DNA from: an uncultured archaeon
Lineage (GTDB): Archaea; EX4484-52; LFW-46
DNA length: 64,000 bases
Assembly: GCA_902384675.1 (NCBI GenBank)
Contig: CABMCT010000031.1
Location: 3,425 to 67,424 of the forward strand
Reading direction: 5' to 3'
Shown here: positions 1 through 64,000 of the stretch, one piece after another
Layout: the number at the start of each line of letters is the position of its first letter
How positions within the stretch are numbered: position 1 is the first letter of the stretch
Position numbers and translations under genes: made by a program
The notes under the pieces: generated by a model
Databases searched by the model: none
What the model was told of the DNA's origin: nothing
The model's input: the letters and a program-made list of their open reading frames with translations, nothing else

Positions 1-316
1 TCATGTTTGTAGTAAGAAGGCGGACTCCGCAATTTATGTCGTACCCGATTCCTCCGGGCGATATGACCCCTCCTTCTTTCGGGTCAAAGGCAGCAACTCC
101 GCCTATCGGGAATCCGTATCCCTCGTGCGCATCCGGCATTGCCAGCGCATGTTTCTGTATTCCCGGGAGGCACGCGACATTTGATGCCTGCTGCAGGGTT
201 TTGTCAAGCTTTATTTTTTCCATCAGCTTGTCGGAAGCAAAAACAATGTCAGGGACATTCATTTTGCCCTCTTTTTCAATCGACCATGAAAAATCGTTTA
301 TGCGGGTGAGTTTCAT
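1..316 (-). CDS. rtcB: tRNA-splicing ligase RtcB, N-terminal part (gene continues beyond window start)
   Basis: Minus-strand translation from ATG at 316..314: [34 protein letters not shown]...[54 protein letters not shown], the conserved RtcB N-terminus. Absent from the ORF track because it runs off the window. Confidence 0.8.
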
Positions 317-706
317 AGAATCACAAGGAATATTTGGTGGAGAAGGTTTATAACGAAATGAATTATGGCGGGAAATGCTTCGACATCACTTTTTATACCC
401 TCGCGCTAAACTATATTCGGCAAATGATGATACTGACCTACTCTGAAAAAGGATGAAGAGAGATGGGCGGACTGATGCCAAACTTCCACAAAAGTTTGAT
501 CATTGGTGTGACATTCGCTCGCGCGAAGTCACATATTCTCGCGATTTTGAAGCCCTCCGGGCTTCACGCTTTTTTGGTAAGCTTGCCAAAAAAGCTAAAA
601 TCACTCGACTTTGTGATTTGGCTCTCAGAACCCATAAGAAATCATTTCGCTGCCTGTCGATGGCTTTTCTGCATTTTTAAACTTTGGACGCCAATTAAGC
701 GCAAAT

Positions 707-1582
707 ATGGCTTCTGAAAAGCATGGGACGGATGGAAAAGCTCCAGATATTGCGGATTCAAGAATATCAAATAATCGAAATTTAGAGAGCTTGAATTCGC
801 AATCTATTCAATCGCGTAATATCACAAAGACTAAAAAATGTGCGATTGAATATAACCAAAATGAGGCGGCAAAAAAGAAGACACATACGCCGTCATGGAG
901 CGTTTCAGGCATGATTCTTGGAGTTGCGGGAGCCTTGTCAGGCTCGCCAAAAGCCACTTCTTTGAGGGCTGATAACAAGGCGCCTTTAGTCAGTACCGTC
1001 AAAAACAACCCGCGATATGATAAAAGCGTTATCGAGCTCATAAAATCGGACATGAAGCAGCATCGGCAGGCGATTATAGCGGCTTCTGCTGTTCTTTTTG
1101 TATTGTCCGCAGTTTTCTTCTATAATTATATGCGGGCAGGCATTGTTCTTCTTGCGCTTACCGGGATGGGCGCGGTTTCGCGTACCTGGCAGCGCTTCTT
1201 TCCGCTTTCATTCGGTATCGAGTTGGTAATGCTGGCAACAGTGATTTCCGGGGTAGTTTATGGAGCTCTGGCAGGCGCTATTGTGGGCATTGTTTCGATG
1301 GTCTTAAGCACGCTTCTGACGCAGGAAGACCCCGGGAAGATGTGGCCTGCATTTGCAACAATAACTCTTATAGGGATACTTTCCGGAACGCTTCCGATAG
1401 CGAATATAGCGCTCTGGGGCGTTATTTTCACTGTTGTGTACGATGCAATAATTTCGGCAATATACATCGCGACCGGGTTCAGCCCCATTAAAACCCTGAT
1501 TTTTGATGCCACTCATATCGCTTTTAACTATTTTATCTTTTATAACCTGGCGCCGGTGCTGATGTCGATTGTCGGGCGGTAA
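707..1582 (+). CDS. Polytopic membrane protein, start uncertain (C-terminal 180 aa strongly hydrophobic)
   Basis: ORF 291 aa; multiple TM-like stretches from ~1050 on; the N-terminal 110 aa is hydrophilic and may not be translated. Confidence 0.45.
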   Translation: MASEKHGTDGKAPDIADSRISNNRNLESLNSQSIQSRNITKTKKCAIEYNQNEAAKKKTHTPSWSVSGMILGVAGALSGSPKATSLRADNKAPLVSTVKNNPRYDKSVIELIKSDMKQHRQAIIAASAVLFVLSAVFFYNYMRAGIVLLALTGMGAVSRTWQRFFPLSFGIELVMLATVISGVVYGALAGAIVGIVSMVLSTLLTQEDPGKMWPAFATITLIGILSGTLPIANIALWGVIFTVVYDAIISAIYIATGFSPIKTLIFDATHIAFNYFIFYNLAPVLMSIVGR

Positions 1583-1621
1583 ACTAAAACCTATTTAAAA
1601 CTTATCGTTTAAACATCACGC

Positions 1622-1954
1622 ATGGCAACAGTTCATTTGACTTCGGATAATTTTGAGGCAGAAGTCCTGAAAAGCAAGATTCCGGTAATAGTTGATTTCT
1701 GGGCAAACTGGTGCCCTCCATGCAAAATGATGGGGCCGGTTTTGGAAGAGCTTTCAGGGGATAAAAAGTACCAGAACAAGCTCAAATTCGGCAAGCTTGA
1801 TACGGAAGAAGCTCCTGAAATTGCAGGCAAATATGGAATCGTAAGCATTCCTTCATTTCTTCTTTTCAAAAACGGCGGGATAAAGGCGCAGATTGTCGGG
1901 GCGATGCCAAAAGACGCATTTGCAAAAAAGATAGACGAGGCTTTAAAGAAATAA
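1622..1954 (+). CDS. trxA: Thioredoxin
   Basis: 110 aa, WCPPCK redox motif in thioredoxin-fold context (FWANWCPPCKMMGPVLEEL). Confidence 0.9.
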   Translation: MATVHLTSDNFEAEVLKSKIPVIVDFWANWCPPCKMMGPVLEELSGDKKYQNKLKFGKLDTEEAPEIAGKYGIVSIPSFLLFKNGGIKAQIVGAMPKDAFAKKIDEALKK

Positions 1955-1997
1955 AGCTAGGTCTGCCTTATTTATTCTTCCCTATTTAGTTGATATT

Positions 1998-2792
1998 ATG
2001 CTTTCTTCAAATCATGGCACACGAGTGCCAGGCTTTCCAGACCCGCGAGAGTCTGGAAAAGATAATGCGCGCTATTCCCGCCAGATTGCATTCAATAAAA
2101 TCGGCCAAAAAGGGCAGGAAAAGCTCTCCCGCGCAAAAGTCGCAATTGTGGGCATGGGAGGACTTGGCTCTGTAATTGCAATGATTCTTGCAAGGGCAGG
2201 AATAGGATATTTGCGCCTGATTGACCGGGATGTTGTCGAGCCGGACAATCTGCAGAGGCAGGTCCTATTCGACGAATCCGATATATGGGCGCCCAAAGCT
2301 CATGCATCCAAAAAAAGGCTATCTGCGATAAATTCAGGCATTAAAATCGATGCCATCTGCGGGGATTTGAACGGGAAGAACACAAAAAAACTGCTCTCAG
2401 GCGTTGACCTTATTCTTGACGGGACAGATAACATGGAAACCCGAGTGATAATAAATGAATTTGCCGTCAAAAACAAAATTCCGTTCATTTACGGCGCAGC
2501 AGTCCGCGATAAGGGAATGGCAACATTAATAATTCCGGGGAAAACACCGTGCCTCAAATGCATCTTCAGGCGGGTTTCAGGCTTAGGAATGGATTGCGGC
2601 AGCTTCGGGGTTCTTCCAACAGCTGCAGGACTCATCGGAACAGTAGAGGCCAACGAAGCAATAAAACTCATCTGCGGTTTTGGAAAAACGCTTCAAGGAT
2701 TGCTCTTTTATCTGGATTTGTCGGAAAACAGGTTTGATGTTTTGGCTATTAAAAAGGATAGAAAATGCGGGATTTGCGGGATATGTAGATAA
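1998..2792 (+). CDS. ThiF/MoeB/HesA-family E1-like adenylyltransferase with C-terminal CxxC pairs
   Basis: VAIVGMGGLGSVIAMILARAGIGYLRLIDRDVVEPDNLQRQ Rossmann/E1 signature; CLKC...CGIC Zn motif. Confidence 0.85.
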   Translation: MLSSNHGTRVPGFPDPRESGKDNARYSRQIAFNKIGQKGQEKLSRAKVAIVGMGGLGSVIAMILARAGIGYLRLIDRDVVEPDNLQRQVLFDESDIWAPKAHASKKRLSAINSGIKIDAICGDLNGKNTKKLLSGVDLILDGTDNMETRVIINEFAVKNKIPFIYGAAVRDKGMATLIIPGKTPCLKCIFRRVSGLGMDCGSFGVLPTAAGLIGTVEANEAIKLICGFGKTLQGLLFYLDLSENRFDVLAIKKDRKCGICGICR

Positions 2793-2849
2793 AATTGCTT
2801 GAAATGCTTTAATCTCTCTTTCTTGTAAATATATATCTTTCTTTTCACA

Positions 2850-3299
2850 ATGTCGTACATGCCCATAGATATTGAAGAGAAAGGAGATAACAAAATTGTG
2901 AGAATTATTCTTATTTCGCTAGGCATCGTGGCGTTTATCTCCGTAGTTTCCAGTTCTTATCAGATAATGAAGGAAAACAATTCCGATTTGCTGAATAATT
3001 GCATCGAAAAGTATGCTCCAATGCTTCTGAACGGCAGCAGTGTTGCATCAAAAGAAGAAGGAGCGCAGCTTCTTTCGGATTCTGTGGGAGGAAGCTTTAC
3101 ATTCTCATCCAATACAGTGGAAGCCTGCGATCCATCCTATACGGGCTATGTTTATCTGTCACAGGATAAGAAGAAGTATATCGTCTGCGGTGACGGGAAA
3201 ATATACTCGTCCGAGAGTTCCTGTACCAATGACGGAAAAGTCAAGAGCTTTGTATCTACCCTTATGGGAGCCAGGAGTAGTGAGATAAAAGTCAAATGA
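2850..3299 (+). CDS. Hypothetical membrane-anchored secreted protein
   Basis: 149 aa, one N-terminal TM (IVRIILISLGIVAFISVV), Ser/Cys-rich ectodomain. Confidence 0.45.
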   Translation: MSYMPIDIEEKGDNKIVRIILISLGIVAFISVVSSSYQIMKENNSDLLNNCIEKYAPMLLNGSSVASKEEGAQLLSDSVGGSFTFSSNTVEACDPSYTGYVYLSQDKKKYIVCGDGKIYSSESSCTNDGKVKSFVSTLMGARSSEIKVK

Positions 3300-3326
3300 T
3301 CTATTAAACCCGGTTAGAAACTAAAG

Positions 3327-4028
3327 TTGTGCTATTGGATATATATTTTTCTTTTTCCAATTCTCTTTTGCAGTCGTATGAGAGCAAAAATGACAGACAA
3401 GGCGGTTGCCCTTATTTCAGGGGGCATAGACAGTGTTGTTGCAGCGTATTTGATACAGAGGCAGGGCGTCCAGATTATACCTATCTATTGCGATAATTCT
3501 CCTTTTTCCGGGGAAACCACAAAAAAGCGCGCTTTAGATGTAATAAAACGGCTTGCGACGCATGCTTCAAAGCCTCTTAGGACATATATCGTTCCGAACG
3601 GCGAAACCCAGATTGCTATCTTAAAGAATACCCCGCGAAAGATGACCTGCATTTTTTGCAGGCGGACAATGCTTAGGATAGCGGAGAAGATAGCGAAAAA
3701 GGAGAAGGCAGGCGCGGTAATAACCGGGGAGGCAATGGGGCAGAAAGCGAGCCAGACCCTTGCCAATATGCTCGTTACAACAGAAACTATAAGCTTGCCG
3801 GTATTGCGCCCTCTTCTTGGGCTTGATAAAATAGAAATCGAGAAAATAGGAAAAGAAATAGGCACATTTGAATTATCAATCCAGCCTGCGGTCTGCTGCA
3901 CAATTACTCCTGAAAAACCATCCACTGCTGCGGATTTAAGGGATATTCTTGAGATTGAGAAAGATTGGGATTATAAGAAAGTGGTTGATAAGGCTGTGAA
4001 GGAAAGCACGGTTGTGGAGACAAGCTAA
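3327..4028 (+). CDS. PP-loop ATP pyrophosphatase, ThiI-like sulfurtransferase domain, short form without THUMP
   Basis: ALISGGIDSVVAAY PP-loop (SGGxDS); ITGEAMGQKASQTLANM and LRPLLGLDKIEIEKIGKEIGTFE resemble the ThiI C-terminal domain. Probable start at the internal MRAKMTDKAV. Confidence 0.7.
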   Translation: MCYWIYIFLFPILFCSRMRAKMTDKAVALISGGIDSVVAAYLIQRQGVQIIPIYCDNSPFSGETTKKRALDVIKRLATHASKPLRTYIVPNGETQIAILKNTPRKMTCIFCRRTMLRIAEKIAKKEKAGAVITGEAMGQKASQTLANMLVTTETISLPVLRPLLGLDKIEIEKIGKEIGTFELSIQPAVCCTITPEKPSTAADLRDILEIEKDWDYKKVVDKAVKESTVVETS

Positions 4029-4035
4029 ATACGTA

Positions 4036-4368
4036 TCATTCGCCCATTGCTTCTTCTATGGGTACTTCCCGCGCTTCTGTGAAGTTCCATATCCCGAGAA
4101 ATTTCTTCTGCGCGAGTTTTTTGAACTGTCCGTTATCGATTTGCTTAAGGTTGTTAAGTATTTCATCAAAATGGTTTGCCTCGAAGGTTTCGGAATTGCT
4201 TGCCGAATCAACGAATTTATGGACATCCTGCCCTGCTTCTGTCTCTATTACAAGCTCTGCAGATATCCTTTTGTCTTTTTGCATTTTTGAGACTACTTTA
4301 ATCTGCTTCCCATCCTCTGTCGAGAAAATTACGAACCTGTGGAACTTTTCCCCTGCATTGATATCCAT
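4036..4368 (-). CDS. Hypothetical protein
   Basis: 110-aa ORF, no recognisable motif. Confidence 0.5.
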   Translation of the reverse strand: MDINAGEKFHRFVIFSTEDGKQIKVVSKMQKDKRISAELVIETEAGQDVHKFVDSASNSETFEANHFDEILNNLKQIDNGQFKKLAQKKFLGIWNFTEAREVPIEEAMGE

Positions 4369-4376
4369 AAAATCTC

Positions 4377-4574
4377 CTATTGTTTACCTGCTCCTGCCAG
4401 CTTGGCTCCGGCTTTTCTCATATCATCTATTGCTTTCTTCTTTATATATTCCCGCCATTCTTCCTCGCTTACATTCTCGGGTTTCCCTTTTACTGTTTCT
4501 GCCTTCTTCTGGTTAAGGCTCTTTTTTCTTCGCTCGTAGTCGTCATCCATGATTTTGTCGATGAGAATGGCCAT
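4377..4574 (-). CDS. Small basic hypothetical protein
   Basis: 65 aa, Lys/Glu-rich. Confidence 0.35.
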   Translation of the reverse strand: MAILIDKIMDDDYERRKKSLNQKKAETVKGKPENVSEEEWREYIKKKAIDDMRKAGAKLAGAGKQ

Positions 4575-4692
4575 GGATGTATATTGTGCCGAAAAATATA
4601 TTAAGCTTATAAGAATTCAAAAAAATCATGGCACTCGTATGTCAAGCTTTTCATTCCGAAGAAGTTGATGAATGAATAAAAATTAGCGGCTC

Positions 4693-4736
4693 TATAGAGA
4701 CAGTGAAGAAGATTTTATCTCTATAGAGCCTAAAAA
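4693..4736 (-). terminator. Perfect 13-bp-stem hairpin followed (minus sense) by a T-rich tract; likely terminator of the pilin-like gene
   Basis: ggctctatagaga...tctctatagagcc inverted repeat immediately 3' of the 4756..5223 gene. Confidence 0.45.
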
Positions 4737-4755
4737 CTCTTTAATATTTTTTAGT

Positions 4756-5223
4756 TTAGCAGGTTACTCCTGGTCCTGCCGTCGTCGGGTCGCATGTGAA
4801 TGAGATGTCATAGCCGCCGGGGGTTGCAAGCCTTATTATCTTGGTTTGAGCCACGCTCGGGAAGCTTACATTTGTATTTATTGTCAAAACCTGGTTTGGC
4901 GCAAGCGACTGGCCGCTAAAACCCGTGATTGTTGCAGCCTGGCCGTTCAAATAGTATGCTGTTCCTGCAGCTCCAAGGTCCACTGCCGTTGTTCCCGTGT
5001 TTCTAAGGGCGATCGAGATGTTTGAAAGCGAGTTATTCCACATGGAATCCGCTTTAAGGGATGTCTGGGCCTGCTGCTGTATTTGGTTGACTCCCTGGGT
5101 TCCTGTATCCTGGGCACCCTTTTGCAGACCGCCTACCCACATGTAGGCTAATCCCGCTGCTGCAACAGTCATCATGAGCAGCAAAACAATCGCCACAACC
5201 GCCGTTATTCCTTTTTTTCCCAT
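4756..5223 (-). CDS. Archaeal type IV pilin-like protein (class III signal peptide)
   Basis: MGKKGITAVVAIVLLLMMTVAAAGLAY: short charged N-terminus followed by a hydrophobic helix; Thr/Gly/Asn-rich body. Confidence 0.7.
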   Translation of the reverse strand: MGKKGITAVVAIVLLLMMTVAAAGLAYMWVGGLQKGAQDTGTQGVNQIQQQAQTSLKADSMWNNSLSNISIALRNTGTTAVDLGAAGTAYYLNGQAATITGFSGQSLAPNQVLTINTNVSFPSVAQTKIIRLATPGGYDISFTCDPTTAGPGVTC

Positions 5224-5324
5224 TTTTAATCAACTCCATTTTCATTGGATTAAAAAGCTTTCTGCGTTAGCAGAATGATGTATTTCACCTAATTTATTGA
5301 GATTTAACGCATGATTGAAAAATA

Positions 5325-5882
5325 TTAGCACCATGTTTGCGAGGATGAAGGTATATCGCATTTGTATGGGACCTCGGTTCCCAAATCTGTTACTATTTTT
5401 ATTGTTTTAGGATTGCCTACCGTAACAAAATTCTCCTGTGTGTTTACGGTGGTCACACCCCCTGGCGAAAGACCGCCATCCGGATTATAAGTGGGGATAG
5501 TTGTTACCGGGACCCCATTAGCATACAATGAAAATTTTGATACATCTGCAAATGCATATGAACCAGTATTTCTAAGTATAAATGAAATTTTTCCAGCGTC
5601 ATTCCACATCGAATCTATGTTTAGTTTTGCGCCGGTTCTCGCCTGATTTTTATTGAGGTCGTCTTGTGCATTGATCTGGATGCTATTTTGCGTATTCATA
5701 ATCCATTTGTAAGCTAATCCCGCTGCTGCAACCGTCATCATGAGCAGCAGGACAGTTGCAACGATAGCAGTTACACCTTTTTTCGGGACACGCCCGAAAA
5801 TCCGTTCGCTCCACTCTCGGCTTTCCAAGCTTAGCTTGGAAAAGCTTGAAAATCTATGATGATTTTCATGATTTCTTTCCAT
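5325..5882 (-). CDS. Pilin-like paralog; annotated N-terminal 33 aa are read through a dispersed-repeat copy, true start uncertain
   Basis: KKGVTAIVATVLLLMMTVAAAGLAY is identical in core to the 4756 gene; upstream MERNHENHHRFSSFSKLSLESREWSERIFGRVP is encoded by repeat-element DNA (5790-5882). Confidence 0.6.
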   Translation of the reverse strand: MERNHENHHRFSSFSKLSLESREWSERIFGRVPKKGVTAIVATVLLLMMTVAAAGLAYKWIMNTQNSIQINAQDDLNKNQARTGAKLNIDSMWNDAGKISFILRNTGSYAFADVSKFSLYANGVPVTTIPTYNPDGGLSPGGVTTVNTQENFVTVGNPKTIKIVTDLGTEVPYKCDIPSSSQTWC

Positions 5883-5914
5883 TCTTTAACCCCGAACTAT
5901 TGATATGCTTTAGT

Positions 5915-6217
5915 TTATTTATTCTTTATTCCTTTTTGTTCTATCCTTACTAAAAAAATTGATATCAATAGCAGTGCTCCAAGAGTTAACATTTGGAAAA
6001 ATACGCTTACGATAGACAACGTTAGCCCGTTAAACTGTACCGCTGCGCCGACGATAAGTGTTGCAGAAATAATGACCACCGCAAGAGCCACAGCAAGCAT
6101 TGCTTGCATACTATCCGATGTTTGAAGCTTTGACTTATTGGTTATGCGAATCACAAAATCTCCTTTCCATATTATAGAACTAGCGAATATATATACTTTA
6201 AGGCTGGTTATCCGCAT
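5915..6217 (-). CDS. Small membrane protein (2-3 TM)
   Basis: 100 aa, hydrophobic. Confidence 0.4.
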   Translation of the reverse strand: MRITSLKVYIFASSIIWKGDFVIRITNKSKLQTSDSMQAMLAVALAVVIISATLIVGAAVQFNGLTLSIVSVFFQMLTLGALLLISIFLVRIEQKGIKNK

Positions 6218-6285
6218 GCGATATTCGATTAGCCGAACATTCGGCTAATCGAAAAGCCTAGAGCGACAGCGAAAGGATACCCCGA

Positions 6286-8052
6286 TTATTCGTAATAAAC
6301 GCCTTTTTCTTTCTGCTTTGTATCTTTCTGAGAATCCGGCTTATTTGCCCTAGGCCTTCCGGATTCTGTTTCTCTCCTGAATGTTATATTCAAGTCTTTC
6401 AGAAATTCATTCATGCCTTCTTTGAGAGCTTTTGGCGCATTTGCGTGCCCTTCTATGGCGGCTTTGCCGAAAAAGATAATCGAGCGGTCGGAAACGTAAT
6501 GGAGAAGAAGCATGTCGTGGTCGATAATCATGCATGTTTTCTGGTTTGCCTCGACAAACTTGCGCATCATTTTTGCGAATTTCACTCTCTGCTCGACATC
6601 AAGGTACGCAGACGGCTCATCAAGCAGGTAAAATTCTACATCCTGCCCGAGGCATATTGCAATTGCAACTCTTTGCAGTTCTCCTCCCGAGAGGCTTGCA
6701 ACCCGGTTATCAAGCAATCCTTCAAGCTCAAGCGGGCGCAAAATTTCCATCTTGAATTCCTGCGAAAGGAATTTCTTGACGCTTCCTGAAAGCAGCTCGC
6801 CGACAGTCCCTGAAAAATCGCTTTTCAAATATTGCGGCTTGTATGCAATCCGCACGGTTTCGGCGAAATCAACATTGTCCGGCTTTACTTCCCCGGCAAG
6901 CATTTTTGCAAACGTTGTTTTTCCAAGAGCATTCGCCCCGAAAACACCGACTATTTCCCCAGCCATAAGCGAGCCGGCATCCACTTTTAGCGAGAACCCC
7001 GAGTCCATGAACTTTTTCCGAAATTCAGGATAGCTTACAACGCTGTACTTTCCCTTAAAAATCTGGCCTGCTGTCCTGAAGTCAAGTGCCTCCTGCCTGA
7101 ATCTTATATTCTCCTCGCGTATGAATCCGTCAAGATATGTGTTTATGCCGCGCAGGGAATGGTATGGCGCGGAAATAATCCCGTAAACCCCTGCATGGCC
7201 GTATACAAGATGCACGATGTCTGCAAGAATATCCAAGGTTGCAAGGTCGTGCTCTACCACAAGAACTGCTTTCTCTGCTGCAAGTTCTTTTATCGCTTTT
7301 GCAACAATGACACGATGCCTTACGTCCAGAAAAGACGACGGCTCGTCAAAGTAATAGAAGTCCGCATCCTTGCATATCGCTGCGGCAATTGCAACTCTTT
7401 GCAGTTCTCCTCCCGAGAGGTCTGCTATATTTCGCAAAAGTATGGATTCTATCTCAAGCTTTTTTGCAATATCTGCGAGAACTTTTCTTTCATCTTTTAG
7501 TAAGTCAGATACTTTTCCGTTTATACTTGCAGGAATTTTGTCGACCTGCTGCGGCTTGTAAACTGCCCTGATTTTTTTGTCGCGCAAATCCTTAAGATAA
7601 GTCATCAATATGCTTCCTTTGAATTTTGCAATTATTTCATCCCATTCGACACCCTTATCGAAATTTCCAAGATTTGGTTTTAGATTCCCACTTAGAATTT
7701 GTAATGCTGTAGTTTTTCCTATTCCGTTTGCGCCAAGAAGCCCGACCACTTTTCCTTTTTCAGGGATGGGCAGGCCATAAAGCCTGAACGAGTTCTTGCC
7801 GTACTGGTGGATGGGGTCGCTTAATTCCTGCTCTATGTTGATAATTGTGATTGCATTTTTAGGGCACTTTTTTGTGCAGATTCCGCATCCGACGCATAGC
7901 TCCTCCGCTATGTAAACCTTCCCGTTCTTCTCGAACACCGTCTCATCGCCGGTTCTTACTCTTGGGCAGAATCTGATGCATGGCTTGTCGCATTTATCCG
8001 GCCTGCACTTCTCCCGGTCGATGACTGCTATGCGTTTTGGCATACAAACCAA
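6286..8052 (-). CDS. abcE1: ABCE1 / RNase L inhibitor (ribosome recycling factor)
   Basis: 588 aa; N-terminal 2x[4Fe-4S] (CRPDKCDKPCIRFCP, CVGCGICTKKCP) plus two ABC cassettes (Walker A GANGIGKT and GANALGKT, LSGGELQRV signatures). Confidence 0.95.
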   Translation of the reverse strand: MVCMPKRIAVIDREKCRPDKCDKPCIRFCPRVRTGDETVFEKNGKVYIAEELCVGCGICTKKCPKNAITIINIEQELSDPIHQYGKNSFRLYGLPIPEKGKVVGLLGANGIGKTTALQILSGNLKPNLGNFDKGVEWDEIIAKFKGSILMTYLKDLRDKKIRAVYKPQQVDKIPASINGKVSDLLKDERKVLADIAKKLEIESILLRNIADLSGGELQRVAIAAAICKDADFYYFDEPSSFLDVRHRVIVAKAIKELAAEKAVLVVEHDLATLDILADIVHLVYGHAGVYGIISAPYHSLRGINTYLDGFIREENIRFRQEALDFRTAGQIFKGKYSVVSYPEFRKKFMDSGFSLKVDAGSLMAGEIVGVFGANALGKTTFAKMLAGEVKPDNVDFAETVRIAYKPQYLKSDFSGTVGELLSGSVKKFLSQEFKMEILRPLELEGLLDNRVASLSGGELQRVAIAICLGQDVEFYLLDEPSAYLDVEQRVKFAKMMRKFVEANQKTCMIIDHDMLLLHYVSDRSIIFFGKAAIEGHANAPKALKEGMNEFLKDLNITFRRETESGRPRANKPDSQKDTKQKEKGVYYE

Positions 8053-8093
8053 TAGGTGTTAAAGTATTTAAAATCCCGCTGCAATAAACTTCT

Positions 8094-8624
8094 ATGCCAA
8101 AAATTTCTGTTCAAAAGCCAACGCGATTGATACACCACAATCCGGTCTGTCTTGTGACTTCAAAATCCGATACTGTTGAGAACGTATTTACAGCTTCGTG
8201 GGTCATGCCTGTTTCAAACAACCCGCCGATGGTTGCGCTCAGCGTTGCAAAATCTCGTTTCTCGTATGGGCTGATAAAGAAAAGCGGCGCGTTTGTGCTT
8301 AATATCCCGAACAAATCAATGCTAAAAGAAGTCATTTACTGCGGCAGCGTCTCAGGCAGGGACAAGAACAAATTCGCGGAAATGAAGTTCCAAAAAGAAA
8401 TGTCGCCCCATGCAAATATCCTGCTTTCAAAATGCATAGCATATCTTGAGTGCAAAGTTACCAAAGAAATCGAGGTGAGCGATCGCACTATTTTTATCGC
8501 GGAGATTATTGCAAACGGTGTCCAGAAAGGATTGTTTGAAAACGACAAATGGATTCTTTCGGAAAAATCGGAAATACTTCTTTATTTGGGCGACGGGAAA
8601 TACTGCACAGTTAGACCGGTTTGA
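8094..8624 (+). CDS. Flavin reductase-like FMN-binding protein
   Basis: VCLVTSKSDTVENVFTASWVMPVSNNPPMVALSV split-barrel flavin-reductase signature. Confidence 0.75.
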   Translation: MPKISVQKPTRLIHHNPVCLVTSKSDTVENVFTASWVMPVSNNPPMVALSVAKSRFSYGLIKKSGAFVLNIPNKSMLKEVIYCGSVSGRDKNKFAEMKFQKEMSPHANILLSKCIAYLECKVTKEIEVSDRTIFIAEIIANGVQKGLFENDKWILSEKSEILLYLGDGKYCTVRPV

Positions 8625-9324
8625 ACGCTTCTATAACGACAAGCTCTTCCCAATCAAACTTCTGCCGCGCAATTGCTTTTGCTGAGAAACCGATTTTTTT
8701 GAAGTGCAGCAGTGTTTTTTCATAGCGCGAAAGCGAGGATTCCAACAAGATTATTTTTCCGTGCGGATTCAGGAATTTTGGCGCGTCTTTTAAGAATCGC
8801 TCAATTATTTGCCTTCCGTCTTTTCCGCCATCAAGCGCGATGTTTTTGTAAATCGGTTCATCAGGCAGATACGGCGGATTGAAGACAATCAAATCAAATT
8901 TCCTCTCACTTGCGTTCGAGGCTTTTGAGGATTTTCCAGCTTGTCTGGAAATCATGCCTTGCGGCAAGCTTTTCAACCTTCGGTTGAAAAAGCCGAGAGT
9001 GTAACGAACGGACTCCCTATTCCTCAAAATTCCTTTTACATTCGCGAATAAATCGCTTTTGTGAAATTCTGCATTTTTTATTTTGTTCTGTTCGGCATTT
9101 TCTTTTGCGCACTTTACAGCTTCCGGGTTTATATCAACTGCAAGAACATGTTTCGCTTTCTTCGCTAAAACCAGCGCGATAATTCCGCTTCCTGTTCCGA
9201 TTTCCAAAACATTTTTCCCTTCTAAATTCAAATTCTGGAGCGCAGAAATCAGGAGAAATGTGTCTTCGGCGGGCTCGTAGACGTTTCCTGAAGTTTGGAT
9301 TTGAAAACCGTAAAGTCCGAGCAT
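8611..9324 (-). CDS. HemK/PrmC-like SAM-dependent methyltransferase (NPPY) with an in-frame ~37-aa repeat-derived insertion
   Basis: VLEIGTGSGIIAL motif I and LIVFNPPY motif IV. Segment ESVRYTLGFFNRRLKSLPQGMISRQAGKSSKASNASE between them is encoded by a dispersed-repeat copy (8915-9015). Confidence 0.8.
   Translation of the reverse strand: MLGLYGFQIQTSGNVYEPAEDTFLLISALQNLNLEGKNVLEIGTGSGIIALVLAKKAKHVLAVDINPEAVKCAKENAEQNKIKNAEFHKSDLFANVKGILRNRESVRYTLGFFNRRLKSLPQGMISRQAGKSSKASNASERKFDLIVFNPPYLPDEPIYKNIALDGGKDGRQIIERFLKDAPKFLNPHGKIILLESSLSRYEKTLLHFKKIGFSAKAIARQKFDWEELVVIEAFKPV
8915..9015. mobile_element. MITE-like dispersed hairpin repeat copy inside the hemK-like CDS
   Basis: 84 bp identical to 32819-32902; contains hairpins gcttttcaacc/ggttgaaaagc and ttccag/ctggaa. 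Confidence 0.7.
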
Positions 9325-9451
9325 ACAATCTCCTAGAATATCATGCCTTGCGGCAAGCTTTTCAATCCAGTAAATCCTTTCACTTCGTTCTAGGCTTTTT
9401 AGCCCAAAGTGAAAGGTGAATGGCTAAAAATGGATAATGATTGAAAATGAG

Positions 9452-9724
9452 CGAGCCTGGAGGGATCTTCAGCGGCTTCGGATAGTATTCTGTGACATCA
9501 ACTTCGTTGATGTCGCTCGTTTTTCTCTTTCTACCCGGATTTCAAACCATTCACCAACCGCTTTGGGTTGGAAAGCTTACCAATCGCAATTGGCATGATT
9601 TGTCTATCTCTTTTTGGAAAAAAGAGAAAGAAACCGTTTTTGAACCCCCGACCCCTGGCTTAGAAGGCTTACACGGAATATTTGCATAATCCACAGTGCT
9701 CTATCCAAGCTGAGCTACAGGCCC
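9452..9724 (-). tRNA. tRNA-Arg(UCU) with two non-canonical introns (in anticodon stem ~29/30, 25 nt; in T-loop ~59/60, ~172 nt); CCA not encoded
   Basis: Exon1 GGGCCTGTAGCTCAGCTTGGATAGAGCACTG (9724-9694); exon2 GCCTTCTAAGCCAGGGGTCGGGGGTTCAAA (9668-9639), anticodon loop CTTCTAA; exon3 TCCCTCCAGGCTCG (9465-9452). Exon3 completes the T-stem (GGGGG/CCCTC) and a 7-bp acceptor stem against GGGCCTG. Confidence 0.5.
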
Positions 9725-9762
9725 GTACTCCTTAATTATTGCAGAAAAAGAATTTAAAGAGA

Positions 9763-10035
9763 TTAATCCGCCTCAATAATTGCCCCGAACTCTTTCGCAA
9801 TCCTCTCGGCATCCTCCTTTGTCTTAATGTTCTTTGCCATTATTTTACCGCTTTTAAACAGCGTAATTTCGGAATCAGGCGACTTTAGGAGCAGGACTTC
9901 CGGAGTTTCAACACATACTTCGAATTTTGTGCCCTTGAGCTTCTGTATTATGCTTTTGAAATCGACTTTGCGCAAGCCGTCGAAATTTATCACAAAAACA
10001 GTCCCGCCTGCGCAGGGTTTGACGACGAATGACAT
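9763..10035 (-). CDS. Single-repeat TBP-fold protein (half-size TATA-binding-protein-like domain)
   Basis: 90 aa; SEITLFKSGKIMAKNIKTKEDAERIAKEFGAII parallels the TBP repeat motif (LIFsSGKiVcTGAKSeed...arkyarii). Confidence 0.45.
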   Translation of the reverse strand: MSFVVKPCAGGTVFVINFDGLRKVDFKSIIQKLKGTKFEVCVETPEVLLLKSPDSEITLFKSGKIMAKNIKTKEDAERIAKEFGAIIEAD

Positions 10036-10040
10036 GTGTA

Positions 10041-10286
10041 TTACCTTCTTAGATTTTTAAGAAACTCTTCTTTATCAATTCCTGCCAAATCCAATATGCC
10101 GAGTAAGGTCCCGATTTTGACTTCCTTATGCATCGGAACAACAGTAACTTTCTTTTGTTTACTTAGGGTATTTTTTAGAATTACATGACTCCCGCTCTGC
10201 CTGATGGCCTCAAAGCCGAAATCTTTAGCAAGAATCTTAACTATTTCCTTTCCTGAAAGCTTAGGCAAGTTCGACACTAATAGCAC
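10041..10286 (-). CDS. hicA: HicA-family mRNA interferase toxin
   Basis: LSGKEIVKILAKDFGFEAIRQSGSHVILK...VPMHKEVKIGTLLGILDLAGI, YcfA/HicA signature. Confidence 0.8.
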   Translation of the reverse strand: MLLVSNLPKLSGKEIVKILAKDFGFEAIRQSGSHVILKNTLSKQKKVTVVPMHKEVKIGTLLGILDLAGIDKEEFLKNLRR

Positions 10287-10479
10287 CTACCGTTTTAATG
10301 CTTTTTAATTCCTCTCTCACTTCAGGCATTTCTTCAAGATAAAGCTCTACTGCCTCTTTTATATTTGCCATGGCTTCTTCTATTGTTTTTCCTTGCGTGG
10401 TTACGCCGGTAATAACTTCCTTGATAACATACATGTCTTCTTCTTTCCATACGACGGTCTGCAATTCCATAGAATACAT
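10261..10479 (-). CDS. hicB: HicB-family antitoxin
   Basis: 72 aa UPF0150-like (TQGKTIEEAMANIKEAVELYLEE); overlaps hicA by 26 nt. Confidence 0.8.
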   Translation of the reverse strand: MYSMELQTVVWKEEDMYVIKEVITGVTTQGKTIEEAMANIKEAVELYLEEMPEVREELKSIKTVGAISVELA

Positions 10480-10575
10480 TTGGCTTGGAAGAATTTAAAG
10501 GTTTAATATATCTGTTAATGATATATAAAGGAAGGAAAAGGCGGGGTTAAGAGCAATGCGCTTCTAATCCCAATT

Positions 10576-10893
10576 TCATAGCTTATTGTAACCGATTGCT
10601 TCTATCAGTTTGGTTTCCCTTACAGTGCCTCGGGGCTCGTCGTTATATTCTTTGACAAGTATTTCTTCTGCTTCTTTGCTTCGGGTGTTGCCCAATGCGG
10701 CTATCGTCGTTAGTTTCCTTGCACTGCCTCTTGGTTCCTCTTTATAGGCACCAATAAGAAGCGATTCTGCTTTACCGCATCCAGTTTTACTCATGGCATT
10801 CATGATAGTCTTTTCTCTTTCACTACCTCTTGGCTCATCCTTGAATTCTTGGATGAGCTTTTTGGTTGCTTCTACATCACATCTGTCGCCCAT
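10576..10893 (-). CDS. HEAT/PBS-lyase-like repeat protein
   Basis: Three EPRGS/EPRGT-containing ~30-aa repeats. Confidence 0.55.
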   Translation of the reverse strand: MGDRCDVEATKKLIQEFKDEPRGSEREKTIMNAMSKTGCGKAESLLIGAYKEEPRGSARKLTTIAALGNTRSKEAEEILVKEYNDEPRGTVRETKLIEAIGYNKL

Positions 10894-11313
10894 AATTCAT
10901 TCCTTATTTTCGAGGTGGACCAATCCTCATTGTGAGTCCAAGTCGTTCTTCATTCTTTTGCTTAATCCTCAAAACCTCCGGTATCGCAGAAATCCCAAAA
11001 AATTGCAATTTCAGAAGTCAACAGTTACCGATGAACATTTGTCTTTTTGATGTCTTTTGTTTATTGTAGTTGTTTTACCAGCTGCAATAAGACGCCTGCA
11101 AGAAATGTTGTGTTTTGAGGAACATTAAGCCCGAATATATCTGTAGAACTAACCATAGCCAACACCTATCCCTTTTTTAGAATTGTAATTACATTTATAA
11201 ATCCGCGCGACCAACAACTAGATATATTGGCGCTTTTTTTCTGTAAATTTTGCAAAAATGTTTCTTTTCAATTGTTTGATTGCTTTATAGAAATGCCATT
11301 AAAGTTACTCTTT

Positions 11314-11646
11314 TTAGACAACTCGCGGCCCCTTGAAAAACCCGTTCTCCTTATGCTTCGTATTAGAAAGCGCATCTTCCTGCGAAAGGCACGGCTCAAC
11401 CAGGTCTTCGCGAAGGGCATTCTTAGTTTCAATCGGCTGGAAAGCAGGCTCTACGCCGTCTGTTTTTGCCTTATCCAGAGTACTAAACGCTGAAAGAATT
11501 TCCTTCATGTCCTTCTCAAACTTCTTTTTCTCGGCTTCGGAAAGCTGGAGCCTTGCGACTTTTGCGACCTTTTCAACAATCCGTTCACTCACTTCGTTCG
11601 TTCTCGGCTTTTGAGAACTCTCTTCTCTCAAAATCAATTCGGGCAT
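11314..11646 (-). CDS. gatC: Asp/Glu-tRNA amidotransferase subunit C
   Basis: VEKVAKVARLQLSEAEKKKFEKDMKEILSAFSTLDKAKTDGVEP, the GatC pattern. Confidence 0.75.
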   Translation of the reverse strand: MPELILREESSQKPRTNEVSERIVEKVAKVARLQLSEAEKKKFEKDMKEILSAFSTLDKAKTDGVEPAFQPIETKNALREDLVEPCLSQEDALSNTKHKENGFFKGPRVV

Positions 11647-11654
11647 AATCTACT

Positions 11655-13040
11655 TTAGTGCTGGAAGTTTAAAAAACCGAAATCCTTTTTTTGTTTTTGG
11701 GGCACGTCAAACAAGTAGTATTTGCTAAACTGCTTTACAATGCTATCCAGCTCGCGCCCGTTTTTTGCAAGCAGTTCCATTACCTCGCTATATGCTTCTA
11801 TTGCGCCCCTGTTTGATTCCTCCCAGTTTATCGCCTCTACGCGCGGCGCTTCTGTATCAACAGGCATCAATGCGTCTGCGTTCTTTTTTGAGAACTCCAG
11901 GACTAAAGGAACCAAAACAGACACAGGGCACGTTTCCTCTATTTTCTTGTAGTGATTCTCTATCGAGTCCTCTGCACTACGGTAGCCCTGCCCTAAACTT
12001 TGGATTTCCTCAAGCATTCCAAAATATTCCTGTCGCTCCTCCACAGACGGTTCAGTATCCGCAATGCTTTTTTCAAAATCTTCCAGCGCCCTCATTTTTT
12101 CCCTGAATTCTTTTCGGCGTTGGGTAAACTCATTTTTGCAGCTTTCCAGCACCGGGTTTTCACTAAATCCGGTGAATTCAGCGTCCTCTGCCTTTGAATT
12201 CTTCATAGCCCTTATTTCAGGGTGTGTGTAAGCATCGATAAGAGCGAGCTCAATTGCGCTGTCAAACTCAAGGGCCTTCAGATACAGCGCCTTGATACTA
12301 TCCATTGACTGTTTTGAAAGCTCATCTTTTTCTGCTTTGCCGGCTTCTGCAAGCGCTTTTACGGCTTTGTCTGCAATAACTGCGGTCTTCAGTTTCAGCA
12401 ATACCTCGTTATACTGCTTAAGGGAATCTTCAAGAGCCGCACGCGCTCCGTCGTAGCAGAATTCGGGATATGCTTCGAATATGGCGTTTACTGTTGTCCT
12501 GTTTATCGCATGCTCTTTGTATATTTCTTTGAATCCCTCGCCGTACGCCCAAAAAACTCTTGCAAGCTGCACGTCGCTTATTTCGCTTCCTTCAAAGAAA
12601 GGCCTGGTATCGGCGCAAAGCCGCGCGTTTTCCGGTGATATAAGGAATTGCTTTTTGGCTTCTATGCTGCGCCTGATAGCCTTTTTGACTTCTTTTTTGA
12701 GCGCGTCCGCTGCGTCTTTGTAAGTGATGTCGGCTTTATCGTACTCCGGGTCGAAGGTTCTGACCGATTCATAAAGCTTTTCTTTTGGGATATTTCCGCC
12801 CCGCAAGCCGGACAGCCACTCTGACATATTTATTGCTTTTTTAACCCATTTGAAGAAGCGATAGTTACAGTCATTTTCCAAATAGTTCCCGTTTTCGGCA
12901 CGCTTCACAAAGTCTTCTGACATTGCTTCAGGGTCGTAGTCTATCCAGCTTTCGGGATCTTTGCATATCTGCAGGTCTCTCAAAAAGCTATCCCTGCCTA
13001 CCATTGTTCTAAAACGCCGCAGCGTATCGTTATAGTTCAT
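11655..13040 (-). CDS. Hypothetical protein (461 aa)
   Basis: Long ORF with protein-like composition; no motif recognised. Confidence 0.6.
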   Translation of the reverse strand: MNYNDTLRRFRTMVGRDSFLRDLQICKDPESWIDYDPEAMSEDFVKRAENGNYLENDCNYRFFKWVKKAINMSEWLSGLRGGNIPKEKLYESVRTFDPEYDKADITYKDAADALKKEVKKAIRRSIEAKKQFLISPENARLCADTRPFFEGSEISDVQLARVFWAYGEGFKEIYKEHAINRTTVNAIFEAYPEFCYDGARAALEDSLKQYNEVLLKLKTAVIADKAVKALAEAGKAEKDELSKQSMDSIKALYLKALEFDSAIELALIDAYTHPEIRAMKNSKAEDAEFTGFSENPVLESCKNEFTQRRKEFREKMRALEDFEKSIADTEPSVEERQEYFGMLEEIQSLGQGYRSAEDSIENHYKKIEETCPVSVLVPLVLEFSKKNADALMPVDTEAPRVEAINWEESNRGAIEAYSEVMELLAKNGRELDSIVKQFSKYYLFDVPQKQKKDFGFLNFQH

Positions 13041-14765
13041 ATCAAATCAAAAAGTACACAACCCGAAGGTATAGCGTCAATCTATGTCTTAAACAAAAAC
13101 AAAGACAGTAAAACAGAAATAAACGGGTCATCAGAAAGTTAGGTTAAAACGTGCACAGGAGCGTAGAATCATTCCCTGCAATTATTTGCCTGTTTTTTTA
13201 GTGCAGATTGATACATACATGCTTCTAACACAGGCGGACATGTGCCAAGAACTTGGATTTGCGGTTAGAAACTGCATGCGTAACCCTAGGCTATATTGTG
13301 TGTTTAAACTATATAAAGCTTTTCGACGATTGTCTATTTAAACGTAGTGATATGCCACATGTGAGTAACTATTAAAAAGTTATGAGCAGGTCATTGTCAT
13401 GTTTTTCAAAACAACTTTATTCATAAAATATACGGTTTTTTCTTTAATCTGATTTATGTCTTTTAGACGTAGTCAGGTCGAGGCATCGCGAATATAATTC
13501 GGGATGACAAAAAAGCCGGTGACGAGAGACACAGTAGACGCTGTGGGTAGTTCTACTTCTAGATTACCACGGCTGAATTGTCTTTGGTCAATTACAATCA
13601 TACCATCTGATGAAACGGAAGAAAAACGTCGAGGGGATGGTGCACGAGCAACGCCGTGCGAGCAATTTATTGCTCATGAGAGTTGCCAAAAGTATGGAGG
13701 CAAAGTATTATGGAGAGAACCAGTTTGGTAAAAAAGAGGTTTCAAAACCTCGGAGTCGAAAGTGACAGCTGCGGGATAATTGGAGGCGGTATAGATGGCG
13801 GAGAAATCGGGTTCTGAACCAGAGATTGACAAGACCTCAATAATTGCTCGGTTCGAAGAACTTTCGTCGGAAAAACAAGAAGCGCTCAACGCGCAGGTTG
13901 AAATCGTGGCGGAAAAGGAAGGCAGGATAATTTAACTGCAGTTCTGTGTAATGGACGAAGCGCCCACTCCCTTTGTCCATTACTTTTTTACGATGATAAA
14001 TAATTAACAGGAGGTGAAACATGAAGCAAAAAGGAAGAACTGGGAGGACTAAAGATAGGATAAGCCGAAGAAACCGATTAGTGAACCACGGTTAGTCGCG
14101 AGCTTTCTTTCTTTTAATTTCTTAATTTTTCCTTTTTTTACATTCATAACCCACTCAAGGGTTTTGAAGCAGGCGAAGTAGTGGCAACGTCTTCTTTAAA
14201 TAAATCCACTTTGGGCGCCGCTGTTCTTAGCAAACAATGCCTTTTTAGGGCATCAATTAGGACGGCGGCAAACAGTTTTGCAGTAACTCTTTTTTCTCTA
14301 AAAAAGAGGGGATGGACAGTTGTGGAAAAAAGTGACGGCAAGCGGTGGCGTTTGCCGGAGGTAAAATATGCGAGCTATTCAAGGAATACATAACAAGCGG
14401 ATCGGTGGATCCGGTAAAGAATCGTGGAAATATGGTGGAAACCGAGGGGATTCAAATGCAGGCAGTTGGCGACCTTTCTAGCGGAGAACTAGGGGGTGCT
14501 TTGGGACAAAATCCGCTCTTGCGGATAATAGCCTATGCGGAGCGTAAGGTTATTGACGGTATACGCGGATTGGCGTTGCGCCTAGGGCTCTATGTCGAGC
14601 CAGAGGAGCGACCTATACTCACTGCCGTTCGTATACCTGATGTGGTGACGTTCCAAGGCATTAGAAGGTCTTGCGTGGTTAAGCGCCTTCTGGATCCTTT
14701 TGGAAGAATAGTTGAAACATACTATCTCTTTTCAGGAGGTGCATCCTCCCCTACTTTTTTTCTCT

Positions 14766-14858
14766 TATATATCATTATCAGATATTAGTGAAACATCTTT
14801 AAATATTCTCCTCCCCATAATTGTCTTAAGTCCTGCTGTTTCGTCTTTCGTCGTGATT
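14766..14858 (+). promoter_or_regulatory. Copy A of shared ~95-bp TATA-containing promoter/leader repeat (upstream of 14860 gene)
   Basis: T-run, then tatatcattatcagata, ~45 bp, then gtcttaagtcctgctgtttcgtcttt; ~75% identical to 18401-18490. Confidence 0.6.
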
Positions 14859-14859
14859 C

Positions 14860-15432
14860 GTGATAACTATGGTCCGCCCGCCAAAGGAAGTAAAAGACCT
14901 GACAAAGCGCTATATCAAGCCCGATGAGGTTTATCGGGAACTTGAAGAGCGACCTGAGCCGCGCTTTCTTGAGGAGCCGGAGGAAGAGTATCTCGAGAAG
15001 GAGCCAAAGGAGAAGATAATTAAGCTCCGCGAGCGGGAGACGCTTCCAAGGGCAGAGGATGAGGAGATAAAGTCCCTGCAAAGGGTGAGCCCGCAAATAA
15101 TCGGAAACCTGTTTGACCGTGTGCGGTTTTTAAGCGAGAGGATAGCGGAATTAAAGGCCGCAATCGAGGAGCGAAAGCGGGTAAATAAGGAAATACTTTC
15201 GGAAATAAACGAGGATATCCTGACAAGAAAGGAATTCATGCGCACTCTGGCAGAATTGTCGGACAAGCGGGATTTTATGCTTGATATGTCCCTTCTTGCG
15301 CGGGAAAAGCGAAAGGAAAACGTGCAGTTCTGGCGCGATTTATTGGAAATATCAACCGAATTGCGCGAATTGCAGGAACAGTGGGAGATGGAAAGCAAGA
15401 TTGCATCGATATTTAACTCGATTAAGAGTTAA
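14860..15432 (+). CDS. Acidic coiled-coil protein, unknown function
   Basis: 190 aa, E/K/R-rich heptad-like sequence; probable start at ATG 14869. Confidence 0.5.
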   Translation: MITMVRPPKEVKDLTKRYIKPDEVYRELEERPEPRFLEEPEEEYLEKEPKEKIIKLRERETLPRAEDEEIKSLQRVSPQIIGNLFDRVRFLSERIAELKAAIEERKRVNKEILSEINEDILTRKEFMRTLAELSDKRDFMLDMSLLAREKRKENVQFWRDLLEISTELRELQEQWEMESKIASIFNSIKS

Positions 15433-15885
15433 ATAGCTGAGAGCGGCAGCGAAAGGATATTTGATTCTATCAATACGAAGTGATTCCTATGGTCGTAAGC
15501 ACAAAATATGTCGGGTACAGGGGCCTTTCGTACTGCATATATTGCGATATTCGCGACAGGGTGCAGAAGGCAGTGCGCAGGCTCATCAATCGCCTTAAAG
15601 GAAAGAAAGAGGAAAAAACACGGCAGAAAAAAGACCTCGGCTACAGGCGCTGGATGAAGACCGAATGGGGAGGAGGAGAAGTGTAGGCATTGAGAGGCAA
15701 TTGCATTGTACAGCCTACAATTCGACGACGAGTGAGGAGGAGAAGTATGATTTCTTTGTGCATAGCTTTATTGAGTACAAATCATATTTCGATTGGAGGC
15801 GAGGTATAATGGGATTGTACGTAGAGCTCATTGAAAACCATTGTACTGAGCCGATTGGTGGGGAAGTATAGATAATCATAAAGCT

Positions 15886-16521
15886 CTATTCGCTCTTTAG
15901 CTTTTTCAAAAGTTCGGCCTTTCTTATCTTAAATTCCCTTTGATTGAGCCCTAAATACGCTATATTTTTGGGGCTAAATGCGGTTATTACCTTTGATAGT
16001 TCTCCAGAGAGGTGAGGCAGTCCATACTTTTCCAGAAGCGCGCGATATTTTTTGAAGTCAACATCCACACTCAAAACCAAAGTCATTATATCTATCGCGT
16101 CTTTTTCGCCCTTTATACTCCCACGCCTGTCAATTTCTGCCGCCTGTTTTAATATAAGCAGGGCTTCCGGGATAATCACGTCAATGCCTTCCAGTTTTGT
16201 AGAGCAGTTTTTCAAATCTTGGAGCGGTATTACAAATTTTGAAAAAAACGGCACGTAAATATCGATATCTATCTCGTCGATTTTTATCTCATATTTTCGC
16301 AGTTGCTCGTTTTTTCGTAAGTCATAGTGCTGTTTCAGATAGTCAAGCGTCTTAAAGTCCTTCAAAACAATGTCGATATCTTTCGATTTATGCGCCTTTG
16401 TCCATAGAAACGCAGCCCACCCGCCGATAAGAATGAACTCAAACGGGAGCATTTTCAAGTCTAAAAGAATCTCCCAGCTTCTTCTTGTTACCATATCGCT
16501 CCAAAACTCCTTAATGGCCAT
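15886..16521 (-). CDS. Minimal nucleotidyltransferase-fold protein (AbiEii/MNT-like)
   Basis: ILIGGWAAFLWTKAHKSKDIDIV matches the GG...[ST]xDID NTase motif; overlaps its upstream partner by 11 nt. Confidence 0.55.
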   Translation of the reverse strand: MAIKEFWSDMVTRRSWEILLDLKMLPFEFILIGGWAAFLWTKAHKSKDIDIVLKDFKTLDYLKQHYDLRKNEQLRKYEIKIDEIDIDIYVPFFSKFVIPLQDLKNCSTKLEGIDVIIPEALLILKQAAEIDRRGSIKGEKDAIDIMTLVLSVDVDFKKYRALLEKYGLPHLSGELSKVITAFSPKNIAYLGLNQREFKIRKAELLKKLKSE

Positions 16522-17095
16522 GTATTTTCGCCTCCAGCGCCTTCAAAAAATCCTTTGCATACCACTCTTTTATATTCCAGAGGTCGGCAAAGGTCTGGCC
16601 GATTGTCGTTACGCTTCCGTATTTTTGAATATTCTTGTCTGCATTCAATACAAATAAGTTCGGCGGGTTTCTTGATGCGGGAAAACGCTTCTTAATTTCC
16701 GAAATATCCCGGGAATAAACATATACTTCTGAATAATCTGCAGGAACGTCCTTAAAAGCGAACTTATACGCAGAATACGCTGCAAAAACAGTATTTGAAG
16801 GCAGTAATTTCTCAATTTCTGAAACAGGCAGCTCAACGCGCGTGGAATAAATGATATCTCTTTGCAGGTTTCTGATATTCGCCCAGTAATACAGGATTTT
16901 TTCAATGTCGGTTACTTTAAAACCGCGCGCAAGAACCGCTATTGCGCCCATGGCCCTGAGCGGCCTTAGCGCATAATTGACAACGCTTATTGATATTCTA
17001 AGATTTTTGGAGAGCTCAAGCTGGGTAAAAGTGTGGCGCTTCTTCTCGATTGCCTGATAAAGCAATTCGCGATAAATCTGTTCTATGATTCTCAT
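16511..17095 (-). CDS. Winged-HTH protein partnered with the NTase (AbiEi-like)
   Basis: N-terminal FTQLELSKNLRISISVVNYALRPL wHTH; 194 aa. Confidence 0.55.
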   Translation of the reverse strand: MRIIEQIYRELLYQAIEKKRHTFTQLELSKNLRISISVVNYALRPLRAMGAIAVLARGFKVTDIEKILYYWANIRNLQRDIIYSTRVELPVSEIEKLLPSNTVFAAYSAYKFAFKDVPADYSEVYVYSRDISEIKKRFPASRNPPNLFVLNADKNIQKYGSVTTIGQTFADLWNIKEWYAKDFLKALEAKIHGH

Positions 17096-17589
17096 AAGTT
17101 TCTAATTATAAACTTTTGTATTTATAAATGTTTCTAATATATTAGAAACTCTTAATTTCTCTTTAATATGTAACCTTTTCTCAGTAGCAAAGATTTATAA
17201 GTATGGATATTCTAATAGTAGCGGGCTTTAGCGCTTCAATCATTTTCCTACAAACATTCCAATAAAGAACGAAGTCTTTGCTACTTTGTTTCCAAATGCC
17301 TTTGGGCTTTGGTTTTTTTGAGCCTCTGGCAAGAGAAAGACAAAACAGGTAGCTGGGCTGTTGTTTTCTGAATGTGATGTGGGAAGCGGTCGCATCATAC
17401 GCGCAGTAAGCGAAGATGCAGGAGATAAAAGTGGAATTAAGAGAAAAGTTAGAAAAAACCCTCGTTCTTCTTATCGGCGGCATTCTATTTTGGATAGTCT
17501 CAAAAGGAGCATATGCCGTACCTTTAGTGATTCTTGAATCATTGGCCATAGGATGGCTATGGCTTATAAAAGGAAGGAGGTGACAAGCG

Positions 17590-17736
17590 ATGAAGCATAA
17601 CATATTTACAGCCGTTTGGCTTGTATTGACTGGAGCGGTCGGGTACTTTACCTTACCAGTTCTCGGTCACGCAGCGATTTTCCCTACGGGTATATTCTAT
17701 GTTGCAGGAATCCTGGTGGGAAAGAACATACCGTAA
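17590..17736 (+). CDS. 48-aa two-TM membrane peptide (below ORF-track cutoff)
   Basis: ATG preceded by ggaaggaggtga; MKHNIFTAVWLVLTGAVGYFTLPVLGHAAIFPTGIFYVAGILVGKNIP; 16 nt upstream of the next gene. Confidence 0.45.
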   Translation: MKHNIFTAVWLVLTGAVGYFTLPVLGHAAIFPTGIFYVAGILVGKNIP

Positions 17737-17752
17737 TAAGGAGTAAAGCAAT

Positions 17753-18367
17753 ATGAAAAAAATAGAAGCCCTGTTATCTTATTTTCTTTTGTTCATTCAA
17801 AAGAAAATTGAACCGATTATGAAAACAAATATTGTCTCTTCCTTTATTTCGTTCACACGAAAAAAGGAGAAAGAGATAAGAAATATAGAACGCCCTTCAC
17901 AGAGAGCAATTTACGCCATACTATTTGGCGTCATTGCTGGAAGTCTATTTGTGATGGAATTTGCGAGAGAGTTGAGCAGCAACCACGAGACTTTAACAAA
18001 GTTTATATGGCTGGATGCTATAGTTTACGGATACCTGTTTCTTTTTGGGGCTACCCCTACCAGTGCATTTATGTATCTTTGGGTACTTCCATTTATATCT
18101 AAATTGAAGAGACCCAAAACATGGAATCCTCTTGAATGGGTTTTGGCACTAATGGAAACAAGCGTGTTCTGGTTCGTTTTAGTTCTGCTCATCCTTCTTC
18201 CCGTTTTCGGGACCGCTGTGTACAGGCTAAGGGTATTCGGATGGGCAGATTATGCAGCCAATATGCTGTTATTGATTAGTGCAGGTGTCTTCGGTTTTCT
18301 TGTGTGGTTATTCGCGCAAGAATCAAAATGTACTAGTACATCTTCATGCGAAAGTTCTATAATTTGA
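17753..18367 (+). CDS. Polytopic membrane protein (~6 TM), candidate channel subunit
   Basis: 204 aa; TM segments AIYAILFGVIAGSLFVM, IVYGYLFLFGA, FMYLWVLPFI, VFWFVLVLLILLPVF, LLLISAGVFGFLVWLFA; SD aggagt upstream. Confidence 0.6.
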   Translation: MKKIEALLSYFLLFIQKKIEPIMKTNIVSSFISFTRKKEKEIRNIERPSQRAIYAILFGVIAGSLFVMEFARELSSNHETLTKFIWLDAIVYGYLFLFGATPTSAFMYLWVLPFISKLKRPKTWNPLEWVLALMETSVFWFVLVLLILLPVFGTAVYRLRVFGWADYAANMLLLISAGVFGFLVWLFAQESKCTSTSSCESSII

Positions 18368-18400
18368 GGCAACTGCCCATTTCTTTTTTATTTTCTTAAC

Positions 18401-18490
18401 TATATCATTATAAGATACTTTTAAACCTTTAAATACCTCGCGCGCCAATATGTCTTAAGTCCTACTGTTTCGTCTTTTGTGAGGATTATA
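18401..18490 (+). promoter_or_regulatory. Copy B of the shared promoter/leader repeat (upstream of ATPase gene)
   Basis: tatatcattataagata ... gtcttaagtcctactgtttcgtcttt; see 14766-14858. Confidence 0.6.
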
Positions 18491-18601
18491 TTTTCGCTCG
18501 CAGCATAGTTTGATGACGAAAAATCCGTCGCGACACCTTATGAACCATTGATTGTGTCGCTTTCGGCTTTTAAATCCAATGAATATGGGGAATGATTTAA
18601 A

Positions 18602-20752
18602 ATGGCAGATTATATCCGTATAGATGTCGCGTCCGAAATAAAAAAGCTCGTTCCTGTTCTTGGAAAAGAGAACGCCCTTAAAATCGAGCAGGCGTACCTG
18701 TTGGGCGACGAGGAGATGAAAAAGCGCGTAATCGAGATGCTTGATTCTGTAAAAGCTGCTGCGTATGCCGACGAAAGCCTCAAAAATGCGGTTCTTCTTG
18801 AGGCGCCTTCGCGCGAAACAGCATCATGCGGGGATATTTTTGCAGGCACGGTGCTTTATGGCCAGAAAAGGCTCTACCCGTTCCTTCTTGACCGAAATAT
18901 GTTCCTCACGCATCTCGGGATTTTTGGCTCCTCAGGCTACGGGAAAACCAATGTGGTCCATAATCTTGTCCGCGAATTATCCGAAAAAAGCGTCCCTGTT
19001 CTTATTTTCGACTTCTCAAAGCGGAATTACCGCGACCTCATCAATATCCCGGAATTAAAGGAGCGCGTACAGATTTTCACTATCGGAAGAAACGCCTCGC
19101 CTTTTAAATTCAACCCGCTTTACCCGCCGGAAGGTGTTGAAATATCGCAGTGGATTAAGGAATTCGCAGAGATTTTCGACCATGCATACTGGCTTTTGGG
19201 CGGAGGACGGCATATTATTCTTAAAGTGCTTGATAAGGTTTACAAAAATCCTAAACCCTTCGATTACCCCCAATTACGGGCCATAAAATACGTATTGGAC
19301 GAGCTTGAAAGCGACAAGAATTCCGCAAGGGAGAGGAACTGGATTGTGACTGCGCAAAGGCCCCTGGAATCGCTGTGCTTCCGCGAAACAGGGCAGATAT
19401 TTGATACGAATAAAGGCATTCTTCCCTCGACTTTCTTTGAGGGGCAGAAAATCACAATCCTTGAGCTTGATTCCCTTACCACGAACGACAAGACTTTTTT
19501 CATCGAAATCATGCTGCAGTGGATACGCGACTGGCTTATCGTGAAGAACGCAAAGGAAAAGCTGTCAGGTGTTATTGTTCTTGAGGAGGCGCACCATGTC
19601 CTGAACCGCGAAAAATCGAAAAAAATGGGTGCTGAAAGCGTTATTGACCTTGTCTTTCGTGAGGTGCGAGAGCTTGGCATGGGCATAATCTATGTCGACC
19701 AGCATCCGTCCCTTATCAGCTATCCTGCTCTTGGGAACACGAGCACGCACATCTACATGAACCTGGGGCTTGATACGCAATATTCCTCTGATATTCAGGA
19801 TGCGTGCAGCATGTTGGGCCTGGATTACCGGAGCGAGGGCAAATACCTGCGCCAGCTGCCTGTAGGGGACGGCTTTCTGCTTTGCAGGAGATTGAGCTTT
19901 CCGCACCCGTTTTTAATACAGTTCCCCCTTGCAAAAATAGACAAGGGCTCAGTAACCGATGATATTGTAAAAAGCATTGCGCCAAAGCTTCCGGATGACG
20001 AAATCACAGTTCCTGCGGTCCATGGCCTTCATAGAAAAAAAGAAATCTCTGAGACCCATGAAACTCCTGCGGTGCATATTCAGGAAGTGGCACAGGAAGC
20101 ACCAGTACCCCCGCAAATTCCATTACCTCCTCCTGAAATCGAGAGGCAGCAAAGCAATAATATCATAAAACACAATCTTCCTGAAAGCTGCCTGAAGATT
20201 CTGCGCGTCCTGGGCCGCTTTGATGCATCTGCAACTTCTGAAATTTACAAGGGAATTTCAATGTCGGGCAGCACATTCAAGCAGAATGCGGACCGGCTAG
20301 TCAGCGAAGGGCTCTTGGGCGCAAGGACTGCAAAAGTGTATCGCCAGACATCGATTTTCTACTTCCTTACCAATAAAGGCGCAGCGCTTTTCTCAGGCAC
20401 TTTCAGCATGCTGCACGAGGATATCAATGCGGAGGAATTTTACAACGCTGCAGAGCGGCTTTTTAAGGGCGAGGGATGGGCTGTTGACCGGAGCAAAAGC
20501 ATCTGGACGCTTTTGCGAAAAGACAAGCAGGTGAACGTGATTCTTGTATCGGGGCTTGAGAGGGCCCAGCTTTCCGGCCAGGTTGCGAATGAAAGTGCTT
20601 ATTTTGTTGCTGCGACAGAGCATATCAAGAATGCAATAATCCAGATGGCAGCAAAGCGGGTGAGCGAGACCGGAAAGCCGTTTATTCTGTCTGTTTCTTC
20701 GTTTGAGGCGCTCCATAAGGGCGAGAAATTCAGAAAACTGGCGTTTGAATAA
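18602..20752 (+). CDS. HerA/FtsK/VirB4-superfamily ATPase with ~240-aa C-terminal extension (predicted wHTH plus unknown domain)
   Basis: Walker A GIFGSSGYGKTNVV; HerA-type Walker B VIVLEEAHHV; IIYVDQHPS (QRP-like) motif; C-terminal LPESCLKILRVLGRF...EIYKGISMSGSTFKQNADRLVSEGLL helix-turn-helix. Confidence 0.8.
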   Translation: MADYIRIDVASEIKKLVPVLGKENALKIEQAYLLGDEEMKKRVIEMLDSVKAAAYADESLKNAVLLEAPSRETASCGDIFAGTVLYGQKRLYPFLLDRNMFLTHLGIFGSSGYGKTNVVHNLVRELSEKSVPVLIFDFSKRNYRDLINIPELKERVQIFTIGRNASPFKFNPLYPPEGVEISQWIKEFAEIFDHAYWLLGGGRHIILKVLDKVYKNPKPFDYPQLRAIKYVLDELESDKNSARERNWIVTAQRPLESLCFRETGQIFDTNKGILPSTFFEGQKITILELDSLTTNDKTFFIEIMLQWIRDWLIVKNAKEKLSGVIVLEEAHHVLNREKSKKMGAESVIDLVFREVRELGMGIIYVDQHPSLISYPALGNTSTHIYMNLGLDTQYSSDIQDACSMLGLDYRSEGKYLRQLPVGDGFLLCRRLSFPHPFLIQFPLAKIDKGSVTDDIVKSIAPKLPDDEITVPAVHGLHRKKEISETHETPAVHIQEVAQEAPVPPQIPLPPPEIERQQSNNIIKHNLPESCLKILRVLGRFDASATSEIYKGISMSGSTFKQNADRLVSEGLLGARTAKVYRQTSIFYFLTNKGAALFSGTFSMLHEDINAEEFYNAAERLFKGEGWAVDRSKSIWTLLRKDKQVNVILVSGLERAQLSGQVANESAYFVAATEHIKNAIIQMAAKRVSETGKPFILSVSSFEALHKGEKFRKLAFE

Positions 20753-22502
20753 TTCGTTTCTTTTCTTTCTACCTGTCTCGTACTCCAAAGAATTAGCTTC
20801 GCATAAGTGACAAAAGTGGCAAAGGCTTATAAAGCTTTCTTATCAAATAAATTCGTCAATCGTACTACGCGTGCTTGCGCGGTTTCCATTTCATGCTTCC
20901 AAACACAAATTTCTTTTAAAGACATATCACAACCTTTCTAAGCAAGTGATATGCGCGTGTCAAGACATTGAAGACATCATAGGTAGTGCCAATTTGAGGT
21001 CGCGGCTACGCGAACCGAATAAAGACACTACATAGATCCTTAGAGCTCTTGCACGCGGGTTTGTGCTTTTGGGAGTTCAGAGGCGATGGGGAAGTATATC
21101 GTCTCTAGATTCTGGGGCGCTAACGAGAGCCTAGACTCGATGAGGGTGAAGCGCTCAGAATCTACAACCAAAGGAACGGCGAGCGAACATAAAAAAGAGG
21201 CGAACCCTAATGGGAAACCCTCAAAAAGGTGGTGAGAAATTATGGGAACCCATCAGTTCCATTTTGAGCAGTTCTAGATTGCTGATGAACCTAAAGTAGC
21301 TTCAGAGCGGCTACGAAGAGCATAAAAGAGAAGAATTCTCGCTCTTGCCTGAACCTACAGGCCTTTGTTCTGGAGAGGACGCGGGTGCCAAAAAAAGCTT
21401 AAGAACTTCTCGAATTTATAAGGGTTTGACCGTTTGGTCCCCGAATCCCGGACGTGTTGACTGAATGCAGGAAGGGCGCTTCAACCACAGTACAAGAAGG
21501 TAAATAAACGTGGCTGACACTTTAGACCTAGGAGCAGAAGCGCCTCTTCCAAATTTCTAATTAAATTGGAAAGAGCCTAAGACACTTTATGGGGCTTCGT
21601 AGCATCCCCTCCGATGACTCCATTAGTGCGCGTGTCTTGGGCTCCTTCTTTCTTGTTATGAAAAAACGGGAGTTGAAAGCATCGAATCCTCGTAGAAGTT
21701 GAGAGGCTTAAAGCGTTCTCGGTGCTTGCTTCATAACCGTCGGAGATGCACACATACCTCCGGCGGCGGGCAACTTTTTTAAGGTCTCATTGAACATTAG
21801 TTCAGTGACTCCTCGATACCACCCCCACTCCCCACCGCCCGTTCAACTCCCATTATGGTTTTGCATGTTGAGTAACAGAAACCATTTTCTGTGTCGCCCT
21901 ACACTGCCGGTAGGGCGCAAAAAAGTCGGGCGATACCTCATATCCTATCCATTGGCACGCCCGCGGAGATTCGGAAGGTAAGGTGAACGGTTGTGCAACT
22001 TTGGGACCTTCCGAATTTCTAATCATTTTTACAAAAACGGGGTCGCGGCGTTCGGTTTCCTCCTTCGCCGCTATTCATATTGGGAGAGCAGGGCTGATAG
22101 CAACAGAAGAGGCTCTCCCGATTCTAATTATAGAGGCATGGCGCAGTATTCCTTACATACTCTCGCTATGCACGAGGAAGGCACACCTTCTGTTAAAACT
22201 GTCATTGCCTTCCTCTTCCTTGCGATCATCAAAAACGCACCCTCTCCTTACGAACTGTCATAGGGGGTGTAGCTTTGATGGGGCGGCGGTCTTTTTTAGT
22301 AACTCCGAAACCCCAGCGGCTACCGCCGTCAGTATTCTAAGAGACGCCAACTTGGAACACTACCGCAGGGGTTTACATTTATCAGAGAAACTCTGGTAGA
22401 AATGGAATGAGGACGAGCGAAAGGTACGACTTTTTTAATTAACCCCCACTCCCCAACTCCTTGCCCGTTCTCACATTTTCTATTTTTAATGAATTACTAT
22501 GT

Positions 22503-22578
22503 GCCCGGATAGTGTAGTGGCCTATCATGAAGGACTATCAATCCTTCGACCCGGGTTCAAATCCCGGTCCGGGCGCCA
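22503..22578 (+). tRNA. tRNA-Asp-like gene with anticodon ATC (A34) and encoded CCA
   Basis: GCCCGGA acceptor paired with TCCGGGC, T-arm CCGGGTTCAAATCCCGG, anticodon arm GAAGGA-CTATCAA-TCCTTC. Body matches the archaeal tRNA-Asp(GUC) family except G34A and C38A. Confidence 0.75.
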
Positions 22579-22658
22579 TTCTATTTTTCTTTTTTCTTTA
22601 TTATATCATTATCAAATATATCATAACTATATAAACTCTTTCAGCCAATATATCCTGC

Positions 22659-22955
22659 ATGAAACGCGAAGAATCCTTTATTACAAACCTGACAAAGCTT
22701 TACGTCCTACTGATTTTATCCCGCGGTCCTGCACATGGTTATGATATAATGAAGGAGTTCAAGTCCGCGACAGGGAAGACACTCAGCCCCGGCCAGATTT
22801 ATCCTCTTCTTTCCGCAATGCAGAGAAAGGGATTCGTCGAGATGAGCGCAAAAATCGAGGGCAAGCGGCAAAGAAAAATTTACGCGCTTACGGATAAAGG
22901 CAGGGAATTCGCGGATAATCTCAAAGGAAAGATTGTAAAATTGCTGGGGCTATAA
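22659..22955 (+). CDS. PadR-family transcriptional regulator
   Basis: LYVLLILSRGPAHGYDIMKEF...IYPLLSAMQRKGFVE. Confidence 0.8.
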   Translation: MKREESFITNLTKLYVLLILSRGPAHGYDIMKEFKSATGKTLSPGQIYPLLSAMQRKGFVEMSAKIEGKRQRKIYALTDKGREFADNLKGKIVKLLGL

Positions 22956-22989
22956 CTGTATTTATATTCTAACCAAAACAATATGTAAT

Positions 22990-23376
22990 ATGCTCAAACA
23001 GCTTGCGCCTCTTCTTAAAAGGGCAAAAAAAGACAAGGACATAGTTGCAGTCATGCTTTTCGGCAGCGCAGCACGGGGCGAGAAATACCGCGATATCGAT
23101 GTTGCACTTGTGCTTAGAGCAGGCATAGATAGCGGTTCCATGTTTGATAAGCGCCTTGATTACTTGGGGGAGTTCTCTAATCTCGACATTCAGATATTTA
23201 ACCAGCTGCCGCTTTATATCCGGCAAAGGATACTTAAAGAGGGAAAGATATTGCTCCAAAACGATACTGATGCGCTTTACGATATTGCATTTGATACCAT
23301 ACGCGCTTATGAGGACTTCAAGTCTATTTACGAAGGATACCTTGAAGCTATAGAAAACCAATATGCTACTGCATAA
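22990..23376 (+). CDS. MNT-type nucleotidyltransferase antitoxin (MntA-like)
   Basis: VMLFGSAARGEKYRDIDVALV matches GSxxRGxxxxxSDIDv. Confidence 0.8.
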   Translation: MLKQLAPLLKRAKKDKDIVAVMLFGSAARGEKYRDIDVALVLRAGIDSGSMFDKRLDYLGEFSNLDIQIFNQLPLYIRQRILKEGKILLQNDTDALYDIAFDTIRAYEDFKSIYEGYLEAIENQYATA

Positions 23377-23388
23377 CAGGTTATTGCT

Positions 23389-23811
23389 ATGCTTGACAAA
23401 AATCGTATACTTGTAAAGCTGGACGAGATAGGCGGCTATTTATCAGAGCTTGAGGAAATAGCGCCGGATAGCTTTAGCGAGTACAAATCATCCATAGAAA
23501 AGCGAAGGGCGTGCGAGAGGCTTCTTCAAATAGCGATTGAATCTGTGGTTGATATTTCCCAATCCATCGTTAAAGGAATGCTGCTTGGCATGCCGAAAGA
23601 CGAGGATAGCATCTTCGAGACTCTTGCAAAGAAGAACCTCATCACAGAAAACATGGCAGGGACGCTGCGGGATATGAAGAATTTCAGGAACATCTTAGTG
23701 CACAGGTACGGGGTAGTGGACGATGCCAAAGTGTTCACGGCAATGAAAGCGCGTATCTTGGATTTTGAGGAGTTCAAAAAAGTAGTGCTGGAAATAGTAA
23801 AAGCATCCTAG
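23389..23811 (+). CDS. HEPN-domain toxin (HepT/DUF86-like)
   Basis: FRNILVHRY Rx4-6H HEPN motif near the C-terminus; 13 nt after the MNT gene. Confidence 0.8.
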   Translation: MLDKNRILVKLDEIGGYLSELEEIAPDSFSEYKSSIEKRRACERLLQIAIESVVDISQSIVKGMLLGMPKDEDSIFETLAKKNLITENMAGTLRDMKNFRNILVHRYGVVDDAKVFTAMKARILDFEEFKKVVLEIVKAS

Positions 23812-23922
23812 TGAATTAATATTCAGGAAATTTGGTGCGGATACTCGACTAATTGCCTAAGACAATATTCAGTAATTTGTGTAGATTTTAACTAATTACC
23901 AATTTTAATGCGAAACTATTAT

Positions 23923-24345
23923 TCATTCTATGCCATATTCTTTCAATATCTCATGATAATGTTTTTCTGAAATACTTTTTGTATCTATAAGCTTTTTTGC
24001 CTCAGAATATATTTCTTCCTCAAGTGCCTTTGCGATTTTCTCAACGTCATTTCTATTTTTGCCCGTGATTTTAATCTGCCAGCCATCATCAGATCTTACA
24101 CGCGCTTCATTCACCTCTATGCGTAGTCCCCAACCTCTGTTTCGGGCGTACAGATGGTCACAGGTTGAATCCACTAAAAAATCCATATTTTTTAGCCTAC
24201 TGTCTCTTTCTGCATCCCTTCGCATTACATTGTAACCAAGCGCAGTTAGAACTCTTTCGAATTCTTTATATCCAATCAAGCGTGGGTTCGGCAAATTATT
24301 TGATTCATAGACTATCTCGGAGCCAATCTGTAATTTGTGGAACAT
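23923..24345 (-). CDS. Hypothetical protein
   Basis: 140-aa ORF. Confidence 0.5.
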   Translation of the reverse strand: MFHKLQIGSEIVYESNNLPNPRLIGYKEFERVLTALGYNVMRRDAERDSRLKNMDFLVDSTCDHLYARNRGWGLRIEVNEARVRSDDGWQIKITGKNRNDVEKIAKALEEEIYSEAKKLIDTKSISEKHYHEILKEYGIE

Positions 24346-24520
24346 ACTACTTTTGAGTGAAGTAAAATATATAAAGCTTTATCCCAAACGGTCCGGCATA
24401 TAATCGCCAAATATGGCTTTACAACGCCGAAACATGATATGAATCAATACTTGTATTTCTCTTCCTTATTGTCGTCGAATTATATTGCATTTCAATAAGT
24501 GATTTGAACAATTCTTAGCC

Positions 24521-26737
24521 TTAGTATTTATACTTTTCTTCCTCCCACTCCTTCGCTTTCCCTTTCTCGTGCGCGGCTTTGGAGAAAACGCCGTGGTCGA
24601 CCTCAGGCACCAATATCATGCCTTTTAGCGGGTCAAGGCCATGCTCCCGTATTGCGTGATGCTGCGCTGCCCAGAGAGTCTCGTCAATCCCGTAGAATCT
24701 TGGCGGAAGGTCGTTTGGCTTTGTCTCTTTCTGCAGCTCGGCAACCATGTTCCTGAATGCAATGGCACTCTGGTCAATGCCAAAAGAGCCCATTTCCCAG
24801 ATAAAATACGCGTCCTTCATGCCCTTCTGGCGCAGGCTGAAAAGCCAGCCGTAGAGGACAAACATATCGTGCGACATGATATAAATCGGGGAATGGGCGC
24901 CTATTATCGGCCTTGGGGCGTTTATGTGCATCATTTTTATGTACTTGGCATCGCCATCCTTGAGGCTTGCTATATCCTGATCTACCCTTACAAAGTTTAC
25001 CGTGAGGTGCTCGAAGTCCATGGTGTAGCCGGTTATTTCGCCTTTATCCAGATGCTTGATAAGCGTGACATGATCATGCGCCGACATTACCCTTAATTCA
25101 CCCTCCTGGCCTTCGGGCGGCATTGCGGTTTCAATGAAAATCATCATTTTTGCGTCTTTTGTGTAGCTGTAGACTGATTCGTCTTTGAGGTGCTTGTATT
25201 CCGGGAATTCCGCAGCCATCCCCCATAAATCCCCTGAGACAAACAAATGGCCTTCGATGTATTTGCATGCGACTGCTGTGATGAGCTTTTTGACAAGGTC
25301 TTCTATAACTGTTTTATCTTCTTTACTATGCTCTTTATGTTTTTCGGAAGGTTCCACTTCTTCTCCAAGAAGCTCTTCTTCTTTAAAAATATTTTTGTCA
25401 TATTTTGATTTTCCTTTATCAGCGCATTTAATGATTATATCAGGGTCGTAGTCGCCTACGATATCCGTCCATAGAGGGTCGCGTGTCCAGTACATGAATT
25501 TTGCAATAACGCGATATGCAACTTGTTCCTCGCATTCGGAGCCTTTCGTCTTCCAGAAATCGAAAACTTTGTCAAAGTCGGTAGTCTTGAGGTAATACAA
25601 AACATGGTCATATATCTGATATATTTTGTATATTTTTGAAAGCTCGCCTAATGCATCTTCAAGCGTTTTTCCATTGTTCAATTCACGGATCATCAGTTCG
25701 TCCTTTTCACGTTCAACAGCGTAATCAAAAGACAGGTATTTTTCTGGCTTTCCGCTGTTGATTTCAGCGATTACTGCATTTGACGCAGAAGCTTCTCTGA
25801 AAAGCTGGTTATATTGCGGATTATTTCTTAGATTCTGGTCGACAGCTAACTCCAAGTCCTCTCCTTTAACTCCTCGGGATATCAGATATTTCCTAAGTTG
25901 TTCTCTTAATACATTCATTTGCGATTGGGCTTGAGTAAATATCTTTGTGTACCTTTCCAGCATGATTTTTTTAACCTTCTCATCCCATATTTTATCTCTG
26001 AGAGCGGTGTGTCTTTTTCCAGCCTCTTTTGCTCCGTCACTGAAGTTATCAAATGTTTCCATGAATGTTAGAACACCGACATCCCCGGAAAGCCCCATTA
26101 CATGAAAAAGCACTTTTGTAAACTTTGCTTTAAACCACTCGCGCATGCTTTGTCCTTTTGGCAACGTGATTTTTTTCCCTGTCTTTGGGTCTTTAAATTC
26201 GCCTTTATCAACAGCGTCGATCCATTGCCCTAAATTCGTTCCGTCAAACGAGTTCTGCTGTACCGGCGGCTCCTGATGCCCTACAGTAAACGTGACATGC
26301 GGCCTTATTCGCGAGGAAGTGTGGAAAAGAAAGAACTTTGAGCCTATGATTTCTTTTGATGAATAAGCTCCCTTGCGCAGGATTTCATGCATTTCCTTCC
26401 ATTCAAAGGCATTTGCTATGCAGAGGTCGACTTTTACAGGCAGGTGCAGGCCGACTTCCATTTTTTGGACGTCCTTGACGTGCATTATCAGTTCCTTGAC
26501 GTGGGGCTCGTACATTTCAGAAAGCGCTTCATAATCTATTTCGGTAAAATCAAAGCCAAGGCGCGCTGCTTTTACTATCTTTCTCGCCAAGCCCATGTTT
26601 ATCAGGCGCTCTTCTCCCTGTGCAACACTGGCAAAACCCGGGCTTGCTCCAAGAATGTAGCCGACAGGGTGGTTTTTGGCATCCCATCTGCCGTTTATGT
26701 GCGGCTGTTTCTTTTGTTCGTGGCCATGCTCGGACAT
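24521..26737 (-). CDS. Large hypothetical protein (738 aa from MSEHGHEQ; the ORF's upstream 69 codons look non-coding)
   Basis: ggaga SD 9 nt before ATG at 26737; no family recognised by eye. Confidence 0.6.
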   Translation of the reverse strand: MSEHGHEQKKQPHINGRWDAKNHPVGYILGASPGFASVAQGEERLINMGLARKIVKAARLGFDFTEIDYEALSEMYEPHVKELIMHVKDVQKMEVGLHLPVKVDLCIANAFEWKEMHEILRKGAYSSKEIIGSKFFLFHTSSRIRPHVTFTVGHQEPPVQQNSFDGTNLGQWIDAVDKGEFKDPKTGKKITLPKGQSMREWFKAKFTKVLFHVMGLSGDVGVLTFMETFDNFSDGAKEAGKRHTALRDKIWDEKVKKIMLERYTKIFTQAQSQMNVLREQLRKYLISRGVKGEDLELAVDQNLRNNPQYNQLFREASASNAVIAEINSGKPEKYLSFDYAVEREKDELMIRELNNGKTLEDALGELSKIYKIYQIYDHVLYYLKTTDFDKVFDFWKTKGSECEEQVAYRVIAKFMYWTRDPLWTDIVGDYDPDIIIKCADKGKSKYDKNIFKEEELLGEEVEPSEKHKEHSKEDKTVIEDLVKKLITAVACKYIEGHLFVSGDLWGMAAEFPEYKHLKDESVYSYTKDAKMMIFIETAMPPEGQEGELRVMSAHDHVTLIKHLDKGEITGYTMDFEHLTVNFVRVDQDIASLKDGDAKYIKMMHINAPRPIIGAHSPIYIMSHDMFVLYGWLFSLRQKGMKDAYFIWEMGSFGIDQSAIAFRNMVAELQKETKPNDLPPRFYGIDETLWAAQHHAIREHGLDPLKGMILVPEVDHGVFSKAAHEKGKAKEWEEEKYKY

Positions 26738-27275
26738 TTTTAAACATCTCCTTCTTCTTTGGTTTAAAAAGCTTGGAAACTGCATTTGCACCTTGGTATG
26801 CAAAGCTTGGAAATTCTTGCGAATTTCCATGAGTTTCCATGATTTCAAATCATTCCTCAATCTACTTGGATTTGAATCATCTCGTTCGCATAGCGAACTC
26901 GAAGCTTTTGGGAACCCTAAATCCCAAAAAGCTTGAAAGCGCAACTTATGCGCAAGCTTTCATGATGACAATCTATTGGTGAAGAGGGTATATAAAATCT
27001 GATATGATTTTTAAGCCGCGCTTCCACAACTTAAAATCCGTTCGCTATCGCTCTCGGCTTTTCAGACTTTGTCTGAAAAAGCGTGAAACTCGAATAAGCC
27101 GCAAGGAAGTTTCATGATTTTTATATACTCCTGTTTCCAATAATATTCAGTAATCTAATTTGGTGATATTATCGGAATTCTTGGCAAGCTCAAATCCAGT
27201 TTCGGTGGGGGGAAAAGCGATATTGACTCGAAAATAGACTCGGCATTCTCAAACCCCAACATTTCCGGAAAACTT

Positions 27276-27773
27276 GTGCAGCCGGCTTCACCTTCCTCTG
27301 TATCCGAGCGTGTGCTTGCAGGGCACAGGAAATTCGGCGAGCAGTTCCAGTCAAGGCCCGCGTCCTCCGAAAGCGATTATGGCAGATTTAGTGATTCTGA
27401 TAGCGAATTTGGCGCAAATCCACTGGATTTAAATGCAGATACAGACACAAGAGAGCCGCCAAGAGCGCCCGAGCCTTTGCAGATGAGGAGCGACAGCTCG
27501 ATAAATCAAGCTCGAGATGGAGTGACGGTAAGGCGAGATGCCTTTGAGCCGAAGACAAGGGAGCAGCCGCGCAATTTCGGCCAGGAAACCGTTAACAAGC
27601 CCGTAGGATTTCCGGACGCGAACACTAATATTCCTGAAAAAACAGATTATACACCCGGCAAACCCGTATCGGGTTCGCTTGAGCAGCGCCTGATCGACGA
27701 GCTTGAGGACGTCAGGGCGCAGAATAACGAGATTTTAAGGAGAATACAACGTCTGGAAACGAAAATACGGTAA
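27276..27773 (+). CDS. Ser/Asp/Pro-rich disordered protein with C-terminal coiled coil
   Basis: 165 aa, GTG start; C-terminal LEQRLIDELEDVRAQNNEILRRIQRLETKIR. Confidence 0.4.
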   Translation: MQPASPSSVSERVLAGHRKFGEQFQSRPASSESDYGRFSDSDSEFGANPLDLNADTDTREPPRAPEPLQMRSDSSINQARDGVTVRRDAFEPKTREQPRNFGQETVNKPVGFPDANTNIPEKTDYTPGKPVSGSLEQRLIDELEDVRAQNNEILRRIQRLETKIR

Positions 27774-27816
27774 TTGTTAACTTTATTTTATAAGCTCTGA
27801 AACCTAGTAGTCGATT

Positions 27817-28071
27817 ATGCCAGTTAAAAGAAAATCAAGGCCTTCTGAGAAAACCGAAGTCAAGCGACTCTATCGCTCGGGAAAAGACCGCATTCTTGGC
27901 GGCGTTTGCGGCGGGATTGCAGAGTATTTTAATGTCGACCCCACGCTAATCCGGCTGCTCTGGGTTCTTTTCACGCTCGCTTCTTTTGGCACCGGGATTC
28001 TGCTTTACATCATTGCCTGGATTATTGTGCCGAGGAATCCGAGAGATAAGTCATGGAACTCCTTGGCATAA
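27817..28071 (+). CDS. PspC-domain membrane protein
   Basis: [35 protein letters not shown] followed by a TM helix. Confidence 0.8.
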
Positions 28072-29653
28072 ATGCGAGTTCCAAGCTTTCGAACCCAAAT
28101 TGGTTGCGAATGGTTCGAAATGGGAATAAACCTCACAATTTCTGAAGAACTAGCGGGATTAGATGAAATATCGGGCTTTTCGCCCAATACATAATCCAAA
28201 TGGCGAAAAGTCTGTTCGCTTGCTCTCAGCTTTACAGCCCAAAGCATCTGCGAATGGCTGTAAATCTTCTCACTTCGCCTTATTAACCATTAATAGCTCC
28301 GTTCGAGGCTCTTCATTCCAAAGAAGTTGGCGAATGAATGAAGATGGTGTGGAGAGTAAGCCCCCTTTTGTTTGGCCCGTCTCTGTCTCTGCTTAATTTG
28401 CAGGACTGGTGGGCGTTATCGCATTAGACTCCTCTCACTTTCGTGAAAGACGCGAATTGCTTCGCGCGCGTCGTTCGACTTGCACGCATGGACGGTCATG
28501 AAAATCTTTGCAGATTTTCAAGCTTTCCAAGTTCGTAAGAACCTGGAAATCGTTTCATCCTTATTCCGGAAACGTCGAATACTCTCATTCTTAACCGGAG
28601 GAGGTATCGTTTCTAATCCGTTGCCGCGCCTCCCGGCGCCCTGGTTTTCCAGGATTAAATGCCTTGCGGCATCCGTGGGGGGACTTTCCTCAATTCCTTA
28701 AAGCGCCATATCACAAGCAGGCGCTCTGAACGCCAACCTATGACAAAACACCCAAAAACCACAGCAACCCTTCCACACCACGCCATTATTACTTGCTCAA
28801 CTATTTAAATTTTAACTCCCCTTTCTTCTCCCAATTTTTCCAGATTTTGAGGCTGCCACGAATCCGAATCGCGCATGTCTTTCGTGTCTTTTGTTGTCTT
28901 TCGCCTGTCTTTCGCTTCGTTTTATAGGGCTTTGTTTACGCCAGTTGATATTCACGAGTGAATAAATTAGTAAAGAGACCTGAGTAGCGCAAATTCTTTT
29001 CAAAAATGGGTGCAAAAGTGTTTTACGTCGGATTTCTCAGGAGAAATGGTCGAAGAGCTGGCAGGAAAGTGGCTGAAAGTGCGGCTGTTGATAGAAGATG
29101 CACTACAGCTGAGCGAGAAAAGTCATGAAAATCTCTATGCAATGTGCAGATTTTCAAGCTTTTCAACCCAATGCAGTTGGCGAATGGTTGAAAATGAGAC
29201 TTTTGACCTTGTAAATCCTTTCGAGTGGCGCTCTAGGCCTTTCAATCTTCGGTTGAAAACTCAAGCTTGACCATAATCATATAGAAGATACAAGAAGGCA
29301 ATGGGCGAGATAGTGTGTGTGGCTAAGCCGGGAGGATATGTGCTGATAACCGTAGTCAATCCGCCTAAAGAGAGCGAATGTATGAAGGGATGAGAAAGGC
29401 AATCTGCGCTATAAAGCGAGCCTTTTTAACGATTCGCGAGGAAAGCCAGTATTTATGAAGCTTTACAGACGCTCGAGAGAAGAATATATGCGCGCCATGC
29501 AAGCCGCGGGCCTGGAAGTGCTTGAAGCAGTCGCGCCAACGCTTGAAGAGCTGGGGAAGTTGGGCCGCTGAAGGAGAAAGATGCGAAGAAGTTTGACAAA
29601 GACGCAATGAATGTGAGAGTTAATTTGGTGATTTTGGGAAGAAAATGCTTTAA

Positions 29654-30262
29654 TCAGTAAATTGGTGCAGATTTGTAGAACTCGTCTAAGATTTTTAATG
29701 TCTTTATTAGCTCATCTCTATCAATCTCCCGCTTCCTGACTTGGCGGCGAGGATAGCTGAAACCTATCATTTTCGCAGCCATGTGCCAGTCTTTCTCTGC
29801 ATTTTTATTTTCAGGATCATCCTTGCTCAAGAATTGTGAGCCTGTCTTGCATGCGCTGAGTTCGCTGGTTTCAGAGAAACCGCCGCTTTCAATAATTATC
29901 CTTTTAAAAAGCTCTTCTTCATTTTCCAGAGAATCGCCATTTGATTTAGGTATGAATATCATTTCATAGACTGTGATATCATCTCCCGTAATAAAAGGAA
30001 TCTTACCACAGCATCCAAAAGCGCTTTCCTCCATTATCGCGACTATTCCGCGATTTTTGTATTTGTATACATCAGCCCTTACGTTAACGTCGTCGCGCGA
30101 GAACCTGTGCCAGTTGGCAATCGGTTCTATGTCCGGATAACGCGACCTGTTAGTGCCTGAATAGACTTTCACAAACTCGTTGCCTGTAAGCGCATCAAAC
30201 GCGCATACAGCCTTTTGATACTGCCCTTTGAAAGGATTAAGTTTGCTTAGCGATTGCACCAT
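29654..30262 (-). CDS. Hypothetical protein
   Basis: 202-aa ORF. Confidence 0.5.
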   Translation of the reverse strand: MVQSLSKLNPFKGQYQKAVCAFDALTGNEFVKVYSGTNRSRYPDIEPIANWHRFSRDDVNVRADVYKYKNRGIVAIMEESAFGCCGKIPFITGDDITVYEMIFIPKSNGDSLENEEELFKRIIIESGGFSETSELSACKTGSQFLSKDDPENKNAEKDWHMAAKMIGFSYPRRQVRKREIDRDELIKTLKILDEFYKSAPIY

Positions 30263-30297
30263 AGTCTCACATTTATTTAACGAATTTTTAAACTTTT

Positions 30298-30978
30298 CTA
30301 AGCTCCGCGATATATGAGATTGGCGTGAGCCGTTTTATTTCGCCGGAAAGCCCAGCGGCTTTTGCCAGTGATTTCAGCGCCTGCATCGAATAACGCTTTG
30401 GATTGCAGGCCTTCTTCTGTATATACTGTATCCGCAGTCACTTCCCTGACATTCAGGCCGAGCGCAGCGTACATTCCGAGCTGTTCCGGAAGCGCCTTTT
30501 TGCTGTAAACGCTGAAAAGTATACTTCCTTCAGGCTTTATTATGCGCTTAGCCTCATTCAGCGCCTGAATTTCGCGGTTTAAGTTTCCGAGCGTATTGAA
30601 CATAAACAGCGCGTAATCGAAAGATTCATCCTTCAGCGGCGTATTTGTCGCATCGCCTCTCACAATTCCTGAGCAGGGCGCCTTTTCCTTTGCCTTGCTT
30701 ACGTAATAGTGGCTGAAATCAAGGCCTATTATTTTATCGCTGTATTTGCCAAGCAGGCTGACTATTCTGCCGTCGCCGCAGCCAAGCTCGGCAATAGCTG
30801 CGCCGTTTTTCACCCTGCCGAGCAAAAATTCTTCCTCATTTGTGAGATATCGCGCTATTTTTTCAGGTTTTGTTCTGAGAGCCTCTTCGAAAACCGGCTT
30901 TTCATAAAATTCTTTCACACTGCTTTCATTTTTTTCATTTCTATTTTGTGGTAACATTCTCTGAGGTATGTTATTCAC
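30298..30978 (-). CDS. Class I SAM-dependent methyltransferase
   Basis: IAELGCGDGRIVSLL motif I, post-I acidic residue, DYALFMFNTLGNL. Confidence 0.8.
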   Translation of the reverse strand: MNNIPQRMLPQNRNEKNESSVKEFYEKPVFEEALRTKPEKIARYLTNEEEFLLGRVKNGAAIAELGCGDGRIVSLLGKYSDKIIGLDFSHYYVSKAKEKAPCSGIVRGDATNTPLKDESFDYALFMFNTLGNLNREIQALNEAKRIIKPEGSILFSVYSKKALPEQLGMYAALGLNVREVTADTVYTEEGLQSKALFDAGAEITGKSRWAFRRNKTAHANLIYRGA

Positions 30979-31058
30979 AGTAATTAAATATTTCCGTCAA
31001 AAATACGAAAAATATATAAAGAAATAAGCATAATATCGTATAATATTCCAAAATCACG

Positions 31059-31547
31059 GTGACATACATGAAAGAACTCGATGAAAAAGAGCGACAGTTG
31101 CTGAATTTGCTTCAGGAAGGAACATTGTGCGTCCCAAGAATAACAAGATTGGCGCATAAACTGCAGATTCCAACTACAACACTTCATTCAAAATTGAAAA
31201 AACTGGAAAACGATGGCGTAATCAAAGGCTACAAAGCGGAACTTGACGGAAAGAAAATCGGCAAAAGCATGATTGTTTTCGCGGTGATAAAAGTAAACTA
31301 TGAAAAAGTTTATCACAACAAAGATGCCATGGAAGATTTCGGTATGCGGCTCGCGAAAATTCCAGAAATACTGGAAGTTCATTCATGTTCCGGCGACTGG
31401 GATTATCTAATCAAGGTTAAAATTAAAGACGCGGATGAGTACGCGAAGGTTGCCCAGAATAAAATACTTCCGCTCGGAGGGATACAGAAATTGGAGAGCT
31501 ATGTTTCGTATGTTACGTTCAAAGAAACTTCGGAAATAAAGCTCTAA
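31059..31547 (+). CDS. Lrp/AsnC-family transcriptional regulator
   Basis: N-terminal HTH (LDEKERQLLNLLQEGTLCVPRITRLAHKLQIPTTTLHSKLKKLENDGVIKGY) plus RAM domain (CSGDWDYLIKVKIKD). Confidence 0.9.
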   Translation: MTYMKELDEKERQLLNLLQEGTLCVPRITRLAHKLQIPTTTLHSKLKKLENDGVIKGYKAELDGKKIGKSMIVFAVIKVNYEKVYHNKDAMEDFGMRLAKIPEILEVHSCSGDWDYLIKVKIKDADEYAKVAQNKILPLGGIQKLESYVSYVTFKETSEIKL

Positions 31548-31553
31548 TTGAAT

Positions 31554-32042
31554 CTATTCCCCGCCCTTTCCGCCACCGATAAACGCGATTGCCCCGACCA
31601 TTACCAGAAGTATCACAATCGTAATAACAGTATCCGAATCAATGCCTGCGCCAAAAGCCGACAGCCCTCCTGCAGAAAGGAAAATGAACAGTACAAGAAG
31701 TGCAAGCGCAATGCCGAGAGCAGCCTTGTGCTCTCCGAAAAGCTCCTCGGGCTTTAACCCGAACATTGCAAGGAACACAAGCAGTATCACAAGCCCTGCG
31801 GCAACAACGCCCATTGTGCCGAAAATTCTGGTGTAAAGAAACCCTCTTGCAATAAAGGCAGTAAGAAATGCAGCAACAATCGCGATAACTCCGTTTACCG
31901 CAGCGTCCTCGCTTATTGTTTTTTTGCTCTGCAAAAGCCCGTAGAATACTGCAAGGAATAAGAGCCACGGAAGCATGAAGTCATAGAACCCCAGATTGCT
32001 TAGGGTTGTAAGCATATTTGAAAAAACGGACATAGATATCAC
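31554..32042 (-). CDS. Paralogous small polytopic membrane protein (LGFYDFxLPWLLF family), copy 1
   Basis: 162 aa; N-terminus SNLGFYDFMLPWLLFLAVFYGLL. Confidence 0.6.
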   Translation of the reverse strand: MISMSVFSNMLTTLSNLGFYDFMLPWLLFLAVFYGLLQSKKTISEDAAVNGVIAIVAAFLTAFIARGFLYTRIFGTMGVVAAGLVILLVFLAMFGLKPEELFGEHKAALGIALALLVLFIFLSAGGLSAFGAGIDSDTVITIVILLVMVGAIAFIGGGKGGE

Positions 32043-32057
32043 ATAAGTTGTTCCTTA

Positions 32058-32612
32058 TCATACACCGGGATGCGCAGGAGGTGGCTTTGGTGCCTCGGTT
32101 TCGCTTTTCCCCTCACCCTTCGTAGCAAACCCAATAACCGCGATGATGAATAAAAACACTAGCCCGATTGTTATGTCGTCGCTGCTTAATCCTAAGGAAA
32201 TGCTTCCTCCGGAAGCCTGGGAAAAAACCACTGCTGCGAACAATACCAGGGCGATGAAGATTATCGAGTACCATTCCTTGTTCTTTTCTGTAATTATTGT
32301 TTTATCAAACCCAAGAACCCCGATGAAAATTATCAATATAACCAGCGTTGCAAGTATCTGCGCCATCGAGCCGAAAAGAGTGCTGTAATAAGCCGAAATT
32401 CCGCCAACAGGAGTGAAATTGACTATGAAAAAAGCAAGAACAGCCGCGATTATTGCGTTTACCTGTTTGGCGCTTTTGTCTTTTTCATCACCGAAAATTG
32501 CCACCTTTGTCAGTACTCCAAGAATCACTGCAAAGAACAAAAGCCATGGCAATACGAAGTCGTAGAATCCAAGACGCTGCAAATTTCCCACAATACTTGT
32601 TAAATCGACCAT
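32058..32612 (-). CDS. Paralogous small polytopic membrane protein, copy 2
   Basis: First 30 aa MVDLTSIVGNLQRLGFYDFVLPWLLFFAVI are identical to copy 3; 110-bp near-identical DNA tract (32358-32467) shared with copy 3. Confidence 0.6.
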   Translation of the reverse strand: MVDLTSIVGNLQRLGFYDFVLPWLLFFAVILGVLTKVAIFGDEKDKSAKQVNAIIAAVLAFFIVNFTPVGGISAYYSTLFGSMAQILATLVILIIFIGVLGFDKTIITEKNKEWYSIIFIALVLFAAVVFSQASGGSISLGLSSDDITIGLVFLFIIAVIGFATKGEGKSETEAPKPPPAHPGV

Positions 32613-32818
32613 TTTTTATCATTCTCCATATTTATTGGATAAAAAAGCCTGGAAACCGCAGTTTCCATGATTTTTTATCATTCTCCATTTTTAACCATTC
32701 ACAATTATTATTGGGTTGAAAAGCTTGACACGAAGCCATCTCGATAAATCTCGAAGGCTTCCAGCTTGAAAAGCTGGAGGTGTCATGATTTTACTTGGAT
32801 AAAAATCATCTCGTTTTA

Positions 32819-32920
32819 CTCGAGGCTTTTGAGGATTTTCCAGCTTGTCTGGAAATCATGCCTTGCGGCAAGCTTTTCAACCTTCGGTTGAAAAAGCCGA
32901 GAGCGCAAGCGAACGGATTA
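32819..32920. mobile_element. MITE-like dispersed hairpin repeat copy (intergenic), twin of the copy in hemK-like gene
   Basis: 84 bp identical to 8915-8998. Confidence 0.7.
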
Positions 32921-32961
32921 ACCTGATGCTTCGGGTTGGAAAGATTAATTATCCTTCCTCC

Positions 32962-33447
32962 TTATTCTTTCATTGCATACCACATTACGCCGAGCACAAA
33001 CAAAGCCACGAATATTGTTGTCATAGTATCGCTTCCGATGCTTGCTATTGCCCCGCCTGCCTGCGTGAAAACCAAAAATGCGAATATTACAAGCACGACG
33101 AAAATCAACGAGCCCCATTTGCTTTTTTCATCGCCGGTCAGGCTCTTTATATTTGTCCCAAGCGACCCCGCGAAAATCACGAGCACCAGAAGTATTGCAA
33201 TTATGGTTCCTGCCGAGCCGAAAAGAGTGCTGTAATAAGCCGAAATTCCGCCCACAGGAGTGAAATTAACTATGAAAAAAGCAAGAACAGCCGCGATTAT
33301 TGCGTTTACCTGCTTTGCGTTGCCGCCGAATATCTTTGCCTGATTAAGAAGCCCGAAAATAACTGCGAAGAACAAAAGCCAGGGAAGAACGAAATCATAA
33401 AAGCCCAAGCGCTGTAAATTACCTACAATTGAAGTCAGGTCGACCAT
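32962..33447 (-). CDS. Paralogous small polytopic membrane protein, copy 3
   Basis: 161 aa; see copy 2. Confidence 0.6.
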   Translation of the reverse strand: MVDLTSIVGNLQRLGFYDFVLPWLLFFAVIFGLLNQAKIFGGNAKQVNAIIAAVLAFFIVNFTPVGGISAYYSTLFGSAGTIIAILLVLVIFAGSLGTNIKSLTGDEKSKWGSLIFVVLVIFAFLVFTQAGGAIASIGSDTMTTIFVALFVLGVMWYAMKE

Positions 33448-33547
33448 TGTATCTCCACTCTTTAATTGTCACTGCGAATATATAAATCTGCTCGGCGGCT
33501 GCCGCGCTTCCAATAAGCTTAAATAAATCCCTTCTTACATAATCCTG

Positions 33548-34294
33548 ATGCTTGACGTCTGGATGTATTCCCTGGGGAGCGTTTTGCTTATCAGCATGAT
33601 TTCATTTACAGGAATATTTACTTTTTCCATGAACGAGAATACCCTAAAGAAGATATTGCTGTTTCTTGTGAGCTTTTCTGCAGGAGCACTTTTCGGCGAT
33701 GCGTTTATCCACCTCCTGCCCGAAGCAGTAGCCGAGGAAGGGTTCAGCATTAATGTTTCATTGGGTTTGCTTGGCGGTATAGTGATGTTTTTTGTGGTGG
33801 AGAAATTCGTGCACTGGAGGCACTGCCATATCCCGACTTCGGAGCATCACCCGCATCCGCTTGCGTTCATGAATCTTGTAGGAGACGGCGTGCATCATTT
33901 TATTGACGGGCTTCTTATCGGCGGGAGCTATCTGGCATCGATTCCTGTAGGCATTGCAACCACGACTGCTGTTGTTTTTCACGAAATTCCGCAGAGGATG
34001 GGTGATTTTGGCGTGCTTATCCATGCAGGGTATTCGAAAGAGAAGGCGATTGTTTTTGATTTTCTGTACTCGCTGACAGCGATTCTTGGTGCGGCAGTCG
34101 CCCTGGCTATAGGAGGCGCCTCGCAAATTTCGCACCTTATAGTCCCTTTTGCCGCAGGAGGATTCATTTATGTCGCGGGCTCTGATTTGATACCCGAATT
34201 GCACAAAGAAACTGACCCTTCAAAATCAGCGGCGCAGCTTATTGCTTTTGTCGCGGGCGTTTTGGTGATGCTGGGATTGCTGGCGGTCGGGTAG
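33548..34294 (+). CDS. ZIP-family zinc/iron permease (ZupT-like)
   Basis: HEIPQRMGDFGVLI ZIP signature; His-rich loop HWRHCHIPTSEHHPHP; 7-8 TM. Confidence 0.85.
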   Translation: MLDVWMYSLGSVLLISMISFTGIFTFSMNENTLKKILLFLVSFSAGALFGDAFIHLLPEAVAEEGFSINVSLGLLGGIVMFFVVEKFVHWRHCHIPTSEHHPHPLAFMNLVGDGVHHFIDGLLIGGSYLASIPVGIATTTAVVFHEIPQRMGDFGVLIHAGYSKEKAIVFDFLYSLTAILGAAVALAIGGASQISHLIVPFAAGGFIYVAGSDLIPELHKETDPSKSAAQLIAFVAGVLVMLGLLAVG

Positions 34295-35054
34295 GTTGTA
34301 TTTCTTCTGATAACTCTTCGATAAAATCAGGTGTGTATGTACTAATAATCGAACTTATGATTTTTTCAAGTTTTGATGTCACCTCATCAGTTCTAACGAG
34401 CGGCTCTTCCTCTTCCTTACATTTATAGTAAATCCGTATCCCAATTTCTCCAAGAAGATGCTTACCAGACGGTATTTTGTGCTCGATATTTAAGTGGAAA
34501 CTTCCTAAGCCGTTAATGCCGCCAAATAATGCTTCATTGAACGGTGCCCTCTCAATGGAGTTCACAAATTTCTCATCGCTTATGCAGTCTTTATTCAGAA
34601 CAGCAATTTCAGAATCATCAACATAATAGATAAGATTTTTCTCTATTCTCTGGGGAGGCGGCATATACACGTGCTTTTCAAGAGTGTGTTTAAAAGATGC
34701 ATCTTTAGAAACGGTTAATACTACTCCCCGCATGAATTCTATGCAGATCTCTTTTGTTTTTTCGATTCCGGGATCGGACTCCTCCTCTATGTAAGCTGCA
34801 ACTATATCCCCTAAATTAGTATTCTGAAAAGGCTTCTTTATCAAATCTAGGTAAGCTCGGTCAAGCGCGATAATTTTCGATTTTCCCGGAAGAGATTCGC
34901 TTAACACGCTGATGCCGGACGCACAGCAATATGCAATTTTACGCCTTGCAAGACTATGCCTTAATACCGGACTATCCAATGCTGGTTCAAGAGAGGTGTA
35001 TGCATCATGTCCTCCATTGAATAAGTAGCTTAAACTTTGTTCATAATCACCCAT
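34239..35054 (-). CDS. Hypothetical protein (start probably internal; 5' end overlaps ZIP gene)
   Basis: 271-aa ORF. Confidence 0.45.
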   Translation of the reverse strand: MGDYEQSLSYLFNGGHDAYTSLEPALDSPVLRHSLARRKIAYCCASGISVLSESLPGKSKIIALDRAYLDLIKKPFQNTNLGDIVAAYIEEESDPGIEKTKEICIEFMRGVVLTVSKDASFKHTLEKHVYMPPPQRIEKNLIYYVDDSEIAVLNKDCISDEKFVNSIERAPFNEALFGGINGLGSFHLNIEHKIPSGKHLLGEIGIRIYYKCKEEEEPLVRTDEVTSKLEKIISSIISTYTPDFIEELSEEIQPTRPPAIPASPKRPRQKQ

Positions 35055-35170
35055 GCAATCGCCATACAGTAACCACTATTACGTGATTCTTATGTGTAGT
35101 TACGTTTAAATACCTTTGCATTACTTAGGCGATTGTCGTATTATGTTTATCTGTCTGCAACATATAAGAA

Positions 35171-35461
35171 CTAGCCCGATACATTCGCCGGGATTATCCT
35201 GCATCTGCTGTCGATACACCTGATTTCTCCCCGCCTGCAGTCCAGGGGGCCTATGCAGGCTTCTGTGCAAAGTTCTCCGGTGCAGTCAGGGGCGTATTTC
35301 CTATTTACCAGTTCTGCCGGATGGCAGCATGTTGCAGGGATGCAATCAGAATCGCTTTGGCAGTATCTTCTTTCTGCCTGCCTTACCGACAAAACCGCAA
35401 TCCAGATAAGCAATATTATGCCTGCAGCCATAATCACAAGAACGAGAATTCTGTTTGCCAT
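35171..35461 (-). CDS. Small membrane-anchored Cys-rich protein
   Basis: N-terminal TM then 12 Cys in 65 aa. Confidence 0.5.
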   Translation of the reverse strand: MANRILVLVIMAAGIILLIWIAVLSVRQAERRYCQSDSDCIPATCCHPAELVNRKYAPDCTGELCTEACIGPLDCRRGEIRCIDSRCRIIPANVSG

Positions 35462-35543
35462 GAAAAGGCTTATTCCTGCCGCTTAAAAAGTTCCTGTTTT
35501 TATCCGGGAAAAGAGTTGCGATTGTCGATTGAATATATGCGAT

Positions 35544-35711
35544 TTATACGGTTATCGCTCCTGCAGGGCACATCTGCGCACAGGTGCCGCACTTTTTGCA
35601 TTTCTTGTTGTCGAATTTCGGGCCATTTTGGCTTTCAGAAATAGCACTATTCGGGCATGCGGAAAGGCATGCAAAGCATTTCATACATAATTTTGAATCG
35701 AGTACTGGCAT
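35544..35711 (-). CDS. 2x[4Fe-4S] ferredoxin, 55 aa (below ORF-track cutoff)
   Basis: MPVLDSKLCMKCFACLSACPNSAISESQNGPKFDNKKCKKCGTCAQMCPAGAITV: two CxxCxxCxxxCP motifs. Confidence 0.7.
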   Translation of the reverse strand: MPVLDSKLCMKCFACLSACPNSAISESQNGPKFDNKKCKKCGTCAQMCPAGAITV

Positions 35712-35991
35712 TTTTGACCATCTCCATTAATTATTTTCCTTTCGCTCCGGGCTAAATCTGCGAAAATCTTCGGATTTTCGCAGATTTCGGAAATACCTCT
35801 TGGTATTTCCTGTATTTCCGAAATGAGGAAATGCTCGCGCATTTCGGAAACCTTGAAAAGCTTTGCTTTTCATGGAAGCCGAGAGTTCCGCGCACAATGG
35901 TTAGTAGGGCGAAACGAAAGGATTTTTAATCATTCACTAATGCATTGGGTTAAAACAAGGTATATTAAAACCAAAATATTAAAAAGATATT

Positions 35992-37020
35992 ATGGGCGTA
36001 AAAATTAGTGAAATCGTTACGAAAGAAGAAATATCAGCCGAAGCGCTCTCCGGAAAAACGCTTGCAGTAGACGCATATAATACAATCTACCAGTTTCTCA
36101 CTATCATCCGCCAGCCGGACGGAACGCCCTTAATGGATTCCGCGGGCAATGTCACGTCGCACCTTTCAGGCATTTTTTACCGCAATGTCAACCTGATGCA
36201 GAACAACATCAAGCCGGTTTATGTTTTCGACGGACCGAGGCCGGAATTCAAGCGCGCGACAACAGAGGCGCGAAATGCGCTCAAAGAGGCAGCGGAAAAA
36301 AGACTTGAGGAAGCAAGGGAAAACGGCGACTTCGCCGAGGCGCGAAAACAGGCACAGCTGGCAACGCGGCTTACTCCTGAAATGGTCGCTGAGGCAAAGG
36401 AACTGCTTGTGGCCCTTGGAATCCCGATTGTGCAGGCTCCGTCAGAAGGGGAGGCGCAGGCCGCTTTCATGGTGAAAAACAAGGACGCGTATGCTTCTGT
36501 TTCGCAGGATATGGATTCCCTGCTGTTTGGCGCGCCAAGGCTCGTGCGCAATCTCAACATTACAGGAAAGCGCAAAATACCGGGAAGCGGAATGTATCGC
36601 GAAATAGTCCCTGAAATAATTCATCTTGACAAGACGCTTGCAGATTTGAAAATCACGCAGGACCAACTGATTATTCTTGGAATTCTTGTGGGCACGGATT
36701 ACAACCCCGGCGGGATTCCGGGAATAGGGCCGAAAAAGGCGCTCAAGCTGGTTACCGAATACAAGGAGTTCGATAAAATCATGGGGCAGGTAAGCTGGAA
36801 TTTTGATATCAGCGCGCGGGATATTTTTGATTTTTTCAGGAGCGTGCCTGTCTTGCACAATTATTCGATTGAGGCGCCGCCGCTTGACAGGCAAAAAATA
36901 CTTGAGATTCTGGTTGAGAAGCACAACTTCTCGCGAGAACGAATAGAATCGATGTTTGCAAAGCTTGACGAGGCAGCCAGAAAGAAGAAGCAGACGACGC
37001 TGTTTGGGTTTAGGAAGTAA
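35992..37020 (+). CDS. fen: Flap endonuclease 1
   Basis: 342 aa; XPG-N/XPG-I domains (LAVDAYNTIYQFL, KPVYVFDGPRPEFK, GIPIVQAPSEGEAQAA, ILVGTDYNPGGIPGIGPKKA); C-terminal PIP-like QTTLFGF. Confidence 0.95.
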   Translation: MGVKISEIVTKEEISAEALSGKTLAVDAYNTIYQFLTIIRQPDGTPLMDSAGNVTSHLSGIFYRNVNLMQNNIKPVYVFDGPRPEFKRATTEARNALKEAAEKRLEEARENGDFAEARKQAQLATRLTPEMVAEAKELLVALGIPIVQAPSEGEAQAAFMVKNKDAYASVSQDMDSLLFGAPRLVRNLNITGKRKIPGSGMYREIVPEIIHLDKTLADLKITQDQLIILGILVGTDYNPGGIPGIGPKKALKLVTEYKEFDKIMGQVSWNFDISARDIFDFFRSVPVLHNYSIEAPPLDRQKILEILVEKHNFSRERIESMFAKLDEAARKKKQTTLFGFRK

Positions 37021-37059
37021 TCTGTTAGCTTTATATATTTTGAACGCCATTATTCAAAT

Positions 37060-37635
37060 ATGAATAATATTATTCAAGAATGTATAACCCGAAGAAGGAT
37101 AGTCGAATTATTCCTGAAATATCCGAAACGGGAATTTACTGTTAATCAGATGTCAAAAATTTCAGGAATTTCCTATGCTACCGCGTGGCGTTTTATTCAG
37201 AAGCTGGACAAATCAGGGATAATTTTTGCACACCCTGTCGGGCATTCGTTGGCCTGTACGCTAAATGAATCTGCGCCGTTTTTAAACGAGGTAAAGGCAG
37301 CGCTTGATATCGAATCATCACCTCACAGACTCGCAGCTAAGGATTTTGTAAGGCGAGCTAAAAAACTCAAAGGTATAAAAAAGATTATCTTATTTGGAAG
37401 CGTATCGAAGGGAACTGAAAAATTAAGAAGCGATGTGGATATTGCCGTTGTTGTTGATAGAGCTTATAAATATTTAGACAATATGACTACAATAATATCC
37501 GGAGAAATTTTAGAAAAATCAAAGATGCAGGTTACACCTATAGTATTAACTGAAAAAGAATATTGGGAAAACGCGCAATTTGCCGGAGAGCTTGAAAAGG
37601 GGATAATTTTGTATGAAAGAGATAAAAGAAGCTGA
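37060..37635 (+). CDS. Winged-HTH fused to MNT nucleotidyltransferase (antitoxin-like)
   Basis: N-terminal HTH (QMSKISGISYATAWRFIQKL) plus ILFGSVSKGTEKLRSDVDIAVVV NTase motif. Confidence 0.75.
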   Translation: MNNIIQECITRRRIVELFLKYPKREFTVNQMSKISGISYATAWRFIQKLDKSGIIFAHPVGHSLACTLNESAPFLNEVKAALDIESSPHRLAAKDFVRRAKKLKGIKKIILFGSVSKGTEKLRSDVDIAVVVDRAYKYLDNMTTIISGEILEKSKMQVTPIVLTEKEYWENAQFAGELEKGIILYERDKRS

Positions 37636-37638
37636 ATT

Positions 37639-37998
37639 TTGGCTCGTAAGTGCAAAAAATTGCTATGGTCCGAACCGGAAGATAGCGAGAAATATACGGT
37701 AGCAGTAGCGCAATCAATACATTCGATAATACGAATAAATGATGCATTGGTTGCAAAATTCCTGAACAAGATAGTTGAAAAACATGACGATGCGCCTGAG
37801 CTATTTTTGGAGATTATCCGCCGAAATGCAATCCCGGCAAAGTTTGCTGATTTCAGGAATACCGTAATCAACCCGGCAGTCAAACTAAAGTCAAAGGTAG
37901 ATTACAAAGGCTATTACAGCAGCAAATCCGATGCCGAGCGCTGGATTCGCAATGCCCAGAAGTTTTTGGATGCAGCAAAGGAATGCTTGAATTGTTAG
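37639..37998 (+). CDS. HEPN-domain protein (cognate toxin-like partner)
   Basis: 119 aa helical; C-terminal ERWIRNAQKFLDAAKECL; starts 3 nt after the MNT gene. Confidence 0.7.
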   Translation: MARKCKKLLWSEPEDSEKYTVAVAQSIHSIIRINDALVAKFLNKIVEKHDDAPELFLEIIRRNAIPAKFADFRNTVINPAVKLKSKVDYKGYYSSKSDAERWIRNAQKFLDAAKECLNC

Positions 37999-38041
37999 TT
38001 TCCTGCTTATCTTTTTAAAGAAATTACGCATATTTAGTTGT

Positions 38042-38605
38042 ATGCCGAAAGATTTCCACCATTTCAAGGGAAAGGGATTATCGCGCTCCGAGAAGCTGCA
38101 GCGCAAAGTGACCGAACTGATTCTTGAAAGCAAGATTCCTGATGAGGCGCGCGAAAATTCAAAAATATGGGAACTGAAGCATTCTGCAGGGTGCTGCCAG
38201 ATTGGAAGAATCCTGGCACAGAAAAGAGATCTTGATGTCGAGCTTTCGGAAATCATATGCACACTTCATGATATCTATGCAATTATTGAAGGAAAGTACA
38301 AGGAGCACGCAAAAAGAGGTGCGCAAATCGCCAAAAAGATGCTCATCAATTCTGGAGACTTTAAGCCAGAGGAAATAGAGATTATCACCGAAGCAATAGC
38401 GCAGCATAGCGAAAAAGAGGTATTTACCAATAAGCCTTTTGTTGAGCTGATAAAGGATGTCGATGCATTTGATTGCTCATTGTATGAGAACTCTGAGGCG
38501 TATTATCTTTTGCACAAACCTAAAGAGGTTTACGAGCAGTACGCAAAGCGAATCAAAAATGTACGAAAGGAACTTGATCTAAAAGCGAATAATGTCTTTA
38601 GGTGA
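38042..38605 (+). CDS. HD-domain phosphohydrolase-like protein
   Basis: H...HD spacing (LKHSAG...ICTLHDIYAI). Confidence 0.55.
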   Translation: MPKDFHHFKGKGLSRSEKLQRKVTELILESKIPDEARENSKIWELKHSAGCCQIGRILAQKRDLDVELSEIICTLHDIYAIIEGKYKEHAKRGAQIAKKMLINSGDFKPEEIEIITEAIAQHSEKEVFTNKPFVELIKDVDAFDCSLYENSEAYYLLHKPKEVYEQYAKRIKNVRKELDLKANNVFR

Positions 38606-40937
38606 TATGTTGAAAAATATTTTGTGGCTGGATGAACTCGATAAAAGTTTTGTTGCTCTTGCAGGAAGAAAAGGCGCAAATCTTGGAGAACTCAAAAAAC
38701 CGGGATTTCCGGTTCCTGACGGGTTCGTGATTTCTACCGGTGTTTATAAGGCGATTATCAAGAATTCCGGCTTGTCAAAAAAGATTCAGGCGCTTTTATC
38801 AAACTCGGACATGCAGGATATAAGGATGCTTAATGAAGTATCTGATAAAATACAACCGTTAATATTTGCCGCAGAGTTTCCGGAAAGTATCAAAAAAGAA
38901 ATACGTGAGGCTTATAAAAGAATCGGCGGTCTGGTTGCTGTCCGAAGTTCTGCAACCGCAGAGGATTTAGAATGCTCATCTTTTGCAGGACAGTATGCCA
39001 CGTTCCTGAACGTGACTGAGGGTACTCTTATCGAATCTGTTAAAAAGTGCATTGCATCTTTATTCACACCGCGTGCGATTTCCTATAGAGAGCAAAATCG
39101 TATAGGTAGTAAGGATATTTCCATTGCAGTTATTGTGCAAAGAATGGTTGATTCAAAGAAGGCAGGTGTTGCTTTTTCTATAAATCCAGTAACAGGCAAC
39201 AAAGGCGAAACAGTAATTGAGGCTGTATCCGGTTTAGGCACGCAGGTTGTCGGCGGGGAGGTTATCCCGGACAATTATGTAGTTGCAAAAGATGCTGGTA
39301 AAATAAAGGAATGCCACACTGCCAAAGAGCCTACTCTTAGCGATTCCGAGATTATCTTGCTTTCTGAAAGTATAAGGAAAATCGAGGCGCACCAGAATGC
39401 ACCACAGGATATCGAATGGGCTATTGATAATTCAGGCAAGATACATATTCTGCAAGCGCGTTCTGTAACCGCAGTAAGTCCGAAGAAATCCGTATGGAAG
39501 AAAATCATGGCACGTGAGTATGGTGTGCAGTATACTGAAATGTCCTTGCGCTCTTTGAGCCCTGAGTGCAGTTTTATAATTGATGCGCCTTTTTACGAAC
39601 ACGTGTATGTGCCCGAGGATAAGAACGAGGCTCTTTATGTGGATGAGGCGAAATGGAATGCCTTTGTTTCTTCTCTGAAAAAGACGTATTTGGAGAACCC
39701 GAAGAACTACGAGAAATTTGAAAAGCAATTCATGGAAACCGGTAGCAGTTATGTAAAAACTGCAGAAAAAATATCCGAATCTGCACTTAATGGCAAAACA
39801 AATTCAGAGTTAAAAAAGGATTATCTTGCATATCAGAAAGCGTCTCTCAGATACGCGCCGTTTATCTGGGTACAGTTTTTGATTAATAATTTTTTTGCAG
39901 AAAAAGCCAGGGAAATAATTGGCAGTAGATTGGGCAGCAGCGAAAACCTGCCTGCTTTGTATGATATTGCTCTGAGGCCTGATAAAAAAGCTGCAGCATT
40001 CCAACTAAGTAAAGCGGCTTCTGAATGGGAAAAATTAGATGATGCTGGAAAAACTGAAGTATATGAAAAATTCAAATGGATGCCTTGTATGGATATTCAC
40101 AATCAGCCATGGACAAAGGAAGAATTCTTTTTGCATGTATCGGAATTCAAAAAGCCTGAAAAAAAGCAGGTCTTATCTTACGAAGCATTGATAAAGCAAC
40201 TTAATCCGTCAAAGAAAGAAAAAGAGGTTCTGGACATCGCAAAAAGGCTTGCATACCTGAAAGACTTAAAGGACGATTTCAGGAGGCAGGGAGTATTTTA
40301 CGGGCAGATACTATTCGGGAATATCGCAAACAGAATGGGCATAACACTGGAGGCAGCTTCATATTTATTAGAGTCGGAGATTATTGATTTTCTTGATAGC
40401 GGCAAAGCAGCACAGAAAAGCATTATTGACGAGCGGAAAAAGGGCTTTGTAATCTACTTCCAATGCTCGAAAGAGCTTGGAAGGCTTGAAAATCAGAATC
40501 ATATGCAAGAAGATTTTCATGATTACACACCTCAAAAAACCATATCATGCAAGGCAGGGCGCGATATAACATCTGTAATGAATCTGCTTGGGATAATCGC
40601 AGCTGAAAAATTCTCTGAAGAGATAAAAGGGACACCTGCATCGCTTGGCAATGCGAAAGGCTGTGTGAGAATTGTAAAAGGAGTTTCGGATTTGGGTAAA
40701 GTTATGAAGGGAGATATTATTGTAGCGATAACCACGCATCCTGATTATGTGCCTGCTATGCAAAGGGTTGTTGCAATAGTGACAGATGAAGGCGGCATTA
40801 CTTCGCATGCAGCGATAGTAGCGCGCGAATTAGGGTTGCCCTGCGTGGTCGGCACAAGGCATGCCACAAAGTCGCTGAAGGACGGAGACATAGTGGAAGT
40901 TGACGCGAATTTAGGGGTTGTGAGAAAGATATTGTGA
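38592..40937 (+). CDS. PEP-utilising-enzyme-family phosphotransferase (PPDK-N ATP-grasp plus C-terminal phosphohistidine swivel domain; no TIM-barrel PEP domain)
   Basis: N-terminal LDELDKSFVALAGRKGANLGEL; C-terminal GGITSHAAIVARELGLPCVVG at the extreme end of the 781-aa protein. Confidence 0.85.
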   Translation: MSLGDMLKNILWLDELDKSFVALAGRKGANLGELKKPGFPVPDGFVISTGVYKAIIKNSGLSKKIQALLSNSDMQDIRMLNEVSDKIQPLIFAAEFPESIKKEIREAYKRIGGLVAVRSSATAEDLECSSFAGQYATFLNVTEGTLIESVKKCIASLFTPRAISYREQNRIGSKDISIAVIVQRMVDSKKAGVAFSINPVTGNKGETVIEAVSGLGTQVVGGEVIPDNYVVAKDAGKIKECHTAKEPTLSDSEIILLSESIRKIEAHQNAPQDIEWAIDNSGKIHILQARSVTAVSPKKSVWKKIMAREYGVQYTEMSLRSLSPECSFIIDAPFYEHVYVPEDKNEALYVDEAKWNAFVSSLKKTYLENPKNYEKFEKQFMETGSSYVKTAEKISESALNGKTNSELKKDYLAYQKASLRYAPFIWVQFLINNFFAEKAREIIGSRLGSSENLPALYDIALRPDKKAAAFQLSKAASEWEKLDDAGKTEVYEKFKWMPCMDIHNQPWTKEEFFLHVSEFKKPEKKQVLSYEALIKQLNPSKKEKEVLDIAKRLAYLKDLKDDFRRQGVFYGQILFGNIANRMGITLEAASYLLESEIIDFLDSGKAAQKSIIDERKKGFVIYFQCSKELGRLENQNHMQEDFHDYTPQKTISCKAGRDITSVMNLLGIIAAEKFSEEIKGTPASLGNAKGCVRIVKGVSDLGKVMKGDIIVAITTHPDYVPAMQRVVAIVTDEGGITSHAAIVARELGLPCVVGTRHATKSLKDGDIVEVDANLGVVRKIL

Positions 40938-41007
40938 ATTTAAGCACAAATTTGATATACCTAACGATATAAAAGAGTTTAGGCTAATTCCCTATAAAGC
41001 GGATTTT

Positions 41008-42168
41008 ATGCTTTCCAACATTCCCAAAATGAATCTCATCCAGTTTCTTTTTCATTTGCAGTTTTTCGCAGCGGTTACTGTGCCGTTTTTTACAGAATGG
41101 GGCGGGCTTAATTTCAGGCAGGTCATGCTGCTGCAGTCATGGTTTCTTTTCTGGGTTTTTGCATTTGAAGTTCCCACAGGAGCGTTTGCGGACAAATTAG
41201 GAAGGAAAAAATCAATAGTCCTTGGCTGCATTACTGCGGGTATTGGAGCATTTGTCTACAGCAGCATCCCAAGCATTTACATCTTTATGCTGGCAGAATT
41301 TTTGTGGGCTCTTGGCACTGCTTTTATTTCCGGGGCAGATGAGGCAATAATCTATGACACGCTCAAGACTTTCAAGCTGCAGGCGCGCTCAAAGGACACT
41401 TTCGCGAAATATTCAATGATACTCTCGCTTGCATTCATAATCGCATCGCCGCTTGGAAGTATTATTGCGGTAAAATTCGGGCTTAATTACCCTATGCTCT
41501 TTTCCGGAGTCCCGATGGCGCTGGCAGGAATTATTGCGCTGACGCTAAAAGAGCCGAAAAGAAAGGCAGAGACAAAACGGAATTATTTGTCCATAATGAA
41601 AGAAAGCATGCTATATATCAGGAGGCATCCGAAGCTGCGGCCGCTTGTGATTAATTCAATTCTGGGGGGTGCCCTGCTTTATTACATCCTGTGGCTGTAC
41701 CAGGTCATGCTTAAGAACTCCGGTGTGGGGATAGGGTTTTATGGCTGGGTTTCCTCGGGGATGAATATTTTTCTGATACTGCTCCTGTCGCAAATCACGC
41801 GGCTTGAGGCGCTTTTGGGAAGAAAAAACCTGATTGCTGCGACGCTGTTAATTCCCGGGATTGCTTTTGTTGCAGGGGCATTTATAACGAATTTTGTTGT
41901 TACTATTCTTTTGATACTTGCAATTTTTGGCGCATGGGGTTTCAGGGCCCCGCTTTATTCCTCGTATTTCAATGTGCACATTCCGTCAAAGAGCCGCGCA
42001 ACAATGCTTTCCTCGATTTCAATGCTCGCTAAAATAGCTGCGGCAGTGCTGAATCTGTTTGTCGGCGCAATGATGGACTGGTCGGTGCAGGGCACGATGA
42101 TTGCGATTGGGGTTGCTGCGCTAGGAGTTGCGGTTTTTAGCAGGGTGAGAGAAGAAGAGTTGAAGTAA
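41008..42168 (+). CDS. MFS transporter
   Basis: 386 aa, ~12 TM; GAFADKLGRKKS loop motif. Confidence 0.8.
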   Translation: MLSNIPKMNLIQFLFHLQFFAAVTVPFFTEWGGLNFRQVMLLQSWFLFWVFAFEVPTGAFADKLGRKKSIVLGCITAGIGAFVYSSIPSIYIFMLAEFLWALGTAFISGADEAIIYDTLKTFKLQARSKDTFAKYSMILSLAFIIASPLGSIIAVKFGLNYPMLFSGVPMALAGIIALTLKEPKRKAETKRNYLSIMKESMLYIRRHPKLRPLVINSILGGALLYYILWLYQVMLKNSGVGIGFYGWVSSGMNIFLILLLSQITRLEALLGRKNLIAATLLIPGIAFVAGAFITNFVVTILLILAIFGAWGFRAPLYSSYFNVHIPSKSRATMLSSISMLAKIAAAVLNLFVGAMMDWSVQGTMIAIGVAALGVAVFSRVREEELK

Positions 42169-42243
42169 TGATAGATGTTTTCTTGAAGAACACCGAAATT
42201 ACCAATGATAACGAATTTAAATCTACTTTAAAGTAGTACTTAC

Positions 42244-42972
42244 ATGGTTACGCTATTCGGTCCGTATAACCTTAATGAAGCCCGAGCAATCTCTATATCA
42301 GATCCTGTAGATTGTACATATTGGAAGAGTAGAACCCATCTTGAAGATGCTGGTGTGGGCGCTTTGCATCTTGCGGGCATAAAGAAAGCAGGTTGCAGGA
42401 GCCATCACTTTGGAGGAGAAATATCAACAATAACTTATCGCGGCGCGAAGATAGTACAATGCAATATTGATAATGCAGAAGGCGCTTACATTTGTTCGGA
42501 TAAACTAGCACCCGTTTTCTCCAAAGGGCTTGATTTGTTGATTGAGGAAAAGCTGAACCCAGAAAGCGAAATTAACAAAAGGTTAAGCGAAGGGCGCAAA
42601 ATGGTAGAAGAGGGGCTTAAAAGCGCCATTATGGATGCTGATGAACTTTCGAAGATAAAGCAATCAGCGATTTTTGAACTAATTGACGAACCTGCTTTAC
42701 GGGGCATGAAGAAAAAGTGTATACCTAAGTACGTTTCCGAAACAGAGTTGATTGATTTTATAGAAGGATTTTACCATCCGAACTTAGCAGGAAGAAATGT
42801 GAATATTGGAATGGTTCTTTATTATTTTAGTTTACCTGTCGGACATTTAATAGAACCTGCAATTAAAGAGCAAATAGATATCTTTAGGACATATAACTCT
42901 TTAGATGATCCAAAAGTTTGGGAGAACTGCTTGAGGCAAAATCCTGAAGAACTCTTATTTGGAGAAGAGTGA
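42244..42972 (+). CDS. Hypothetical protein
   Basis: 242-aa ORF. Confidence 0.45.
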   Translation: MVTLFGPYNLNEARAISISDPVDCTYWKSRTHLEDAGVGALHLAGIKKAGCRSHHFGGEISTITYRGAKIVQCNIDNAEGAYICSDKLAPVFSKGLDLLIEEKLNPESEINKRLSEGRKMVEEGLKSAIMDADELSKIKQSAIFELIDEPALRGMKKKCIPKYVSETELIDFIEGFYHPNLAGRNVNIGMVLYYFSLPVGHLIEPAIKEQIDIFRTYNSLDDPKVWENCLRQNPEELLFGEE

Positions 42973-42991
42973 TTTATCCGGTAAATACGCT

Positions 42992-43129
42992 TTATTTCTT
43001 AATCTCCGTGTACCCGCACCCGCCGCAGTAGACGCGGTTTTTCATCTGGGCCAGGAAATTCCTGCATTTGGGGCACTGCCTGTTCTTGCGAACAACGCCG
43101 CCTTCTTTGACTTCGTAAAGCTTCCACAT
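42992..43129 (-). CDS. rps27ae: Ribosomal protein S27ae (below ORF-track cutoff)
   Basis: MWKLYEVKEGGVVRKNRQCPKCRNFLAQMKNRVYCGGCGYTEIKK: C4 zinc ribbon in the S27a pattern. In-frame upstream KKPKSKNKHKNVQ suggests a longer N-terminus with a non-AUG start. Confidence 0.7.
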   Translation of the reverse strand: MWKLYEVKEGGVVRKNRQCPKCRNFLAQMKNRVYCGGCGYTEIKK

Positions 43130-43241
43130 TTGCACGTTCTTGTGCTTGTTTTTTGACTTGGGTTTTTTGGGAATAGTAATCGCCTGCGAACCATTAACGG
43201 TAATAAAGCTTTAAATATGTTTGTTTTGCGGGCTAATGCAA

Positions 43242-43961
43242 TCAGCGGGGGCGGATTATCTCGATAGTTACATTACGCATCAACAGTGATTCAGGCGCTC
43301 CTTCCATGTTTTTCGTTTTCTGCAGTCCTACATAGACGTCTATTTTCTTGCCTGTTACGCCAAAAAATTTATCATCCGCATAAAATGTCTTGTTCATTAG
43401 AAGCTCTTTAACCCATCCATAGCTATTCTCTTTTCCAGAACCTAAGTCCTTGAAACGTATTATAGTGCCGGGTGGAAGCGGCGGATTTACTGCTATGCTT
43501 GCCCGCTCGCTTGTCCATGATACGAGCTCATTCCCGTATGCTCCTAATGATTTATCAGAAAGATAATATGTTTTTCCGTTATCGACATTATAATCATAGT
43601 GCAGGAATTTGCCTGGGTTTCCTTTGCCATCACCCTTTCCGGCGCCATCTATCCTTATTTGTTCGAGGAAATCGCTTTTATAGAATCCCAGCGATTTCCC
43701 GCCTGAATCAAAGACCTCCACTTTATTGCCGGAATAAACATCCTCATTGACGTCCTGATAAGATGTAATTGTCCAGCCGGATGAAATTTCAAGATTTTCG
43801 GGCGCAGCAGGAGTTCCATTATTACTCCCGGTCGGGTTGGAGACATTCGATGGCGCTGCAGGATTATTCTTTGATTCCCTGTTCCCTGAAAGCGCAAATG
43901 CCGCCAGAACTGCAGCTAGTGCAATGCATCCTACAATTATCGCGAACTTTCTCCTTGACAT
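43242..43961 (-). CDS. Membrane-anchored 3D-domain (MltA/YuiC-like) protein
   Basis: N-terminal TM; C-terminal IAVNPPLPPGTIIRFKDLG...YADDKFFGVTGKKIDVYVG. Confidence 0.55.
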   Translation of the reverse strand: MSRRKFAIIVGCIALAAVLAAFALSGNRESKNNPAAPSNVSNPTGSNNGTPAAPENLEISSGWTITSYQDVNEDVYSGNKVEVFDSGGKSLGFYKSDFLEQIRIDGAGKGDGKGNPGKFLHYDYNVDNGKTYYLSDKSLGAYGNELVSWTSERASIAVNPPLPPGTIIRFKDLGSGKENSYGWVKELLMNKTFYADDKFFGVTGKKIDVYVGLQKTKNMEGAPESLLMRNVTIEIIRPR

Positions 43962-44221
43962 AAAATGCGCTCCCTTTCTTGGTTTATTTTCCAGTTTGGG
44001 TTCAATACCCCGTAGCTCTGCTACGACCGAACTGGAAAAGATAGAAAATTGCCGGTCGCCCGAAGGGCGAAAAATTTGCGCAATACTCCGCAGCTTGCTG
44101 CGGTTGAGATGTGCAAATTTTAGGCAATTTTCTTTATTAATTAATTAGCTAACCGCGCTTTTTTGATAGCTGCGGTCTACGCGGTTGGCTAAAATCTGAA
44201 CTTCTTTTTGCTTTTTATGTA

Positions 44222-47200
44222 TCAGGACACGGTTCCTTGTTTTCTGAAAAGTCCTGTCAGTAGGCGCTTTTTTGCCGCAAGATAAAGCGCAGCCAGAACT
44301 GCCAGGACCGTCAAGCCTATGACGCCCGCCCTTCCTCTGGAATCTGCAGATAAAAGGTTTCCGGTAACTTTACTTTCAGGCGTTGTACCCGGCGATGTTG
44401 ATAGGGTTGTCTGGTTGCTGGCATTGAGCGCGATCTGCCTGCCGCACGATTGGCTGGTTGCCGGGCGGTCTTTCTTTGTGTCGCACTTGTTGATATCTGC
44501 ACATTCCCTTGTTTGCGAGCCGTTAACACAGCCGGACCAGGAACTGCATATCCACCGCTCAGAGCAGGATCTGCTTGACGCTTTGGTCAGGCCGAGGCTG
44601 TCGGTAATTTCATCTTTTATTTCTTCCGCTTTCTGGCTGACAGACGCGCTCCATCCTCCGCCGCCGGATGAAGGCGGAACCTGGGGCGACATATCGTCTT
44701 CATTTGTAGTGTTCCCTGTCGAATTCCCTGTATTGTTGCCTGTAAAGTTTCCAGTGAAATTTCCGGTTGTGTTGCCAGTCGAGTTTCCTGTTGTATTTCC
44801 GCCGGTGTTATTTGTTGGCTGCGTCGGGTGCCTCAGGTTATATACATCCTGGCCCTTTATGAGCCTGAACCTGCTGTCGTTTTTTAGCATCTCAAGCGTT
44901 CTGGTATATGTGTCCCATTTTGTTTGATTGAGCGTATCGCTTGAGTCGTTGGTCCTGAAGTCCTGCTGGTGTGCCATCAGCGGAATGACCGTTGTGCCGT
45001 TTATGTAAAGCGCATGGTCATTCTGGAAGTCCAGCAGATTCTGTATTACCTCGTTCGGCTGCTTGAATATTTCATTTGGACCCGGGTGCCCGCTTTGCGT
45101 AAAGCTTACAGAGTACTGGGTGATGTCAAAGTCAGGCAGCGAATCGGTATAGCCGTGCTCAGGGGTTATATACTCCTCAAGATATATGTTGAACCCGAGG
45201 TCATGCACTGCCGAGCGTATGGTTGGGTCGAATCTTCCGTACAACTGGTTATATGTGCGGGGCGCGCTCACGTTGCTTGTGTTCAGGATTTGCTGCATTT
45301 TGCTTTTGAAGTAATCCTGGTCCGAGCCGATTATCGCCTTAACCTCATCGTACGACATATTGTCCAAATCTCTTTCGCTTGTTCCCTGGCTCTTGGTGGC
45401 AAGCTCGCAGTTTGGGCATTTGTACATATTGGCAACGGCATTGTTGAATTGCGCATCGTCTTTGATGGTTTTTGAATAAAAGCTGAATGTTACGCTTATG
45501 TTATTGTCCTGGTGCCATTTCCTGAGCTGGTCATAGAAGTAAAACCAGCCCGAATCTATGCTGCCGTCAATGTCGCCGATATAAGGCACTACATACGCTT
45601 TTAGTGTTGTTGCGTTTTTGGTTATGTTTTTGCAATCAGCAGTGCAGGTGCTATTTGCAGCGCCGTTCTGTGCGCCGAGGTCGCATTCTTCCGGCGCTTC
45701 TACTATGCTGTTGCCGCAAGTTGCGTTCACACTGTTATTTGAGCCGGATACGGATATTTCAACAGTATTGCTATTTTTTGCAGGCACGTTGAATCGGATA
45801 TAATCCCTGTTGCCTACAATAAGCTTGGTGAATCCTGTATCTGCCCCGTTTACAGCAACTTTGGAAACATTGCCGCTTCCGACGTGCACCCTAAGCGTCA
45901 GGCCTTTGTCGAATATCGTTGCGTTCAGCGGATTGACGACATTGAATTTTATTCCTGTTGATGTGTTTGCGATGTCAGTTACCGTGGTTGCCTGCCGCTC
46001 TTTTATGTATTTTGCCACGCTGCCGATAGTGTCGACCCATATGTTTTTGGTCTTAATGTAATCCATAATTTCCGGATTGTTGCAGTAGTCGTGGTAGACA
46101 TAATTTACCCAGTCCCGGTAATTCTCGGCTACATCTGCCAGCGTGAAATAATCCGGCGGGGTGTCGCCGAAATTCAGGCTGTTGACGCTCTTAAGATTCC
46201 AGAAATCTTCGGGATTCTTGGATTCTATCTGGTTAATGTGGTATCCTCTTGCAAACTGAAAGTACGGGGAAAGCCAGTCTGCATATTCAGGGAAATAATT
46301 GCCGCAGGGCCAGTCGTATGTGACTAATTTAGATGCAGGCATCCCGATATTTTGCGTGATTTCCGCGATATTCTCCTGCGTGTCGCTGGTTAAGAAAGTT
46401 TTATCAAGCGGCGTTGCTGTGCAGGCATGAGATACCGAATGTCCGCCTATCTCATGGCCTTTTGCGTATGCGTTTCTCCAGATATCCCAATCTGATTGAT
46501 TGTATGTGTTGGTATATGCCAGGAAATACGTTCCTTTGATGCCTTTTTCATCCAGCTTGTCCTGGCACACCGCCTTTACATAACCAAGCGTGGGCTGGAA
46601 TCCGTCGTCCATCGAGAATGATGCGGCACCTTCGGAGCAGTTTTGCCAGTTGCATACTTCAATAGAGTTGCTGCTTATTTTTCCGAAAGCGAACCTGTGC
46701 TCCATGCTGTACGGGTTTACTTTGCCGCTTGAGCTTGCACATTTGTAATATATTTCTGCGGAATTGTTTGCAGGCCTGGTCATATTATATGAATGAGTCA
46801 GGCCGTCTGTTGTCGAAAGACCGGTGCCGCCACCCATGATGAAATTCTTATCCTTGCCGAATTCGCATGTTGACGGAATATCGGTAGAGATTTGGAGCCG
46901 GACGCTGTTTTGCGAATCGTCAATCAGCTTGTCCTGTTCCGGGCTGGCTATGCTTATTTTCGGATAGGTGTCTGATGTGCCGCAAAGCTTTGCCGCATCT
47001 ATTGCAGCGAAGCTCCAGCCGCATGTCTCAACCATTGCCTTGTTTGTCTTGAAATTCAGGTCGCTGAAATTGTAATCTATATTGCAACTGCTGCCATTCA
47101 AGCCAAGGCCCCGGTCAATGGCGCCCGCCTGTGCAAGATACCAGCTGTTGTTTCTCCAGAACCAGACCCTGTTGATGCATAAATCATAATCGCCAAAAAT

Positions 47201-48013
47201 GGTCAGGTTTGCCGGGTATGTATACGGGAATGTTAATGTGATATTTGAAGGGACATTCCATGCCGCTTTTTGCCATGCTGTTTTCGGTGAAGGCGCAGTG
47301 CCGCAGTTTCCATCAGAATCCGGTGCCCCTGTCGCATAAATCGCTTCGTATCCAGGCAGCTCGCTTGACGATTCTGCACTTAACGCGTATGAGCATCCTG
47401 TTCCGGATATGTTCTCGATTTTACAATTTGCGCTGCAGCCGCTGCCTGCCTGGCCGTTCTGTGCGCCGAGGTCGCATTCTTCCGGCGCCTCTATCTTGCC
47501 ATTTCCGCAAACAGGGCCTGTCGGAATAGACCCGCACAATTGTACTGCATCAGTAGAGCTCCATGACCATCCGCATGTCTGGAGTATCACTGTGTCAACC
47601 GGGAAATTGGCATTTACATTACGTACAGAAGTGCAATTATTATCAATGCTGTTTTGAACCAATTGTTTTTTGCCTGTGGTGCTGTTTGCGACCCACATGC
47701 TATTTGTGCACATATCATAGTCGCCGATTACTGTGATGTTATTTGCATTAACTGAGGTGTTGTATCGCAATGTAAGGTTCGCCATAATGTTCCAGTTTTG
47801 CGGAGCCCATGAATAACCCGGGCCGCTCCAGTTGCTGCACTCCCCTCCGGACGGCGCATCAGGAATACCGATGGCGTATATTGCCCTTGATGCATCGCTC
47901 TCGGAAGTTGCGCTTGCCTCGGAGGCATATTGGCAGACATCTTCTGCATATGCGTTGTTCAACGACATCAGGGCCATAACAGCCAGTGCCGAAATCAAAA
48001 TTGATGTTTTCAT
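44222..48013 (-). CDS. Giant (1263 aa) secreted, C-terminally anchored protein with central CE4/NodB polysaccharide-deacetylase domain and Cys-rich CGNGxxExxEECDxGxxN repeats
   Basis: Signal peptide MKTSILISALAVMALMSLNNAYA. Tandem ~170-aa duplicated N-terminal domains, each ending CGNGKIEAPEECDLGAQNG. NodB motifs FSMDDGFQP and GHEIGGHSVSH. TGN(T/S/F)TGN low-complexity stretch; C-terminal TM GVIGLTVLAVLAALYLAAKKR. Confidence 0.8.
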   Translation of the reverse strand: MKTSILISALAVMALMSLNNAYAEDVCQYASEASATSESDASRAIYAIGIPDAPSGGECSNWSGPGYSWAPQNWNIMANLTLRYNTSVNANNITVIGDYDMCTNSMWVANSTTGKKQLVQNSIDNNCTSVRNVNANFPVDTVILQTCGWSWSSTDAVQLCGSIPTGPVCGNGKIEAPEECDLGAQNGQAGSGCSANCKIENISGTGCSYALSAESSSELPGYEAIYATGAPDSDGNCGTAPSPKTAWQKAAWNVPSNITLTFPYTYPANLTIFGDYDLCINRVWFWRNNSWYLAQAGAIDRGLGLNGSSCNIDYNFSDLNFKTNKAMVETCGWSFAAIDAAKLCGTSDTYPKISIASPEQDKLIDDSQNSVRLQISTDIPSTCEFGKDKNFIMGGGTGLSTTDGLTHSYNMTRPANNSAEIYYKCASSSGKVNPYSMEHRFAFGKISSNSIEVCNWQNCSEGAASFSMDDGFQPTLGYVKAVCQDKLDEKGIKGTYFLAYTNTYNQSDWDIWRNAYAKGHEIGGHSVSHACTATPLDKTFLTSDTQENIAEITQNIGMPASKLVTYDWPCGNYFPEYADWLSPYFQFARGYHINQIESKNPEDFWNLKSVNSLNFGDTPPDYFTLADVAENYRDWVNYVYHDYCNNPEIMDYIKTKNIWVDTIGSVAKYIKERQATTVTDIANTSTGIKFNVVNPLNATIFDKGLTLRVHVGSGNVSKVAVNGADTGFTKLIVGNRDYIRFNVPAKNSNTVEISVSGSNNSVNATCGNSIVEAPEECDLGAQNGAANSTCTADCKNITKNATTLKAYVVPYIGDIDGSIDSGWFYFYDQLRKWHQDNNISVTFSFYSKTIKDDAQFNNAVANMYKCPNCELATKSQGTSERDLDNMSYDEVKAIIGSDQDYFKSKMQQILNTSNVSAPRTYNQLYGRFDPTIRSAVHDLGFNIYLEEYITPEHGYTDSLPDFDITQYSVSFTQSGHPGPNEIFKQPNEVIQNLLDFQNDHALYINGTTVIPLMAHQQDFRTNDSSDTLNQTKWDTYTRTLEMLKNDSRFRLIKGQDVYNLRHPTQPTNNTGGNTTGNSTGNTTGNFTGNFTGNNTGNSTGNTTNEDDMSPQVPPSSGGGGWSASVSQKAEEIKDEITDSLGLTKASSRSCSERWICSSWSGCVNGSQTRECADINKCDTKKDRPATSQSCGRQIALNASNQTTLSTSPGTTPESKVTGNLLSADSRGRAGVIGLTVLAVLAALYLAAKKRLLTGLFRKQGTVS

Positions 48014-48066
48014 AATTGATCACTATGAATGATTTATTCTCCCAGGAAACTGCAGAGTACGCCCTG

Positions 48067-49194
48067 TTATCTCATATGGTTCGGAGAGCCATTAGCCCAG
48101 ACCCTATTTATAGATTTGCAGATACGGCTAATTTCTTCGTCATTTAGCGACGGGTAAATCGGTACTGAAATTGCACGGCTCATGGCGCGCTCTGCGTTTG
48201 GGAATTCACCGCATTTACCGAAGTATTTGTGCAGCGGCCTGAAAACCGGCTTTGCGCAATTGACGCCGCATTTCTTCATCGCTTCAATGTATTTGTCCGG
48301 ATTATCGACTTCGACAACATACCTGAAACATATGCCATCCCGATTCGTTCTGCCATCCATACCGATGCGCTCAAACGCATCATCATAAATTTTTGCGATT
48401 TCATTTCTTCGCCTGATGAAAGAGTCAAGCTGCCTTAACTGGCTTCTTCCAAGAGCTGCGGCAAAGTCGGCCATTTCATAATTATAAGAAACGGCGTAGC
48501 CTTCCCGCTCGTCATATTTCGTCAAATCCGCAAATCTGTCCAGTAACTGCGGCGAGTTTGCCAGAGCCATTCCTCCATGGCCGGTTGTCAGGACTTTTGT
48601 TGCATAAAACGAAAATATGGACAAGTCCCCGAGGCTGCCGAGCTTTTTTCCTTTATACTCCGCACCTATTGCCTGCGCGCAGTCTTCGATGAGCGGCACA
48701 TCTATTTTTAGCAGCCTGTCAAGATTTGCCGGGATGCCGAACATGTGCGGCACAATTATTGCTTTTGTTTTTTTTGATAATTTTTCCTCAACCGATTCAG
48801 GGCTGATATTATATCCGCCGGGCTCTATGTCTGCAAGTACCGGCGTTGCTCCGGTGTAATTTACTGCGCTAAGCACCGATGCGCAAACATAAGTCGGTAG
48901 CACAACCTCATCGCCGGATTTTATACCAAGAGCCTTAAGCGCAAGATGCAGGGCATTGGTGCCCGAGTTTGCGGCGACACCCATGCGGACACCTATAAAG
49001 CTACTCATCTCTTTTTCAAACAAGCCAACCTCTTTGCGGGATGCAATTTGTCCGCTAAGCAGATTGCGGGCTACAGAATCCATGTCTCTCTTGCTGATTG
49101 TCGGCCTTGAGTGCGGAATTATCATTTGATCACTTCGAATAGTCGAAGACTTTCGAAGGCTTGAAAATCTGTGCGATTGCCTGAAGATTTTCAT
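48067..49194 (-). CDS. DegT/DnrJ/EryC1-family PLP-dependent sugar aminotransferase
   Basis: IPHSRPTIS start region, FSFYATKVLTTGHGG (PLP-Lys region); probable true start MIIPHSRP at 49125, upstream 23 codons being repeat-derived. Confidence 0.9.
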   Translation of the reverse strand: MKIFRQSHRFSSLRKSSTIRSDQMIIPHSRPTISKRDMDSVARNLLSGQIASRKEVGLFEKEMSSFIGVRMGVAANSGTNALHLALKALGIKSGDEVVLPTYVCASVLSAVNYTGATPVLADIEPGGYNISPESVEEKLSKKTKAIIVPHMFGIPANLDRLLKIDVPLIEDCAQAIGAEYKGKKLGSLGDLSIFSFYATKVLTTGHGGMALANSPQLLDRFADLTKYDEREGYAVSYNYEMADFAAALGRSQLRQLDSFIRRRNEIAKIYDDAFERIGMDGRTNRDGICFRYVVEVDNPDKYIEAMKKCGVNCAKPVFRPLHKYFGKCGEFPNAERAMSRAISVPIYPSLNDEEISRICKSINRVWANGSPNHMR

Positions 49195-49218
49195 GACCTC
49201 CTAATATCCTTTGGCTCT

Positions 49219-50976
49219 TTAAGCTATACCTGCTTTCCGGCTGTTTGTATCGCGGCATACAGTATCGCGAATCGAATCAATTGAATCTCCTCCGTATCTG
49301 TCGCGCGCCAGATCTTTCTTATAAAAATTCCTGGTTTTTTTGTCGGTCCCCTTAACTTCCCCGCAAGGGACGTAGCCCAGGTTGATGTAAAAATTATTTG
49401 CAGATGGATTGTCTGTCAGTGCTTTCAGTTCCGCCTGCGTTATGTTGTTTTCAAGGCACCTGCTTTCAAACGCATCCAGAAGCAGTTTGCCGATGCCATT
49501 TTTCCTGTGATTTCTGTCCACCAGGATTTTGTTGACCCTTGCCAATTTTTCATTTGCCTGCGAGCCTATGAGGTATCCGATTATGGCGCTGTTCCGGGTT
49601 GCTGCAAAACTAAGCTTCCATTTTCCGGGAATCCGGCACATGAAATTATCCCTGCTCCATGGCCGCTCGCCAAGCTCAGTCCAGTTGTCTTCAAGCGAAA
49701 GAAACTTTGAAAGATTCTTCATCACATATCTTTCGGAAATCCTGCGGATGATAATCTTTTGGGAGGATTCGCTGTCTTTGCGCCATGTATTGCTCCAGTT
49801 AAGCTGCTTGTGCGCGGCTTTTTCATAAGTAATTTTTGAAAAAGACACAAGAGTTAGCGCGCTTCCTATAAACTTGTAGACGTAAATTTCAGGGGTGTAG
49901 CGAAGGTATTTTGGAGAAATAATTGCCGTCGGAACTATAGTCAGGAAAGCGTCTGCCAGGAAAAAACCTTTTACATAGCTCATGCCAAAGAGCGGTAGTG
50001 CCCCGGGTGCGGCAACATTGATTGCAAAAACCAGCGGAAGGGTGACCACCCCCAAAGCATATGGCACAGACTCTATCATGCTCGGCAGAACAGTTGTCAG
50101 GAATAATTTTTTCGCTTTAACAAGCTTTCTTCCGTGGATGTAAATGCTCTGGAACGTTCCGGAGTACCATCTGAACCATTGGCGCATGAGAGCAGACGGC
50201 TTTTCCGAATCAAACGAATGAATCAGCGCGCCCTCCTCGTAAATTATTTTATACCCGTGCTCCTGTAGCACCCACGTGTAGTCGGTATCCTCTGTCTTTG
50301 TCCTTACAGGGATAGGAAGGTCATGCAGGATTTTTGTCCTGTATGCAGTGCCAGCGCCGCAAACAACAGAAACGGCGTTCCTGTAGCTCTGGGCAACTTT
50401 CCGGATTTTAAAGACCTCATTGTTCCAGGAATTTCCATAATGCAGCGCCCTTGCAAGCGGGTTATTGGGTGGGAGCGTATAGCCATAAGGCGTAACAGCG
50501 GCTATGTCATCCGAAGTAAAATTCCCGGCCATTTTTTCAATACATTCCTTGTCCAGGAGGATGTCGCTGTCAACAACAACCGTAATGCTGCCAAGCTGAT
50601 GCATTAATTTCTTAACAGCGTAATTTATGTTTTTCGCCTTGCCCATGTTTTTCTTCCGCCTCAGGTAAAAGAAATTATCAAATTCGAGCTGGAGCTTTTG
50701 GCATATTTCGTGCGTCCTGTCTGTTGAGCAGTCGTCAATGACAACCACATTTTTTGGCTTTAGCGTCTGGCTGTAAATTGACATGACAGTGGTTTCAAGC
50801 GATTTTTCCGAATTGTATGCAGGTATGATTACAGAAACTTTACGGTTATTTCCCCTTGACATGCAGCCCCGCTTCCCGGGATTTTTTTTAATCTTATCCC
50901 GGATGTACTTTAATCCGAGCGTTATGGCATCTATTGAAAACGTGAGAGGCATTATATACGGAATCCCGATTCCCAT
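49219..50976 (-). CDS. Processive-type family-2 glycosyltransferase fused to C-terminal GNAT N-acetyltransferase
   Basis: VSVIIPAYNSEKSL, DDCSTDRT, DSD, QWFRWYSG (QxxRW) followed by TM helices; C-terminal VDRNHRKNGIGKLLLDAFE GNAT motif A. Confidence 0.8.
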   Translation of the reverse strand: MGIGIPYIMPLTFSIDAITLGLKYIRDKIKKNPGKRGCMSRGNNRKVSVIIPAYNSEKSLETTVMSIYSQTLKPKNVVVIDDCSTDRTHEICQKLQLEFDNFFYLRRKKNMGKAKNINYAVKKLMHQLGSITVVVDSDILLDKECIEKMAGNFTSDDIAAVTPYGYTLPPNNPLARALHYGNSWNNEVFKIRKVAQSYRNAVSVVCGAGTAYRTKILHDLPIPVRTKTEDTDYTWVLQEHGYKIIYEEGALIHSFDSEKPSALMRQWFRWYSGTFQSIYIHGRKLVKAKKLFLTTVLPSMIESVPYALGVVTLPLVFAINVAAPGALPLFGMSYVKGFFLADAFLTIVPTAIISPKYLRYTPEIYVYKFIGSALTLVSFSKITYEKAAHKQLNWSNTWRKDSESSQKIIIRRISERYVMKNLSKFLSLEDNWTELGERPWSRDNFMCRIPGKWKLSFAATRNSAIIGYLIGSQANEKLARVNKILVDRNHRKNGIGKLLLDAFESRCLENNITQAELKALTDNPSANNFYINLGYVPCGEVKGTDKKTRNFYKKDLARDRYGGDSIDSIRDTVCRDTNSRKAGIA

Positions 50977-52053
50977 TTAATTCACCCCCTGAAAAACAGC
51001 ATCTTTTGAGGACGCGGAATTCTCCGGCAGGGCGGAGTCCCAGAAAATTTTTTTCCCGCCCACTTCCGTTTCATACCTCATGATTTGAACGCCTTCCTTG
51101 TAATCGAATTCCGGGTATGGTTCGTGCAGGTAATCCAGAACCGGCAGCAAGGCGATATTTCTTCCGCTTGCCGATGAAAGATAAATGCTGCCGCCGACAC
51201 GAGGGTTGACATCCAGGACATAAATTTTTCCTGAGTTGTCTTTTCTCATTTCAATCTCAATCAGGCCTTTGAGGTTAAGCGCTTCTATTATTTTTCTGCA
51301 CACTTCTTCCATTTCCGGCGCGTACACTGAAACAGAGCGCATTCCTATTATTTTGTCTCCTGCAGCAACCCTGAGCTTTTTGCGGACAGCGCCAAAATAT
51401 ATGCTTCCGCGGCTGTTGATATATGCGTCGATGCCATAATCGCTGGATTCGATGAACTGCTGGCATATCGGCGGGCCGAAGTCGTTTTTAAAAGAATTCC
51501 AATAATCCTCGAGCTTTTTCTTCTCATCAGGCGAATTGCCTTTTACTGTATGCGTGTGTCTTCCGCCCCTGCCCGTCCGCGGTTTTATAAAAGCCGGGAT
51601 GCCGACAAGTTTCCGGATATCCTCTATACTTGTGCCTTTTTCTATGCTTGCTGTCAGTGGAACGATATCAAGGTGCTTTGTTGTTTCATACAGTTTCAGC
51701 TTGTCCTTTGCAGACATGACGCCGCCATGATTTCCTATCGGAAGCGTGTTGATTTTTTCCGTGTTCCGGCAGCTCCCGGACAGCGCCACCATTTCTTCAT
51801 CAGAAGTAGGAATCACCAAATCGATGCCCAGGCTTTGGACAACTTTTTGCATTTGAGGTATGTACTCATTGCTTCCAGGGTTTGGAAGAATTACGAAATC
51901 ATCGCATAAGATTTTAGGGTGGTCCGGGCTCATATCTGCCCCGACAAAAAATAATCTTTTGCCCAGGTACGACTCTTTAAGGCATCTGACAAAGTTGTAC
52001 GCCGCTCTTCCTCCGATTGATGTAATAAGAATTTTGGTGTTCATAAAAAACAC
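50977..52053 (-). CDS. ATP-grasp ligase
   Basis: 358 aa; FIKPRTGRGGRHTHTV, YVLDVNPRVGGS ATP-grasp features; abuts the GT2 gene. Confidence 0.75.
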   Translation of the reverse strand: MFFMNTKILITSIGGRAAYNFVRCLKESYLGKRLFFVGADMSPDHPKILCDDFVILPNPGSNEYIPQMQKVVQSLGIDLVIPTSDEEMVALSGSCRNTEKINTLPIGNHGGVMSAKDKLKLYETTKHLDIVPLTASIEKGTSIEDIRKLVGIPAFIKPRTGRGGRHTHTVKGNSPDEKKKLEDYWNSFKNDFGPPICQQFIESSDYGIDAYINSRGSIYFGAVRKKLRVAAGDKIIGMRSVSVYAPEMEEVCRKIIEALNLKGLIEIEMRKDNSGKIYVLDVNPRVGGSIYLSSASGRNIALLPVLDYLHEPYPEFDYKEGVQIMRYETEVGGKKIFWDSALPENSASSKDAVFQGVN

Positions 52054-52083
52054 ATCTCCGGGTTTTCGAAATCCCGCAATTCA

Positions 52084-52932
52084 TTAATCGCTGCGCATAA
52101 GATCCATGACGTCGTTTTTGTTTCCGCCAGCAGACCTTAGCATTTCCAGTGCCCATGAAATATCGCCTACTTTTGAAGCATGGTGCGCATCGGAGCCGAT
52201 GCTGAATTTTACGCCATGGAACCTGCATATCCTGATAAACTCAGGCGGAGGCACGCAGTAGTTCGTGTTTATTTCAACAGCCTTCCCGTGTGCACCAATA
52301 AAGCTGGCAAGATTGTGCATTTCGGTTTCATCAGGCATCGTGATGTTGAACTTATGCAATAGGTCAAAAGGATGGCCTATGATATCGACTGATTTGTTCC
52401 TGCATATCGCCCTGAGCGCCTCAAGGTATACTTCCTTTGTTTTATGCGGGTCCAGCTTCTGTATAGTCGTGTCCCCTTCCATTATGTTCAGGCCAGGAAT
52501 CCTGTGAAGAGAGCAGACAATAAGTTCTGCACGATTTTCTGCGGATTTTGAAATGTCCAATGTTCCGTTCATATCAAGAAGCTTGGTTTCAAATCCGAGA
52601 ATCACTGCGGAGCCGCTGCTTTTTCTTCCATTTTCTACAGCTTCGATGTATTTGTCAACCCATGGAGAGCCAGCCCTTATATGTTCGGTTATTGCAATCT
52701 TTGCAAGGCCCTTTTCATTTGCAGCCCGAATCATATCCTGGACGCTTGAGTCCCCGTCGGTAAAATTCGTGTGCATATGAAAATCGGATTTTATTTCCAA
52801 CGCTCGAAAGCGCTGTTGGATCCGTTCGCTTGCGCTCTCGGCTTTCCAACCCAAAGCAGTTGGTGAATGGTTGCAAAAGGTTTGAAACTCGTGCCTTTTG
52901 CAAGCGAGTTTCATGATCTTTATTTCTTCCAT
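52084..52932 (-). CDS. PHP-domain phosphoesterase
   Basis: HMHTNFTDGDSSVQDMIRAANEKGLAKIAITEH; N-terminal ~40 aa repeat-derived. Confidence 0.75.
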   Translation of the reverse strand: MEEIKIMKLACKRHEFQTFCNHSPTALGWKAESASERIQQRFRALEIKSDFHMHTNFTDGDSSVQDMIRAANEKGLAKIAITEHIRAGSPWVDKYIEAVENGRKSSGSAVILGFETKLLDMNGTLDISKSAENRAELIVCSLHRIPGLNIMEGDTTIQKLDPHKTKEVYLEALRAICRNKSVDIIGHPFDLLHKFNITMPDETEMHNLASFIGAHGKAVEINTNYCVPPPEFIRICRFHGVKFSIGSDAHHASKVGDISWALEMLRSAGGNKNDVMDLMRSD

Positions 52933-53579
52933 GAACTCCCCTCCATTACGTTCAGGACAATATGATTCGCACAGAAAGGCTCTGCGTATGGGTGCGTGGG
53001 AGTACGTGCCGTACAGAAACAGTAGAACCTTAAATCCGCTTTCACCCGTTCCATATCTACACTGCCGCTTTTTATTTGCGATTTGTAGTGGGATAGCGCT
53101 TCTTTTTTCTTAAGAAAATCGTTTTTTGAGCCGACATGAAATATGTGCGGCTGAAACGATGCAAGGGCTGTTGCCGGCGTTTTATAAAAAAAGATATTGG
53201 GCACATCCCTGCACGCAATCGATGATGCATGGCTGACAGTTTCATGGTCCTGGTGCCGGTCTTGTGGAAAATGCAGATATGCAACAAGCGGGTTCTCGCG
53301 CGATATTATTTTTTCAAGGTCGTCCTTTAGCTCGTTAAAATGTTCGTGGAGGCGCGTATCAGGATAGTGAAGAAAATGCAATCGTTTTATCCCGATAAAA
53401 TCTGCAGCGCGCCTCGCTTCCATCATCCGGGTGTTCTTTTCGCCGCCCAGCTCGCCGTCGCTGCATATTATGCCTATAACATCGTCGCCCTGCAAAGCGT
53501 GGAACATCAGCCGCATCGCAGCTCCCAATTCGTAGTCGTCCGGATGAGCTCCGATTGCAACAACTTTTCTGTTTGCCAT
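52920..53579 (-). CDS. PIG-L/LmbE-family N-acetylglucosaminyl deacetylase
   Basis: VVAIGAHPDDYELGAAM and HQDHETV motifs. Confidence 0.85.
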   Translation of the reverse strand: MANRKVVAIGAHPDDYELGAAMRLMFHALQGDDVIGIICSDGELGGEKNTRMMEARRAADFIGIKRLHFLHYPDTRLHEHFNELKDDLEKIISRENPLVAYLHFPQDRHQDHETVSHASSIACRDVPNIFFYKTPATALASFQPHIFHVGSKNDFLKKKEALSHYKSQIKSGSVDMERVKADLRFYCFCTARTPTHPYAEPFCANHIVLNVMEGSSWKK

Positions 53580-54139
53580 AAATCACAGCATCACCCCGGT
53601 TAAAGCAGAAATCAATGCGCAAAGAAGAACGTTTGGTTTTGCACAATAACTATGGACGTTTTGGAAGAATTCTGCGAACATATCATCACCTTAAGAGTAG
53701 CGGTGTATTATCTCCCTTAAGATGGATATATCGGTTGCTCTTTAGCTTATGAGTATGAGAATACAGTATATAAACTTTCAAAATATTTTTGCCAAAAAAT
53801 CGCTAAACGCCGAAGATAAAAAATTCGTCAGGCGTTGAAAAGAAATATTTTTTCAGGGTGTGCTGTGCAAAAATGCATAACGAGAATCAGACGATGTTTG
53901 CGGGCTTAGAATCGGCGATTGCGTAATAATATAGAACCTTATTCACTTGCAATACGGGCAGTTGCATGCAGTTCTAGTTCCATTGTCCCGTGCGCCCGCC
54001 AGCTTTTTTTCAATATAACCTGCTTCGTTAGGCATATCGAATTGAGAGTTGATATCTACTATAATAGGACCTACAACGTTTCCTATAGTTCGTTCCGCAT
54101 ATATTTGTCCGGACATATAATCCATCATTTACTATTTTT

Positions 54140-54442
54140 CTATTTCTTCTCTTCAGTTGCAGGTGCTGCTCCTTCAGCGGGCTTTGCTTCGCCTTTCTTT
54201 GATTTCTTTTTCGGCGCCTCTTTGTCGTAGACGCTTGCAATTACTTCGCTCTGTAGCTTGCCGTATTTCTGGTAAACGTGGCTGACTGCGATATTCTCTT
54301 CTTTTGCAGAGAGCGACTTTGCCAATTCTTTCAGGACATCAGCCTTGCTCGGCGTTGCGCCGTCTTTTGTGAAAACTGCCTTTATCTCTTTTCTGGCGAG
54401 CAGTTCGTTTCTTTTGTCTGAAATTATTTTTAGTTCTTGCAT
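54140..54442 (-). CDS. rps24e: Ribosomal protein S24e
   Basis: MQELKIISDKRNELLARKEIKAVFTKDGATPSKADVLKELAKSLSAKEENIAVSHVYQKYG; start at the internal Met of the ORF. Confidence 0.85.
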   Translation of the reverse strand: MQELKIISDKRNELLARKEIKAVFTKDGATPSKADVLKELAKSLSAKEENIAVSHVYQKYGKLQSEVIASVYDKEAPKKKSKKGEAKPAEGAAPATEEKK

Positions 54443-54455
54443 ATTAACAACCTTT

Positions 54456-54728
54456 TCAACCAAGTTCAATAACATAAAGCCCGTTTGTTTCAAGTTGCTT
54501 TGGCGTATAGAACTTTGAAACGTCAAGCTTAAAAACCTTGCTGCATTTCTTTGTGATTTTCCTGCCAGTGTATTTCTTTGTCTTTGGGTCGAATTCCTCG
54601 AGGATGAGCATGTCGCCTGCCTTTAAATCGAAATCAGCGAGGCGCAATTCGAATTTCTTTTCGCCTTTTTGAATTGCATCGAAATATTCCGGCCAGATTT
54701 TTTTGCGTATTTCGGACATAAAAATCAC
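54456..54728 (-). CDS. ASCH/PUA-like small protein (DUF3850-like)
   Basis: IWPEYFDAIQKGEKKFELRLADFDLKAGDMLILEE pattern. Confidence 0.5.
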   Translation of the reverse strand: MIFMSEIRKKIWPEYFDAIQKGEKKFELRLADFDLKAGDMLILEEFDPKTKKYTGRKITKKCSKVFKLDVSKFYTPKQLETNGLYVIELG

Positions 54729-54889
54729 CGTTAATCAGTAGGCGTGCACCCTATCGAATGCATTATGTGGTACTGCCAGTTCATTGTTTTTGCATAATTT
54801 TCCTGTGAGGTTTCTACGAATTTTTTACTGATTCTTTCCATAGACTTTGAGATAATGTCTGGATTGTATATGCCAACCATAAATTTGCC

Positions 54890-55075
54890 TCACATCACCT
54901 GCAGCGCGTATTTACCCGGCACTGCAATTCCCGCCTTTTTCGCGATTTCGGAATCAGGGCTGAATACGACAATTACTCCTTTCCAGTTGGTTGTCAGGTC
55001 GTTTGATTTGCATACGTCGCATTCGTTTCCTTCCTCAATCAGGCGTTTACAAACCCTGCATGCGCGTTCATTCAT
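54890..55075 (-). CDS. spt4: Transcription elongation factor Spt4 / RNAP subunit E''
   Basis: ACRVCKRLIEEGNECDVCKSNDLTTNWKGVIVVFSPDSEIAKKAGIAVPGKYALQV. Confidence 0.8.
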   Translation of the reverse strand: MNERACRVCKRLIEEGNECDVCKSNDLTTNWKGVIVVFSPDSEIAKKAGIAVPGKYALQVM

Positions 55076-55273
55076 TTTTAACCATCTCCAATAATCATAA
55101 TTTTCATTTGCTCTGGGTTAAAAAGCCGAGAGTTCCGCACATAATGGTTAGTAAGGCGGAACGAACGGATTTCCAACAATTAACATATTGCTTTGGGTTG
55201 GAAAGCTTGATATGTTAATATCATGATTTTTCGCCGTTAACCTAATGCATTAGGCGAAAATATCTTTTTCACC

Positions 55274-55882
55274 TTATTTCTCTTTTTTGCCCTTTTCCTT
55301 GGGCTTTTCCTCTTCTCCTGCTTTCTTGGCCTTTTTTTCCTTCTCTTTTCTTTCGGCTTCTATCCAGTCAAGAGAACCCAGACCATCCTGGCGCATTGTG
55401 ATTGTGATTTTGTTCACTTCCTTTTTCTCAAGGCTTATTGCGGTTATTCGCGCGCGGACCGTATCCCCGATTTTAAGCACTTTTGCGGTTTTTTTGCCGA
55501 CTATGACATTTGCTTTCGGGTCGCGGCTTACGTAATCATTCATGACCTGCGAAATGTGGCACATCCCGTCAATCGGCCCGAATCTTACAAATACGCCGAA
55601 ATCCGTTATGTCTATAACCTGCCCCTCGATGATTTCATGAAGCTTCGGGACAAAGAGCATTGCCTCGAATTTTGCGGAATAAAATATGCCCGGGTCGTCT
55701 GCTTTTATTGTGCCTCCCTTGACATCTGATGCCTGCGTTACTGCAAGCACAACGCCTACATCGGGAATTATGTGGTTCTCGTATTTCTGCACAAGGCTTT
55801 TCAGTACCACGTCTTCTTTTTTGCCGCCGATATTTTCCGGCGGGACTCTTATTTCGTCTTCAAAATTTGCCATTTCGAACAT
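55274..55882 (-). CDS. rpoE: DNA-directed RNA polymerase subunit E' (Rpb7-like, S1 domain)
   Basis: 202 aa; Rpb7 N-domain plus S1 fold (GQVIDITDFGVFVRFGPIDGMCHISQV); Lys/Glu tail. Confidence 0.9.
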   Translation of the reverse strand: MFEMANFEDEIRVPPENIGGKKEDVVLKSLVQKYENHIIPDVGVVLAVTQASDVKGGTIKADDPGIFYSAKFEAMLFVPKLHEIIEGQVIDITDFGVFVRFGPIDGMCHISQVMNDYVSRDPKANVIVGKKTAKVLKIGDTVRARITAISLEKKEVNKITITMRQDGLGSLDWIEAERKEKEKKAKKAGEEEKPKEKGKKEK

Positions 55883-56130
55883 TTTTTATCATTCTCCTTC
55901 TTCTTTAGATAAAAAAGCTTAAAATCCGTAGATTTTATGATTTTTAGCCATCTCCATTTTTAACCATTAGCCCCTTACTTGGGCTAAAAAGCTTGCCACG
56001 TTGTGGCAAGATTAATTCACCATTTACTATAAGAATAAAACCGTACGGGATTCTGGCTCAGGTTGTCTCTAATTAGATGCTGCTTATTCTTTATAAATCT
56101 AATCGGGAGCCAAAACCCCCTAAAATTTCT

Positions 56131-58134
56131 TTACCCAAGCGCAATCAATCCGCCATAAGCCGCAATTGCAGCCGCGAATATCAGCGCTATTGTGTTCATT
56201 ACCTTGATAAGCGAGTTGAGCGCAGGTCCTGCAGTGTCCTTGAACGGGTCCCCTACAGTGTCTCCAACAACTGCTGCCTTGTGCGGCTCTGATTTTTTGC
56301 CGCCGTAGTTGCCCTTTTCGATGTATTTCTTTGCGTTGTCCCAGGCTGCGCCTCCTGATGTCATTTGTATTGCAAGCAAAAGGCCGCTAATGATAACTCC
56401 GACAAGCAACCCTCCAAGAGCTACCGGGCCAAGCAGGAATCCGACAGCAAGCGGGGATATTACAGCAAGCAATGCAGGAACGGTCATTTCCTTTATTGCC
56501 GCCTTTGTTACAATATCAACGCATTTGCCGTATTCGGGTTTTGCAGTGCCTTTCATTATGCCTTTGATTTCGCGGAACTGCCTTCGGACTTCCTCGACTA
56601 TTTCGAATGCTGCCCTGCCCACAGCGCTCATCGCATAGGATGAGAACAGGAACGGCAGCATTCCTCCGATGAAAAGCACTGCCAGGACAAGAGGGTCGCT
56701 TAAGCTGAAAGTGATGGCTCTTATTTTTGAAGTCTCTGCCGTGAATGACGCAAAAAGCGCCAGCGCTCCAAGTGCTGCAGAGCCTATTGCATAGCCTTTT
56801 GTTACTGCTTTTGTGGTGTTTCCGACAGCATCCAAATTATCCGTGATTTCCCTGACCTTTTCGGAAAGCCCTGACATTTCTGCTATGCCTCCTGCATTGT
56901 CTGTTATAGGCCCGTAAGAGTCGATTGCAACAATCATTCCTGTTGTCGAAAGCATCGCAACAGCCGCTATTGCAACCGAGTAAATGCCAAAAGTTCCGCC
57001 GAGCATGTAAGCCCCAAGCATTCCTGCTGCGATAACAAGAACAGGCAGCGCTGTGCTCTGCAAGCCTACTGCAAGGCCGGTTATTATGTTAGTTCCGGGC
57101 CCGGTCTGCGAAGCCTTTGCAATGCTTCTGACAGGGTAGTATTCTGTTGAAGTGTAATATTCGGTTATCAGGATTATTGCGACTGTGACGCCGAGTCCGA
57201 TTATGCCTGAATAGAACAGGTTCATTCCAAGGCCAAGGTATTTTGTCACTTCGTAAAATCCGATTGCTGAAAGCGCGCCTGATGCTATTGCGCCTTTGTA
57301 CAGTGCGCCCATTATGTTCTGCGAGCTTCCGAGCCTGACGAAAAATGTCCCCAGGATGCTTGCGATTATTGCAACAGAGCCAAGCATCAGCGGGTAAAGG
57401 GAGTAAACAGTGTCCTTCATAATGAGGGAACCGATAAGCATTGCCGCGATTAATGTGACTGCATAAGTCTCGAAAAGGTCCGCGCCCATTCCTGCGCAGT
57501 CCCCTACATTGTCACCGACATTGTCTGCGATAACTGCGGGGTTTCTCGGGTCGTCCTCAGGGATTCCTGCCTCGACTTTTCCGACCAAATCAGCGCCCAC
57601 GTCTGCTGCTTTTGTGTATATCCCGCACCCGACTCTAGCGAAAAGCGAAATTAAAGACTCGCCAAAGCGGAATCCGATAATCATGACCGGGTCGCCATAA
57701 ACATAATAGAATGCGCTGACTCCAAGAAGCCCCAAACCGACAACTGAAAGCCCGGTTACCGCACCGCCCCTGAAAGCGACTGAAAGCGCATCGCTAAGCC
57801 CGTTTTTGGCAGCTTCTGCAGTTCTTACGTTTGCGCGCACAGATATATTCATGCCGATGTATCCTGCCAAGGCCGAGGAAATCGCCCCTGCCACAAAACC
57901 AATGGCAGTTGGCGCATTTATTGCATAATATAAAATTAATGCAATAATTACTGCAAAGACAGCGACTGTCCTGTACTGGCGATTGAGGTACGCCATAGCG
58001 CCTTCCTGTATTGCTTTTGCTATCGACTGCATTTTTTCGCTGCCCTGAGGCTTTCGAAGCACGTTAGCCGCGAGAATTCCCGCAAAAACAATCGATAAAG
58101 CACTTGCAATAAATGCCAAGAAAACAGGTTGCAT
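56131..58134 (-). CDS. hppA: Membrane-bound proton-translocating pyrophosphatase
   Basis: 667 aa, ~16 TM; [43 protein letters not shown] motifs. Confidence 0.95.
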
Positions 58135-58204
58135 TGTGACACCAATCGATAATAATCCTATGAAAGGATAGTTTTATAAAGGTTGTGATGTATAAATATA
58201 GTTA

Positions 58205-58897
58205 TTGTTTAGTGGTTACAATGGTGATGTTATGAGTGATAATGACTTCCCTTTATCTGAAATGCAGGATATTCTTCGTAAGTCTCTGGAGCCGGATAAA
58301 ATTTATTCTCCAGACTGGAAAAAATCGGAGTTCGTAGGTTTTGAGGGTACAAATGATTATAAAGAACTCGCTAATATTGTAAAAAAATTAGACGCTGATA
58401 AAGAGAACAACGCTTTTTATAACGCTCTGATTAAAACCCATGATAATTTTTTTAGGGCTTTGGATGCCGGTGAATTTGACCTATTGAAGGAGCGTGCGAA
58501 ATCATCTGATGATCTGGATGAGGCGGGCAGGCGCGCTTTATATGGCGATTGGCAACGGTATATTTCATGGAAAAAAGATGAGGTTATAAGAGACTTTAAA
58601 ACATACCTAATAGAAAGAGATTTCTATAAAAATAAATCCGAAGAGCTTCGGAATCAGTTCTACGATGACTGGAAGTCTTTAGTACTCTTGGGAAAAAGAA
58701 AGGTGTTTAAATATAGCCAATGGATGGAAGTAAATGGGGGAATTAGTAGCTCGCGCGACGATATTTATGATTTTATAGGGTTTGTTAATGAGTGCTATGA
58801 GGACTGTCTTTCCACCAGAACTGCTACAACAAAAACATCCTTGATGGCCGGCAATCGAAGGCATACCGCTTCTAAAAAAGCTCTTGCCAAAGGATAA
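58205..58897 (+). CDS. Hypothetical protein
   Basis: 230-aa ORF. Confidence 0.5.
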   Translation: MFSGYNGDVMSDNDFPLSEMQDILRKSLEPDKIYSPDWKKSEFVGFEGTNDYKELANIVKKLDADKENNAFYNALIKTHDNFFRALDAGEFDLLKERAKSSDDLDEAGRRALYGDWQRYISWKKDEVIRDFKTYLIERDFYKNKSEELRNQFYDDWKSLVLLGKRKVFKYSQWMEVNGGISSSRDDIYDFIGFVNECYEDCLSTRTATTKTSLMAGNRRHTASKKALAKG

Positions 58898-58965
58898 GGA
58901 CGTTGACATATATTCGCAGAAGAAGAAAGAGGTTGGCGGGGTGTAGGAATGAAAAGTGATTTATA

Positions 58966-59226
58966 TCATCTGCGGTAAGCGCTATCATGATTATCTAAAT
59001 CGAGAAAAACCACCGAATCGCTTCTGATTTCAAATAAAAGAACGAATGACTTCATTATATGAACGCGCCTGATGTTTTTCATGTCATAACGCAGTGGCTT
59101 GTAATGTTCCGGATTTTGTATAATTTCGTCGATTTTCTTCATGCAGATTTCGTAGCACTTTCTATCTTTTTTGAATAGTTTTTTCAGAATATCGCGGAGT
59201 TTATCTTCCAGTACCGGCTTATGCAT
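58966..59226 (-). CDS. RelE/ParE-superfamily toxin
   Basis: IIQNPEHYKPLRYDMKNIRRVHIMKSFVLLFEIRSDSVVFLDLDNHDSAY. Confidence 0.75.
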   Translation of the reverse strand: MHKPVLEDKLRDILKKLFKKDRKCYEICMKKIDEIIQNPEHYKPLRYDMKNIRRVHIMKSFVLLFEIRSDSVVFLDLDNHDSAYRR

Positions 59227-59243
59227 AAAATCCGCTCAAAGAA

Positions 59244-59489
59244 TTAGTCTGTTTCAATATCTTTTCTTAGCTCCCGCATATTGTTGTAAGAATGGAATTT
59301 TCCTTCAGCTATTATTTTTTTTATTTTTTCAACATATTCGGGCCTTACTTCATGAATATCGTTGCTCACCGCGTCTATTTCTTCTTCCATAACGCGTATT
59401 TTTTGTTTTAAAAGTATCATTTCCTTTTTTAAACTGTTTAACTGATTTGTATTGACAGACGATCTAATTTTCTTTAATCCGCGTTCCAT
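59244..59489 (-). CDS. Putative cognate antitoxin (coiled-coil small protein)
   Basis: 81 aa directly upstream of the toxin. Confidence 0.45.
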   Translation of the reverse strand: MERGLKKIRSSVNTNQLNSLKKEMILLKQKIRVMEEEIDAVSNDIHEVRPEYVEKIKKIIAEGKFHSYNNMRELRKDIETD

Positions 59490-59534
59490 AAGATCACATA
59501 TTTAATTGAGCAGCATTGCTTAAATATTTTCAAT

Positions 59535-60320
59535 TTAAAGCACCTTAATCACTCCCGGCTTCGGTTCGTAACAAGAACCTTCTTCAAGAAGCTCGTTCAT
59601 TGCGCTTTCTGTGACATTTTCTGGAAGGTTTGCTTTCTCTATTATCGCAGAATATGAAACTCCTTCGCCTTTGTCCAGCTCTCCTATCACTTTGAGAACT
59701 ATTTCCCGGCCTGTTTTGTTGTCAACCGCGACGGCTTCGGTTTCTCCGCCGTCTTTTGCGCTTTCCTCGGCTTCAAGAATTCCCTCGACATCGTTCTCGT
59801 CGATTTTGTGCTTTTCAAACATTTCTTTTTTCAGCTCGTCAACCGGAAGATTCTTGTTCTCAAGCACAAGCTTGCGCTTCTGTGCCCATTTTTTTGTAAA
59901 AAGAAGTATTTCAAGCTTTCGCATGGACTCAAAGTTAGGGTCGCTGACAGGCGCCACAACTTCGGGCACAAGGTATCTTTCGTCGTTATACTCGCGCACT
60001 TTTCCGACAAAATCCACAACGTCGCCCACTTTTACATTTGCAAGCGGGGCTGTGTCCTGGAATGCCTTTGAGCGCACAATTCCCGTGCCGTCGTCAAGCA
60101 CGATGAAGGCGTATTTCTTGTCTTCTGTAATATAGGTATTGATTACTGTTGCAAGAACATGCACGCGCGAAAGCCGCAGGCCGTAATTAGTCAGGACATA
60201 GCTCGGGTTAAACCCTCCCAAAGAAACGAATTTTCCGCTAACAATGTCCTTTATTCTTGCTTTGTATGCCGTCAGCCGGCGCTTTTCTTTTTCAATACGA
60301 ATCACCGTTCGATTACCCAA
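59535..60320 (-). CDS. RPA-like OB-fold ssDNA-binding protein with C-terminal winged helix
   Basis: VHVLATVINTYITEDKKYAFIVLDDGTGIVRSKAF...VKVGDVVDFVGKV OB fold; acidic linker; C-terminal SYSAIIEKANLPENVTESAMNELLEEG. Confidence 0.6.
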   Translation of the reverse strand: MGNRTVIRIEKEKRRLTAYKARIKDIVSGKFVSLGGFNPSYVLTNYGLRLSRVHVLATVINTYITEDKKYAFIVLDDGTGIVRSKAFQDTAPLANVKVGDVVDFVGKVREYNDERYLVPEVVAPVSDPNFESMRKLEILLFTKKWAQKRKLVLENKNLPVDELKKEMFEKHKIDENDVEGILEAEESAKDGGETEAVAVDNKTGREIVLKVIGELDKGEGVSYSAIIEKANLPENVTESAMNELLEEGSCYEPKPGVIKVL

Positions 60321-60400
60321 TATAGAAGATATTCGTCGTCCTATGTTTAAAAAGATAACTGCTGTGGATTGCCGATAGATATGCGACTATCAAGAAAGAA

Positions 60401-60853
60401 TCAGAGCACTAGCTCATTTATCCATGTGTTGATAGGTTTATAGGAACGTTGTTTTACAAGCATTATTTCTGTCAGAAGATTTTCAAATTCAGAAACATAT
60501 TTTTTGGCATCTGCGATATCCGTTTGAACTTTTTCATAGTCCCAAAGCCCATCGCCGTGAACTCTGAAAAAACCGGCTGACCCAACATACGCTTCGGCTT
60601 TGGCTATATAATCTCGCATATCGCTAATTTCATTTTTTATTCCTTCTGTATTCTCGAAATTTGCTCGTCCGGCGCGTAAATTCCTTAGGCATTCCGTGCA
60701 CTCTATCTCGCCTATATATTTAGCATTATTAGCCTTTAACGCTTCATCAAAATAATTATTTTCAATAATGACTTCTTCTATATTTCCATAGCTGACCAAA
60801 TGTACGTTTACCTTCTTTGCTTCATCAGATCTTTTCTTGGTTGTCATAACCAA
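60401..60853 (-). CDS. Hypothetical protein
   Basis: 150-aa ORF. Confidence 0.5.
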   Translation of the reverse strand: MVMTTKKRSDEAKKVNVHLVSYGNIEEVIIENNYFDEALKANNAKYIGEIECTECLRNLRAGRANFENTEGIKNEISDMRDYIAKAEAYVGSAGFFRVHGDGLWDYEKVQTDIADAKKYVSEFENLLTEIMLVKQRSYKPINTWINELVL

Positions 60854-60910
60854 TCAATGACCATCTATCTTTTTAAATCTTTTCTCGCGCTAAGTTGAGA
60901 AGGCGCGTTT

Positions 60911-61864
60911 ATGAAACCCAAGCCCCTTAAAATCGACAACCTCAAGATAGATACGCCGCTTATTCTTGCCCCGATGTGCGATGTTTCGCGCGCTCCGTAC
61001 CGCCTTCTTTGCAAAGAATTCGGCGCAGGGCTGGCATATTCGGAAATGCTTGAGGCAGGAAAATTCAAGATGGACCGAAAGCAGTTTGATGATTTTATTG
61101 AAGAGGAGCGTCCGGTAGGCGCGCAGATTGTCGGCAATAACGCAGATAATATCAAGTCACTGGTCGAATCGATTCAGGATAAGGTCGACATCATCGATTT
61201 TAATGCAGGCTGCTCAAAGCGCAGATACATTGCAAGAAAATGGGGCGGCTGGTTTTCGGGGCATCCGGAAGAGCTTGGAAAAATCCTTTCAAAAACGCGG
61301 GACTTCGTGAATCTTCCCTTGACAGTAAAAGTGCGCCTTGGCATGAACCGGAAAGAGCCTGAGATTTTCCGGATTCTCGAGCTTTGCGAAGATATCGGGA
61401 TTGACGCGATTGCGATTCACGCGCGTTTTGTTGCGCACAATTATCTTGATAAGGCGGACTGGAATCTGCTAAAGAAAATAAAAGATGTTGCAAATATTCC
61501 TGTCATTGCAAACGGCGATATTTTTTCTGCAAAAGATGCGGTACGCGCTTTTCAGGAAACCGGATGCGACGCCGTCATGATTGGCCGCGGCGCGATGGGA
61601 AACCCGTTTGTTTTCAGCGACGCTAAACTCGCGATTGCTGGAAAGGATTATCCCAAAGAGCATTCCCTGGAAGAGCGGCTTTCGGCATTCTCCCGATTTC
61701 TGTCCTATTATAAAAAGTATTCGCAAAAACAGAATTTCGCCGAGATAAAGGCGCAGGCAACGTGGTTTACAGTAGGCGCGCCCGGAACCCGTAAGTTAAG
61801 GGTCGATATACAGAAAGCTAAAAACGAAGATGAACTAATGCATATTTTAAAATTAGGCTCTTAG
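60911..61864 (+). CDS. dus: tRNA-dihydrouridine synthase
   Basis: LILAPMCDVSRAPYRLLCKEFGAGLAYSEM, IDFNAGC, MIGRGAMGNP. Confidence 0.9.
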   Translation: MKPKPLKIDNLKIDTPLILAPMCDVSRAPYRLLCKEFGAGLAYSEMLEAGKFKMDRKQFDDFIEEERPVGAQIVGNNADNIKSLVESIQDKVDIIDFNAGCSKRRYIARKWGGWFSGHPEELGKILSKTRDFVNLPLTVKVRLGMNRKEPEIFRILELCEDIGIDAIAIHARFVAHNYLDKADWNLLKKIKDVANIPVIANGDIFSAKDAVRAFQETGCDAVMIGRGAMGNPFVFSDAKLAIAGKDYPKEHSLEERLSAFSRFLSYYKKYSQKQNFAEIKAQATWFTVGAPGTRKLRVDIQKAKNEDELMHILKLGS

Positions 61865-62229
61865 ATGCATTTATTTAGGCACCTGTATTGCGCGTCTATG
61901 ATGTTGTCGGCTGCTTTTTTATACGTTTGCAGATCAGCATCCAGTCCTCTTAAAAACTGCCTTTGCGCTTCAGTAAGCGGAATTGTTTCGCTGTCTGAAG
62001 CCGCTTTCGGATTGCCTAACAGGTCGGCCACAAACCAGAATATTTTATGAGCGCCATTTTTCCCGTATTTTTTAATCTGCGCTTCAACTTCGGTTTTAAA
62101 GGCTCCATCTCCTTCGATTAATGCATCAAGCGCGCCATTCCATCCGATGAATCTTGCGTCAATCTGATTTTCATACGGCACGTTCCTTTCGTCAGGGCTG
62201 CAATAAATATGCTTTGCAGAGTTTTGCAT
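61861..62229 (-). CDS. Hypothetical protein
   Basis: 122-aa ORF. Confidence 0.45.
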   Translation of the reverse strand: MQNSAKHIYCSPDERNVPYENQIDARFIGWNGALDALIEGDGAFKTEVEAQIKKYGKNGAHKIFWFVADLLGNPKAASDSETIPLTEAQRQFLRGLDADLQTYKKAADNIIDAQYRCLNKCI

Positions 62230-62318
62230 GATGTATAATTTCTTCTGAAATTTAAATACTTTACGGTAGTTACGTAAGTCAATTAATTATTTATAAATTA
62301 CCGGCACCTATTTAACAG

Positions 62319-62867
62319 ATGAAATGCGCAAACTGCCCGACAAAAGAATGTAATCTCGGAAAGGACTGCCTCGGTAATTCGCCAAAATACAAGGCGCTTT
62401 ACACCGGCAAATATTCCGCCATGATAAAATCTTCTGCAGAAGTGATTCGCGAGGCGCACAGCAAGTTAAACAGGCTTGATGAAATAATATTGTTCTCAAA
62501 GAAAATGAATTATACAAAACTCGGTGTGGTGTTTTGTATCGCCACTAAAAGAGAAGCGGAGATACTGGCCAATAAATTAAAAAACGATTTCGAGGTATAT
62601 TCGGTTTGCTGCAAGGTAAATGGCATTGATAAAAAAGACATCGGCACAGTAAACACAATCGACGATAAGAAGGAAGTGAGCTGCAATCCCTGCTGCCAGG
62701 CCGACGTTTTAAATGGGTTGCATACGGATTTGAATATAATACTCGGCTTATGTGTCGGCCATGATATCCTTTTCCAGGCGGGGAGTAAAGCTCCTTGCAC
62801 AACATTGCTGGTGAAGGACAGGGTTAATGAAAATTGCACTTCAAAAATATTTTTACCGAGCCATTAA
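62319..62867 (+). CDS. Cys-rich metal-binding protein (DUF1847-like)
   Basis: N-terminal CANCPTKECNLGKDC; CCKVNG; CNPCCQADVLN. Confidence 0.5.
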   Translation: MKCANCPTKECNLGKDCLGNSPKYKALYTGKYSAMIKSSAEVIREAHSKLNRLDEIILFSKKMNYTKLGVVFCIATKREAEILANKLKNDFEVYSVCCKVNGIDKKDIGTVNTIDDKKEVSCNPCCQADVLNGLHTDLNIILGLCVGHDILFQAGSKAPCTTLLVKDRVNENCTSKIFLPSH

Positions 62868-62881
62868 CCTATTTCTTAAAA

Positions 62882-62953
62882 TGGACTTGCCGGGAATCGA
62901 ACCCGGAGCCTCCGCCATGCCATGGCGGCGTCATACCGTTAGACCACAAGCCC
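62882..62953 (-). tRNA. tRNA-Ala(GGC)
   Basis: GGGCTTG/CAAGTCC acceptor with G3:U70; anticodon arm CCGCC-ATGGCAT-GGCGG; T-arm CCGGGTTCGATTCCCGG; no encoded CCA. Confidence 0.85.
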
Positions 62954-62968
62954 AATAAATTATATCTT

Positions 62969-63439
62969 CTACTCTCCGAACATCACTTTGATTCCGCAGT
63001 TCGGGCAGATTTTCTCATTTGTCTTAAATCCGCAAGCCGTGCATTTTCCTGTCCAGGCAATCTCCCTTTTTATGCCTTCCTGCATTACGCCGGAATATTC
63101 CAATTTCAAGACTTTTGCAAGATTCTGCACGCCGTAATCATCGGTTATTATTACCGCGCTTTTTCCCTTTTTCTTAAAATCAAGGGCAAGCGCAACAATC
63201 AAGACATCTGTTTTTGACAATTTGTCCTGCGTCTTTTCCCGTGCTTTTTCAGCCTCGCCGATGCTTTCTTTTGTCGGCTCAAGTATTTGTAGGCCCGAAA
63301 GCATGAACCTGTCGATTTCAATTGCTGCAGGCGTTGATTTCATCTCCTCTACAACGCCGTAAACAGTGACGCATGGCTTTTCCGCGAATATCGACTGCAT
63401 GCCGTGTAAAAATACGTTTGAATCAAGTATGTAAATCAT
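62969..63439 (-). CDS. Nob1-like PIN-domain endonuclease with C-terminal Zn ribbon
   Basis: MIYILDSNVFLHG PIN start; CTACGFKTNEKICPNCG ribbon. The ORF's upstream 51 codons (63440-63592) are repeat-element DNA. Confidence 0.7.
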   Translation of the reverse strand: MIYILDSNVFLHGMQSIFAEKPCVTVYGVVEEMKSTPAAIEIDRFMLSGLQILEPTKESIGEAEKAREKTQDKLSKTDVLIVALALDFKKKGKSAVIITDDYGVQNLAKVLKLEYSGVMQEGIKREIAWTGKCTACGFKTNEKICPNCGIKVMFGE

Positions 63440-63629
63440 CTCGTTTCGCTCGCGCTCCACTCGAAGCTTTTGAGGATTTTGGGACATAGGGTTCCCGAAA
63501 GCTTGACGCAACGCGTCATGACACCCTTCCCTCAAAATTTGTTCTTTTTGCATGAGATTATAGAGGCGGGAAAATATAAAAACCATTGCCAATTAATAAA
63601 TATATAAACTTATAACACCGTTATATATT

Positions 63630-64000
63630 ATGCCAAAAATCTATATGGACCACGGAGCCACAACTCCTGTTGATACTGAAGTCTTGAAGGCGATGCAGCC
63701 TTATTTTTCAAAGAAATTCGGCAATGCGTCAAGCCTGCACCAGTTCGGTACTGAGGCGGCAGAAGCGCTCAAAGTTTCCCGCAAAACTATAGCGCAAGCC
63801 ATCAACGCGGAAGAGGACGAAATCATTTTCACATCTGGGGGAACGGAATCGAATAATATGGTCCTAAAAGGCATTGCATTCGCCAACAAAGATAAAGGAA
63901 AGCACATAATCACCACGAAAGTGGAGCATGACTGCATTCTTAATGCTTCAAAATGGCTCCAAAATCAAGGATTTGAAGTGACGTATCTTCCTGTCGATAA
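63630..64000 (+). CDS. iscS: Cysteine desulfurase (IscS/NifS-like), 5' part; continues beyond window
   Basis: MPKIYMDHGATTPVDTEVLKAMQPYFSKKFGNASSLHQFG...IIFTSGGTESNNMVLKG...HIITTKVEHDCIL. Confidence 0.85.
   Translation, partial: MPKIYMDHGATTPVDTEVLKAMQPYFSKKFGNASSLHQFGTEAAEALKVSRKTIAQAINAEEDEIIFTSGGTESNNMVLKGIAFANKDKGKHIITTKVEHDCILNASKWLQNQGFEVTYLPVD

What the first reader, a model, noticed from the sequence alone, without database searches (positions are those of the whole stretch)
14766..18490. Shared ~95-bp promoter/leader cassette upstream of three island genes
Two copies (14766-14858 and 18401-18490, ~75% identical) have the same layout. A T-run is followed by a TATA-like tatatcattat(c/a)agata, ~45 bp, then a 26-bp box gtcttaagtcct(g/a)ctgtttcgtcttt. 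They sit immediately upstream of the acidic coiled-coil gene and the HerA-like ATPase gene. A more diverged third copy (22602-22720) precedes the PadR-MNT-HEPN operon. This implies co-regulation of otherwise unrelated genes, as in viral or plasmid regulons, or a mobile promoter.
Basis: seen in the sequence. Interest (0 to 1): 0.65.

Follow-up and report, generated by a model that had tools for sequence, protein, structure and literature searches.

The report
Shared archaeal promoter module, probable PadR regulon
Four neighbouring genes or operons in this uncultured archaeon share a conserved intergenic module (T-rich tract, an 18-bp protein-binding-type motif, a TATA box), and two of them also share a conserved transcript leader; it looks like an ordinary small local regulon, probably run by the PadR regulator encoded next to it, and not a mobile or viral promoter.

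Summary
The repeat is real and larger than reported. There are four copies, not three: A at 14755-14848, B at 18380-18477, C at 22579-22658, and a new copy D on the minus strand at 10545-10470 upstream of hicBA.

All four share a T-tract, the motif TATRTCATTA-N4-AYAY, and a TATA box (CTTTAAATA or CTATATAAA) 8-11 nt further on. Only A and B carry the 26-bp box. It overlaps the predicted transcription start and forms the leader.

The second element fits the genome's leaderless geometry, with the TATA ending 22-26 nt before the ATG.

Relatives with 61-85% HerA identity keep the box at the orthologous acidic-gene and HerA promoters (TGTCTTAAGT invariant in 9/9). The upstream motif precedes the PadR gene in 7/7 lineages. 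It is about 20-fold enriched in close relatives compared with distant ones.

The genes are not an island. Acidic protein, HerA-wHTH and PadR form a conserved chromosomal cluster, interrupted here by toxin-antitoxin-type insertions.

Best reading: a terminator T-tract, an operator for a local regulator (PadR is the leading candidate), a core promoter, and a cluster-specific start-site or leader element. No binding or transcript data exist. Ordinary kind, newly described instance.

The parts
10492..10545 (-). Copy D, new. On the minus strand: pyrimidine/T tract 10545-10527, motif TATATCATTAACAGATATA 10525-10507, TATA box CTTTAAATT 10500-10492. The hicB ATG is at 10479, with a second ATG at 10470 about 22 nt after the TATA.
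   Evidence: HicB/HicA Pfam hits
10041..10479 (-). hicB (10261-10479) and hicA (10041-10286) toxin-antitoxin pair, downstream of copy D.
   Evidence: HicA_toxin 60 bits, HicB_lk_antitox 27.7 bits
14735..14765 (+). Copy A, 5' part: hairpin GGAGG-TGCAT-CCTCC (14735-14749) followed by a T-run (14755-14761). Terminator-like end of the upstream unit.
   Evidence: sequence; T-rich tract upstream of 25 motif instances
14768..14785 (+). Copy A motif TATATCATTATCAGATAT, the proposed operator.
14797..14805 (+). Copy A core TATA box CTTTAAATA.
14822..14848 (+). Copy A box TGTCTTAAGTCCTGCTGTTTCGTCTTT. It spans the predicted transcription start (about 14828) and the start of a roughly 41-nt leader. GTGAT Shine-Dalgarno-like sequence at 14860-14864; ATG at 14869.
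   Evidence: TGTCTTAAGT invariant in 9/9 orthologous or paralogous promoters
14869..15432 (+). Acidic coiled-coil protein gene (187 aa). 78% identical to its L040 orthologue, and the conserved partner of the HerA-like gene.
18380..18418 (+). Copy B: T-run 18380-18397, starting 13 nt after the stop codon of the 204-aa ORF, then motif TATATCATTATAAGATAC at 18401-18418.
18427..18477 (+). Copy B: TATA box CTTTAAATA 18427-18435 and box TGTCTTAAGTCCTACTGTTTCGTCTTT 18451-18477. Predicted start about 18458. Orthologue of the internal promoter L087 2340-2395.
18491..18601 (+). Stretch between box B and the HerA ATG. Hairpin-forming repeats at 18491-18522 and 18527-18560, then a proximal generic promoter (TATA 18568-18575, 26 nt before the ATG).
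   Evidence: (family D4)
18602..20752 (+). HerA-like ATPase (DUF87). Homologues are annotated as carrying a C-terminal MarR-type wHTH.
22503..22578 (+). tRNA immediately upstream of copy C. ARAGORN assigns anticodon ATC.
22579..22658 (+). Copy C: T-run 22579-22599, motif TATATCATTATCAAATAT 22602-22619, TATA box CTATATAAA 22627-22635. The PadR ATG at 22659 lies 24 nt after the TATA, so the transcript is probably leaderless. There is no 26-bp box.
22659..23811 (+). PadR (22659-22955), MNT-type nucleotidyltransferase (22990-23376) and HepT (23389-23811). PadR is the candidate regulator of the motif.

Best explanation
Each 'cassette' is a composite intergenic control region. It is not one mobile unit. 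It has four parts.

1. An oligo-T or pyrimidine tract. This is the usual archaeal termination signal, and it ends the upstream co-directional gene or tRNA.

2. An 18-19 bp motif, TATRTCATTA-N4-AYAY. It can be read as TRT-N9-AYA, often a 6-7-6 imperfect dyad. I take it to be the operator of a sequence-specific dimeric regulator. The best candidate is the 98-aa PadR-family protein encoded directly downstream of copy C, which would then regulate itself.

3. A BRE/TATA core promoter (CTTTAAATA or CTATATAAA) 8-11 nt downstream of the motif. It starts transcription about 23 nt further on. For PadR and hicB that position is the ATG itself, giving leaderless mRNA as for most genes in this genome.

4. 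Only at the two promoters of the conserved acidic-protein / HerA-like cluster (A and B), a further element TGTCTTAAGTCC...GTCTTTYGT. It spans about -6 to +20 around the predicted start. It is either a second, cluster-specific operator at the start site or a required unstructured 5' leader.

Shown: the repeats, their geometry, their conservation at orthologous positions, and their restriction to this lineage. Inferred: transcription start points, protein binding, the identity of the regulator, and the direction of regulation.
For: Repeat statistics.

Geometry. The TATA ends 22-26 nt before the ATG at 12 or more unrelated genes in the window, and the second AT-rich element of copies C and D fits that spacing.

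Conservation of the motif plus TATA at orthologous promoters:
- L040 A, B, C and D.
- L043.
- L087 acidic, PadR and PspC-operon promoters.
- L091.

The PadR promoter carries the motif in 7 of 7 lineages, including PadR orthologues only 70% identical. PadR itself is 83-91% identical among relatives whose HerA is 77-79% identical.

Lineage restriction. There are 21 motif hits of at least 17 bits in 143 kb of close relatives, against 3 in 403 kb of distant HerA loci.

Motif profile from 25 instances. TCATT and A15 are invariant. The flanks vary as TRT...AYA, with symmetric arms in several copies, for example L040-A TGTATC...GATACA.

PadR/MarR proteins bind palindromes of this size: TGT-N8-ACA for B. 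subtilis PadR and TGT-N10-ACA for the archaeal hsRosR (PMC5728393; PMC7145548).

PadR family membership: Pfam PF03551 at 71 bits, and PDB 3elk at 1.4e-12.

Box. TGTCTTAAGT is invariant in 9/9 promoters of the acidic gene or the 65-aa/HerA genes across 6 lineages, and the TATA-to-box spacing is constant in 8/9. The A-type (GTCTTTCGT) and B-type (GTCTTTTGT) forms each have their own orthologues.

No RNA structure and no Rfam family explain the box.
Against: - There are no transcript or binding data, so all start sites are predicted from spacing alone.
- The motif's most conserved part, TCATTA, is asymmetric, and the right arm varies (GATAT, TATAT, AATAC). A symmetric dimer site is therefore not proven. 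The canonical TGT-N8-ACA is not matched.
- Motif-to-TATA spacing varies from about 3 to 28 nt among instances. That is loose for an activator site.
- Four or five instances (L044 2198, L086 3553, L087 9927, L091 8075, perhaps L087 227) lie after a gene with no co-directional gene downstream. A pure promoter-operator model does not explain them.
- Some orthologous promoters lack the motif (window 27040-27160 versus L040 10936) or carry a different palindrome in its place (L044-A, L083).
- Other DNA-binding proteins nearby could be the binder instead: the 194-aa wHTH protein, the HerA wHTH domain, or the antitoxins.
Confidence: 0.55

Rival explanations
1. The T-tract plus motif belongs to the 3' end of the upstream transcription unit. 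It would be a termination or boundary element, for example a protein roadblock or insulator placed just after the oligo-T terminator. It is not an operator of the downstream promoter. On this view its closeness to promoters only reflects compact, co-directional gene arrays.
For: - In about 16 of 25 instances the motif follows a co-directional gene or tRNA within 100 nt, and the 20 nt upstream are 59% T and 78% pyrimidine.
- Four or five instances sit in convergent intergenic regions with no downstream co-directional gene.
- At copy B the T-tract and motif are present only in genomes where extra genes were inserted upstream (window, L040). They are absent in L087, where the operon is contiguous.
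Against: - Motif instances exist with no T-run and no upstream co-directional gene. L087 1317 lies in a divergent region and has no T-run; L040 10936 also lies in a divergent region but keeps a T-run; L091 2468 likewise has no nearby upstream co-directional gene.
- The motif accompanies the PadR promoter in 7/7 lineages whatever lies upstream: a tRNA, a 41-aa ORF, HepT, or non-coding DNA.
- It occurs at only 4 places in 64 kb, although the window has dozens of gene ends.
Confidence: 0.2
2. The shared module is a portable promoter that travels with mobile toxin-antitoxin and accessory gene cassettes, or a recombination junction left by their insertion. On this view the similarity reflects common descent by mobility and not a common regulator.
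For: - Motif-bearing promoters precede mobile-type modules: hicBA (window), PadR-MNT-HepT (window), MNT-HepT (L043, L091).
- Copies B and C lie at the right edge of segments absent from some relatives: 15.4-18.4 kb, and 20.75-22.58 kb.
- The upstream module is gained or lost between orthologous promoters.
Against: - No integrase or transposase was noticed near copies A-D, though no systematic search was made. There are no terminal inverted repeats and no target-site duplications flanking the copies, and no attC-like GTTRRRY cores in the motif (sequence; repeats).
- The motif is also at core, syntenic promoters: the acidic gene, PadR and the PspC operon.
- Flanks between copies are not alignable beyond the short functional elements. 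That pattern fits selection on sites and not recent copying.
- Viral-contig scans were negative.
Confidence: 0.12
3. The 26-bp box is an RNA element acting after transcription: a conserved 5' leader that binds a protein, a small RNA or the ribosome. It would not be a DNA operator at the start site.
For: - The box lies in the predicted transcribed leader of the only clearly leadered mRNAs seen here, which have GTGAT Shine-Dalgarno-like sequences.
- The leader is pyrimidine-rich and folds less stably than its shuffled versions, z = +1.78 for copy A. That would suit single-stranded recognition.
- A related GTCTTTCG motif is repeated four times in another ORF-free region, 28877-28912.
Against: - No conserved secondary structure or covariation and no Rfam family.
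- The invariant 10-mer TGTCTTAAGT straddles the predicted start, so about half of it would not be transcribed.
- In L068 similar GTCTTAA/GTCTTT repeats lie upstream of the TATA box. That favours recognition at the DNA level.
Confidence: 0.2

Closest known systems
PadR/MarR-family operators: B. subtilis PadR at the padC promoter (TGT-N8-ACA, an 18-bp 6-6-6 palindrome) and Halobacterium hsRosR (TGT-N10-ACA)
   Same: - A small PadR-family wHTH protein is encoded next to a site of the same size class, 18-19 bp, with TRT-N9-AYA flanks.
- The site sits at the regulator's own promoter, which suggests autoregulation.
- It also sits at a few neighbouring promoters.
   Different: - The sequence is TAT/ATA-rich and not TGT/ACA.
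- The spacer is 9 nt, and it contains an invariant asymmetric TCATTA.
- The site lies upstream of BRE/TATA and does not overlap it.
- No ligand, binding or repression has been shown.
Archaeal BRE/TATA core promoters with leaderless mRNAs
   Same: In copies C and D the TATA-like octamer ends 22-26 nt before the ATG, as at 12 or more other genes of the window.
   Different: Copies A and B instead have a leader of roughly 41 to 145 nt and a conserved element across the start site. The extra AT-rich motif upstream was mistaken for the TATA box.
Archaeal oligo-T transcription terminators (established knowledge: termination at T-tracts, assisted by aCPSF1/FttA)
   Same: A T-tract of 7-20 nt directly after a co-directional gene or tRNA.
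   Different: It is followed by a conserved non-T motif, which is not part of any described terminator. Function was not tested.
Autoregulated toxin-antitoxin promoters and their operators
   Same: hicBA and MNT-HepT modules sit behind the motif-bearing promoters.
   Different: The same motif serves different toxin-antitoxin families and also non-TA genes. A shared external regulator is therefore more likely than each antitoxin recognising its own operator.

Membership tests
Archaeal BRE/TATA core promoter | AT-rich octamer (TTTAWAWA type) centred about 26-27 nt upstream of the transcription start. In leaderless genes this is about 22-26 nt before the ATG. | tested here: met
CTTTAAATA or CTATATAAA ends 24 nt (copy C) and about 22 nt (copy D, second ATG) before the ATG. 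The same spacing is seen at 12 or more other genes.
Archaeal BRE/TATA core promoter | Experimentally mapped transcription start. | not testable with these tools
   No transcriptome data are available for this uncultured archaeon.
PadR-family regulator with cognate operator | A PadR-family wHTH protein is encoded at the locus. | tested here: met
   PF03551 at 71 bits against a cut-off of 27. PDB PadR-family hits down to 1.4e-12.
PadR-family regulator with cognate operator | Palindromic operator of about 14-20 bp (TGT-Nx-ACA type) at the regulated promoters, including the regulator's own. | tested here: inconclusive
   The site is 18-19 bp with TRT-N9-AYA flanks and 4-7 bp symmetric arms in most copies, and it is present at 7/7 PadR promoters. 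However, the core TCATTA is asymmetric and the TGT/ACA consensus is matched only piecemeal.
PadR-family regulator with cognate operator | Demonstrated binding of the protein to the site. | not testable with these tools
   Needs EMSA, footprinting or ChIP.
Archaeal oligo-T terminator | A run of at least 5 T shortly after the 3' end of a co-directional gene. | tested here: met
   Copy A has 7 T at 14755-14761, after a hairpin. Copy B's T-run starts 13 nt after a stop codon. Copy C's starts 1 nt after the tRNA. Copy D's starts about 30 nt after a stop codon. Termination itself was not tested.
Integron attC / gene-cassette recombination site | Imperfect palindrome of 55-140 bp with R''/R' cores (RYYYAAC...GTTRRRY), plus a nearby integron integrase. 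| tested here: not met
   The motif is 18 bp and no GTTRRRY cores are visible in the sequences of copies A-D. No integrase was seen among the proteins scanned, but the window was not searched exhaustively.
MITE / insertion sequence | Terminal inverted repeats with target-site duplication, and near-identical full-length copies. | tested here: not met
   The copies share only short blocks, 74% identity at best and flanks not alignable. The repeat finder lists no terminal inverted repeats around them.
Structured cis-regulatory RNA (riboswitch, leader) or known small RNA | Conserved secondary structure with covariation, or a match to an Rfam family. | tested here: not met
   Rfam returned only tRNAs, both at gathering threshold and at E <= 1. 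RNAalifold predicts no pairs for the box leaders. Single-sequence z-scores are not significant.

The most novel reading that the evidence does not exclude
The T-tract plus TRT-N9-AYA motif is a bifunctional boundary element of this DPANN-like archaeal lineage. The same PadR-bound site would stop read-through from the upstream unit and also gate the adjacent leaderless promoter. That would wire several toxin-antitoxin modules (hicBA, MNT-HepT), the PspC operon and the conserved acidic-protein/HerA-wHTH cluster into one stress- or defence-type regulon. The TGTCTTAAGT start-site box would be a second layer, read by the cluster's own wHTH ATPase.
Probability: 0.15. Interest if true: 0.55.

Novelty: new member of a known kind. 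Interest (0 to 1): 0.3.

Why it matters
Transcription regulation in uncultured DPANN-type archaea is essentially uncharted. This locus offers a compact, testable regulon:
- a highly conserved 98-aa PadR protein;
- a defined 18-bp site at its own promoter and at 3-4 neighbouring promoters;
- a second invariant 10-mer at the start site of a widely conserved but uncharacterised acidic-protein / zinc-ribbon-like / HerA-wHTH gene cluster.

If confirmed, it would give the first operator-regulator pair for this lineage. It would also link toxin-antitoxin modules to a conserved ATPase cluster. It does not reveal a new kind of mechanism.

Tried and rejected
1. A genome-contig scan with motif plus TATA returned 30 hits, all chance matches in AT-rich bacteria. 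The window's own genome is not in that collection.
2. Two viral-contig scans found nothing for the box and only chance matches for the motif.
3. A metagenome scan with the 23-nt box gave 0 hits. The pattern was too strict, because the L040 orthologue differs at 4 positions.
4. An exact look-up of the HerA protein failed. Relatives were reached through homology instead.
5. I first thought copy B arose by recent duplication of A after an insertion, and that a 65-aa ORF had been deleted between B and HerA. L087 has a box-B promoter between the 65-aa ORF and HerA in a contiguous operon, and it shares the B-type GTCTTTTGT signature with the window. I rejected both ideas.
6. I rejected the first AT-rich element as the TATA box on spacing.
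7. I rejected an RNA structure or known RNA family for the box.
8. I rejected translation of the box as a peptide. Read by eye from the sequence, copy B has stops or no start codon in all frames.
9. I rejected attC or MITE readings on sequence features.
10. An RNAalifold run on the repeats between box B and HerA gave only weak covariation, 2 of 8 pairs. I did not pursue it.

Full report
**Observation**

Over 14766-14858 and 18401-18490 they are 72/97 (74%) identical. The alignment score is 40, against -6.7 +/- 4.6 for shuffled sequence.

The 26-bp box GTCTTAAGTCCTRCTGTTTCGTCTTT occurs exactly twice in the 64-kb window and none is expected by chance. The 17-mer TATATCATTATMARATA, allowing up to 2 mismatches, occurs four times against 0.07 expected. 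The fourth is new and lies on the minus strand at 10525-10509, with the same layout, upstream of a hicB/hicA pair.

The 'third copy' is similar only over about 22579-22650. From 22659 it is PadR coding sequence, and similarity there is at chance level. It has no 26-bp box.

**Anatomy**

All four copies share three elements:
- a T- or pyrimidine-rich tract;
- the motif TATATCATTAWMARATA;
- 8-11 nt further on, a second AT-rich element, CTTTAAATA (copies A, B, D) or CTATATAAA (copy C).

In copy C the PadR ATG lies 24 nt after this second element. In copy D the second in-frame ATG of hicB lies about 22 nt after it.

Upstream regions of 41 other ORFs in the window show that this is the genome's normal geometry. 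A TTTAWAWA-type box ends 22-26 nt before the ATG at 12 or more unrelated genes, which implies mostly leaderless mRNAs. I therefore read the second element as the core TATA box.

In copies A and B the 26-bp box occupies about -6 to +20 relative to the predicted start (about 14828 and 18458). Copy A then has a leader of about 41 nt with a GTGAT Shine-Dalgarno-like sequence 4 nt before the ATG at 14869.

Copy B is not adjacent to HerA. Its box ends at 18477, 124 nt before the ATG at 18602, and that stretch contains two hairpin-forming repeats and a second, generic promoter whose TATA (18568-18575) ends 26 nt before the ATG.

**Context**

The HerA-like protein is identical to NCBI VVB60151.1 from an 'uncultured archaeon'. 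One close PadR orthologue is labelled as coming from a Nanoarchaeota MAG.

Relatives fetched through HerA and PadR homologues show conserved synteny. The order is GatC, a 450-aa gene, the acidic 187-aa gene, a 65-80 aa ORF, HerA-like, PadR, a 710-810 aa gene on the opposite strand, and a PspC operon. In L043, L044 and L084-L087 the acidic gene, the small ORF and HerA are contiguous. More distant genomes keep the acidic/HerA pair.

So these are not unrelated island genes. The window differs from its relatives by insertions:
- a wHTH/211-aa pair and a membrane protein between the acidic gene and HerA (15.4-18.4 kb);
- MNT-HepT after PadR;
- hicBA.

The 65-aa ORF is absent from the window.

**Conservation of the box**

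TGTCTTAAGT is invariant in nine promoters from six lineages (HerA identity 61-85%). These promoters always precede the acidic gene, the 65-aa ORF or HerA. The TATA-to-box spacing is constant in eight of the nine.

L087, whose operon is contiguous, still has a box promoter between the 65-aa ORF and HerA. It shares GTCTTTTGT with window copy B, while all acidic-gene promoters have GTCTTTCGT. A and B are therefore old paralogues kept similar by selection, not a recent duplication.

The box leaders show no conserved RNA structure, no significant folding and no Rfam match. In L068 similar GTCTTAA/GTCTTT repeats lie upstream of the TATA box. I favour a DNA-level start-site operator specific to this cluster. 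A single-stranded RNA leader function remains possible.

**Conservation of the upstream motif**

The motif recurs at orthologous promoters in relatives:
- L040, upstream of the acidic gene, the 65-aa ORF, PadR and the PspC operon;
- L043, upstream of MNT-HepT-PadR and upstream of PadR;
- L087 and L091;
- PadR orthologues only 70% identical.

Every PadR promoter examined has it, 7 of 7 lineages.

A PWM built from nine sites finds 21 hits of at least 17 bits in 143 kb of close relatives. It finds 3, without T-tracts, in 403 kb of loci whose HerA is 46-67% identical.

Across 25 non-redundant instances the consensus is TATRTCATTA-N4-AYAY, with TCATT and A15 invariant. Many copies form a 6-7-6 imperfect dyad, for example TGTATC...GATACA in L040-A. 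The flanks read as TRT-N9-AYA.

PadR/MarR proteins bind palindromes of this scale. B. subtilis PadR uses TGT-N8-ACA, an 18-bp 6-6-6 site, and archaeal hsRosR uses TGT-N10-ACA (PMC5728393; PMC7145548). The local PadR is a clear family member. It is also more conserved than HerA: 83-91% against 77-79%.

**What does not fit**

- The invariant TCATTA is asymmetric and the right arm varies.
- The distance from motif to TATA ranges from about 3 to 28 nt.
- Four or five instances follow a gene but have no co-directional gene downstream: L044 2198, L086 3553, L087 9927, L091 8075, perhaps L087 227.
- The window's PspC-operon promoter has lost the motif that L040 and L087 keep.
- L044-A and L083 carry unrelated palindromes at the same position.
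- At copy B the T-tract and motif are present only where genes were inserted upstream.

These points keep a terminator-side or boundary role alive. They also show turnover of the upstream module between close relatives.

**Conclusion**

The finding is a real, conserved cis-regulatory architecture built from known kinds of parts. These are a terminator T-tract, a probable operator (PadR is the leading candidate), a core TATA box with leaderless starts, and, for the acidic/HerA cluster only, a conserved start-site or leader box.

It is not generic to all promoters, not viral, and not demonstrably mobile. It is a new instance of a known kind, of modest interest mainly because regulation in this archaeal group is unstudied.

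Noticed in passing
window 4642-4686, 18562-18606, 28304-28348, 29154-29198; reverse-orientation copies at 5221-5260, 32611-32650, 55881-55920 and others: A second, more widespread shared promoter cassette, about AAGCTTTTTWATCC-AATRAAWATGGAGAATG-GATWAAAAATG. The TATA region and the 8-9 nt just before the ATG are reverse complements of each other. The arms co-vary between copies and between species (AACC/GGTT, AATC/GATT, CAGCC/GGCTG). It precedes HerA, a pilin-like gene and others. It is unclear whether this is a DNA palindrome or an RNA hairpin.
   Followed up: partly
window 20760-22500 (also 13040-14340); L044 9241-9403, L091 947-1300, L043 2645-2750: An ORF-free stretch of about 1.7 kb between HerA and the tRNA, with GC up to 0.49. 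It has repeated CTTTTTT...CCCACTCCCC units. One block, window 21294-21450, is 85% identical to L044 although HerA is only 64% identical at protein level there. This is a candidate conserved non-coding RNA with no Rfam match.
   Followed up: partly
window 22503-22578; L044 9863-9938: The tRNA just upstream of copy C scores as a good tRNA (62 bits) but has the anticodon loop CUAUCAA, giving anticodon AUC, which is unusual for archaea. Its orthologue in L044 has anticodon UCA, which would read UGA. L086 has only a tRNA-like acceptor/T-arm at the same place.
   Followed up: partly
window 28877-28912: Four tandem GTCTTTYG units at 9-11 nt spacing, related to the 3' half of the 26-bp box. They lie inside another ORF-free region of about 1.5 kb (28100-29650).
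   Followed up: no
window 13085-13110; L068 2205-2245: TGTCTTAA followed by an inverted AAGACA. In the window it lies in the divergent region upstream of the 461-aa gene. L068 has the same kind of GTCTT/AAGAC repeats upstream of the acidic-gene TATA. GTCTT may be a recurring half-site.
   Followed up: no
window 8916-9004 vs 32820-32908; 32367-32472 vs 33214-33319; 8951-8976, 9340-9365, 32855-32880: Near-identical (96-100%) dispersed intergenic repeats of 26-106 nt. They are built from the same GCTTTTCAACC...GGTTGAAAA and ATCCGT...CTCGGC sub-units and resemble a family of modular intergenic elements.
   Followed up: no
window 15886-17095 (minus strand): Overlapping pair of a 194-aa wHTH protein and a 211-aa protein with no family hit, inserted between the acidic gene and HerA. 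The arrangement resembles an AbiEi/AbiEii-type toxin-antitoxin pair, but this was not confirmed.
   Followed up: partly
window 9763-10035 (minus strand): A 90-aa ORF directly after hicA with a weak match to a single TBP-fold domain (PF00352, E = 0.0015, below the family cut-off).
   Followed up: no
window 14869-20752 and loci L040, L043, L044, L068, L080, L084-L087: The acidic coiled-coil protein, the 65-80 aa Cys-containing small protein and the HerA-like ATPase with a C-terminal wHTH form a widely conserved archaeal gene cluster of unknown function. HerA is about 50% identical even in Aenigmarchaeota and Thorarchaeota MAGs.
   Followed up: partly
window 20909-20926 (minus strand): A weaker reverse-oriented match to the motif (TATGTCTTTAAAAGAAAT, 18.7 bits) without a T-tract, about 160 nt after the HerA stop. 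It lies in a stretch conserved in L043 and L040.
   Followed up: no

Follow-up and report, generated by a model that had tools for sequence, protein, structure and literature searches.

Tandem copies of a stop/start junction behind a small archaeal gene: a candidate translational relay towards a HerA-like ATPase gene

How does the end of a small archaeal gene come to be repeated in tandem, and what do the copies do? The question is raised by a 64,000-nt stretch of DNA from an uncultured archaeon (referred to as the window), in which GGNGGNGARGTNTRR, encoding Gly-Gly-Glu-Val-stop, occurs exactly four times, in all cases on the forward strand. A first-pass annotation had described a 63-bp-periodic array of four repeats encoding three micro-ORFs that end in GGEV-stop, and had offered several readings, among them a family of small tagged peptides, a recoding or attenuation element and a decayed repeat array. 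Our analysis identifies the repeats as tandem copies of the stop/start junction ending a small conserved archaeal gene. As far as can be judged from sequence, the units most likely pass ribosomes towards a downstream ATPase gene. The features are collected in Table 1.

Table 1. Features of the array and its surroundings (positions within the window).
Feature	Position	Strand	Remarks
Promoter-like element, copy 1	14798-14848	+	upstream of the array-bearing operon
187-aa coiled-coil-like gene	14869-15432	+	first gene of the conserved module
65-aa basic protein gene, C-terminus KTEWGGGEV	15489-15686	+	parent of the repeat; ATG at 15489
Junction unit 1, GGAGGAGAAGTGTAG	15672-15686	+	last 15 nt of the 65-aa gene; SD-like GGAGG, TAG stop
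Hairpin 1, GAAGUGUAGGC pairs with GCCUACAAUUC	15678-15723	+	encloses the stop codon of the 65-aa gene
39-codon TTG-initiated ORF (putative start)	15690-15809	+	decayed first slot reading in frame into micro-ORF 2
Junction unit 2, GGAGGAGAAGTATGA	15736-15750	+	SD GGAGG (15736-15740) 6 nt before ATG 15747; ATGA-type overlap (15747-15750)
Hairpin 2, GAAGUAUGAUUU pairs with AAAUCAUAUUUC	15742-15790	+	predicted to sequester AUG 15747
Micro-ORF 2, MISLCIALLSTNHISIGGEV-stop, 20 aa	15747-15809	+	intact 20-codon ORF
Junction unit 3, GGAGGCGAGGTATAA	15795-15809	+	followed by TG, giving a TAATG stop/start overlap
Hairpin 3, GGUAUAAUGG pairs with CCAUUGUACU	15803-15847	+	predicted to sequester the UAAUG junction
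Micro-ORF 3, MGLYVELIENHCTEPIGGEV-stop, 20 aa	15809-15871	+	orthologue of the L001 peptide MYLCPRFIEAHCTEPIGGEV-stop
Junction unit 4, GGTGGGGAAGTATAG	15857-15871	+	terminal unit; no ATG after it, no significant hairpin (p = 0.71)
Lineage-specific insertion, ~2.6 kb	15872-18489		separates the array from HerA; sits exactly after the last unit
AbiEii-like 211-aa gene	15886-16521	-	in the insertion; weak family match
HTH 194-aa gene	16511-17095	-	in the insertion; weak family match
204-aa membrane-like ORF	17753-18367	+	in the insertion
Promoter-like element, copy 2	TTTAAATA at 18428-18435; motif at 18451-18477		in the insertion
Structured leader upstream of HerA	18490-18601	+	directly after the micro-ORF in L001
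HerA-like (DUF87) ATPase gene with C-terminal region	18602-20752	+	PF01935, E = 2.8e-14

The four occurrences compare with a mean of 0.02 in shuffled sequences, and not one of 100 shuffles reached four. The units follow each other at distances of 64, 59 and 62 nt; the four-unit array described before is thus real, while the strict 63-nt period is not. Tandem Repeats Finder reported no array, because only about 15-25 nt of each unit are alike and the remainder is too divergent. Pairwise repeat families reach 82-84% identity over 17-19 nt. The attgtac noted earlier in the spacers between units is confirmed; the spacers also have TTGTGC/TTGTAC, ATTGAA and CATTGTAC in common, and homologues of them are found in other genomes.

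With a degenerate CRISPR-like or other spacer-acquiring array, the locus shares nothing but the spacing, which is roughly regular at about 60 nt. Its repeats are both short (15-25 nt) and degenerate, the presumed spacers are homologous to each other and to units in other genomes, and repeat 1 encodes the C-terminus of a conserved protein. Moreover, no Cas family turned up when the neighbouring proteins were tested (Pfam, NCBIfam, PADLOC); the only related signals were weak matches of Csa3- and CARF-domain models, which cover HTH-like regions of the HerA-like and 194-aa proteins. This explanation, already dismissed in the first-pass annotation, is refuted by these observations.

The parent of the repeats belongs to a module with conserved gene order: a 187-aa coiled-coil gene, a 65-aa gene and the gene of a HerA-like ATPase. 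Upstream of the module, an archaeal TATA-like box, TTTAAATA (14798-14805), is followed by the conserved motif TGTCTTAAGTCCTGCTGTTTCGTCTTT (14822-14848). This 27-mer has two copies in the window (none expected), and the extended motif including TTTAAATA also occurs upstream of the same operon in two related loci, L001 and L002. We regard the element as a putative promoter. There is no T5 run within 15433-15871, the first one being located at 15902-15906, and the array would be co-transcribed with the 187-aa and 65-aa genes. The coiled-coil-like protein has no match in Pfam or NCBIfam; in every related locus, its orthologue is encoded ahead of the small gene or of HerA. A pair of genes for 187 and 781 aa at 38042-40937 was considered as a paralogous copy of the module and rejected.

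The 65-aa protein is 100% identical to P0001 (VVB60144.1, uncultured archaeon), one of eight close homologues, of which the other seven are 68-77% identical. All eight end in GGGEV, and the codons of this tail vary synonymously (GGA/GGC/GGG, GAA/GAG, GTG/GTA/GTT). Distant homologues carry the GGG motif internally, followed by 20-30 more residues. Scans for the family in sets of genome contigs and metagenome contigs returned nothing, and in viral contigs a DNA pattern for EWGGGEV gave two unrelated chance matches. The AlphaFold2 model (pLDDT 58), with two helices and a disordered tail, is of low confidence; therefore no interaction surface can be inferred from it, and a fold search would be meaningless.

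Small protein tags of the Pup and UBact type carry a C-terminal Gly-Gly-Glu/Gln. The 65-aa protein resembles them in being small, predicted to be partly disordered and conserved at a C-terminus with Gly-Gly-Glu. However, it is basic instead of acidic, has an extra Val after the Glu and no Pfam match, and its distant homologues continue past GGG. Of the neighbouring genes tested, none was ligase-like. We consider the likeness superficial and rejected a Pup-like tag as a candidate.

The three ORF ends with GGEV-stop exist as previously described, but the first of them, MKTEWGGGEV-stop, ends the conserved 65-aa gene and not a micro-ORF. At this junction, unit 1, the overlapping ATG has been lost from the stop (GTGTAGGC). 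The slot behind it (15687-15746) has decayed: its tail, CGACGACGAGTGAGGAGGAG, is like the tail of the unit in L007, CGACGACGAGAGGCGGGG, but 2 nt longer, by which the frame is broken. We infer that the TTG at 15690 is used as start of the resulting 39-codon ORF. This ORF and the 65-aa ORF share a frame, but TAG is the stop of seven of the 44 long ORFs; TAG reassignment or read-through was rejected, and nothing supports the recoding element suggested before.

Unit 2 terminates no ATG-initiated ORF, as a TGA (15733-15735) immediately precedes it in the GGEV frame. Instead, its GTATGA provides the ATG of micro-ORF 2, the same architecture as in the 190-aa/HerA junctions of distant relatives. Micro-ORFs 2 and 3 are linked by TAATG at 15807-15811, with GGAGG (15795-15799) and GAGGT (15801-15805) upstream of the ATG at 15809. 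SD-like 5-mers precede 13 of 43 long ORFs (background 4.9%). Coupled gene pairs are recognized by a stop/start overlap or a gap of few nucleotides and by an SD inside the upstream ORF, and the array displays both. Unit 3 is identical in sequence to both unit ends of L001, and blastn aligns window 15795-15870 with L001 3184-3259 at 79% identity.

In related loci, 0, 1 or 2 units lie between the 65-aa gene and HerA: none in L002, L006 and L082, a truncated stub of 17 nt in L005, one in L001 and L007, and two fused units in L083. The window has three slots. The units are conserved in relatives, contrary to what would have refuted the first-pass annotation, and every recognized unit ends in GG(E/K)V with variation at third codon positions, a pattern which is partly circular, as all other positions are set by the search pattern itself. 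Both unit ends of L001 are identical 15-mers, which suggests sequence exchange between repeats. The gene end and HerA junction of L002 (GGCGGGGAAGTTTGAGGTC.AT) match the unit end of L007, as would be expected after a deletion between repeats.

At eight of ten junctions, the ATG overlaps the stop or directly adjoins it, and the 65-aa gene is followed by TAATG or TGATG in L001, L005, L007, L008 and L083. In six of seven uninterrupted loci, the stretch between the 65-aa stop and the HerA ATG is spanned by ORFs with gaps of at most 10 nt, where it has to be noted that there are about eight independent loci and the statistics are not independent. L001 is the locus with larger gaps in its chain (22 and 17 nt). 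In relatives, the start codon of the HerA-like gene closes the chain. In L083, unit 1 carries a +1 frameshift and unit 2 has lost its ATG, which together result in a single 39-codon ORF with TGATG on the HerA start, while in L005 a 41-codon ORF stops 2 nt before the HerA ATG. The frameshift is shared by L008 and L083, two diverged strains, in which the HYTETIGGEV frame is no longer read from an ATG and its DNA is retained. In distant relatives, the gene preceding HerA without exception stops within 0-5 nt of the HerA ATG or overlaps with it; an SD placed in its final codons gives rise to tails such as GGEE, GGRE, SGE and PGV before the stop.

RNA structure prediction across the array revealed three significant hairpins. 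Since MAFFT gave no single structural register for the units, targeted duplex energies were compared with two null models, shuffles and natural windows. Hairpin 1 is present in both the MFE and the centroid fold of its unit (z = -3.0) and has a duplex energy of -14.9 kcal/mol (p = 0.002 in shuffles; top 0.7% of natural windows). For hairpin 2, MFE and centroid folds are the same, the arms are 92% complementary, and a CAU His codon pairs with AUG 15747 (-12.8 kcal/mol, p = 0.002 in shuffles, top 2.6% of natural windows). Hairpin 3 (z = -2.2; -12.9 kcal/mol, p = 0.008, top 2.5% of natural windows) has an additional outer GGC/GCC helix at 15798-15800 and 15850-15852, and its equivalent is found in L001 and L008. 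In the window, the hairpins are predicted to block a downstream start codon or RBS where a terminating ribosome could reach them, as expected for coupling by RNA unfolding.

Stable hairpins are a property of junctions entering a unit (p = 0.002, 0.002, 0.008, 0.010, 0.031 and 0.002, from about eight independent loci with several homologous units, so that the statistics are not independent). Junctions leading into HerA or unrelated DNA have no stable hairpin (p = 0.4-0.97). Each stem comprises 10-12 bp, and the arm sequences differ among units 1, 2 and 3 of the window. In L001 and L008 the stems are kept through changes from G-C to G-U and A-U, although few sequences are available; the positions of the 3' arms are not strictly homologous from unit to unit, and these compensatory changes are not classical covariation. 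In L083, unit 1 forms a weakened hairpin and unit 2 forms none.

Could the array be an RNA entity, i.e. stem-loops in the 3' end of the operon or the 5' region of HerA that serve protein binding, processing or stability, with incidental ORFs? The hairpins are significant and variable in sequence, that of unit 1 is kept without a start codon, and the adjacent HerA leader is clearly structured, with three helices in which nine of 32 pairs show changes on both sides across three sequences. The 65-aa protein, judged from its very basic composition, could bind RNA. However, an Rfam 15 scan of the window at gathering thresholds returned two tRNAs only, and no match was obtained over 14700-18700 even at E <= 1. 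The fold of 15640-15900 as a whole reaches only z = -1.9, the stems of L083 are weak or absent, and the ATG overlaps as well as the ORF chain ending on the HerA start are left unexplained. We therefore regard this explanation as very unlikely.

The explanation we favour, with moderate confidence, is that the array consists of translational-coupling cassettes which arose from the 3' end of the 65-aa gene and were duplicated in tandem. Such a cassette would consist of four parts: a G-rich stretch (GGAGG or GGTGG) encoding Gly-Gly and at the same time matching the Shine-Dalgarno consensus; a stop codon overlapping or adjoining the next ATG (TAATG, TGATG or ATGA); an ORF of about 20 codons; and an inner segment of this ORF, usually with CAU, pairing back with the stop/start junction in a hairpin of 10-12 bp. 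A ribosome ending the upstream ORF would melt the hairpin and reinitiate at the overlapping ATG, unit by unit, while free ribosomes would be excluded by the paired start codon. In relatives, the units would pass translation from the small gene to HerA, probably dampening it, and their number would change through unequal recombination between the 15-nt unit ends. The GGEV tail would stem from the parent protein, in which GGG is under protein-level constraint, with codons that happen to form a ribosome-binding site. Translation and coupling of the units are inferred. It speaks against the relay that the chain of L001 has the larger gaps given above, and that unit 1 of the window, having lost its ATG, still forms a strong hairpin, which a pure restart model does not need.

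That archaea perform termination-reinitiation at 1- or 4-nt overlaps, helped by SD motifs within genes, has been demonstrated (Huber et al. 2019, PMC6728339; PMC10666635). The array agrees with these pairs in its co-directional ORFs joined by TAATG, TGATG or ATGA in an archaeal genome, in the SD-like GGAGG inside the upstream ORF, 3-9 nt before the restart codon, and in the enrichment of SD-like motifs before genes. It differs in that the known pairs are two ordinary genes, while here the ORFs are tandem self-similar 20-codon copies, derived from a duplicated junction and variable in number, whose coupling is predicted. Coupling by RNA unfolding has been reviewed for phage f1 genes VII/IX, MS2 coat-lysis and E. 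coli rpmI-rplT (PMC12548453); unlike in these cases, the hairpin is repeated per cassette with a new arm sequence each time, and its 3' arm is located inside the very short downstream ORF. Short ORFs that lie behind a promoter-proximal gene and ahead of a main ORF (HerA), combined with RNA structure, also recall control by uORFs or leader peptides, and such an arrangement could dampen downstream translation. However, the units follow a gene and not a transcription start, and in the window they precede no gene. The attenuation element proposed earlier comes close to the relay, but the logic of a leader-peptide attenuator is missing: the array has neither regulatory codon runs nor a terminator/antiterminator alternative.

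The micro-ORFs could also encode functional 20-aa micro-proteins whose T-E-x-I-G-G-E-V mimics the T-E-W-G-G-G-E-V tail of the 65-aa protein and which act through it, e.g., as competitors of the 65-aa protein for binding to a partner, which might be the HerA-like ATPase or the 187-aa protein. For a peptide family with a C-terminal tag, as suggested before, it speaks that the tag is the conserved tail of the 65-aa protein, copied by the micro-ORFs. The parent tail is under protein-level constraint, with GGG kept in distant homologues even where it is internal, and all recognized units end in GG(E/K)V with third-position variation. Micro-ORF 3 and the L001 peptide are identical at 13 of 20 positions and have IE.HCTEPIGGEV in common; their C-terminal halves differ by four synonymous and one non-synonymous changes. 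This bias and the third-position variation hint at selection on the peptide, which the relay does not require. On the other hand, the peptide bodies are poorly conserved and the N-terminal halves nearly unconstrained (five non-synonymous changes in six codons between micro-ORF 3 and L001). The L008/L083 lineage reads the unit in another frame and has kept the DNA, and the close relatives L002 and L006 do without any unit. The apparently conserved His codon is accounted for by its pairing with AUG, the third-position pattern is subject to the circularity mentioned above, the identical 15-mers of L001 suggest exchange between repeats, and the parent model reveals no interaction surface. Taken together, functional micro-proteins appear unlikely.

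Alternatively, the units could be neutral debris, i.e. decaying duplicates of the gene's 3' end produced by recent slippage or unequal crossover, in which ORFs, starts and hairpins are inherited and not selected. Copy numbers of 0 to 3 among close relatives are in accordance with this, as are the one window slot and the one L083 unit that lost ATG or frame, the remaining stub in L005 and the unit-less loci, which appear functional; moreover, a frame of 20 codons is open by chance in about 38% of cases (estimated as (61/64)^20). The decayed array of the first-pass annotation fits one slot, but both 20-codon ORFs are intact. The differing arms of units 1, 2 and 3, each pairing over 10-12 bp, are not given by simple inheritance, and as parent junctions leading straight into HerA have no hairpin, the hairpin belongs to the units and was not copied from the parent junction. 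In L083, the frameshift and the lost ATG together keep an uninterrupted ORF ending exactly on the HerA start, and units are retained in lineages that share no more than 68-80% identity in the 65-aa protein. We consider neutral debris improbable. If it were nothing else, the locus would still document a rearrangement hot spot, with gain and loss of units, toxin-antitoxin insertions and promoter duplication, in a conserved uncharacterized archaeal module of coiled-coil protein, small basic protein and HerA-like ATPase.

Archaea commonly use coupling via overlapping stop and start codons, which is known to join one ordinary gene to another. In the array, the junction itself, with SD, stop/start overlap and occluding hairpin, appears to have been turned into a repeat unit that grows and shrinks between close relatives and gives rise to chains of 20-codon ORFs. 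If the relay holds true, it would be a natural means of adjusting, through copy number, how strongly neighbouring genes are expressed relative to each other, and synthetic operons could adopt the design as it is. A more far-reaching version, distinctly doubtful at present, is an expandable relay or rheostat in which copy number sets the ratio of small protein to ATPase, possibly with TE.IGGEV peptides competing for the partner of TEWGGGEV. Since each cassette would bring its own SD, restart codon and occluding hairpin, gain or loss by recombination would leave coupling intact, and every added reinitiation step would cut the ribosome flow to the HerA-like ATPase. The array also shows how micro-ORFs sharing a 'tag' with a neighbouring protein can arise, which pipelines for small-protein annotation would otherwise call a new peptide family.

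The location between convergent genes, mentioned in the first-pass annotation, applies to the window but is secondary. It was created by the insertion, while in relatives the array is located directly upstream of a co-directional HerA-like gene. The synteny breakpoints are sharp, window 15870 corresponding to L001 3259 and window 18490 to L001 3260. By this event, the insertion, which carries its own copy of the operon promoter, would have cut the relay, so that the array is left as a remnant at the 3' end, in which one slot has decayed and two micro-ORFs are intact. That two units are intact although the array no longer leads to HerA is a further observation against the relay, which makes sense only with a recent insertion or another role of the units. 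Searches of viral contigs, plasmids and phages gave no sign of a viral origin of the module: scans with the HerA N-terminus in sets of genome contigs and viral contigs returned nothing, and tblastn of HerA against plasmids and phages yielded remote DUF87 matches only (<30% identity). Behind the insertion, the HerA-like protein itself is well conserved, its first 200 residues being 84-88% identical to the orthologues in L001, L002, L005 and L006.

The 64-kb window holds four copies of the motif GGNGGNGARGTNTRR, which encodes Gly-Gly-Glu-Val-stop, all on the + strand; dinucleotide-preserving shuffles averaged 0.02 copies, and 0 of 100 reached four. Thus, the repeat array described in the first-pass annotation stands, but its even 63-bp period does not, as successive unit ends are 64, 59, and 62 nt apart. 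The likeness of the units is restricted to cores of 15-25 nt with 82-84% pairwise identity, which explains why Tandem Repeats Finder reported nothing here. CRISPR is excluded, as the annotation had stated. The ORF ends quoted there were correct on re-reading; of its three consecutive micro-ORFs, two are intact ORFs of the 20-codon type, whereas the first forms the 3' end of a 65-codon gene with its ATG at 15489. No ATG-initiated ORF terminates in unit 2, as TGA 15733-15735 immediately precedes its GGEV codons. The GTATGA of this unit supplies the ATG (15747) for the second peptide, and TAATG links micro-ORF 2 to micro-ORF 3. The 65-aa ORF, a TTG-initiated 39-codon ORF, and micro-ORF 2 share one frame (15489-15809, +), and read-through of TAG 15684-15686 would yield a 107-residue product, again GGEV-ended. 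This is probably a coincidence, since TAG is an ordinary stop codon in the window, terminating 7 of 44 long ORFs.

The window is archaeal (RLI/ABCE1 gene at 6286-8052), and SD-like 5-mers lie upstream of 13 of its 43 long ORFs versus a 4.9% background. The 65-aa ORF is, as judged by comparison, a genuine gene. Its product is identical to VVB60144.1 (uncultured archaeon), and all seven close homologues (68-77% identity) end in ...KTE[WL]GGGEV, the Gly, Glu, and Val codons of this tail differing at synonymous third positions. Searching 1.8 billion representatives with a profile added just three more distant members; two of them, and the homologue on the related contig L010, carry W..L[DE]QGGG[VI] internally, followed by a K/E-rich extension of 20-30 residues. 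Both observations make the Gly-rich motif a conserved feature of the protein. Scans found no family member in the species-representative genome collection or in the viral contig collection; by these searches, the family is rare and limited to one uncultured lineage. In the distant homologues of the related loci L084 (1388-1630) and L010 (~150-410), the sequence runs on beyond the GGG motif. The L084 extension (...GGGID-MGIPGLSEKRKFDKKNEGKADGGK-stop) starts with Met-Gly-Ile and finishes with Gly-Gly-Lys-stop, much as if a micro-ORF unit had been joined on in frame; duplication may thus not be the only origin of the units, which could stem from the splitting of an ancestral C-terminal extension.

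Every related contig shows the same order: a ~187-aa coiled-coil-like protein, the small protein, and a HerA-like DUF87 ATPase, whose first 200 residues are 84-88% identical. ORFs span the distance from the small-gene stop to the HerA start with gaps of at most 10 nt in six of seven uninterrupted loci; at 8 of 10 junctions, the stop is overlapped by an ATG or directly adjoins one. The L001/L009 unit is an orthologue of micro-ORF 3 (79% DNA identity). In L083, an extra A within a five-A run of unit 1 and the lost ATG of unit 2 result in a single ORF. The end of the small gene and the HerA junction in L002 (GGCGGGGAAGTTTGAGGTC.AT...) match the end of the L007 unit, as would be expected of the remnant of a deletion between repeats, and both unit ends of L001 are identical 15-mers. 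Together with the differences from locus to locus, this indicates that copies are gained and lost through recombination between unit ends. The small gene is missing from nearly all of ~60 metagenomic loci that are more distant (HerA identity 54-71%), L010 retaining its distant homologue. In these loci, the 190-aa gene and the HerA ATG usually overlap (ATGA) or are separated by 0-5 nt, and the last codons of the gene hold an SD (GGTGA or GGAGG), hence tails such as GGEE-stop, GGRE-stop, SGE-stop, and PGV-stop. Tight coupling of HerA via a G-rich, SD-encoding tail of the preceding gene is, on this comparison, the ancestral state of the module.

Table. Features of the array, its surroundings, and related loci (window positions unless a locus is named)
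Feature	Position	Strand	Description
GGNGGNGARGTNTRR copies (units 1-4)	15672-15686, 15736-15750, 15795-15809, 15857-15871	+	motif count in window
Micro-ORF 2	15747-15809	+	intact; peptide MISLCIALLSTNHISIGGEV
Micro-ORF 3	15809-15871	+	intact; peptide MGLYVELIENHCTEPIGGEV
Slot 1 stem	15678-15688 with 15713-15723		arms GAAGUGUAGGC / GCCUACAAUUC
Slot 2 stem	15742-15753 with 15779-15790		arms GAAGUAUGAUUU / AAAUCAUAUUUC
Slot 3 stem	15803-15812 with 15838-15847		arms GGUAUAAUGG / CCAUUGUACU
Weakly AbiEii-like 211-aa gene	within 15872-18489	-	weak family match
HTH 194-aa gene	within 15872-18489	-	weak family match; overlaps AbiEii-like gene
204-aa membrane-like ORF	within 15872-18489		in insertion
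Promoter-like element	14798-14848 and 18428-18477		TTTAAATA, ~16 nt, TGTCTTAAGTCCTRCTGTTTCGTCTTT; repeat search
HerA leader	18490-18601; L001 3260-3371; L005 ~350-460		~110 nt, conserved, three helices
L002, L006, L082			no unit; 65-aa stop to HerA ATG 10, 2, 5 nt, respectively
L007			65-aa gene, TGATG, 19-codon unit (MLCTEVIEAQTPTTRGGEV-stop), 9 nt, HerA
L001 / L009			65-aa gene, TAATG, 20-codon unit (MYLCPRFIEAHCTEPIGGEV-stop), 110-nt structured leader, HerA
L083			65-aa gene, TAATG, two units fused into one 39-codon ORF, TGATG on HerA start
L008			starts as L083; contig ends thereafter
L005			unit reduced to 17-nt stub; TGATG-started ORF, 41 codons through leader, stops 2 nt short of HerA ATG

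In all three slots between successive unit ends, a segment ~25 nt downstream base-pairs with the last two codons plus the stop/start junction. These stems are present in MFE or centroid folds, differ in arm sequence from slot to slot, and fall within the top 0.7%, 2.6%, and 2.5% of all natural 62-nt windows of the sequence. A targeted duplex-energy test gave p = 0.002, 0.002, and 0.008 for window units 1-3, and 0.010, 0.031, and 0.002 for the units of L001, L007, and L008. L083 unit 1 reached p = 0.155; L083 unit 2, whose junction has lost its stop/start character, was not significant, and junctions into HerA or unrelated DNA all gave p = 0.4-0.97. In units 2 and 3, AUG is paired with a CAU codon, which accounts for the 'conserved' histidine of the peptides. 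As MAFFT places the 3' arms in no single homologous register, the predicted hairpins would represent maintained complementarity rather than textbook covariation; no Rfam family matched them. That the array is neutral debris seems unlikely: hairpins of differing sequence, absent from the parent junctions, are hard to reconcile with pure neutrality, and so are the frame-restoring changes in L083. An element acting as RNA only is more improbable still.

The micro-ORF peptides may be under selection, with functional tail mimics about as unlikely as debris. GG[EK]V closes all recognised units, and their variation falls at third positions, a point that is partly circular owing to the search pattern; the C-terminal half of micro-ORF 3 differs from L001 at four synonymous sites and one non-synonymous site. 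However, sequence is exchanged between the repeats of a locus, the peptides are unconstrained in their N-terminal halves, the L008/L083 lineage reads the unit in another frame, and units are missing from two close relatives.

The simplest account covering all findings, to which we give about an even chance, treats the repeat unit as a cassette for translational coupling. Its parts would be a Gly-Gly codon pair resembling an SD, a stop codon overlapping the next start, a hairpin that occludes this start, and a short ORF regenerating the same tail. The first T5 run after the array begins at 15902, with none earlier, which suggests that the array is co-transcribed. Ribosomes would reinitiate unit after unit and, in the relatives, thereby relay and probably dampen HerA translation. 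In the window, this relay would be cut, HerA having presumably gained its own promoter copy and retained a structured leader; the array there is, on this account, a remnant with an already decayed first slot. Termination-reinitiation at stop/start overlaps, helped by intragenic SD motifs, has been demonstrated experimentally in archaea (PMC6728339; PMC10666635), and the array has like overlaps and SD-like motifs. In the classical 'RNA unfolding' route of coupling, an upstream ribosome opens an inhibitory hairpin (PMC12548453), to which the predicted start-occluding hairpins are comparable. The coupling mechanism itself is already known; as far as our searches and knowledge go, tandem, copy-number-variable, self-similar coupling cassettes yielding tag-sharing micro-ORFs have no described precedent. 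Such micro-ORFs bear the same tag as the parent protein; the lineage is rare and uncultured.

Synteny breaks at 15870/15871 and 18489/18490 (blastn). A lineage-specific segment of ~2.6 kb (15872-18489) is inserted exactly behind the stop of micro-ORF 3, the last one, so that the position between convergent genes proposed in the first-pass annotation is secondary. One copy of the promoter-like element heads the operon, and the other closes the insertion on its right, immediately ahead of the HerA leader; the element recurs at ~1562 and ~2931 in L001 and at ~2262 in L002. The second L001 copy likewise sits at the right-hand edge of an insertion, in this case ahead of the 65-aa gene. Insertions seem to bring a promoter copy restoring expression of the downstream genes. 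L084 has a HepT-like gene in the interval matching the window insertion, and L001 two small genes between its 186-aa and 65-aa genes. The module looks like a preferred insertion site of toxin-antitoxin-like cassettes.

The HerA leader shows both-side changes at 9 of 32 predicted pairs (three sequences only), and its last helix pairs a U-run with an A-rich stretch just ahead of the HerA AUG. It had no match in Rfam. A short ORF inside it, MAKNPFTMPYEPWDASFSAFLSK in L001, carries a frameshift in the window. The leader may be an undescribed cis-regulatory RNA.

A pre-start sequence, (A)TGGAGAATGATAAAAA-ATG, is nearly identical in three unrelated-looking genes (32613-32634, -; 55883-55904, -; 18580-18601, +), the last being the HerA version, TGGGGAATGATTTAAA-ATG; it may be a 5'-UTR/RBS module used across the genome. 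A tRNA at 22503-22578 (+), assigned to Asp by ARAGORN, encodes its 3' CCA and scores 62 bits with the Rfam tRNA model; its anticodon loop, CTATCAA, gives the anticodon AUC, with A34 in place of the usual GUC. It is either an unusual A34 tRNA-Asp or the result of a mutation or sequencing error.

Follow-up and report, generated by a model that had tools for sequence, protein, structure and literature searches.

Described systems closest to the locus

The bacterial PgaABCD and IcaADBC systems produce poly-beta-1,6-GlcNAc (PNAG) with a QxxRW synthase-type membrane GT2. The same locus encodes a glycan-cleaving activity, and once synthesized, the polymer is de-N-acetylated by an extracytoplasmic CE4 enzyme. 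Rhizobial NodABC makes a lipo-chito-oligosaccharide, for which a NodC-type GT2 assembles the GlcNAc chain and one N-acetyl group is swapped for another acyl group in the cytoplasm. The mycothiol (MshA, A2, B, C, and D) and bacillithiol (BshA, B, and C) pathways proceed through glycosyl transfer, (dephosphorylation), de-N-acetylation by a PIG-L-family enzyme, ATP-dependent ligation to the amine, and acetylation by a GNAT. A module of aminotransferase, ATP-grasp amidoligase, and phosphatase was shown experimentally to decorate a polysaccharide beside a GT2 in Campylobacter jejuni HS:2 (PMC11800397, PMC11800379). Among single proteins, comparable examples include the MltA (GH102) lytic murein transglycosylases and 3D-domain proteins, which are membrane anchored at the outer face, and PcManGT of Pyrobaculum calidifontis (PDB 6yv7), an archaeal membrane GT2 whose PDB title describes a GDP-mannose-dependent transferase for N-glycan synthesis.

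The window analyzed here, a 64-kb stretch of archaeal DNA, contains seven minus-strand ORFs (positions 43242-53579) whose enzymes, as a set, match no described pathway. Relative to the PNAG systems, the PgaD/IcaD-like partner and the PgaA porin are absent, the membrane part of the GT2 is much smaller, the CE4 resides within a 1263-aa anchored glycoprotein, the glycan cutter has an MltA fold rather than GH153 or GH20, and the archaeal host has four to five cytoplasmic tailoring enzymes (PIG-L, ligase, DegT, and GNAT) without counterpart. Compared with NodABC, deacetylation in the cytoplasm falls to a PIG-L-type enzyme rather than a CE4 NodB, a GNAT together with an ATP-dependent ligase (or WbqC) would take the place of NodA in re-acylation, the NodIJ exporter is missing, and extracytoplasmic CE4 and MltA-like enzymes are present. 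The thiol pathways differ in using a soluble GT4 instead of a membrane GT2 and a cysteinyl-tRNA-synthetase-like ligase instead of an ATP-grasp or WbqC protein, while the GNAT here has a single RimI-like domain, DegT and three membrane/extracytoplasmic partners are additional, and all equivalog models fail. As in C. jejuni (Cj1437/Cj1438C/Cj1435), there is a PLP aminotransferase, an ATP-grasp adjoining a GT2 (fused in C. jejuni), and a phosphatase, which in C. jejuni acts after ligation; however, the C. jejuni enzymes are a TupA-like ATP-grasp and a HAD phosphatase as opposed to PylC/CPS-like and PHP proteins, and its capsule relies upon ABC-transporter export and GlcA, whereas no uronic-acid gene is present here. 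With moderate confidence, we interpret the genes as a conserved DPANN-archaeal locus for making, tailoring, and remodeling a surface-exposed beta-linked N-acetylhexosamine glycan of the chitin/PNAG kind, a product that we infer from the enzymes.

Organization of the gene block

From 5' to 3', the ORFs encode a PIG-L deacetylase, a PHP phosphoesterase, an ATP-grasp ligase, a GT2::GNAT fusion, a DegT aminotransferase, the 1263-aa surface protein, and a 239-aa membrane-anchored protein. A preliminary description had named seven minus-strand genes of these families and assumed an archaeal host; the latter was correct, and the former agrees with the ORF positions and with profile searches of each protein, which returned Pfam matches for six of the ORFs and none for the 239-aa ORF. 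The longest ORFs give spacers of -13, 30, 0, 24, 53, and 260 nt. Thus, the previously proposed 0-54 bp packing does not extend to the last gene, which is preceded by 260 nt containing several hairpins and an AT-rich stretch. The tailoring enzymes are predicted to have neither TM segments nor signal peptides, while the 1263-aa and 239-aa proteins are predicted to have them.

A synthase-type GT2 fused to a GNAT

The proposed GT2::GNAT fusion was confirmed as a single 585-aa protein (49219..50976, minus strand) with Pfam matches to both Glycos_transf_2 (104 bits) and GNAT (44 bits). Its N-terminal part consists of an amphipathic helix, a GT-A domain, and an interface helix bearing QWFRW. Two hydrophobic TM helices come next (residues 289-322 and 332-353), and a third helix, only semi-hydrophobic, precedes a WSNxW motif and the GNAT. 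The membrane part is minimal, with just two or three helices. The full motif set of the cellulose/chitin/hyaluronan synthases (DD, DxD, TED, and QxxRW) was found, with TED and QxxRW being invariant, and the predicted fold matches those of PcManGT, HAS, BcsA, CesA, and Chs1, all of which bears out the assignment as a QxxRW synthase-type GT2. The best full-length model was PgaC/IcaA (115 bits against a cut-off of 422), followed by CelA and NodC, and more distant homologues include proteins with chitin-synthase Pfam matches and GT2+CE4(+GH18) fusions. Identity to PcManGT is merely 18%; by sequence, the GT2 in the window is nearest to HexNAc and glucan polymer synthases and, unlike PcManGT, it is tied to polymer-modifying enzymes. 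The GNAT domain (approximately residues 405-560; 49297..49764, minus strand) is of the N-alpha-acetyltransferase type (RimI/Ard1/Naa10) and is encoded by a separate gene of 154-172 aa in many relatives.

Extracytoplasmic proteins

The 1263-aa protein (44222..48013, minus strand) begins with a signal peptide, followed by a duplicated Cys/Trp-rich domain and by Cys-rich DUF4215-type repeats, which precede a CE4 (NodB-homology) domain at residues ~460-660 (46034..46636, minus strand; Polysacc_deac_1, 41 bits against a cut-off of 23). Beyond the CE4, a weak second CE4/DUF2334-like region (~795-1065) is connected by an NxT-rich linker to a C-terminal TM anchor. The CE4 surface protein originally suggested is thus borne out, and its catalytic residues are intact: SMDDG, HSxxH, RGY, and YVYHD motifs are all present, and D469, H525, H529, R589, and H641 are invariant in eight homologues, including one from a Nanoarchaeota locus.

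For the 239-aa protein (43242..43961, minus strand), Pfam and PDB sequence searches gave no match, and the previously suggested 3D domain was upheld solely via predicted fold, motif spacing, and an intermediate-sequence search. Its predicted structure (AF2 pLDDT = 83) consists of an N-terminal membrane anchor and an extracytoplasmic MltA/3D-like domain of lytic transglycosylase fold, and the best 11 Foldseek matches in the PDB are all MltA-family proteins (E ~1e-5, probability 1.0). The motifs AVN159...ADD197...ID208VY line up with D261, D297, and D308 of E. coli MltA with an equal 11-residue D-to-D spacing, such that the catalytic D308 has an equivalent. D197 and D208 are invariant in 27 homologues, whereas the D261 equivalent is an invariant Asn. 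Pfam 3D is matched by 4 of 40 distant family members, while others are fused to GH18, GH114, or DUF2334. Further differences from MltA are an archaeal host without murein and a tiny family of only 61 representatives among 1.84 billion proteins.

Cytoplasmic tailoring enzymes

The PIG-L/LmbE-family zinc de-N-acetylase (219 aa; 52920..53579, minus strand; Pfam PIG-L, 86 bits, 3e-24) contains the AHPDD and HxDH metal motifs and has no TM segment, so it is predicted to be cytoplasmic. Among solved structures, it is closest to archaeal diacetylchitobiose deacetylases and BshB-like proteins. The PHP-family metal-dependent phosphoesterase (282-aa ORF; 52084..52932, minus strand; Pfam PHP, 58 bits, 1.6e-15) probably starts downstream of its first ATG, as its core begins near residue 42 and its homologues are 240-243 aa in length. 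It scores 126 bits with PRK08392 and 54-56 bits with histidinol-phosphatase models, all below cut-off, and its PDB matches are YcdX and the PHP domains of PolX. The adjacent ATP-grasp amide ligase (358 aa, GTG start; 50977..52053, minus strand) matches ATPgrasp_Ter, ATP-grasp_3, and PylC-like_N in Pfam, the last of these corresponding to its N-terminal domain, and scores 50 bits against PDB 2pn1; neither its ATP-binding Lys nor its E/D-x-N metal residues vary. Only 12 close homologues were found among 5.8 billion clusters, and all six with inspected contigs sit in gene clusters of this type.

The DegT/DnrJ/EryC1-family PLP aminotransferase (375-aa ORF; 48067..49194, minus strand; Pfam, 288 bits, 1.1e-85) retains the Schiff-base lysine (SFYATK). 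Its probable start is M24 at position 49125, judging from homologues of 345-353 aa and alignments that begin around residue 23. It reaches no equivalog model (PseC 211 against a cut-off of 423, LegC 191, and ArnB 174), while its top PDB match is 7b0d (196 bits), followed by perosamine synthetases. A DegT enzyme requires a keto substrate, yet neither a dehydratase nor a dehydrogenase to supply it was found in the cluster, its relatives, or the whole window, which presents a difficulty for the interpretation favored here; a second one is how cytoplasmic enzymes would reach a chain under extrusion.

Conservation of the cluster in other archaea

At least 10 other archaeal metagenome or MAG loci have kept the block as a unit, and those with an organism label belong to Aenigmatarchaeota and Nanoarchaeota. 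Matching gene set and order were found in L001, L003, L005, L006-L009, L090-L093, and L095, with 30-80% GT2 identity; the genes recurring together among these are PIG-L, ligase, GT2, GNAT, DegT, the MltA-like protein, and the CE4 giant. Because gene set and order recur in this way, the arrangement is not due to chance, and the possibility that the cluster is nowhere conserved as a unit is clearly refuted, since distant archaea share it. The PIG-L gene occurs in all related loci, and even the most reduced one (L089) retains a PIG-L and GT2 pair. DegT is likewise found throughout (46-80% identity), the 1263-aa protein is 40-69% identical over ~1060 aa in L001, L005, L008, L009, L092, and L093, and the 239-aa gene lies inside the cluster in L001, L003, L092, L093, and L095. 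The GNAT is fused to the GT2 in some relatives and separate in others, while L005 has an additional GT2::PIG-L fusion and a weak GH18-like gene in the position of the 239-aa MltA-like gene. In most relatives, a WbqC-family gene replaces both PHP and ATP-grasp, and PHP is confined to loci with an ATP-grasp gene. The ATP-grasp ligase emphasized in the preliminary description is thus not a fixed choice. WbqC has no known function and is not homologous to the ATP-grasp protein; therefore, the swap may reflect a different decoration chemistry.

Proposed pathway and alternative explanations

In the pathway we favor, the membrane GT2 would use a UDP-sugar to build a HexNAc chain at the inner membrane face, and the cytoplasmic PIG-L enzyme would strip the N-acetyl from a particular residue of this product. 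An amide ligase would then couple the freed amine to a new group that has a carboxylate, an amino acid being the most likely one; here, this would be the ATP-grasp protein, with PHP removing phosphate from a phosphorylated substrate or product, while WbqC would fill the ligase slot in most relatives. DegT would be the source of the amine, either in the added moiety or in a rare amino sugar, and the synthase-fused Ard1/RimI-like GNAT would cap that amine with acetyl. The net effect would be the replacement of some N-acetyl groups by another substituent, probably N-acetyl-aminoacyl. Outside the cell, the CE4 of the anchored giant would de-N-acetylate the chain and the anchored MltA-like enzyme would cut it. 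Such a glycan would likely serve as a cell-envelope or adhesive matrix polymer of small, probably host-attached archaea. Between the two readings offered earlier, a deacetylated and re-acylated GlcNAc polymer or oligomer and a thiol-like small molecule, the former is the better fit, even though its product is only inferred, because the GT2 has all of the processive-synthase motifs and fold, because it is always linked to an extracytoplasmic CE4 with invariant catalytic residues and to a glycan-cleaving MltA-like enzyme (a weak GH18-like protein in one locus), and because the closest solved PIG-L relatives are archaeal diacetylchitobiose deacetylases. Counting against this best explanation, every enzyme of the cluster scores below equivalog cut-offs.

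The minimal membrane part of the GT2 could instead suit a Nod-factor-like route, in which a short cytoplasmic chito-oligosaccharide, rather than a long polymer, would be exported as a signal or adhesin after PIG-L deacetylates its non-reducing end and the ligase and GNAT re-acylate it. Cytoplasmic tailoring is easily explained for a soluble oligomer, the solved PIG-L relatives act upon the non-reducing GlcNAc of chitobiose, and NodC is among the GT2 matches. However, this match (56 bits) is far below its cut-off of 550, NodA and a NodIJ-type exporter are absent, and it is hard to see what the conserved extracytoplasmic CE4 and MltA-like (or GH18-like) enzymes, which act on chains, would do with a finished short signal, leaving this route unlikely. 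We assign a similarly low likelihood to a lipid-linked glycan, in which the GT2 would add HexNAc to a dolichyl-phosphate-linked or other lipid acceptor, as does PcManGT, whose dolichyl-phosphate dependence reportedly appeared in a 2020 paper. PIG-L would deacetylate the lipid-linked GlcNAc, as in GPI-anchor synthesis, and the ligase, DegT, and GNAT would finish an unusual sugar destined for the sequon-rich giant or the membrane, i.e. a protein glycan or glycolipid head group. The Pfam Glyco_transf_21 (ceramide glucosyltransferase) model does score above its cut-off, the name-giving PIG-L family works on lipid-linked GlcNAc, the giant has 44 N-glycosylation sequons, and N-glycan sugars are routinely made with DegT and GNAT pairs. 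Against this, TED and QxxRW are invariant and the top sequence models are polymer synthases, most loci lack an oligosaccharyltransferase, a flippase, and a further GT, a lytic-transglycosylase-like/GH18-like enzyme and an intact CE4 are unexpected for a glycolipid or N-glycan, and the extent of conservation of the giant is that of an enzyme rather than a mere substrate.

A less probable alternative concerns the decoration chemistry only and is compatible with any backbone model: instead of N-acyl exchange, DegT would form a phosphorylated amine (e.g. serinol phosphate), the ATP-grasp would attach it to a uronic-acid carboxylate, and PHP would remove the phosphate. This is the logic of Cj1437/Cj1438/Cj1435, the same trio of activities proven beside a GT2 in C. 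jejuni HS:2 (PMC11800397, PMC11800379), and it agrees with the PHP matches to histidinol phosphatases, which use an amino-alcohol phosphate, as well as with PHP always accompanying the ATP-grasp gene. Yet, DegT remains 58-65% identical in WbqC-type loci that lack the phosphatase, the ATP-grasp protein did not match the TupA-type model in Pfam, the phosphatase is a PHP and not a HAD protein, no UDP-sugar dehydrogenase for a uronic acid is present, and PIG-L and GNAT would be left without roles. The mycothiol/bacillithiol-like reading (GT, phosphatase, PIG-L deacetylase, ligase, and GNAT in this order) is highly improbable: the gene set does accommodate this sequence of reactions and the top NCBIfam matches of PIG-L are BshB1, BshB2, and Mca, but these are far below cut-off (65 vs 182, 27 vs 195, and 21 vs 277 bits, respectively), the GT is membrane embedded, no MshC/BshC-type ligase is present, most relatives lack PHP and ATP-grasp, and the conserved DegT, CE4 giant, and MltA-like enzyme have no role in a thiol pathway, so only the abstract logic is shared. 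Equally remote is an extracytoplasmic attack or attachment tool for a host cell wall (e.g. peptidoglycan) merely co-located with an unrelated glycan pathway. In its favor, bacterial members of the CE4 (PgdA-type) and MltA families act on peptidoglycan, an episymbiotic lifestyle with giant surface proteins is frequent among DPANN archaea, and the 239-aa gene has its own upstream spacer; however, both genes stay beside GT2, PIG-L, DegT, and GNAT down to 30-36% GT2 identity and the known DPANN hosts are archaea lacking murein.

Upstream region of the unit

A conserved leader element (CATCTTAAGG...CTCTTAAGGTGATG; 53684..53724, minus strand) can be folded as an 11-12 bp hairpin with an SD-like GGTGAT in its 3' arm (predicted dG -16.4 kcal/mol, z = -3.1 in the window) or read alternatively as a direct repeat of TCTTAAGG. 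The window, L001, and L003 share identical arms despite divergent flanks; as there is no covariation, an RNA structure and a DNA operator are indistinguishable. Between this element and PIG-L is a 32-codon ORF (MFAEFFQNVHSYCAKPNVLLCALISALTGVML; 53583..53681, minus strand) that stops 3 nt before the PIG-L ATG. A similar peptide occurs in L001 and a small ORF of different sequence occupies the same place in L003, making it uncertain whether this is a gene. Approximately 190 nt 5' of the PIG-L start codon is an archaeal BRE/TATA-like box (AAAGTTTATATA; 53767..53778, minus strand), which is likely to function as the promoter of the unit and is conserved in L001 and L003 when their upstream regions are aligned.

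Organization and chromosomal setting of the gene cluster

The preliminary description had placed seven ORFs on the minus strand at 43242-53579, and all seven were recovered with the same coordinates. Its family assignments were confirmed by Pfam for six of them. Listed from the upstream end, these encode a PIG-L protein (52920-53579), a PHP protein (52084-52932), an ATP-grasp protein matching ATP-grasp_3, ATPgrasp_Ter, and PylC-like_N (50977-52053), a 585-aa protein in which a GT2 domain is followed by a GNAT domain (49219-50976), a DegT protein (48067-49194), and a 1263-aa surface protein carrying a CE4 domain (Polysacc_deac_1; 44222-48013), hereafter referred to as the giant. The seventh ORF (43242-43961) encodes a 239-aa protein, p239, which has no Pfam match even at E ≤ 1. 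When the longest ORFs are used, the successive spacers are -13, 30, 0, 24, 53, and 260 nt; the tight packing originally proposed for the whole cluster therefore holds for the first six genes, while p239 is set apart by the 260-nt spacer. The PHP and DegT translation starts are probably internal to these longest ORFs, as indicated by shorter homologues and by alignments that set in only at approximately residue 42 (PHP) and residue 23 (DegT).

The genes around the cluster are archaeal housekeeping genes (FEN1, Rpo7, Spt4, S24e, S27ae, ABCE1/RLI, and H+-pyrophosphatase). The cluster is flanked by S24e upstream (54140-54442, minus strand) and S27ae downstream (42992-43129, minus strand), with Rpo7 and Spt4 located further upstream of S24e, and the same flanking arrangement is found in L001 and L003, two related archaeal metagenomic loci. 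Since S24e and S27ae are, we presume, neighbors in many archaea, the seven genes look as if they were inserted into a conserved string of ribosomal and transcription genes. Across the compared part of the window (43242-58134), Rpo7 and the H+-pyrophosphatase are 97.5% and 95% identical to those of L001 and the cluster proteins 69-88%, while for L003 the corresponding values are 85-87% for the flanking housekeeping proteins and 59-72% for the cluster proteins. The flanking proteins are thus much better conserved, and the faster divergence of the cluster proteins is consistent with diversifying selection on a surface structure.

The cluster recurs in related archaeal loci

The GT2::GNAT protein is identical to VVB60208.1 ("uncultured archaeon"). 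An exact look-up of this protein in the contig index returned no match, and its relatives were reached by homology search instead, which found few homologues, nearly all of them metagenomic. The matches listed by a scan of genome contigs were mostly unrelated bacterial GT2 genes, the relevant ones among them being L009 and L010. The whole block is present in the same order and chromosomal context in L001 and L003, whose GT2 proteins are 80% and 59% identical, respectively. This gene set is also found in L005, together with an additional GT2::PIG-L fusion. L091 encodes PHP, ATP-grasp, GT2, and GNAT, the last as a separate gene. Seven further loci (L006, L007, L008, L090, L092, L093, and L095) contain PIG-L, WbqC, GT2, GNAT (fused or free), and DegT. 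A CE4 giant was seen in all of these except L090, the contig of which ends just past DegT, and a p239 homologue is present in L092, L093, and L095. In L009, from a Nanoarchaeota MAG, WbqC, GT2::GNAT, and DegT are adjoined by PIG-L and by a homologue of the giant, and the most reduced locus, L089, consists only of PIG-L, an unknown gene, and GT2. Thus, the outcome that the preliminary description had named as fatal to its proposal, a cluster without conservation in any relative, is clearly not what was found. The MAGs of L095 and L010 are labeled Aenigmatarchaeota, and the window itself is probably DPANN-like. The GC content of 44% had suggested a link to methanochondroitin and Methanosarcina, an idea that was abandoned because the named relatives are DPANN.

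Several of these loci carry additional genes. In L005, the GT2::PIG-L fusion (1785-3122, plus strand) lies upstream of PHP, and the p239 position is occupied by a gene for a 332-aa protein (8460-9458, plus strand) with a weak match to GH18, the chitinase family, that is below the cut-off (E = 1.4e-4). Both genes fit deacetylation of a GT2 product and a chitin-like substrate. In L092, two extra genes between GNAT and DegT (7219-8912, plus strand) have weak matches to the creatininase family of amidohydrolases (E = 8e-4 and 0.03), and a second giant of at least 3252 aa contains MopE-type metal-binding repeats.

GT2::GNAT resembles a minimal processive synthase

The GT2 domain contains the signature of processive membrane synthases such as BcsA/CesA, chitin synthase, class I HAS, NodC, and PgaC (D, DxD, (T)ED, and QxxRW). 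It is formed by D81-D82, D136/D138, T228-E229-D230, and Q266/R269/W270, none of which varies among 21 homologues. The GT-A domain is predicted to pack upon the interface and transmembrane helices as in solved synthases, and an AlphaFold2 model (pLDDT 84) has matches that include plant CesA and yeast Chs1, with the "minimal" PcManGT as the closest structural match. The best whole-protein models were PgaC/IcaA (115 bits), XrtG-associated GT2, CelA, and NodC, all of which scored under their cut-offs; the PgaC/IcaA equivalog (NCBIfam TIGR03937), for instance, requires 422.3 bits and received 114.7. Among distant homologues of GT2, there are matches to chitin-synthase Pfam families as well as GT2+CE4(+GH18) fusions. 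The database name "AglI" attached to GT2 was not accepted as evidence of N-glycosylation.

The N-terminal helix of GT2 is amphipathic. The QxxRW interface helix is followed by three helices, of which only two are clearly hydrophobic (289-322 and 332-353), the third being semi-polar (355-387). Keeping the acetyl-CoA-dependent GNAT domain in the cytoplasm would require an even number of membrane passes. No PgaD/IcaD-like partner gene was recognized. It had been argued that transmembrane helices located after the catalytic domain imply a polymer exporter, but this argument is insecure because GT2 is modeled as a minimal synthase fold, the membrane part of which appears too small for a monomer to provide a complete export channel. 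The GNAT domain appears structurally closest to the N-alpha-acetyltransferases Ard1, Naa10, and RimI.

The giant and p239 are predicted to act outside the membrane

The giant contains 36 cysteines and 44 sequons and has a predicted signal peptide at its start and a predicted membrane anchor at its C-terminus. It is 40-69% identical to its homologues over ~1060 residues, in loci where GT2 is only 30-55% identical, a degree of sequence constraint suggesting that it is conserved like an enzyme. The CE4 domain scored 41.4 bits against Polysacc_deac_1 (cut-off 23.1) and possesses the DD, HxxxH, R, and H residues of the family, of which D469, H525, H529, R589, and H641 are invariant in eight homologues and D470 is found in seven of the eight. 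It is followed by a second, weak CE4/DUF2334-like region, and the giants of the WbqC-type loci likewise match CE4 or DUF2334. Residues ~26-350 (46964-47956, minus strand) comprise two tandem Cys/Trp-rich domains of ~150 residues that match no family. Conservation is high in the second copy, where many W, C, Y, and D residues are invariant. The giants of L006 and L007, which are otherwise different, match the first copy alone, with 44-45% identity. This Cys/Trp-rich domain may represent a new module for binding carbohydrates or a host.

p239 has a predicted N-terminal membrane anchor and belongs to a family with 27 close members and 61 representatives among 1.84 billion proteins. The preliminary description had assigned it a 3D domain, which none of the sequence tests detected: p239 matched neither Pfam MltA nor Pfam 3D at E ≤ 1, and no match was obtained by phmmer or profile searches of the PDB or by hhalign against E. 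coli MltA. The assignment was instead upheld by the predicted fold, a motif comparison, and an intermediate-sequence search. The AlphaFold2 model of p239 (pLDDT 83) is predicted to adopt the MltA double-psi beta-barrel fold, and its 11 best Foldseek matches in the PDB are all MltA-family proteins (probability 1.00, E = 9e-6 to 3e-4). In the p239 segments SIAVN159PPLPPGT, YADD197, and KID208VYVG, the numbered residues correspond to D261, D297, and D308 of E. coli MltA, the last being its catalytic residue. This correspondence is motif-based and has no significant sequence alignment behind it. D197 and D208 are invariant in the 27 homologues and are spaced 11 residues apart, as are D297 and D308 in MltA, while the counterpart of D261 is an Asn. 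Among the 40 distant family members found with the p239 profile, four match Pfam 3D (best E = 2.3e-7), and other distant relatives are fused to GH18 (3.5e-62), GH114, DUF2334, or SLH domains. Taken together, the properties of these outer partners suggest that their substrate is an extracellular chain built of N-acetylated amino sugars in beta linkage.

Cytoplasmic tailoring enzymes and the WbqC slot

The tailoring enzymes (PIG-L, DegT, GNAT, ATP-grasp, and PHP) have neither transmembrane segments nor signal peptides, and judging from their sequences, all of the cluster enzymes look catalytically intact. PIG-L scored 86.4 bits in Pfam (cut-off 28.2) with the zinc motifs AHPDD and HQDH in its translation, and among solved structures it is closest to the diacetylchitobiose deacetylases of archaea and to BshB-like enzymes. 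DegT is a family member by its Pfam score (288 bits) and by the PLP lysine in SFYATK, and it reached no cut-off for PseC, LegC, ArnB, WecE, or DesI. There is no gene for a sugar dehydratase, dehydrogenase, or nucleotidyltransferase in the cluster, its relatives, or the rest of the 64-kb window, and a search of the entire window for a dehydratase or dehydrogenase able to supply DegT with its keto substrate was negative. The N-domain of the ATP-grasp protein is PylC-like, and its ATP and Mg residues are invariant; the protein belongs to a tiny clade, and wherever the genomic context is visible, it sits in a cluster of this kind. PHP resembles the PHP domains of the PolX type, YcdX, and histidinol-phosphatase.

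In the loci seen, the slot between PIG-L and GT2 is taken either by WbqC or by PHP plus ATP-grasp, never by both. Homology between WbqC and the ATP-grasp protein was ruled out by hhalign, and WbqC has no PDB or NCBIfam match. A possible lead is an origin of WbqC in the E. coli O121 cluster, which would make an N-acetylglycyl amino sugar; the literature on WbqC and on the N-acetylglycyl O-antigen link was uninformative. The archaeal WbqC proteins (PF08889; L006, L008, L009, L090, L092, L093, and L095) share invariant AHQPNxxPYxGxF, YxSGxGGxxY, and FQxxxHPxYxQ motifs. The fixed position of WbqC between PIG-L and GT2 provides a testable context for this orphan family.

A proposed pathway and its alternatives

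The model that we favor starts from the families, motifs, locations, and co-occurrence of these proteins, from which we infer the donor sugar, chain length, tailoring site, export route, and decoration chemistry, and we give it about an even chance of being correct. In its four parts, GT2 would make a HexNAc chain; PIG-L would uncover an amine on this chain; a ligase cassette would attach a carboxylate-bearing group, the amino group of which would be derived from DegT and then capped by GNAT; and once exported, the chain would be matured and cut by the giant, through its CE4 domain, and by the MltA-like enzyme. In a speculative linear version, DegT would yield a phosphorylated amino acid or amino alcohol, which would be ligated by ATP-grasp, dephosphorylated by PHP, and acetylated on its alpha-amine by GNAT. 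By analogy, the system would work most like a HexNAc pathway of the Pga/Ica or Nod type. It differs from the Pga/Ica, Nod, and thiol systems in that the PgaC, NodC, and BshB scores are under cut-off and PgaD, NodA, and MshC are lacking.

We regard a short oligomer similar to Nod factors as doubtful: the NodC equivalog (TIGR04242) was not reached (55.6 bits versus a cut-off of 550), the sole CE4 domain is extracytoplasmic, and a NodA-like gene is absent. We likewise give only an outside chance to a lipid-linked glycan or glycolipid assembled in the manner of PcManGT, the closest structural match of GT2, and of GPI synthesis; beside this stand the outer partners, with their indications of an extracellular chain. 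Another proposal concerns the decoration chemistry and is compatible with any backbone. In C. jejuni, the transaminase Cj1437, the ATP-grasp amidoligase Cj1438C, which is fused to GT2, and the phosphatase Cj1435 form a proven trio (PMC11800397, PMC11800379), demonstrating that such modules do occur beside GT2 enzymes. A functional analogy with our cluster is possible. However, the C. jejuni module employs a TupA-like ATP-grasp and a HAD phosphatase, whereas the cluster has ATPgrasp_Ter/ATP-grasp_3/PylC-like_N and PHP with no TupA-type match, and the retention of DegT in WbqC loci that have no phosphatase argues against a simple copy of the C. jejuni pathway. We consider Cj1438-like amidation quite improbable. 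The second reading offered in the preliminary description, a small molecule resembling mycothiol or bacillithiol, has become highly improbable. The glycosyltransferase of the cluster is a membrane GT2 rather than a GT4 of the MshA/BshA kind, the ligase is ATP-grasp or WbqC rather than a Cys ligase (MshC/BshC), the conserved partners are extracytoplasmic, and PIG-L scored below the thiol-pathway equivalogs (BshB1, 65.3 versus 182.5; BshB2, 27.2 versus 195.25; Mca, 20.8 versus 277.15). That the outer enzymes, encoded beside a synthase, attack a host wall is scarcely plausible.

Returning to the favored HexNAc chain, the cluster would represent a system in which an amino-sugar glycan is made by a synthase and which has a set of accessory genes without precedent, in an archaeal lineage with a virtually uncharacterized envelope. 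Literature searches found nothing on such an enzyme combination in archaea, on Aenigmatarchaeota deacetylases, on DPANN MltA, or on AglU. To our knowledge, there is almost no information on the cell envelopes and host attachment of DPANN archaea, and we know of no chitin-, PNAG-, or murein-like polymer system characterized among them. A more ambitious proposal, which we put forward as unlikely in its full form, is a new DPANN envelope polymer (e.g., of Aenigmatarchaeota and Nanoarchaeota) that is chitin-like with some GlcN residues carrying N-acetyl-aminoacyl or similar groups, matured extracellularly by a CE4 deacetylase and remodeled by an archaeal lytic transglycosylase of the MltA type, with WbqC and ATP-grasp plus PHP as interchangeable modules for ligation, and that would serve as a murein-like wall or adhesive matrix independent of both peptidoglycan and pseudomurein. 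Should the product prove to be a HexN polymer with aminoacyl groups, a new class of wall or matrix material would be added to those of archaea. The locus is a compact, conserved, and testable seven-gene candidate with natural variants (WbqC versus ATP-grasp plus PHP, GNAT fused versus free, and an MltA-like versus a GH18-like cutter). It would place the WbqC family, and likewise a rare branch of the MltA/3D fold in archaea, in a functional context for the first time, and would show the use of a "half-tunnel" minimal cellulose-synthase-like GT2.

Leader, internal spacer, and other features of the window

The cluster leader contains a ~41-nt element, CATCTTAAGG-N-CTCTTAAGGTGATG (53684-53724, minus strand), the CATCTTAAGG and CTCTTAAGGTGATG arms of which are identical in L001 and L003 while the flanks diverge. 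The element is predicted to fold as an 11-12-bp hairpin hiding an SD-like GGTGAT right before a 32-codon uORF (53583-53681, minus strand), which stops 3 nt ahead of the PIG-L ATG. A TATA-like box is located at 53767-53778 (minus strand), and a TSS is expected ~25 nt downstream of position 53767. The 41-nt element could serve in the control of translation or, as a direct repeat of TCTTAAGG, could be an operator in the DNA. It has no Rfam match, and the only Rfam matches in the window are two tRNAs. A scan for sigma-70 promoters and intrinsic terminators gave results not above those of shuffled sequences, these being bacterial models that are not applicable to archaea. The 260-nt spacer between the giant and p239 (43962-44221, minus strand) has a stretch of AT-rich sequence, TTAATTAATTAATAAAG, and no fewer than four short hairpins rich in GC. 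These could be a terminator or sites of processing, together with an internal promoter; the same junction in L001 is only 25 nt.

Elsewhere in the window, no family was assigned to an 807-aa ORF (24521-26944, minus strand), and, as often in DPANN genomes, Pfam matches are lacking for many further ORFs with lengths of 150-270 aa. The other ORFs include a HerA/DUF87-type ATPase (18602-20752, plus strand) and a small archaeal flagellin/pilin-like protein identified from a weak match (4756-5223, minus strand).
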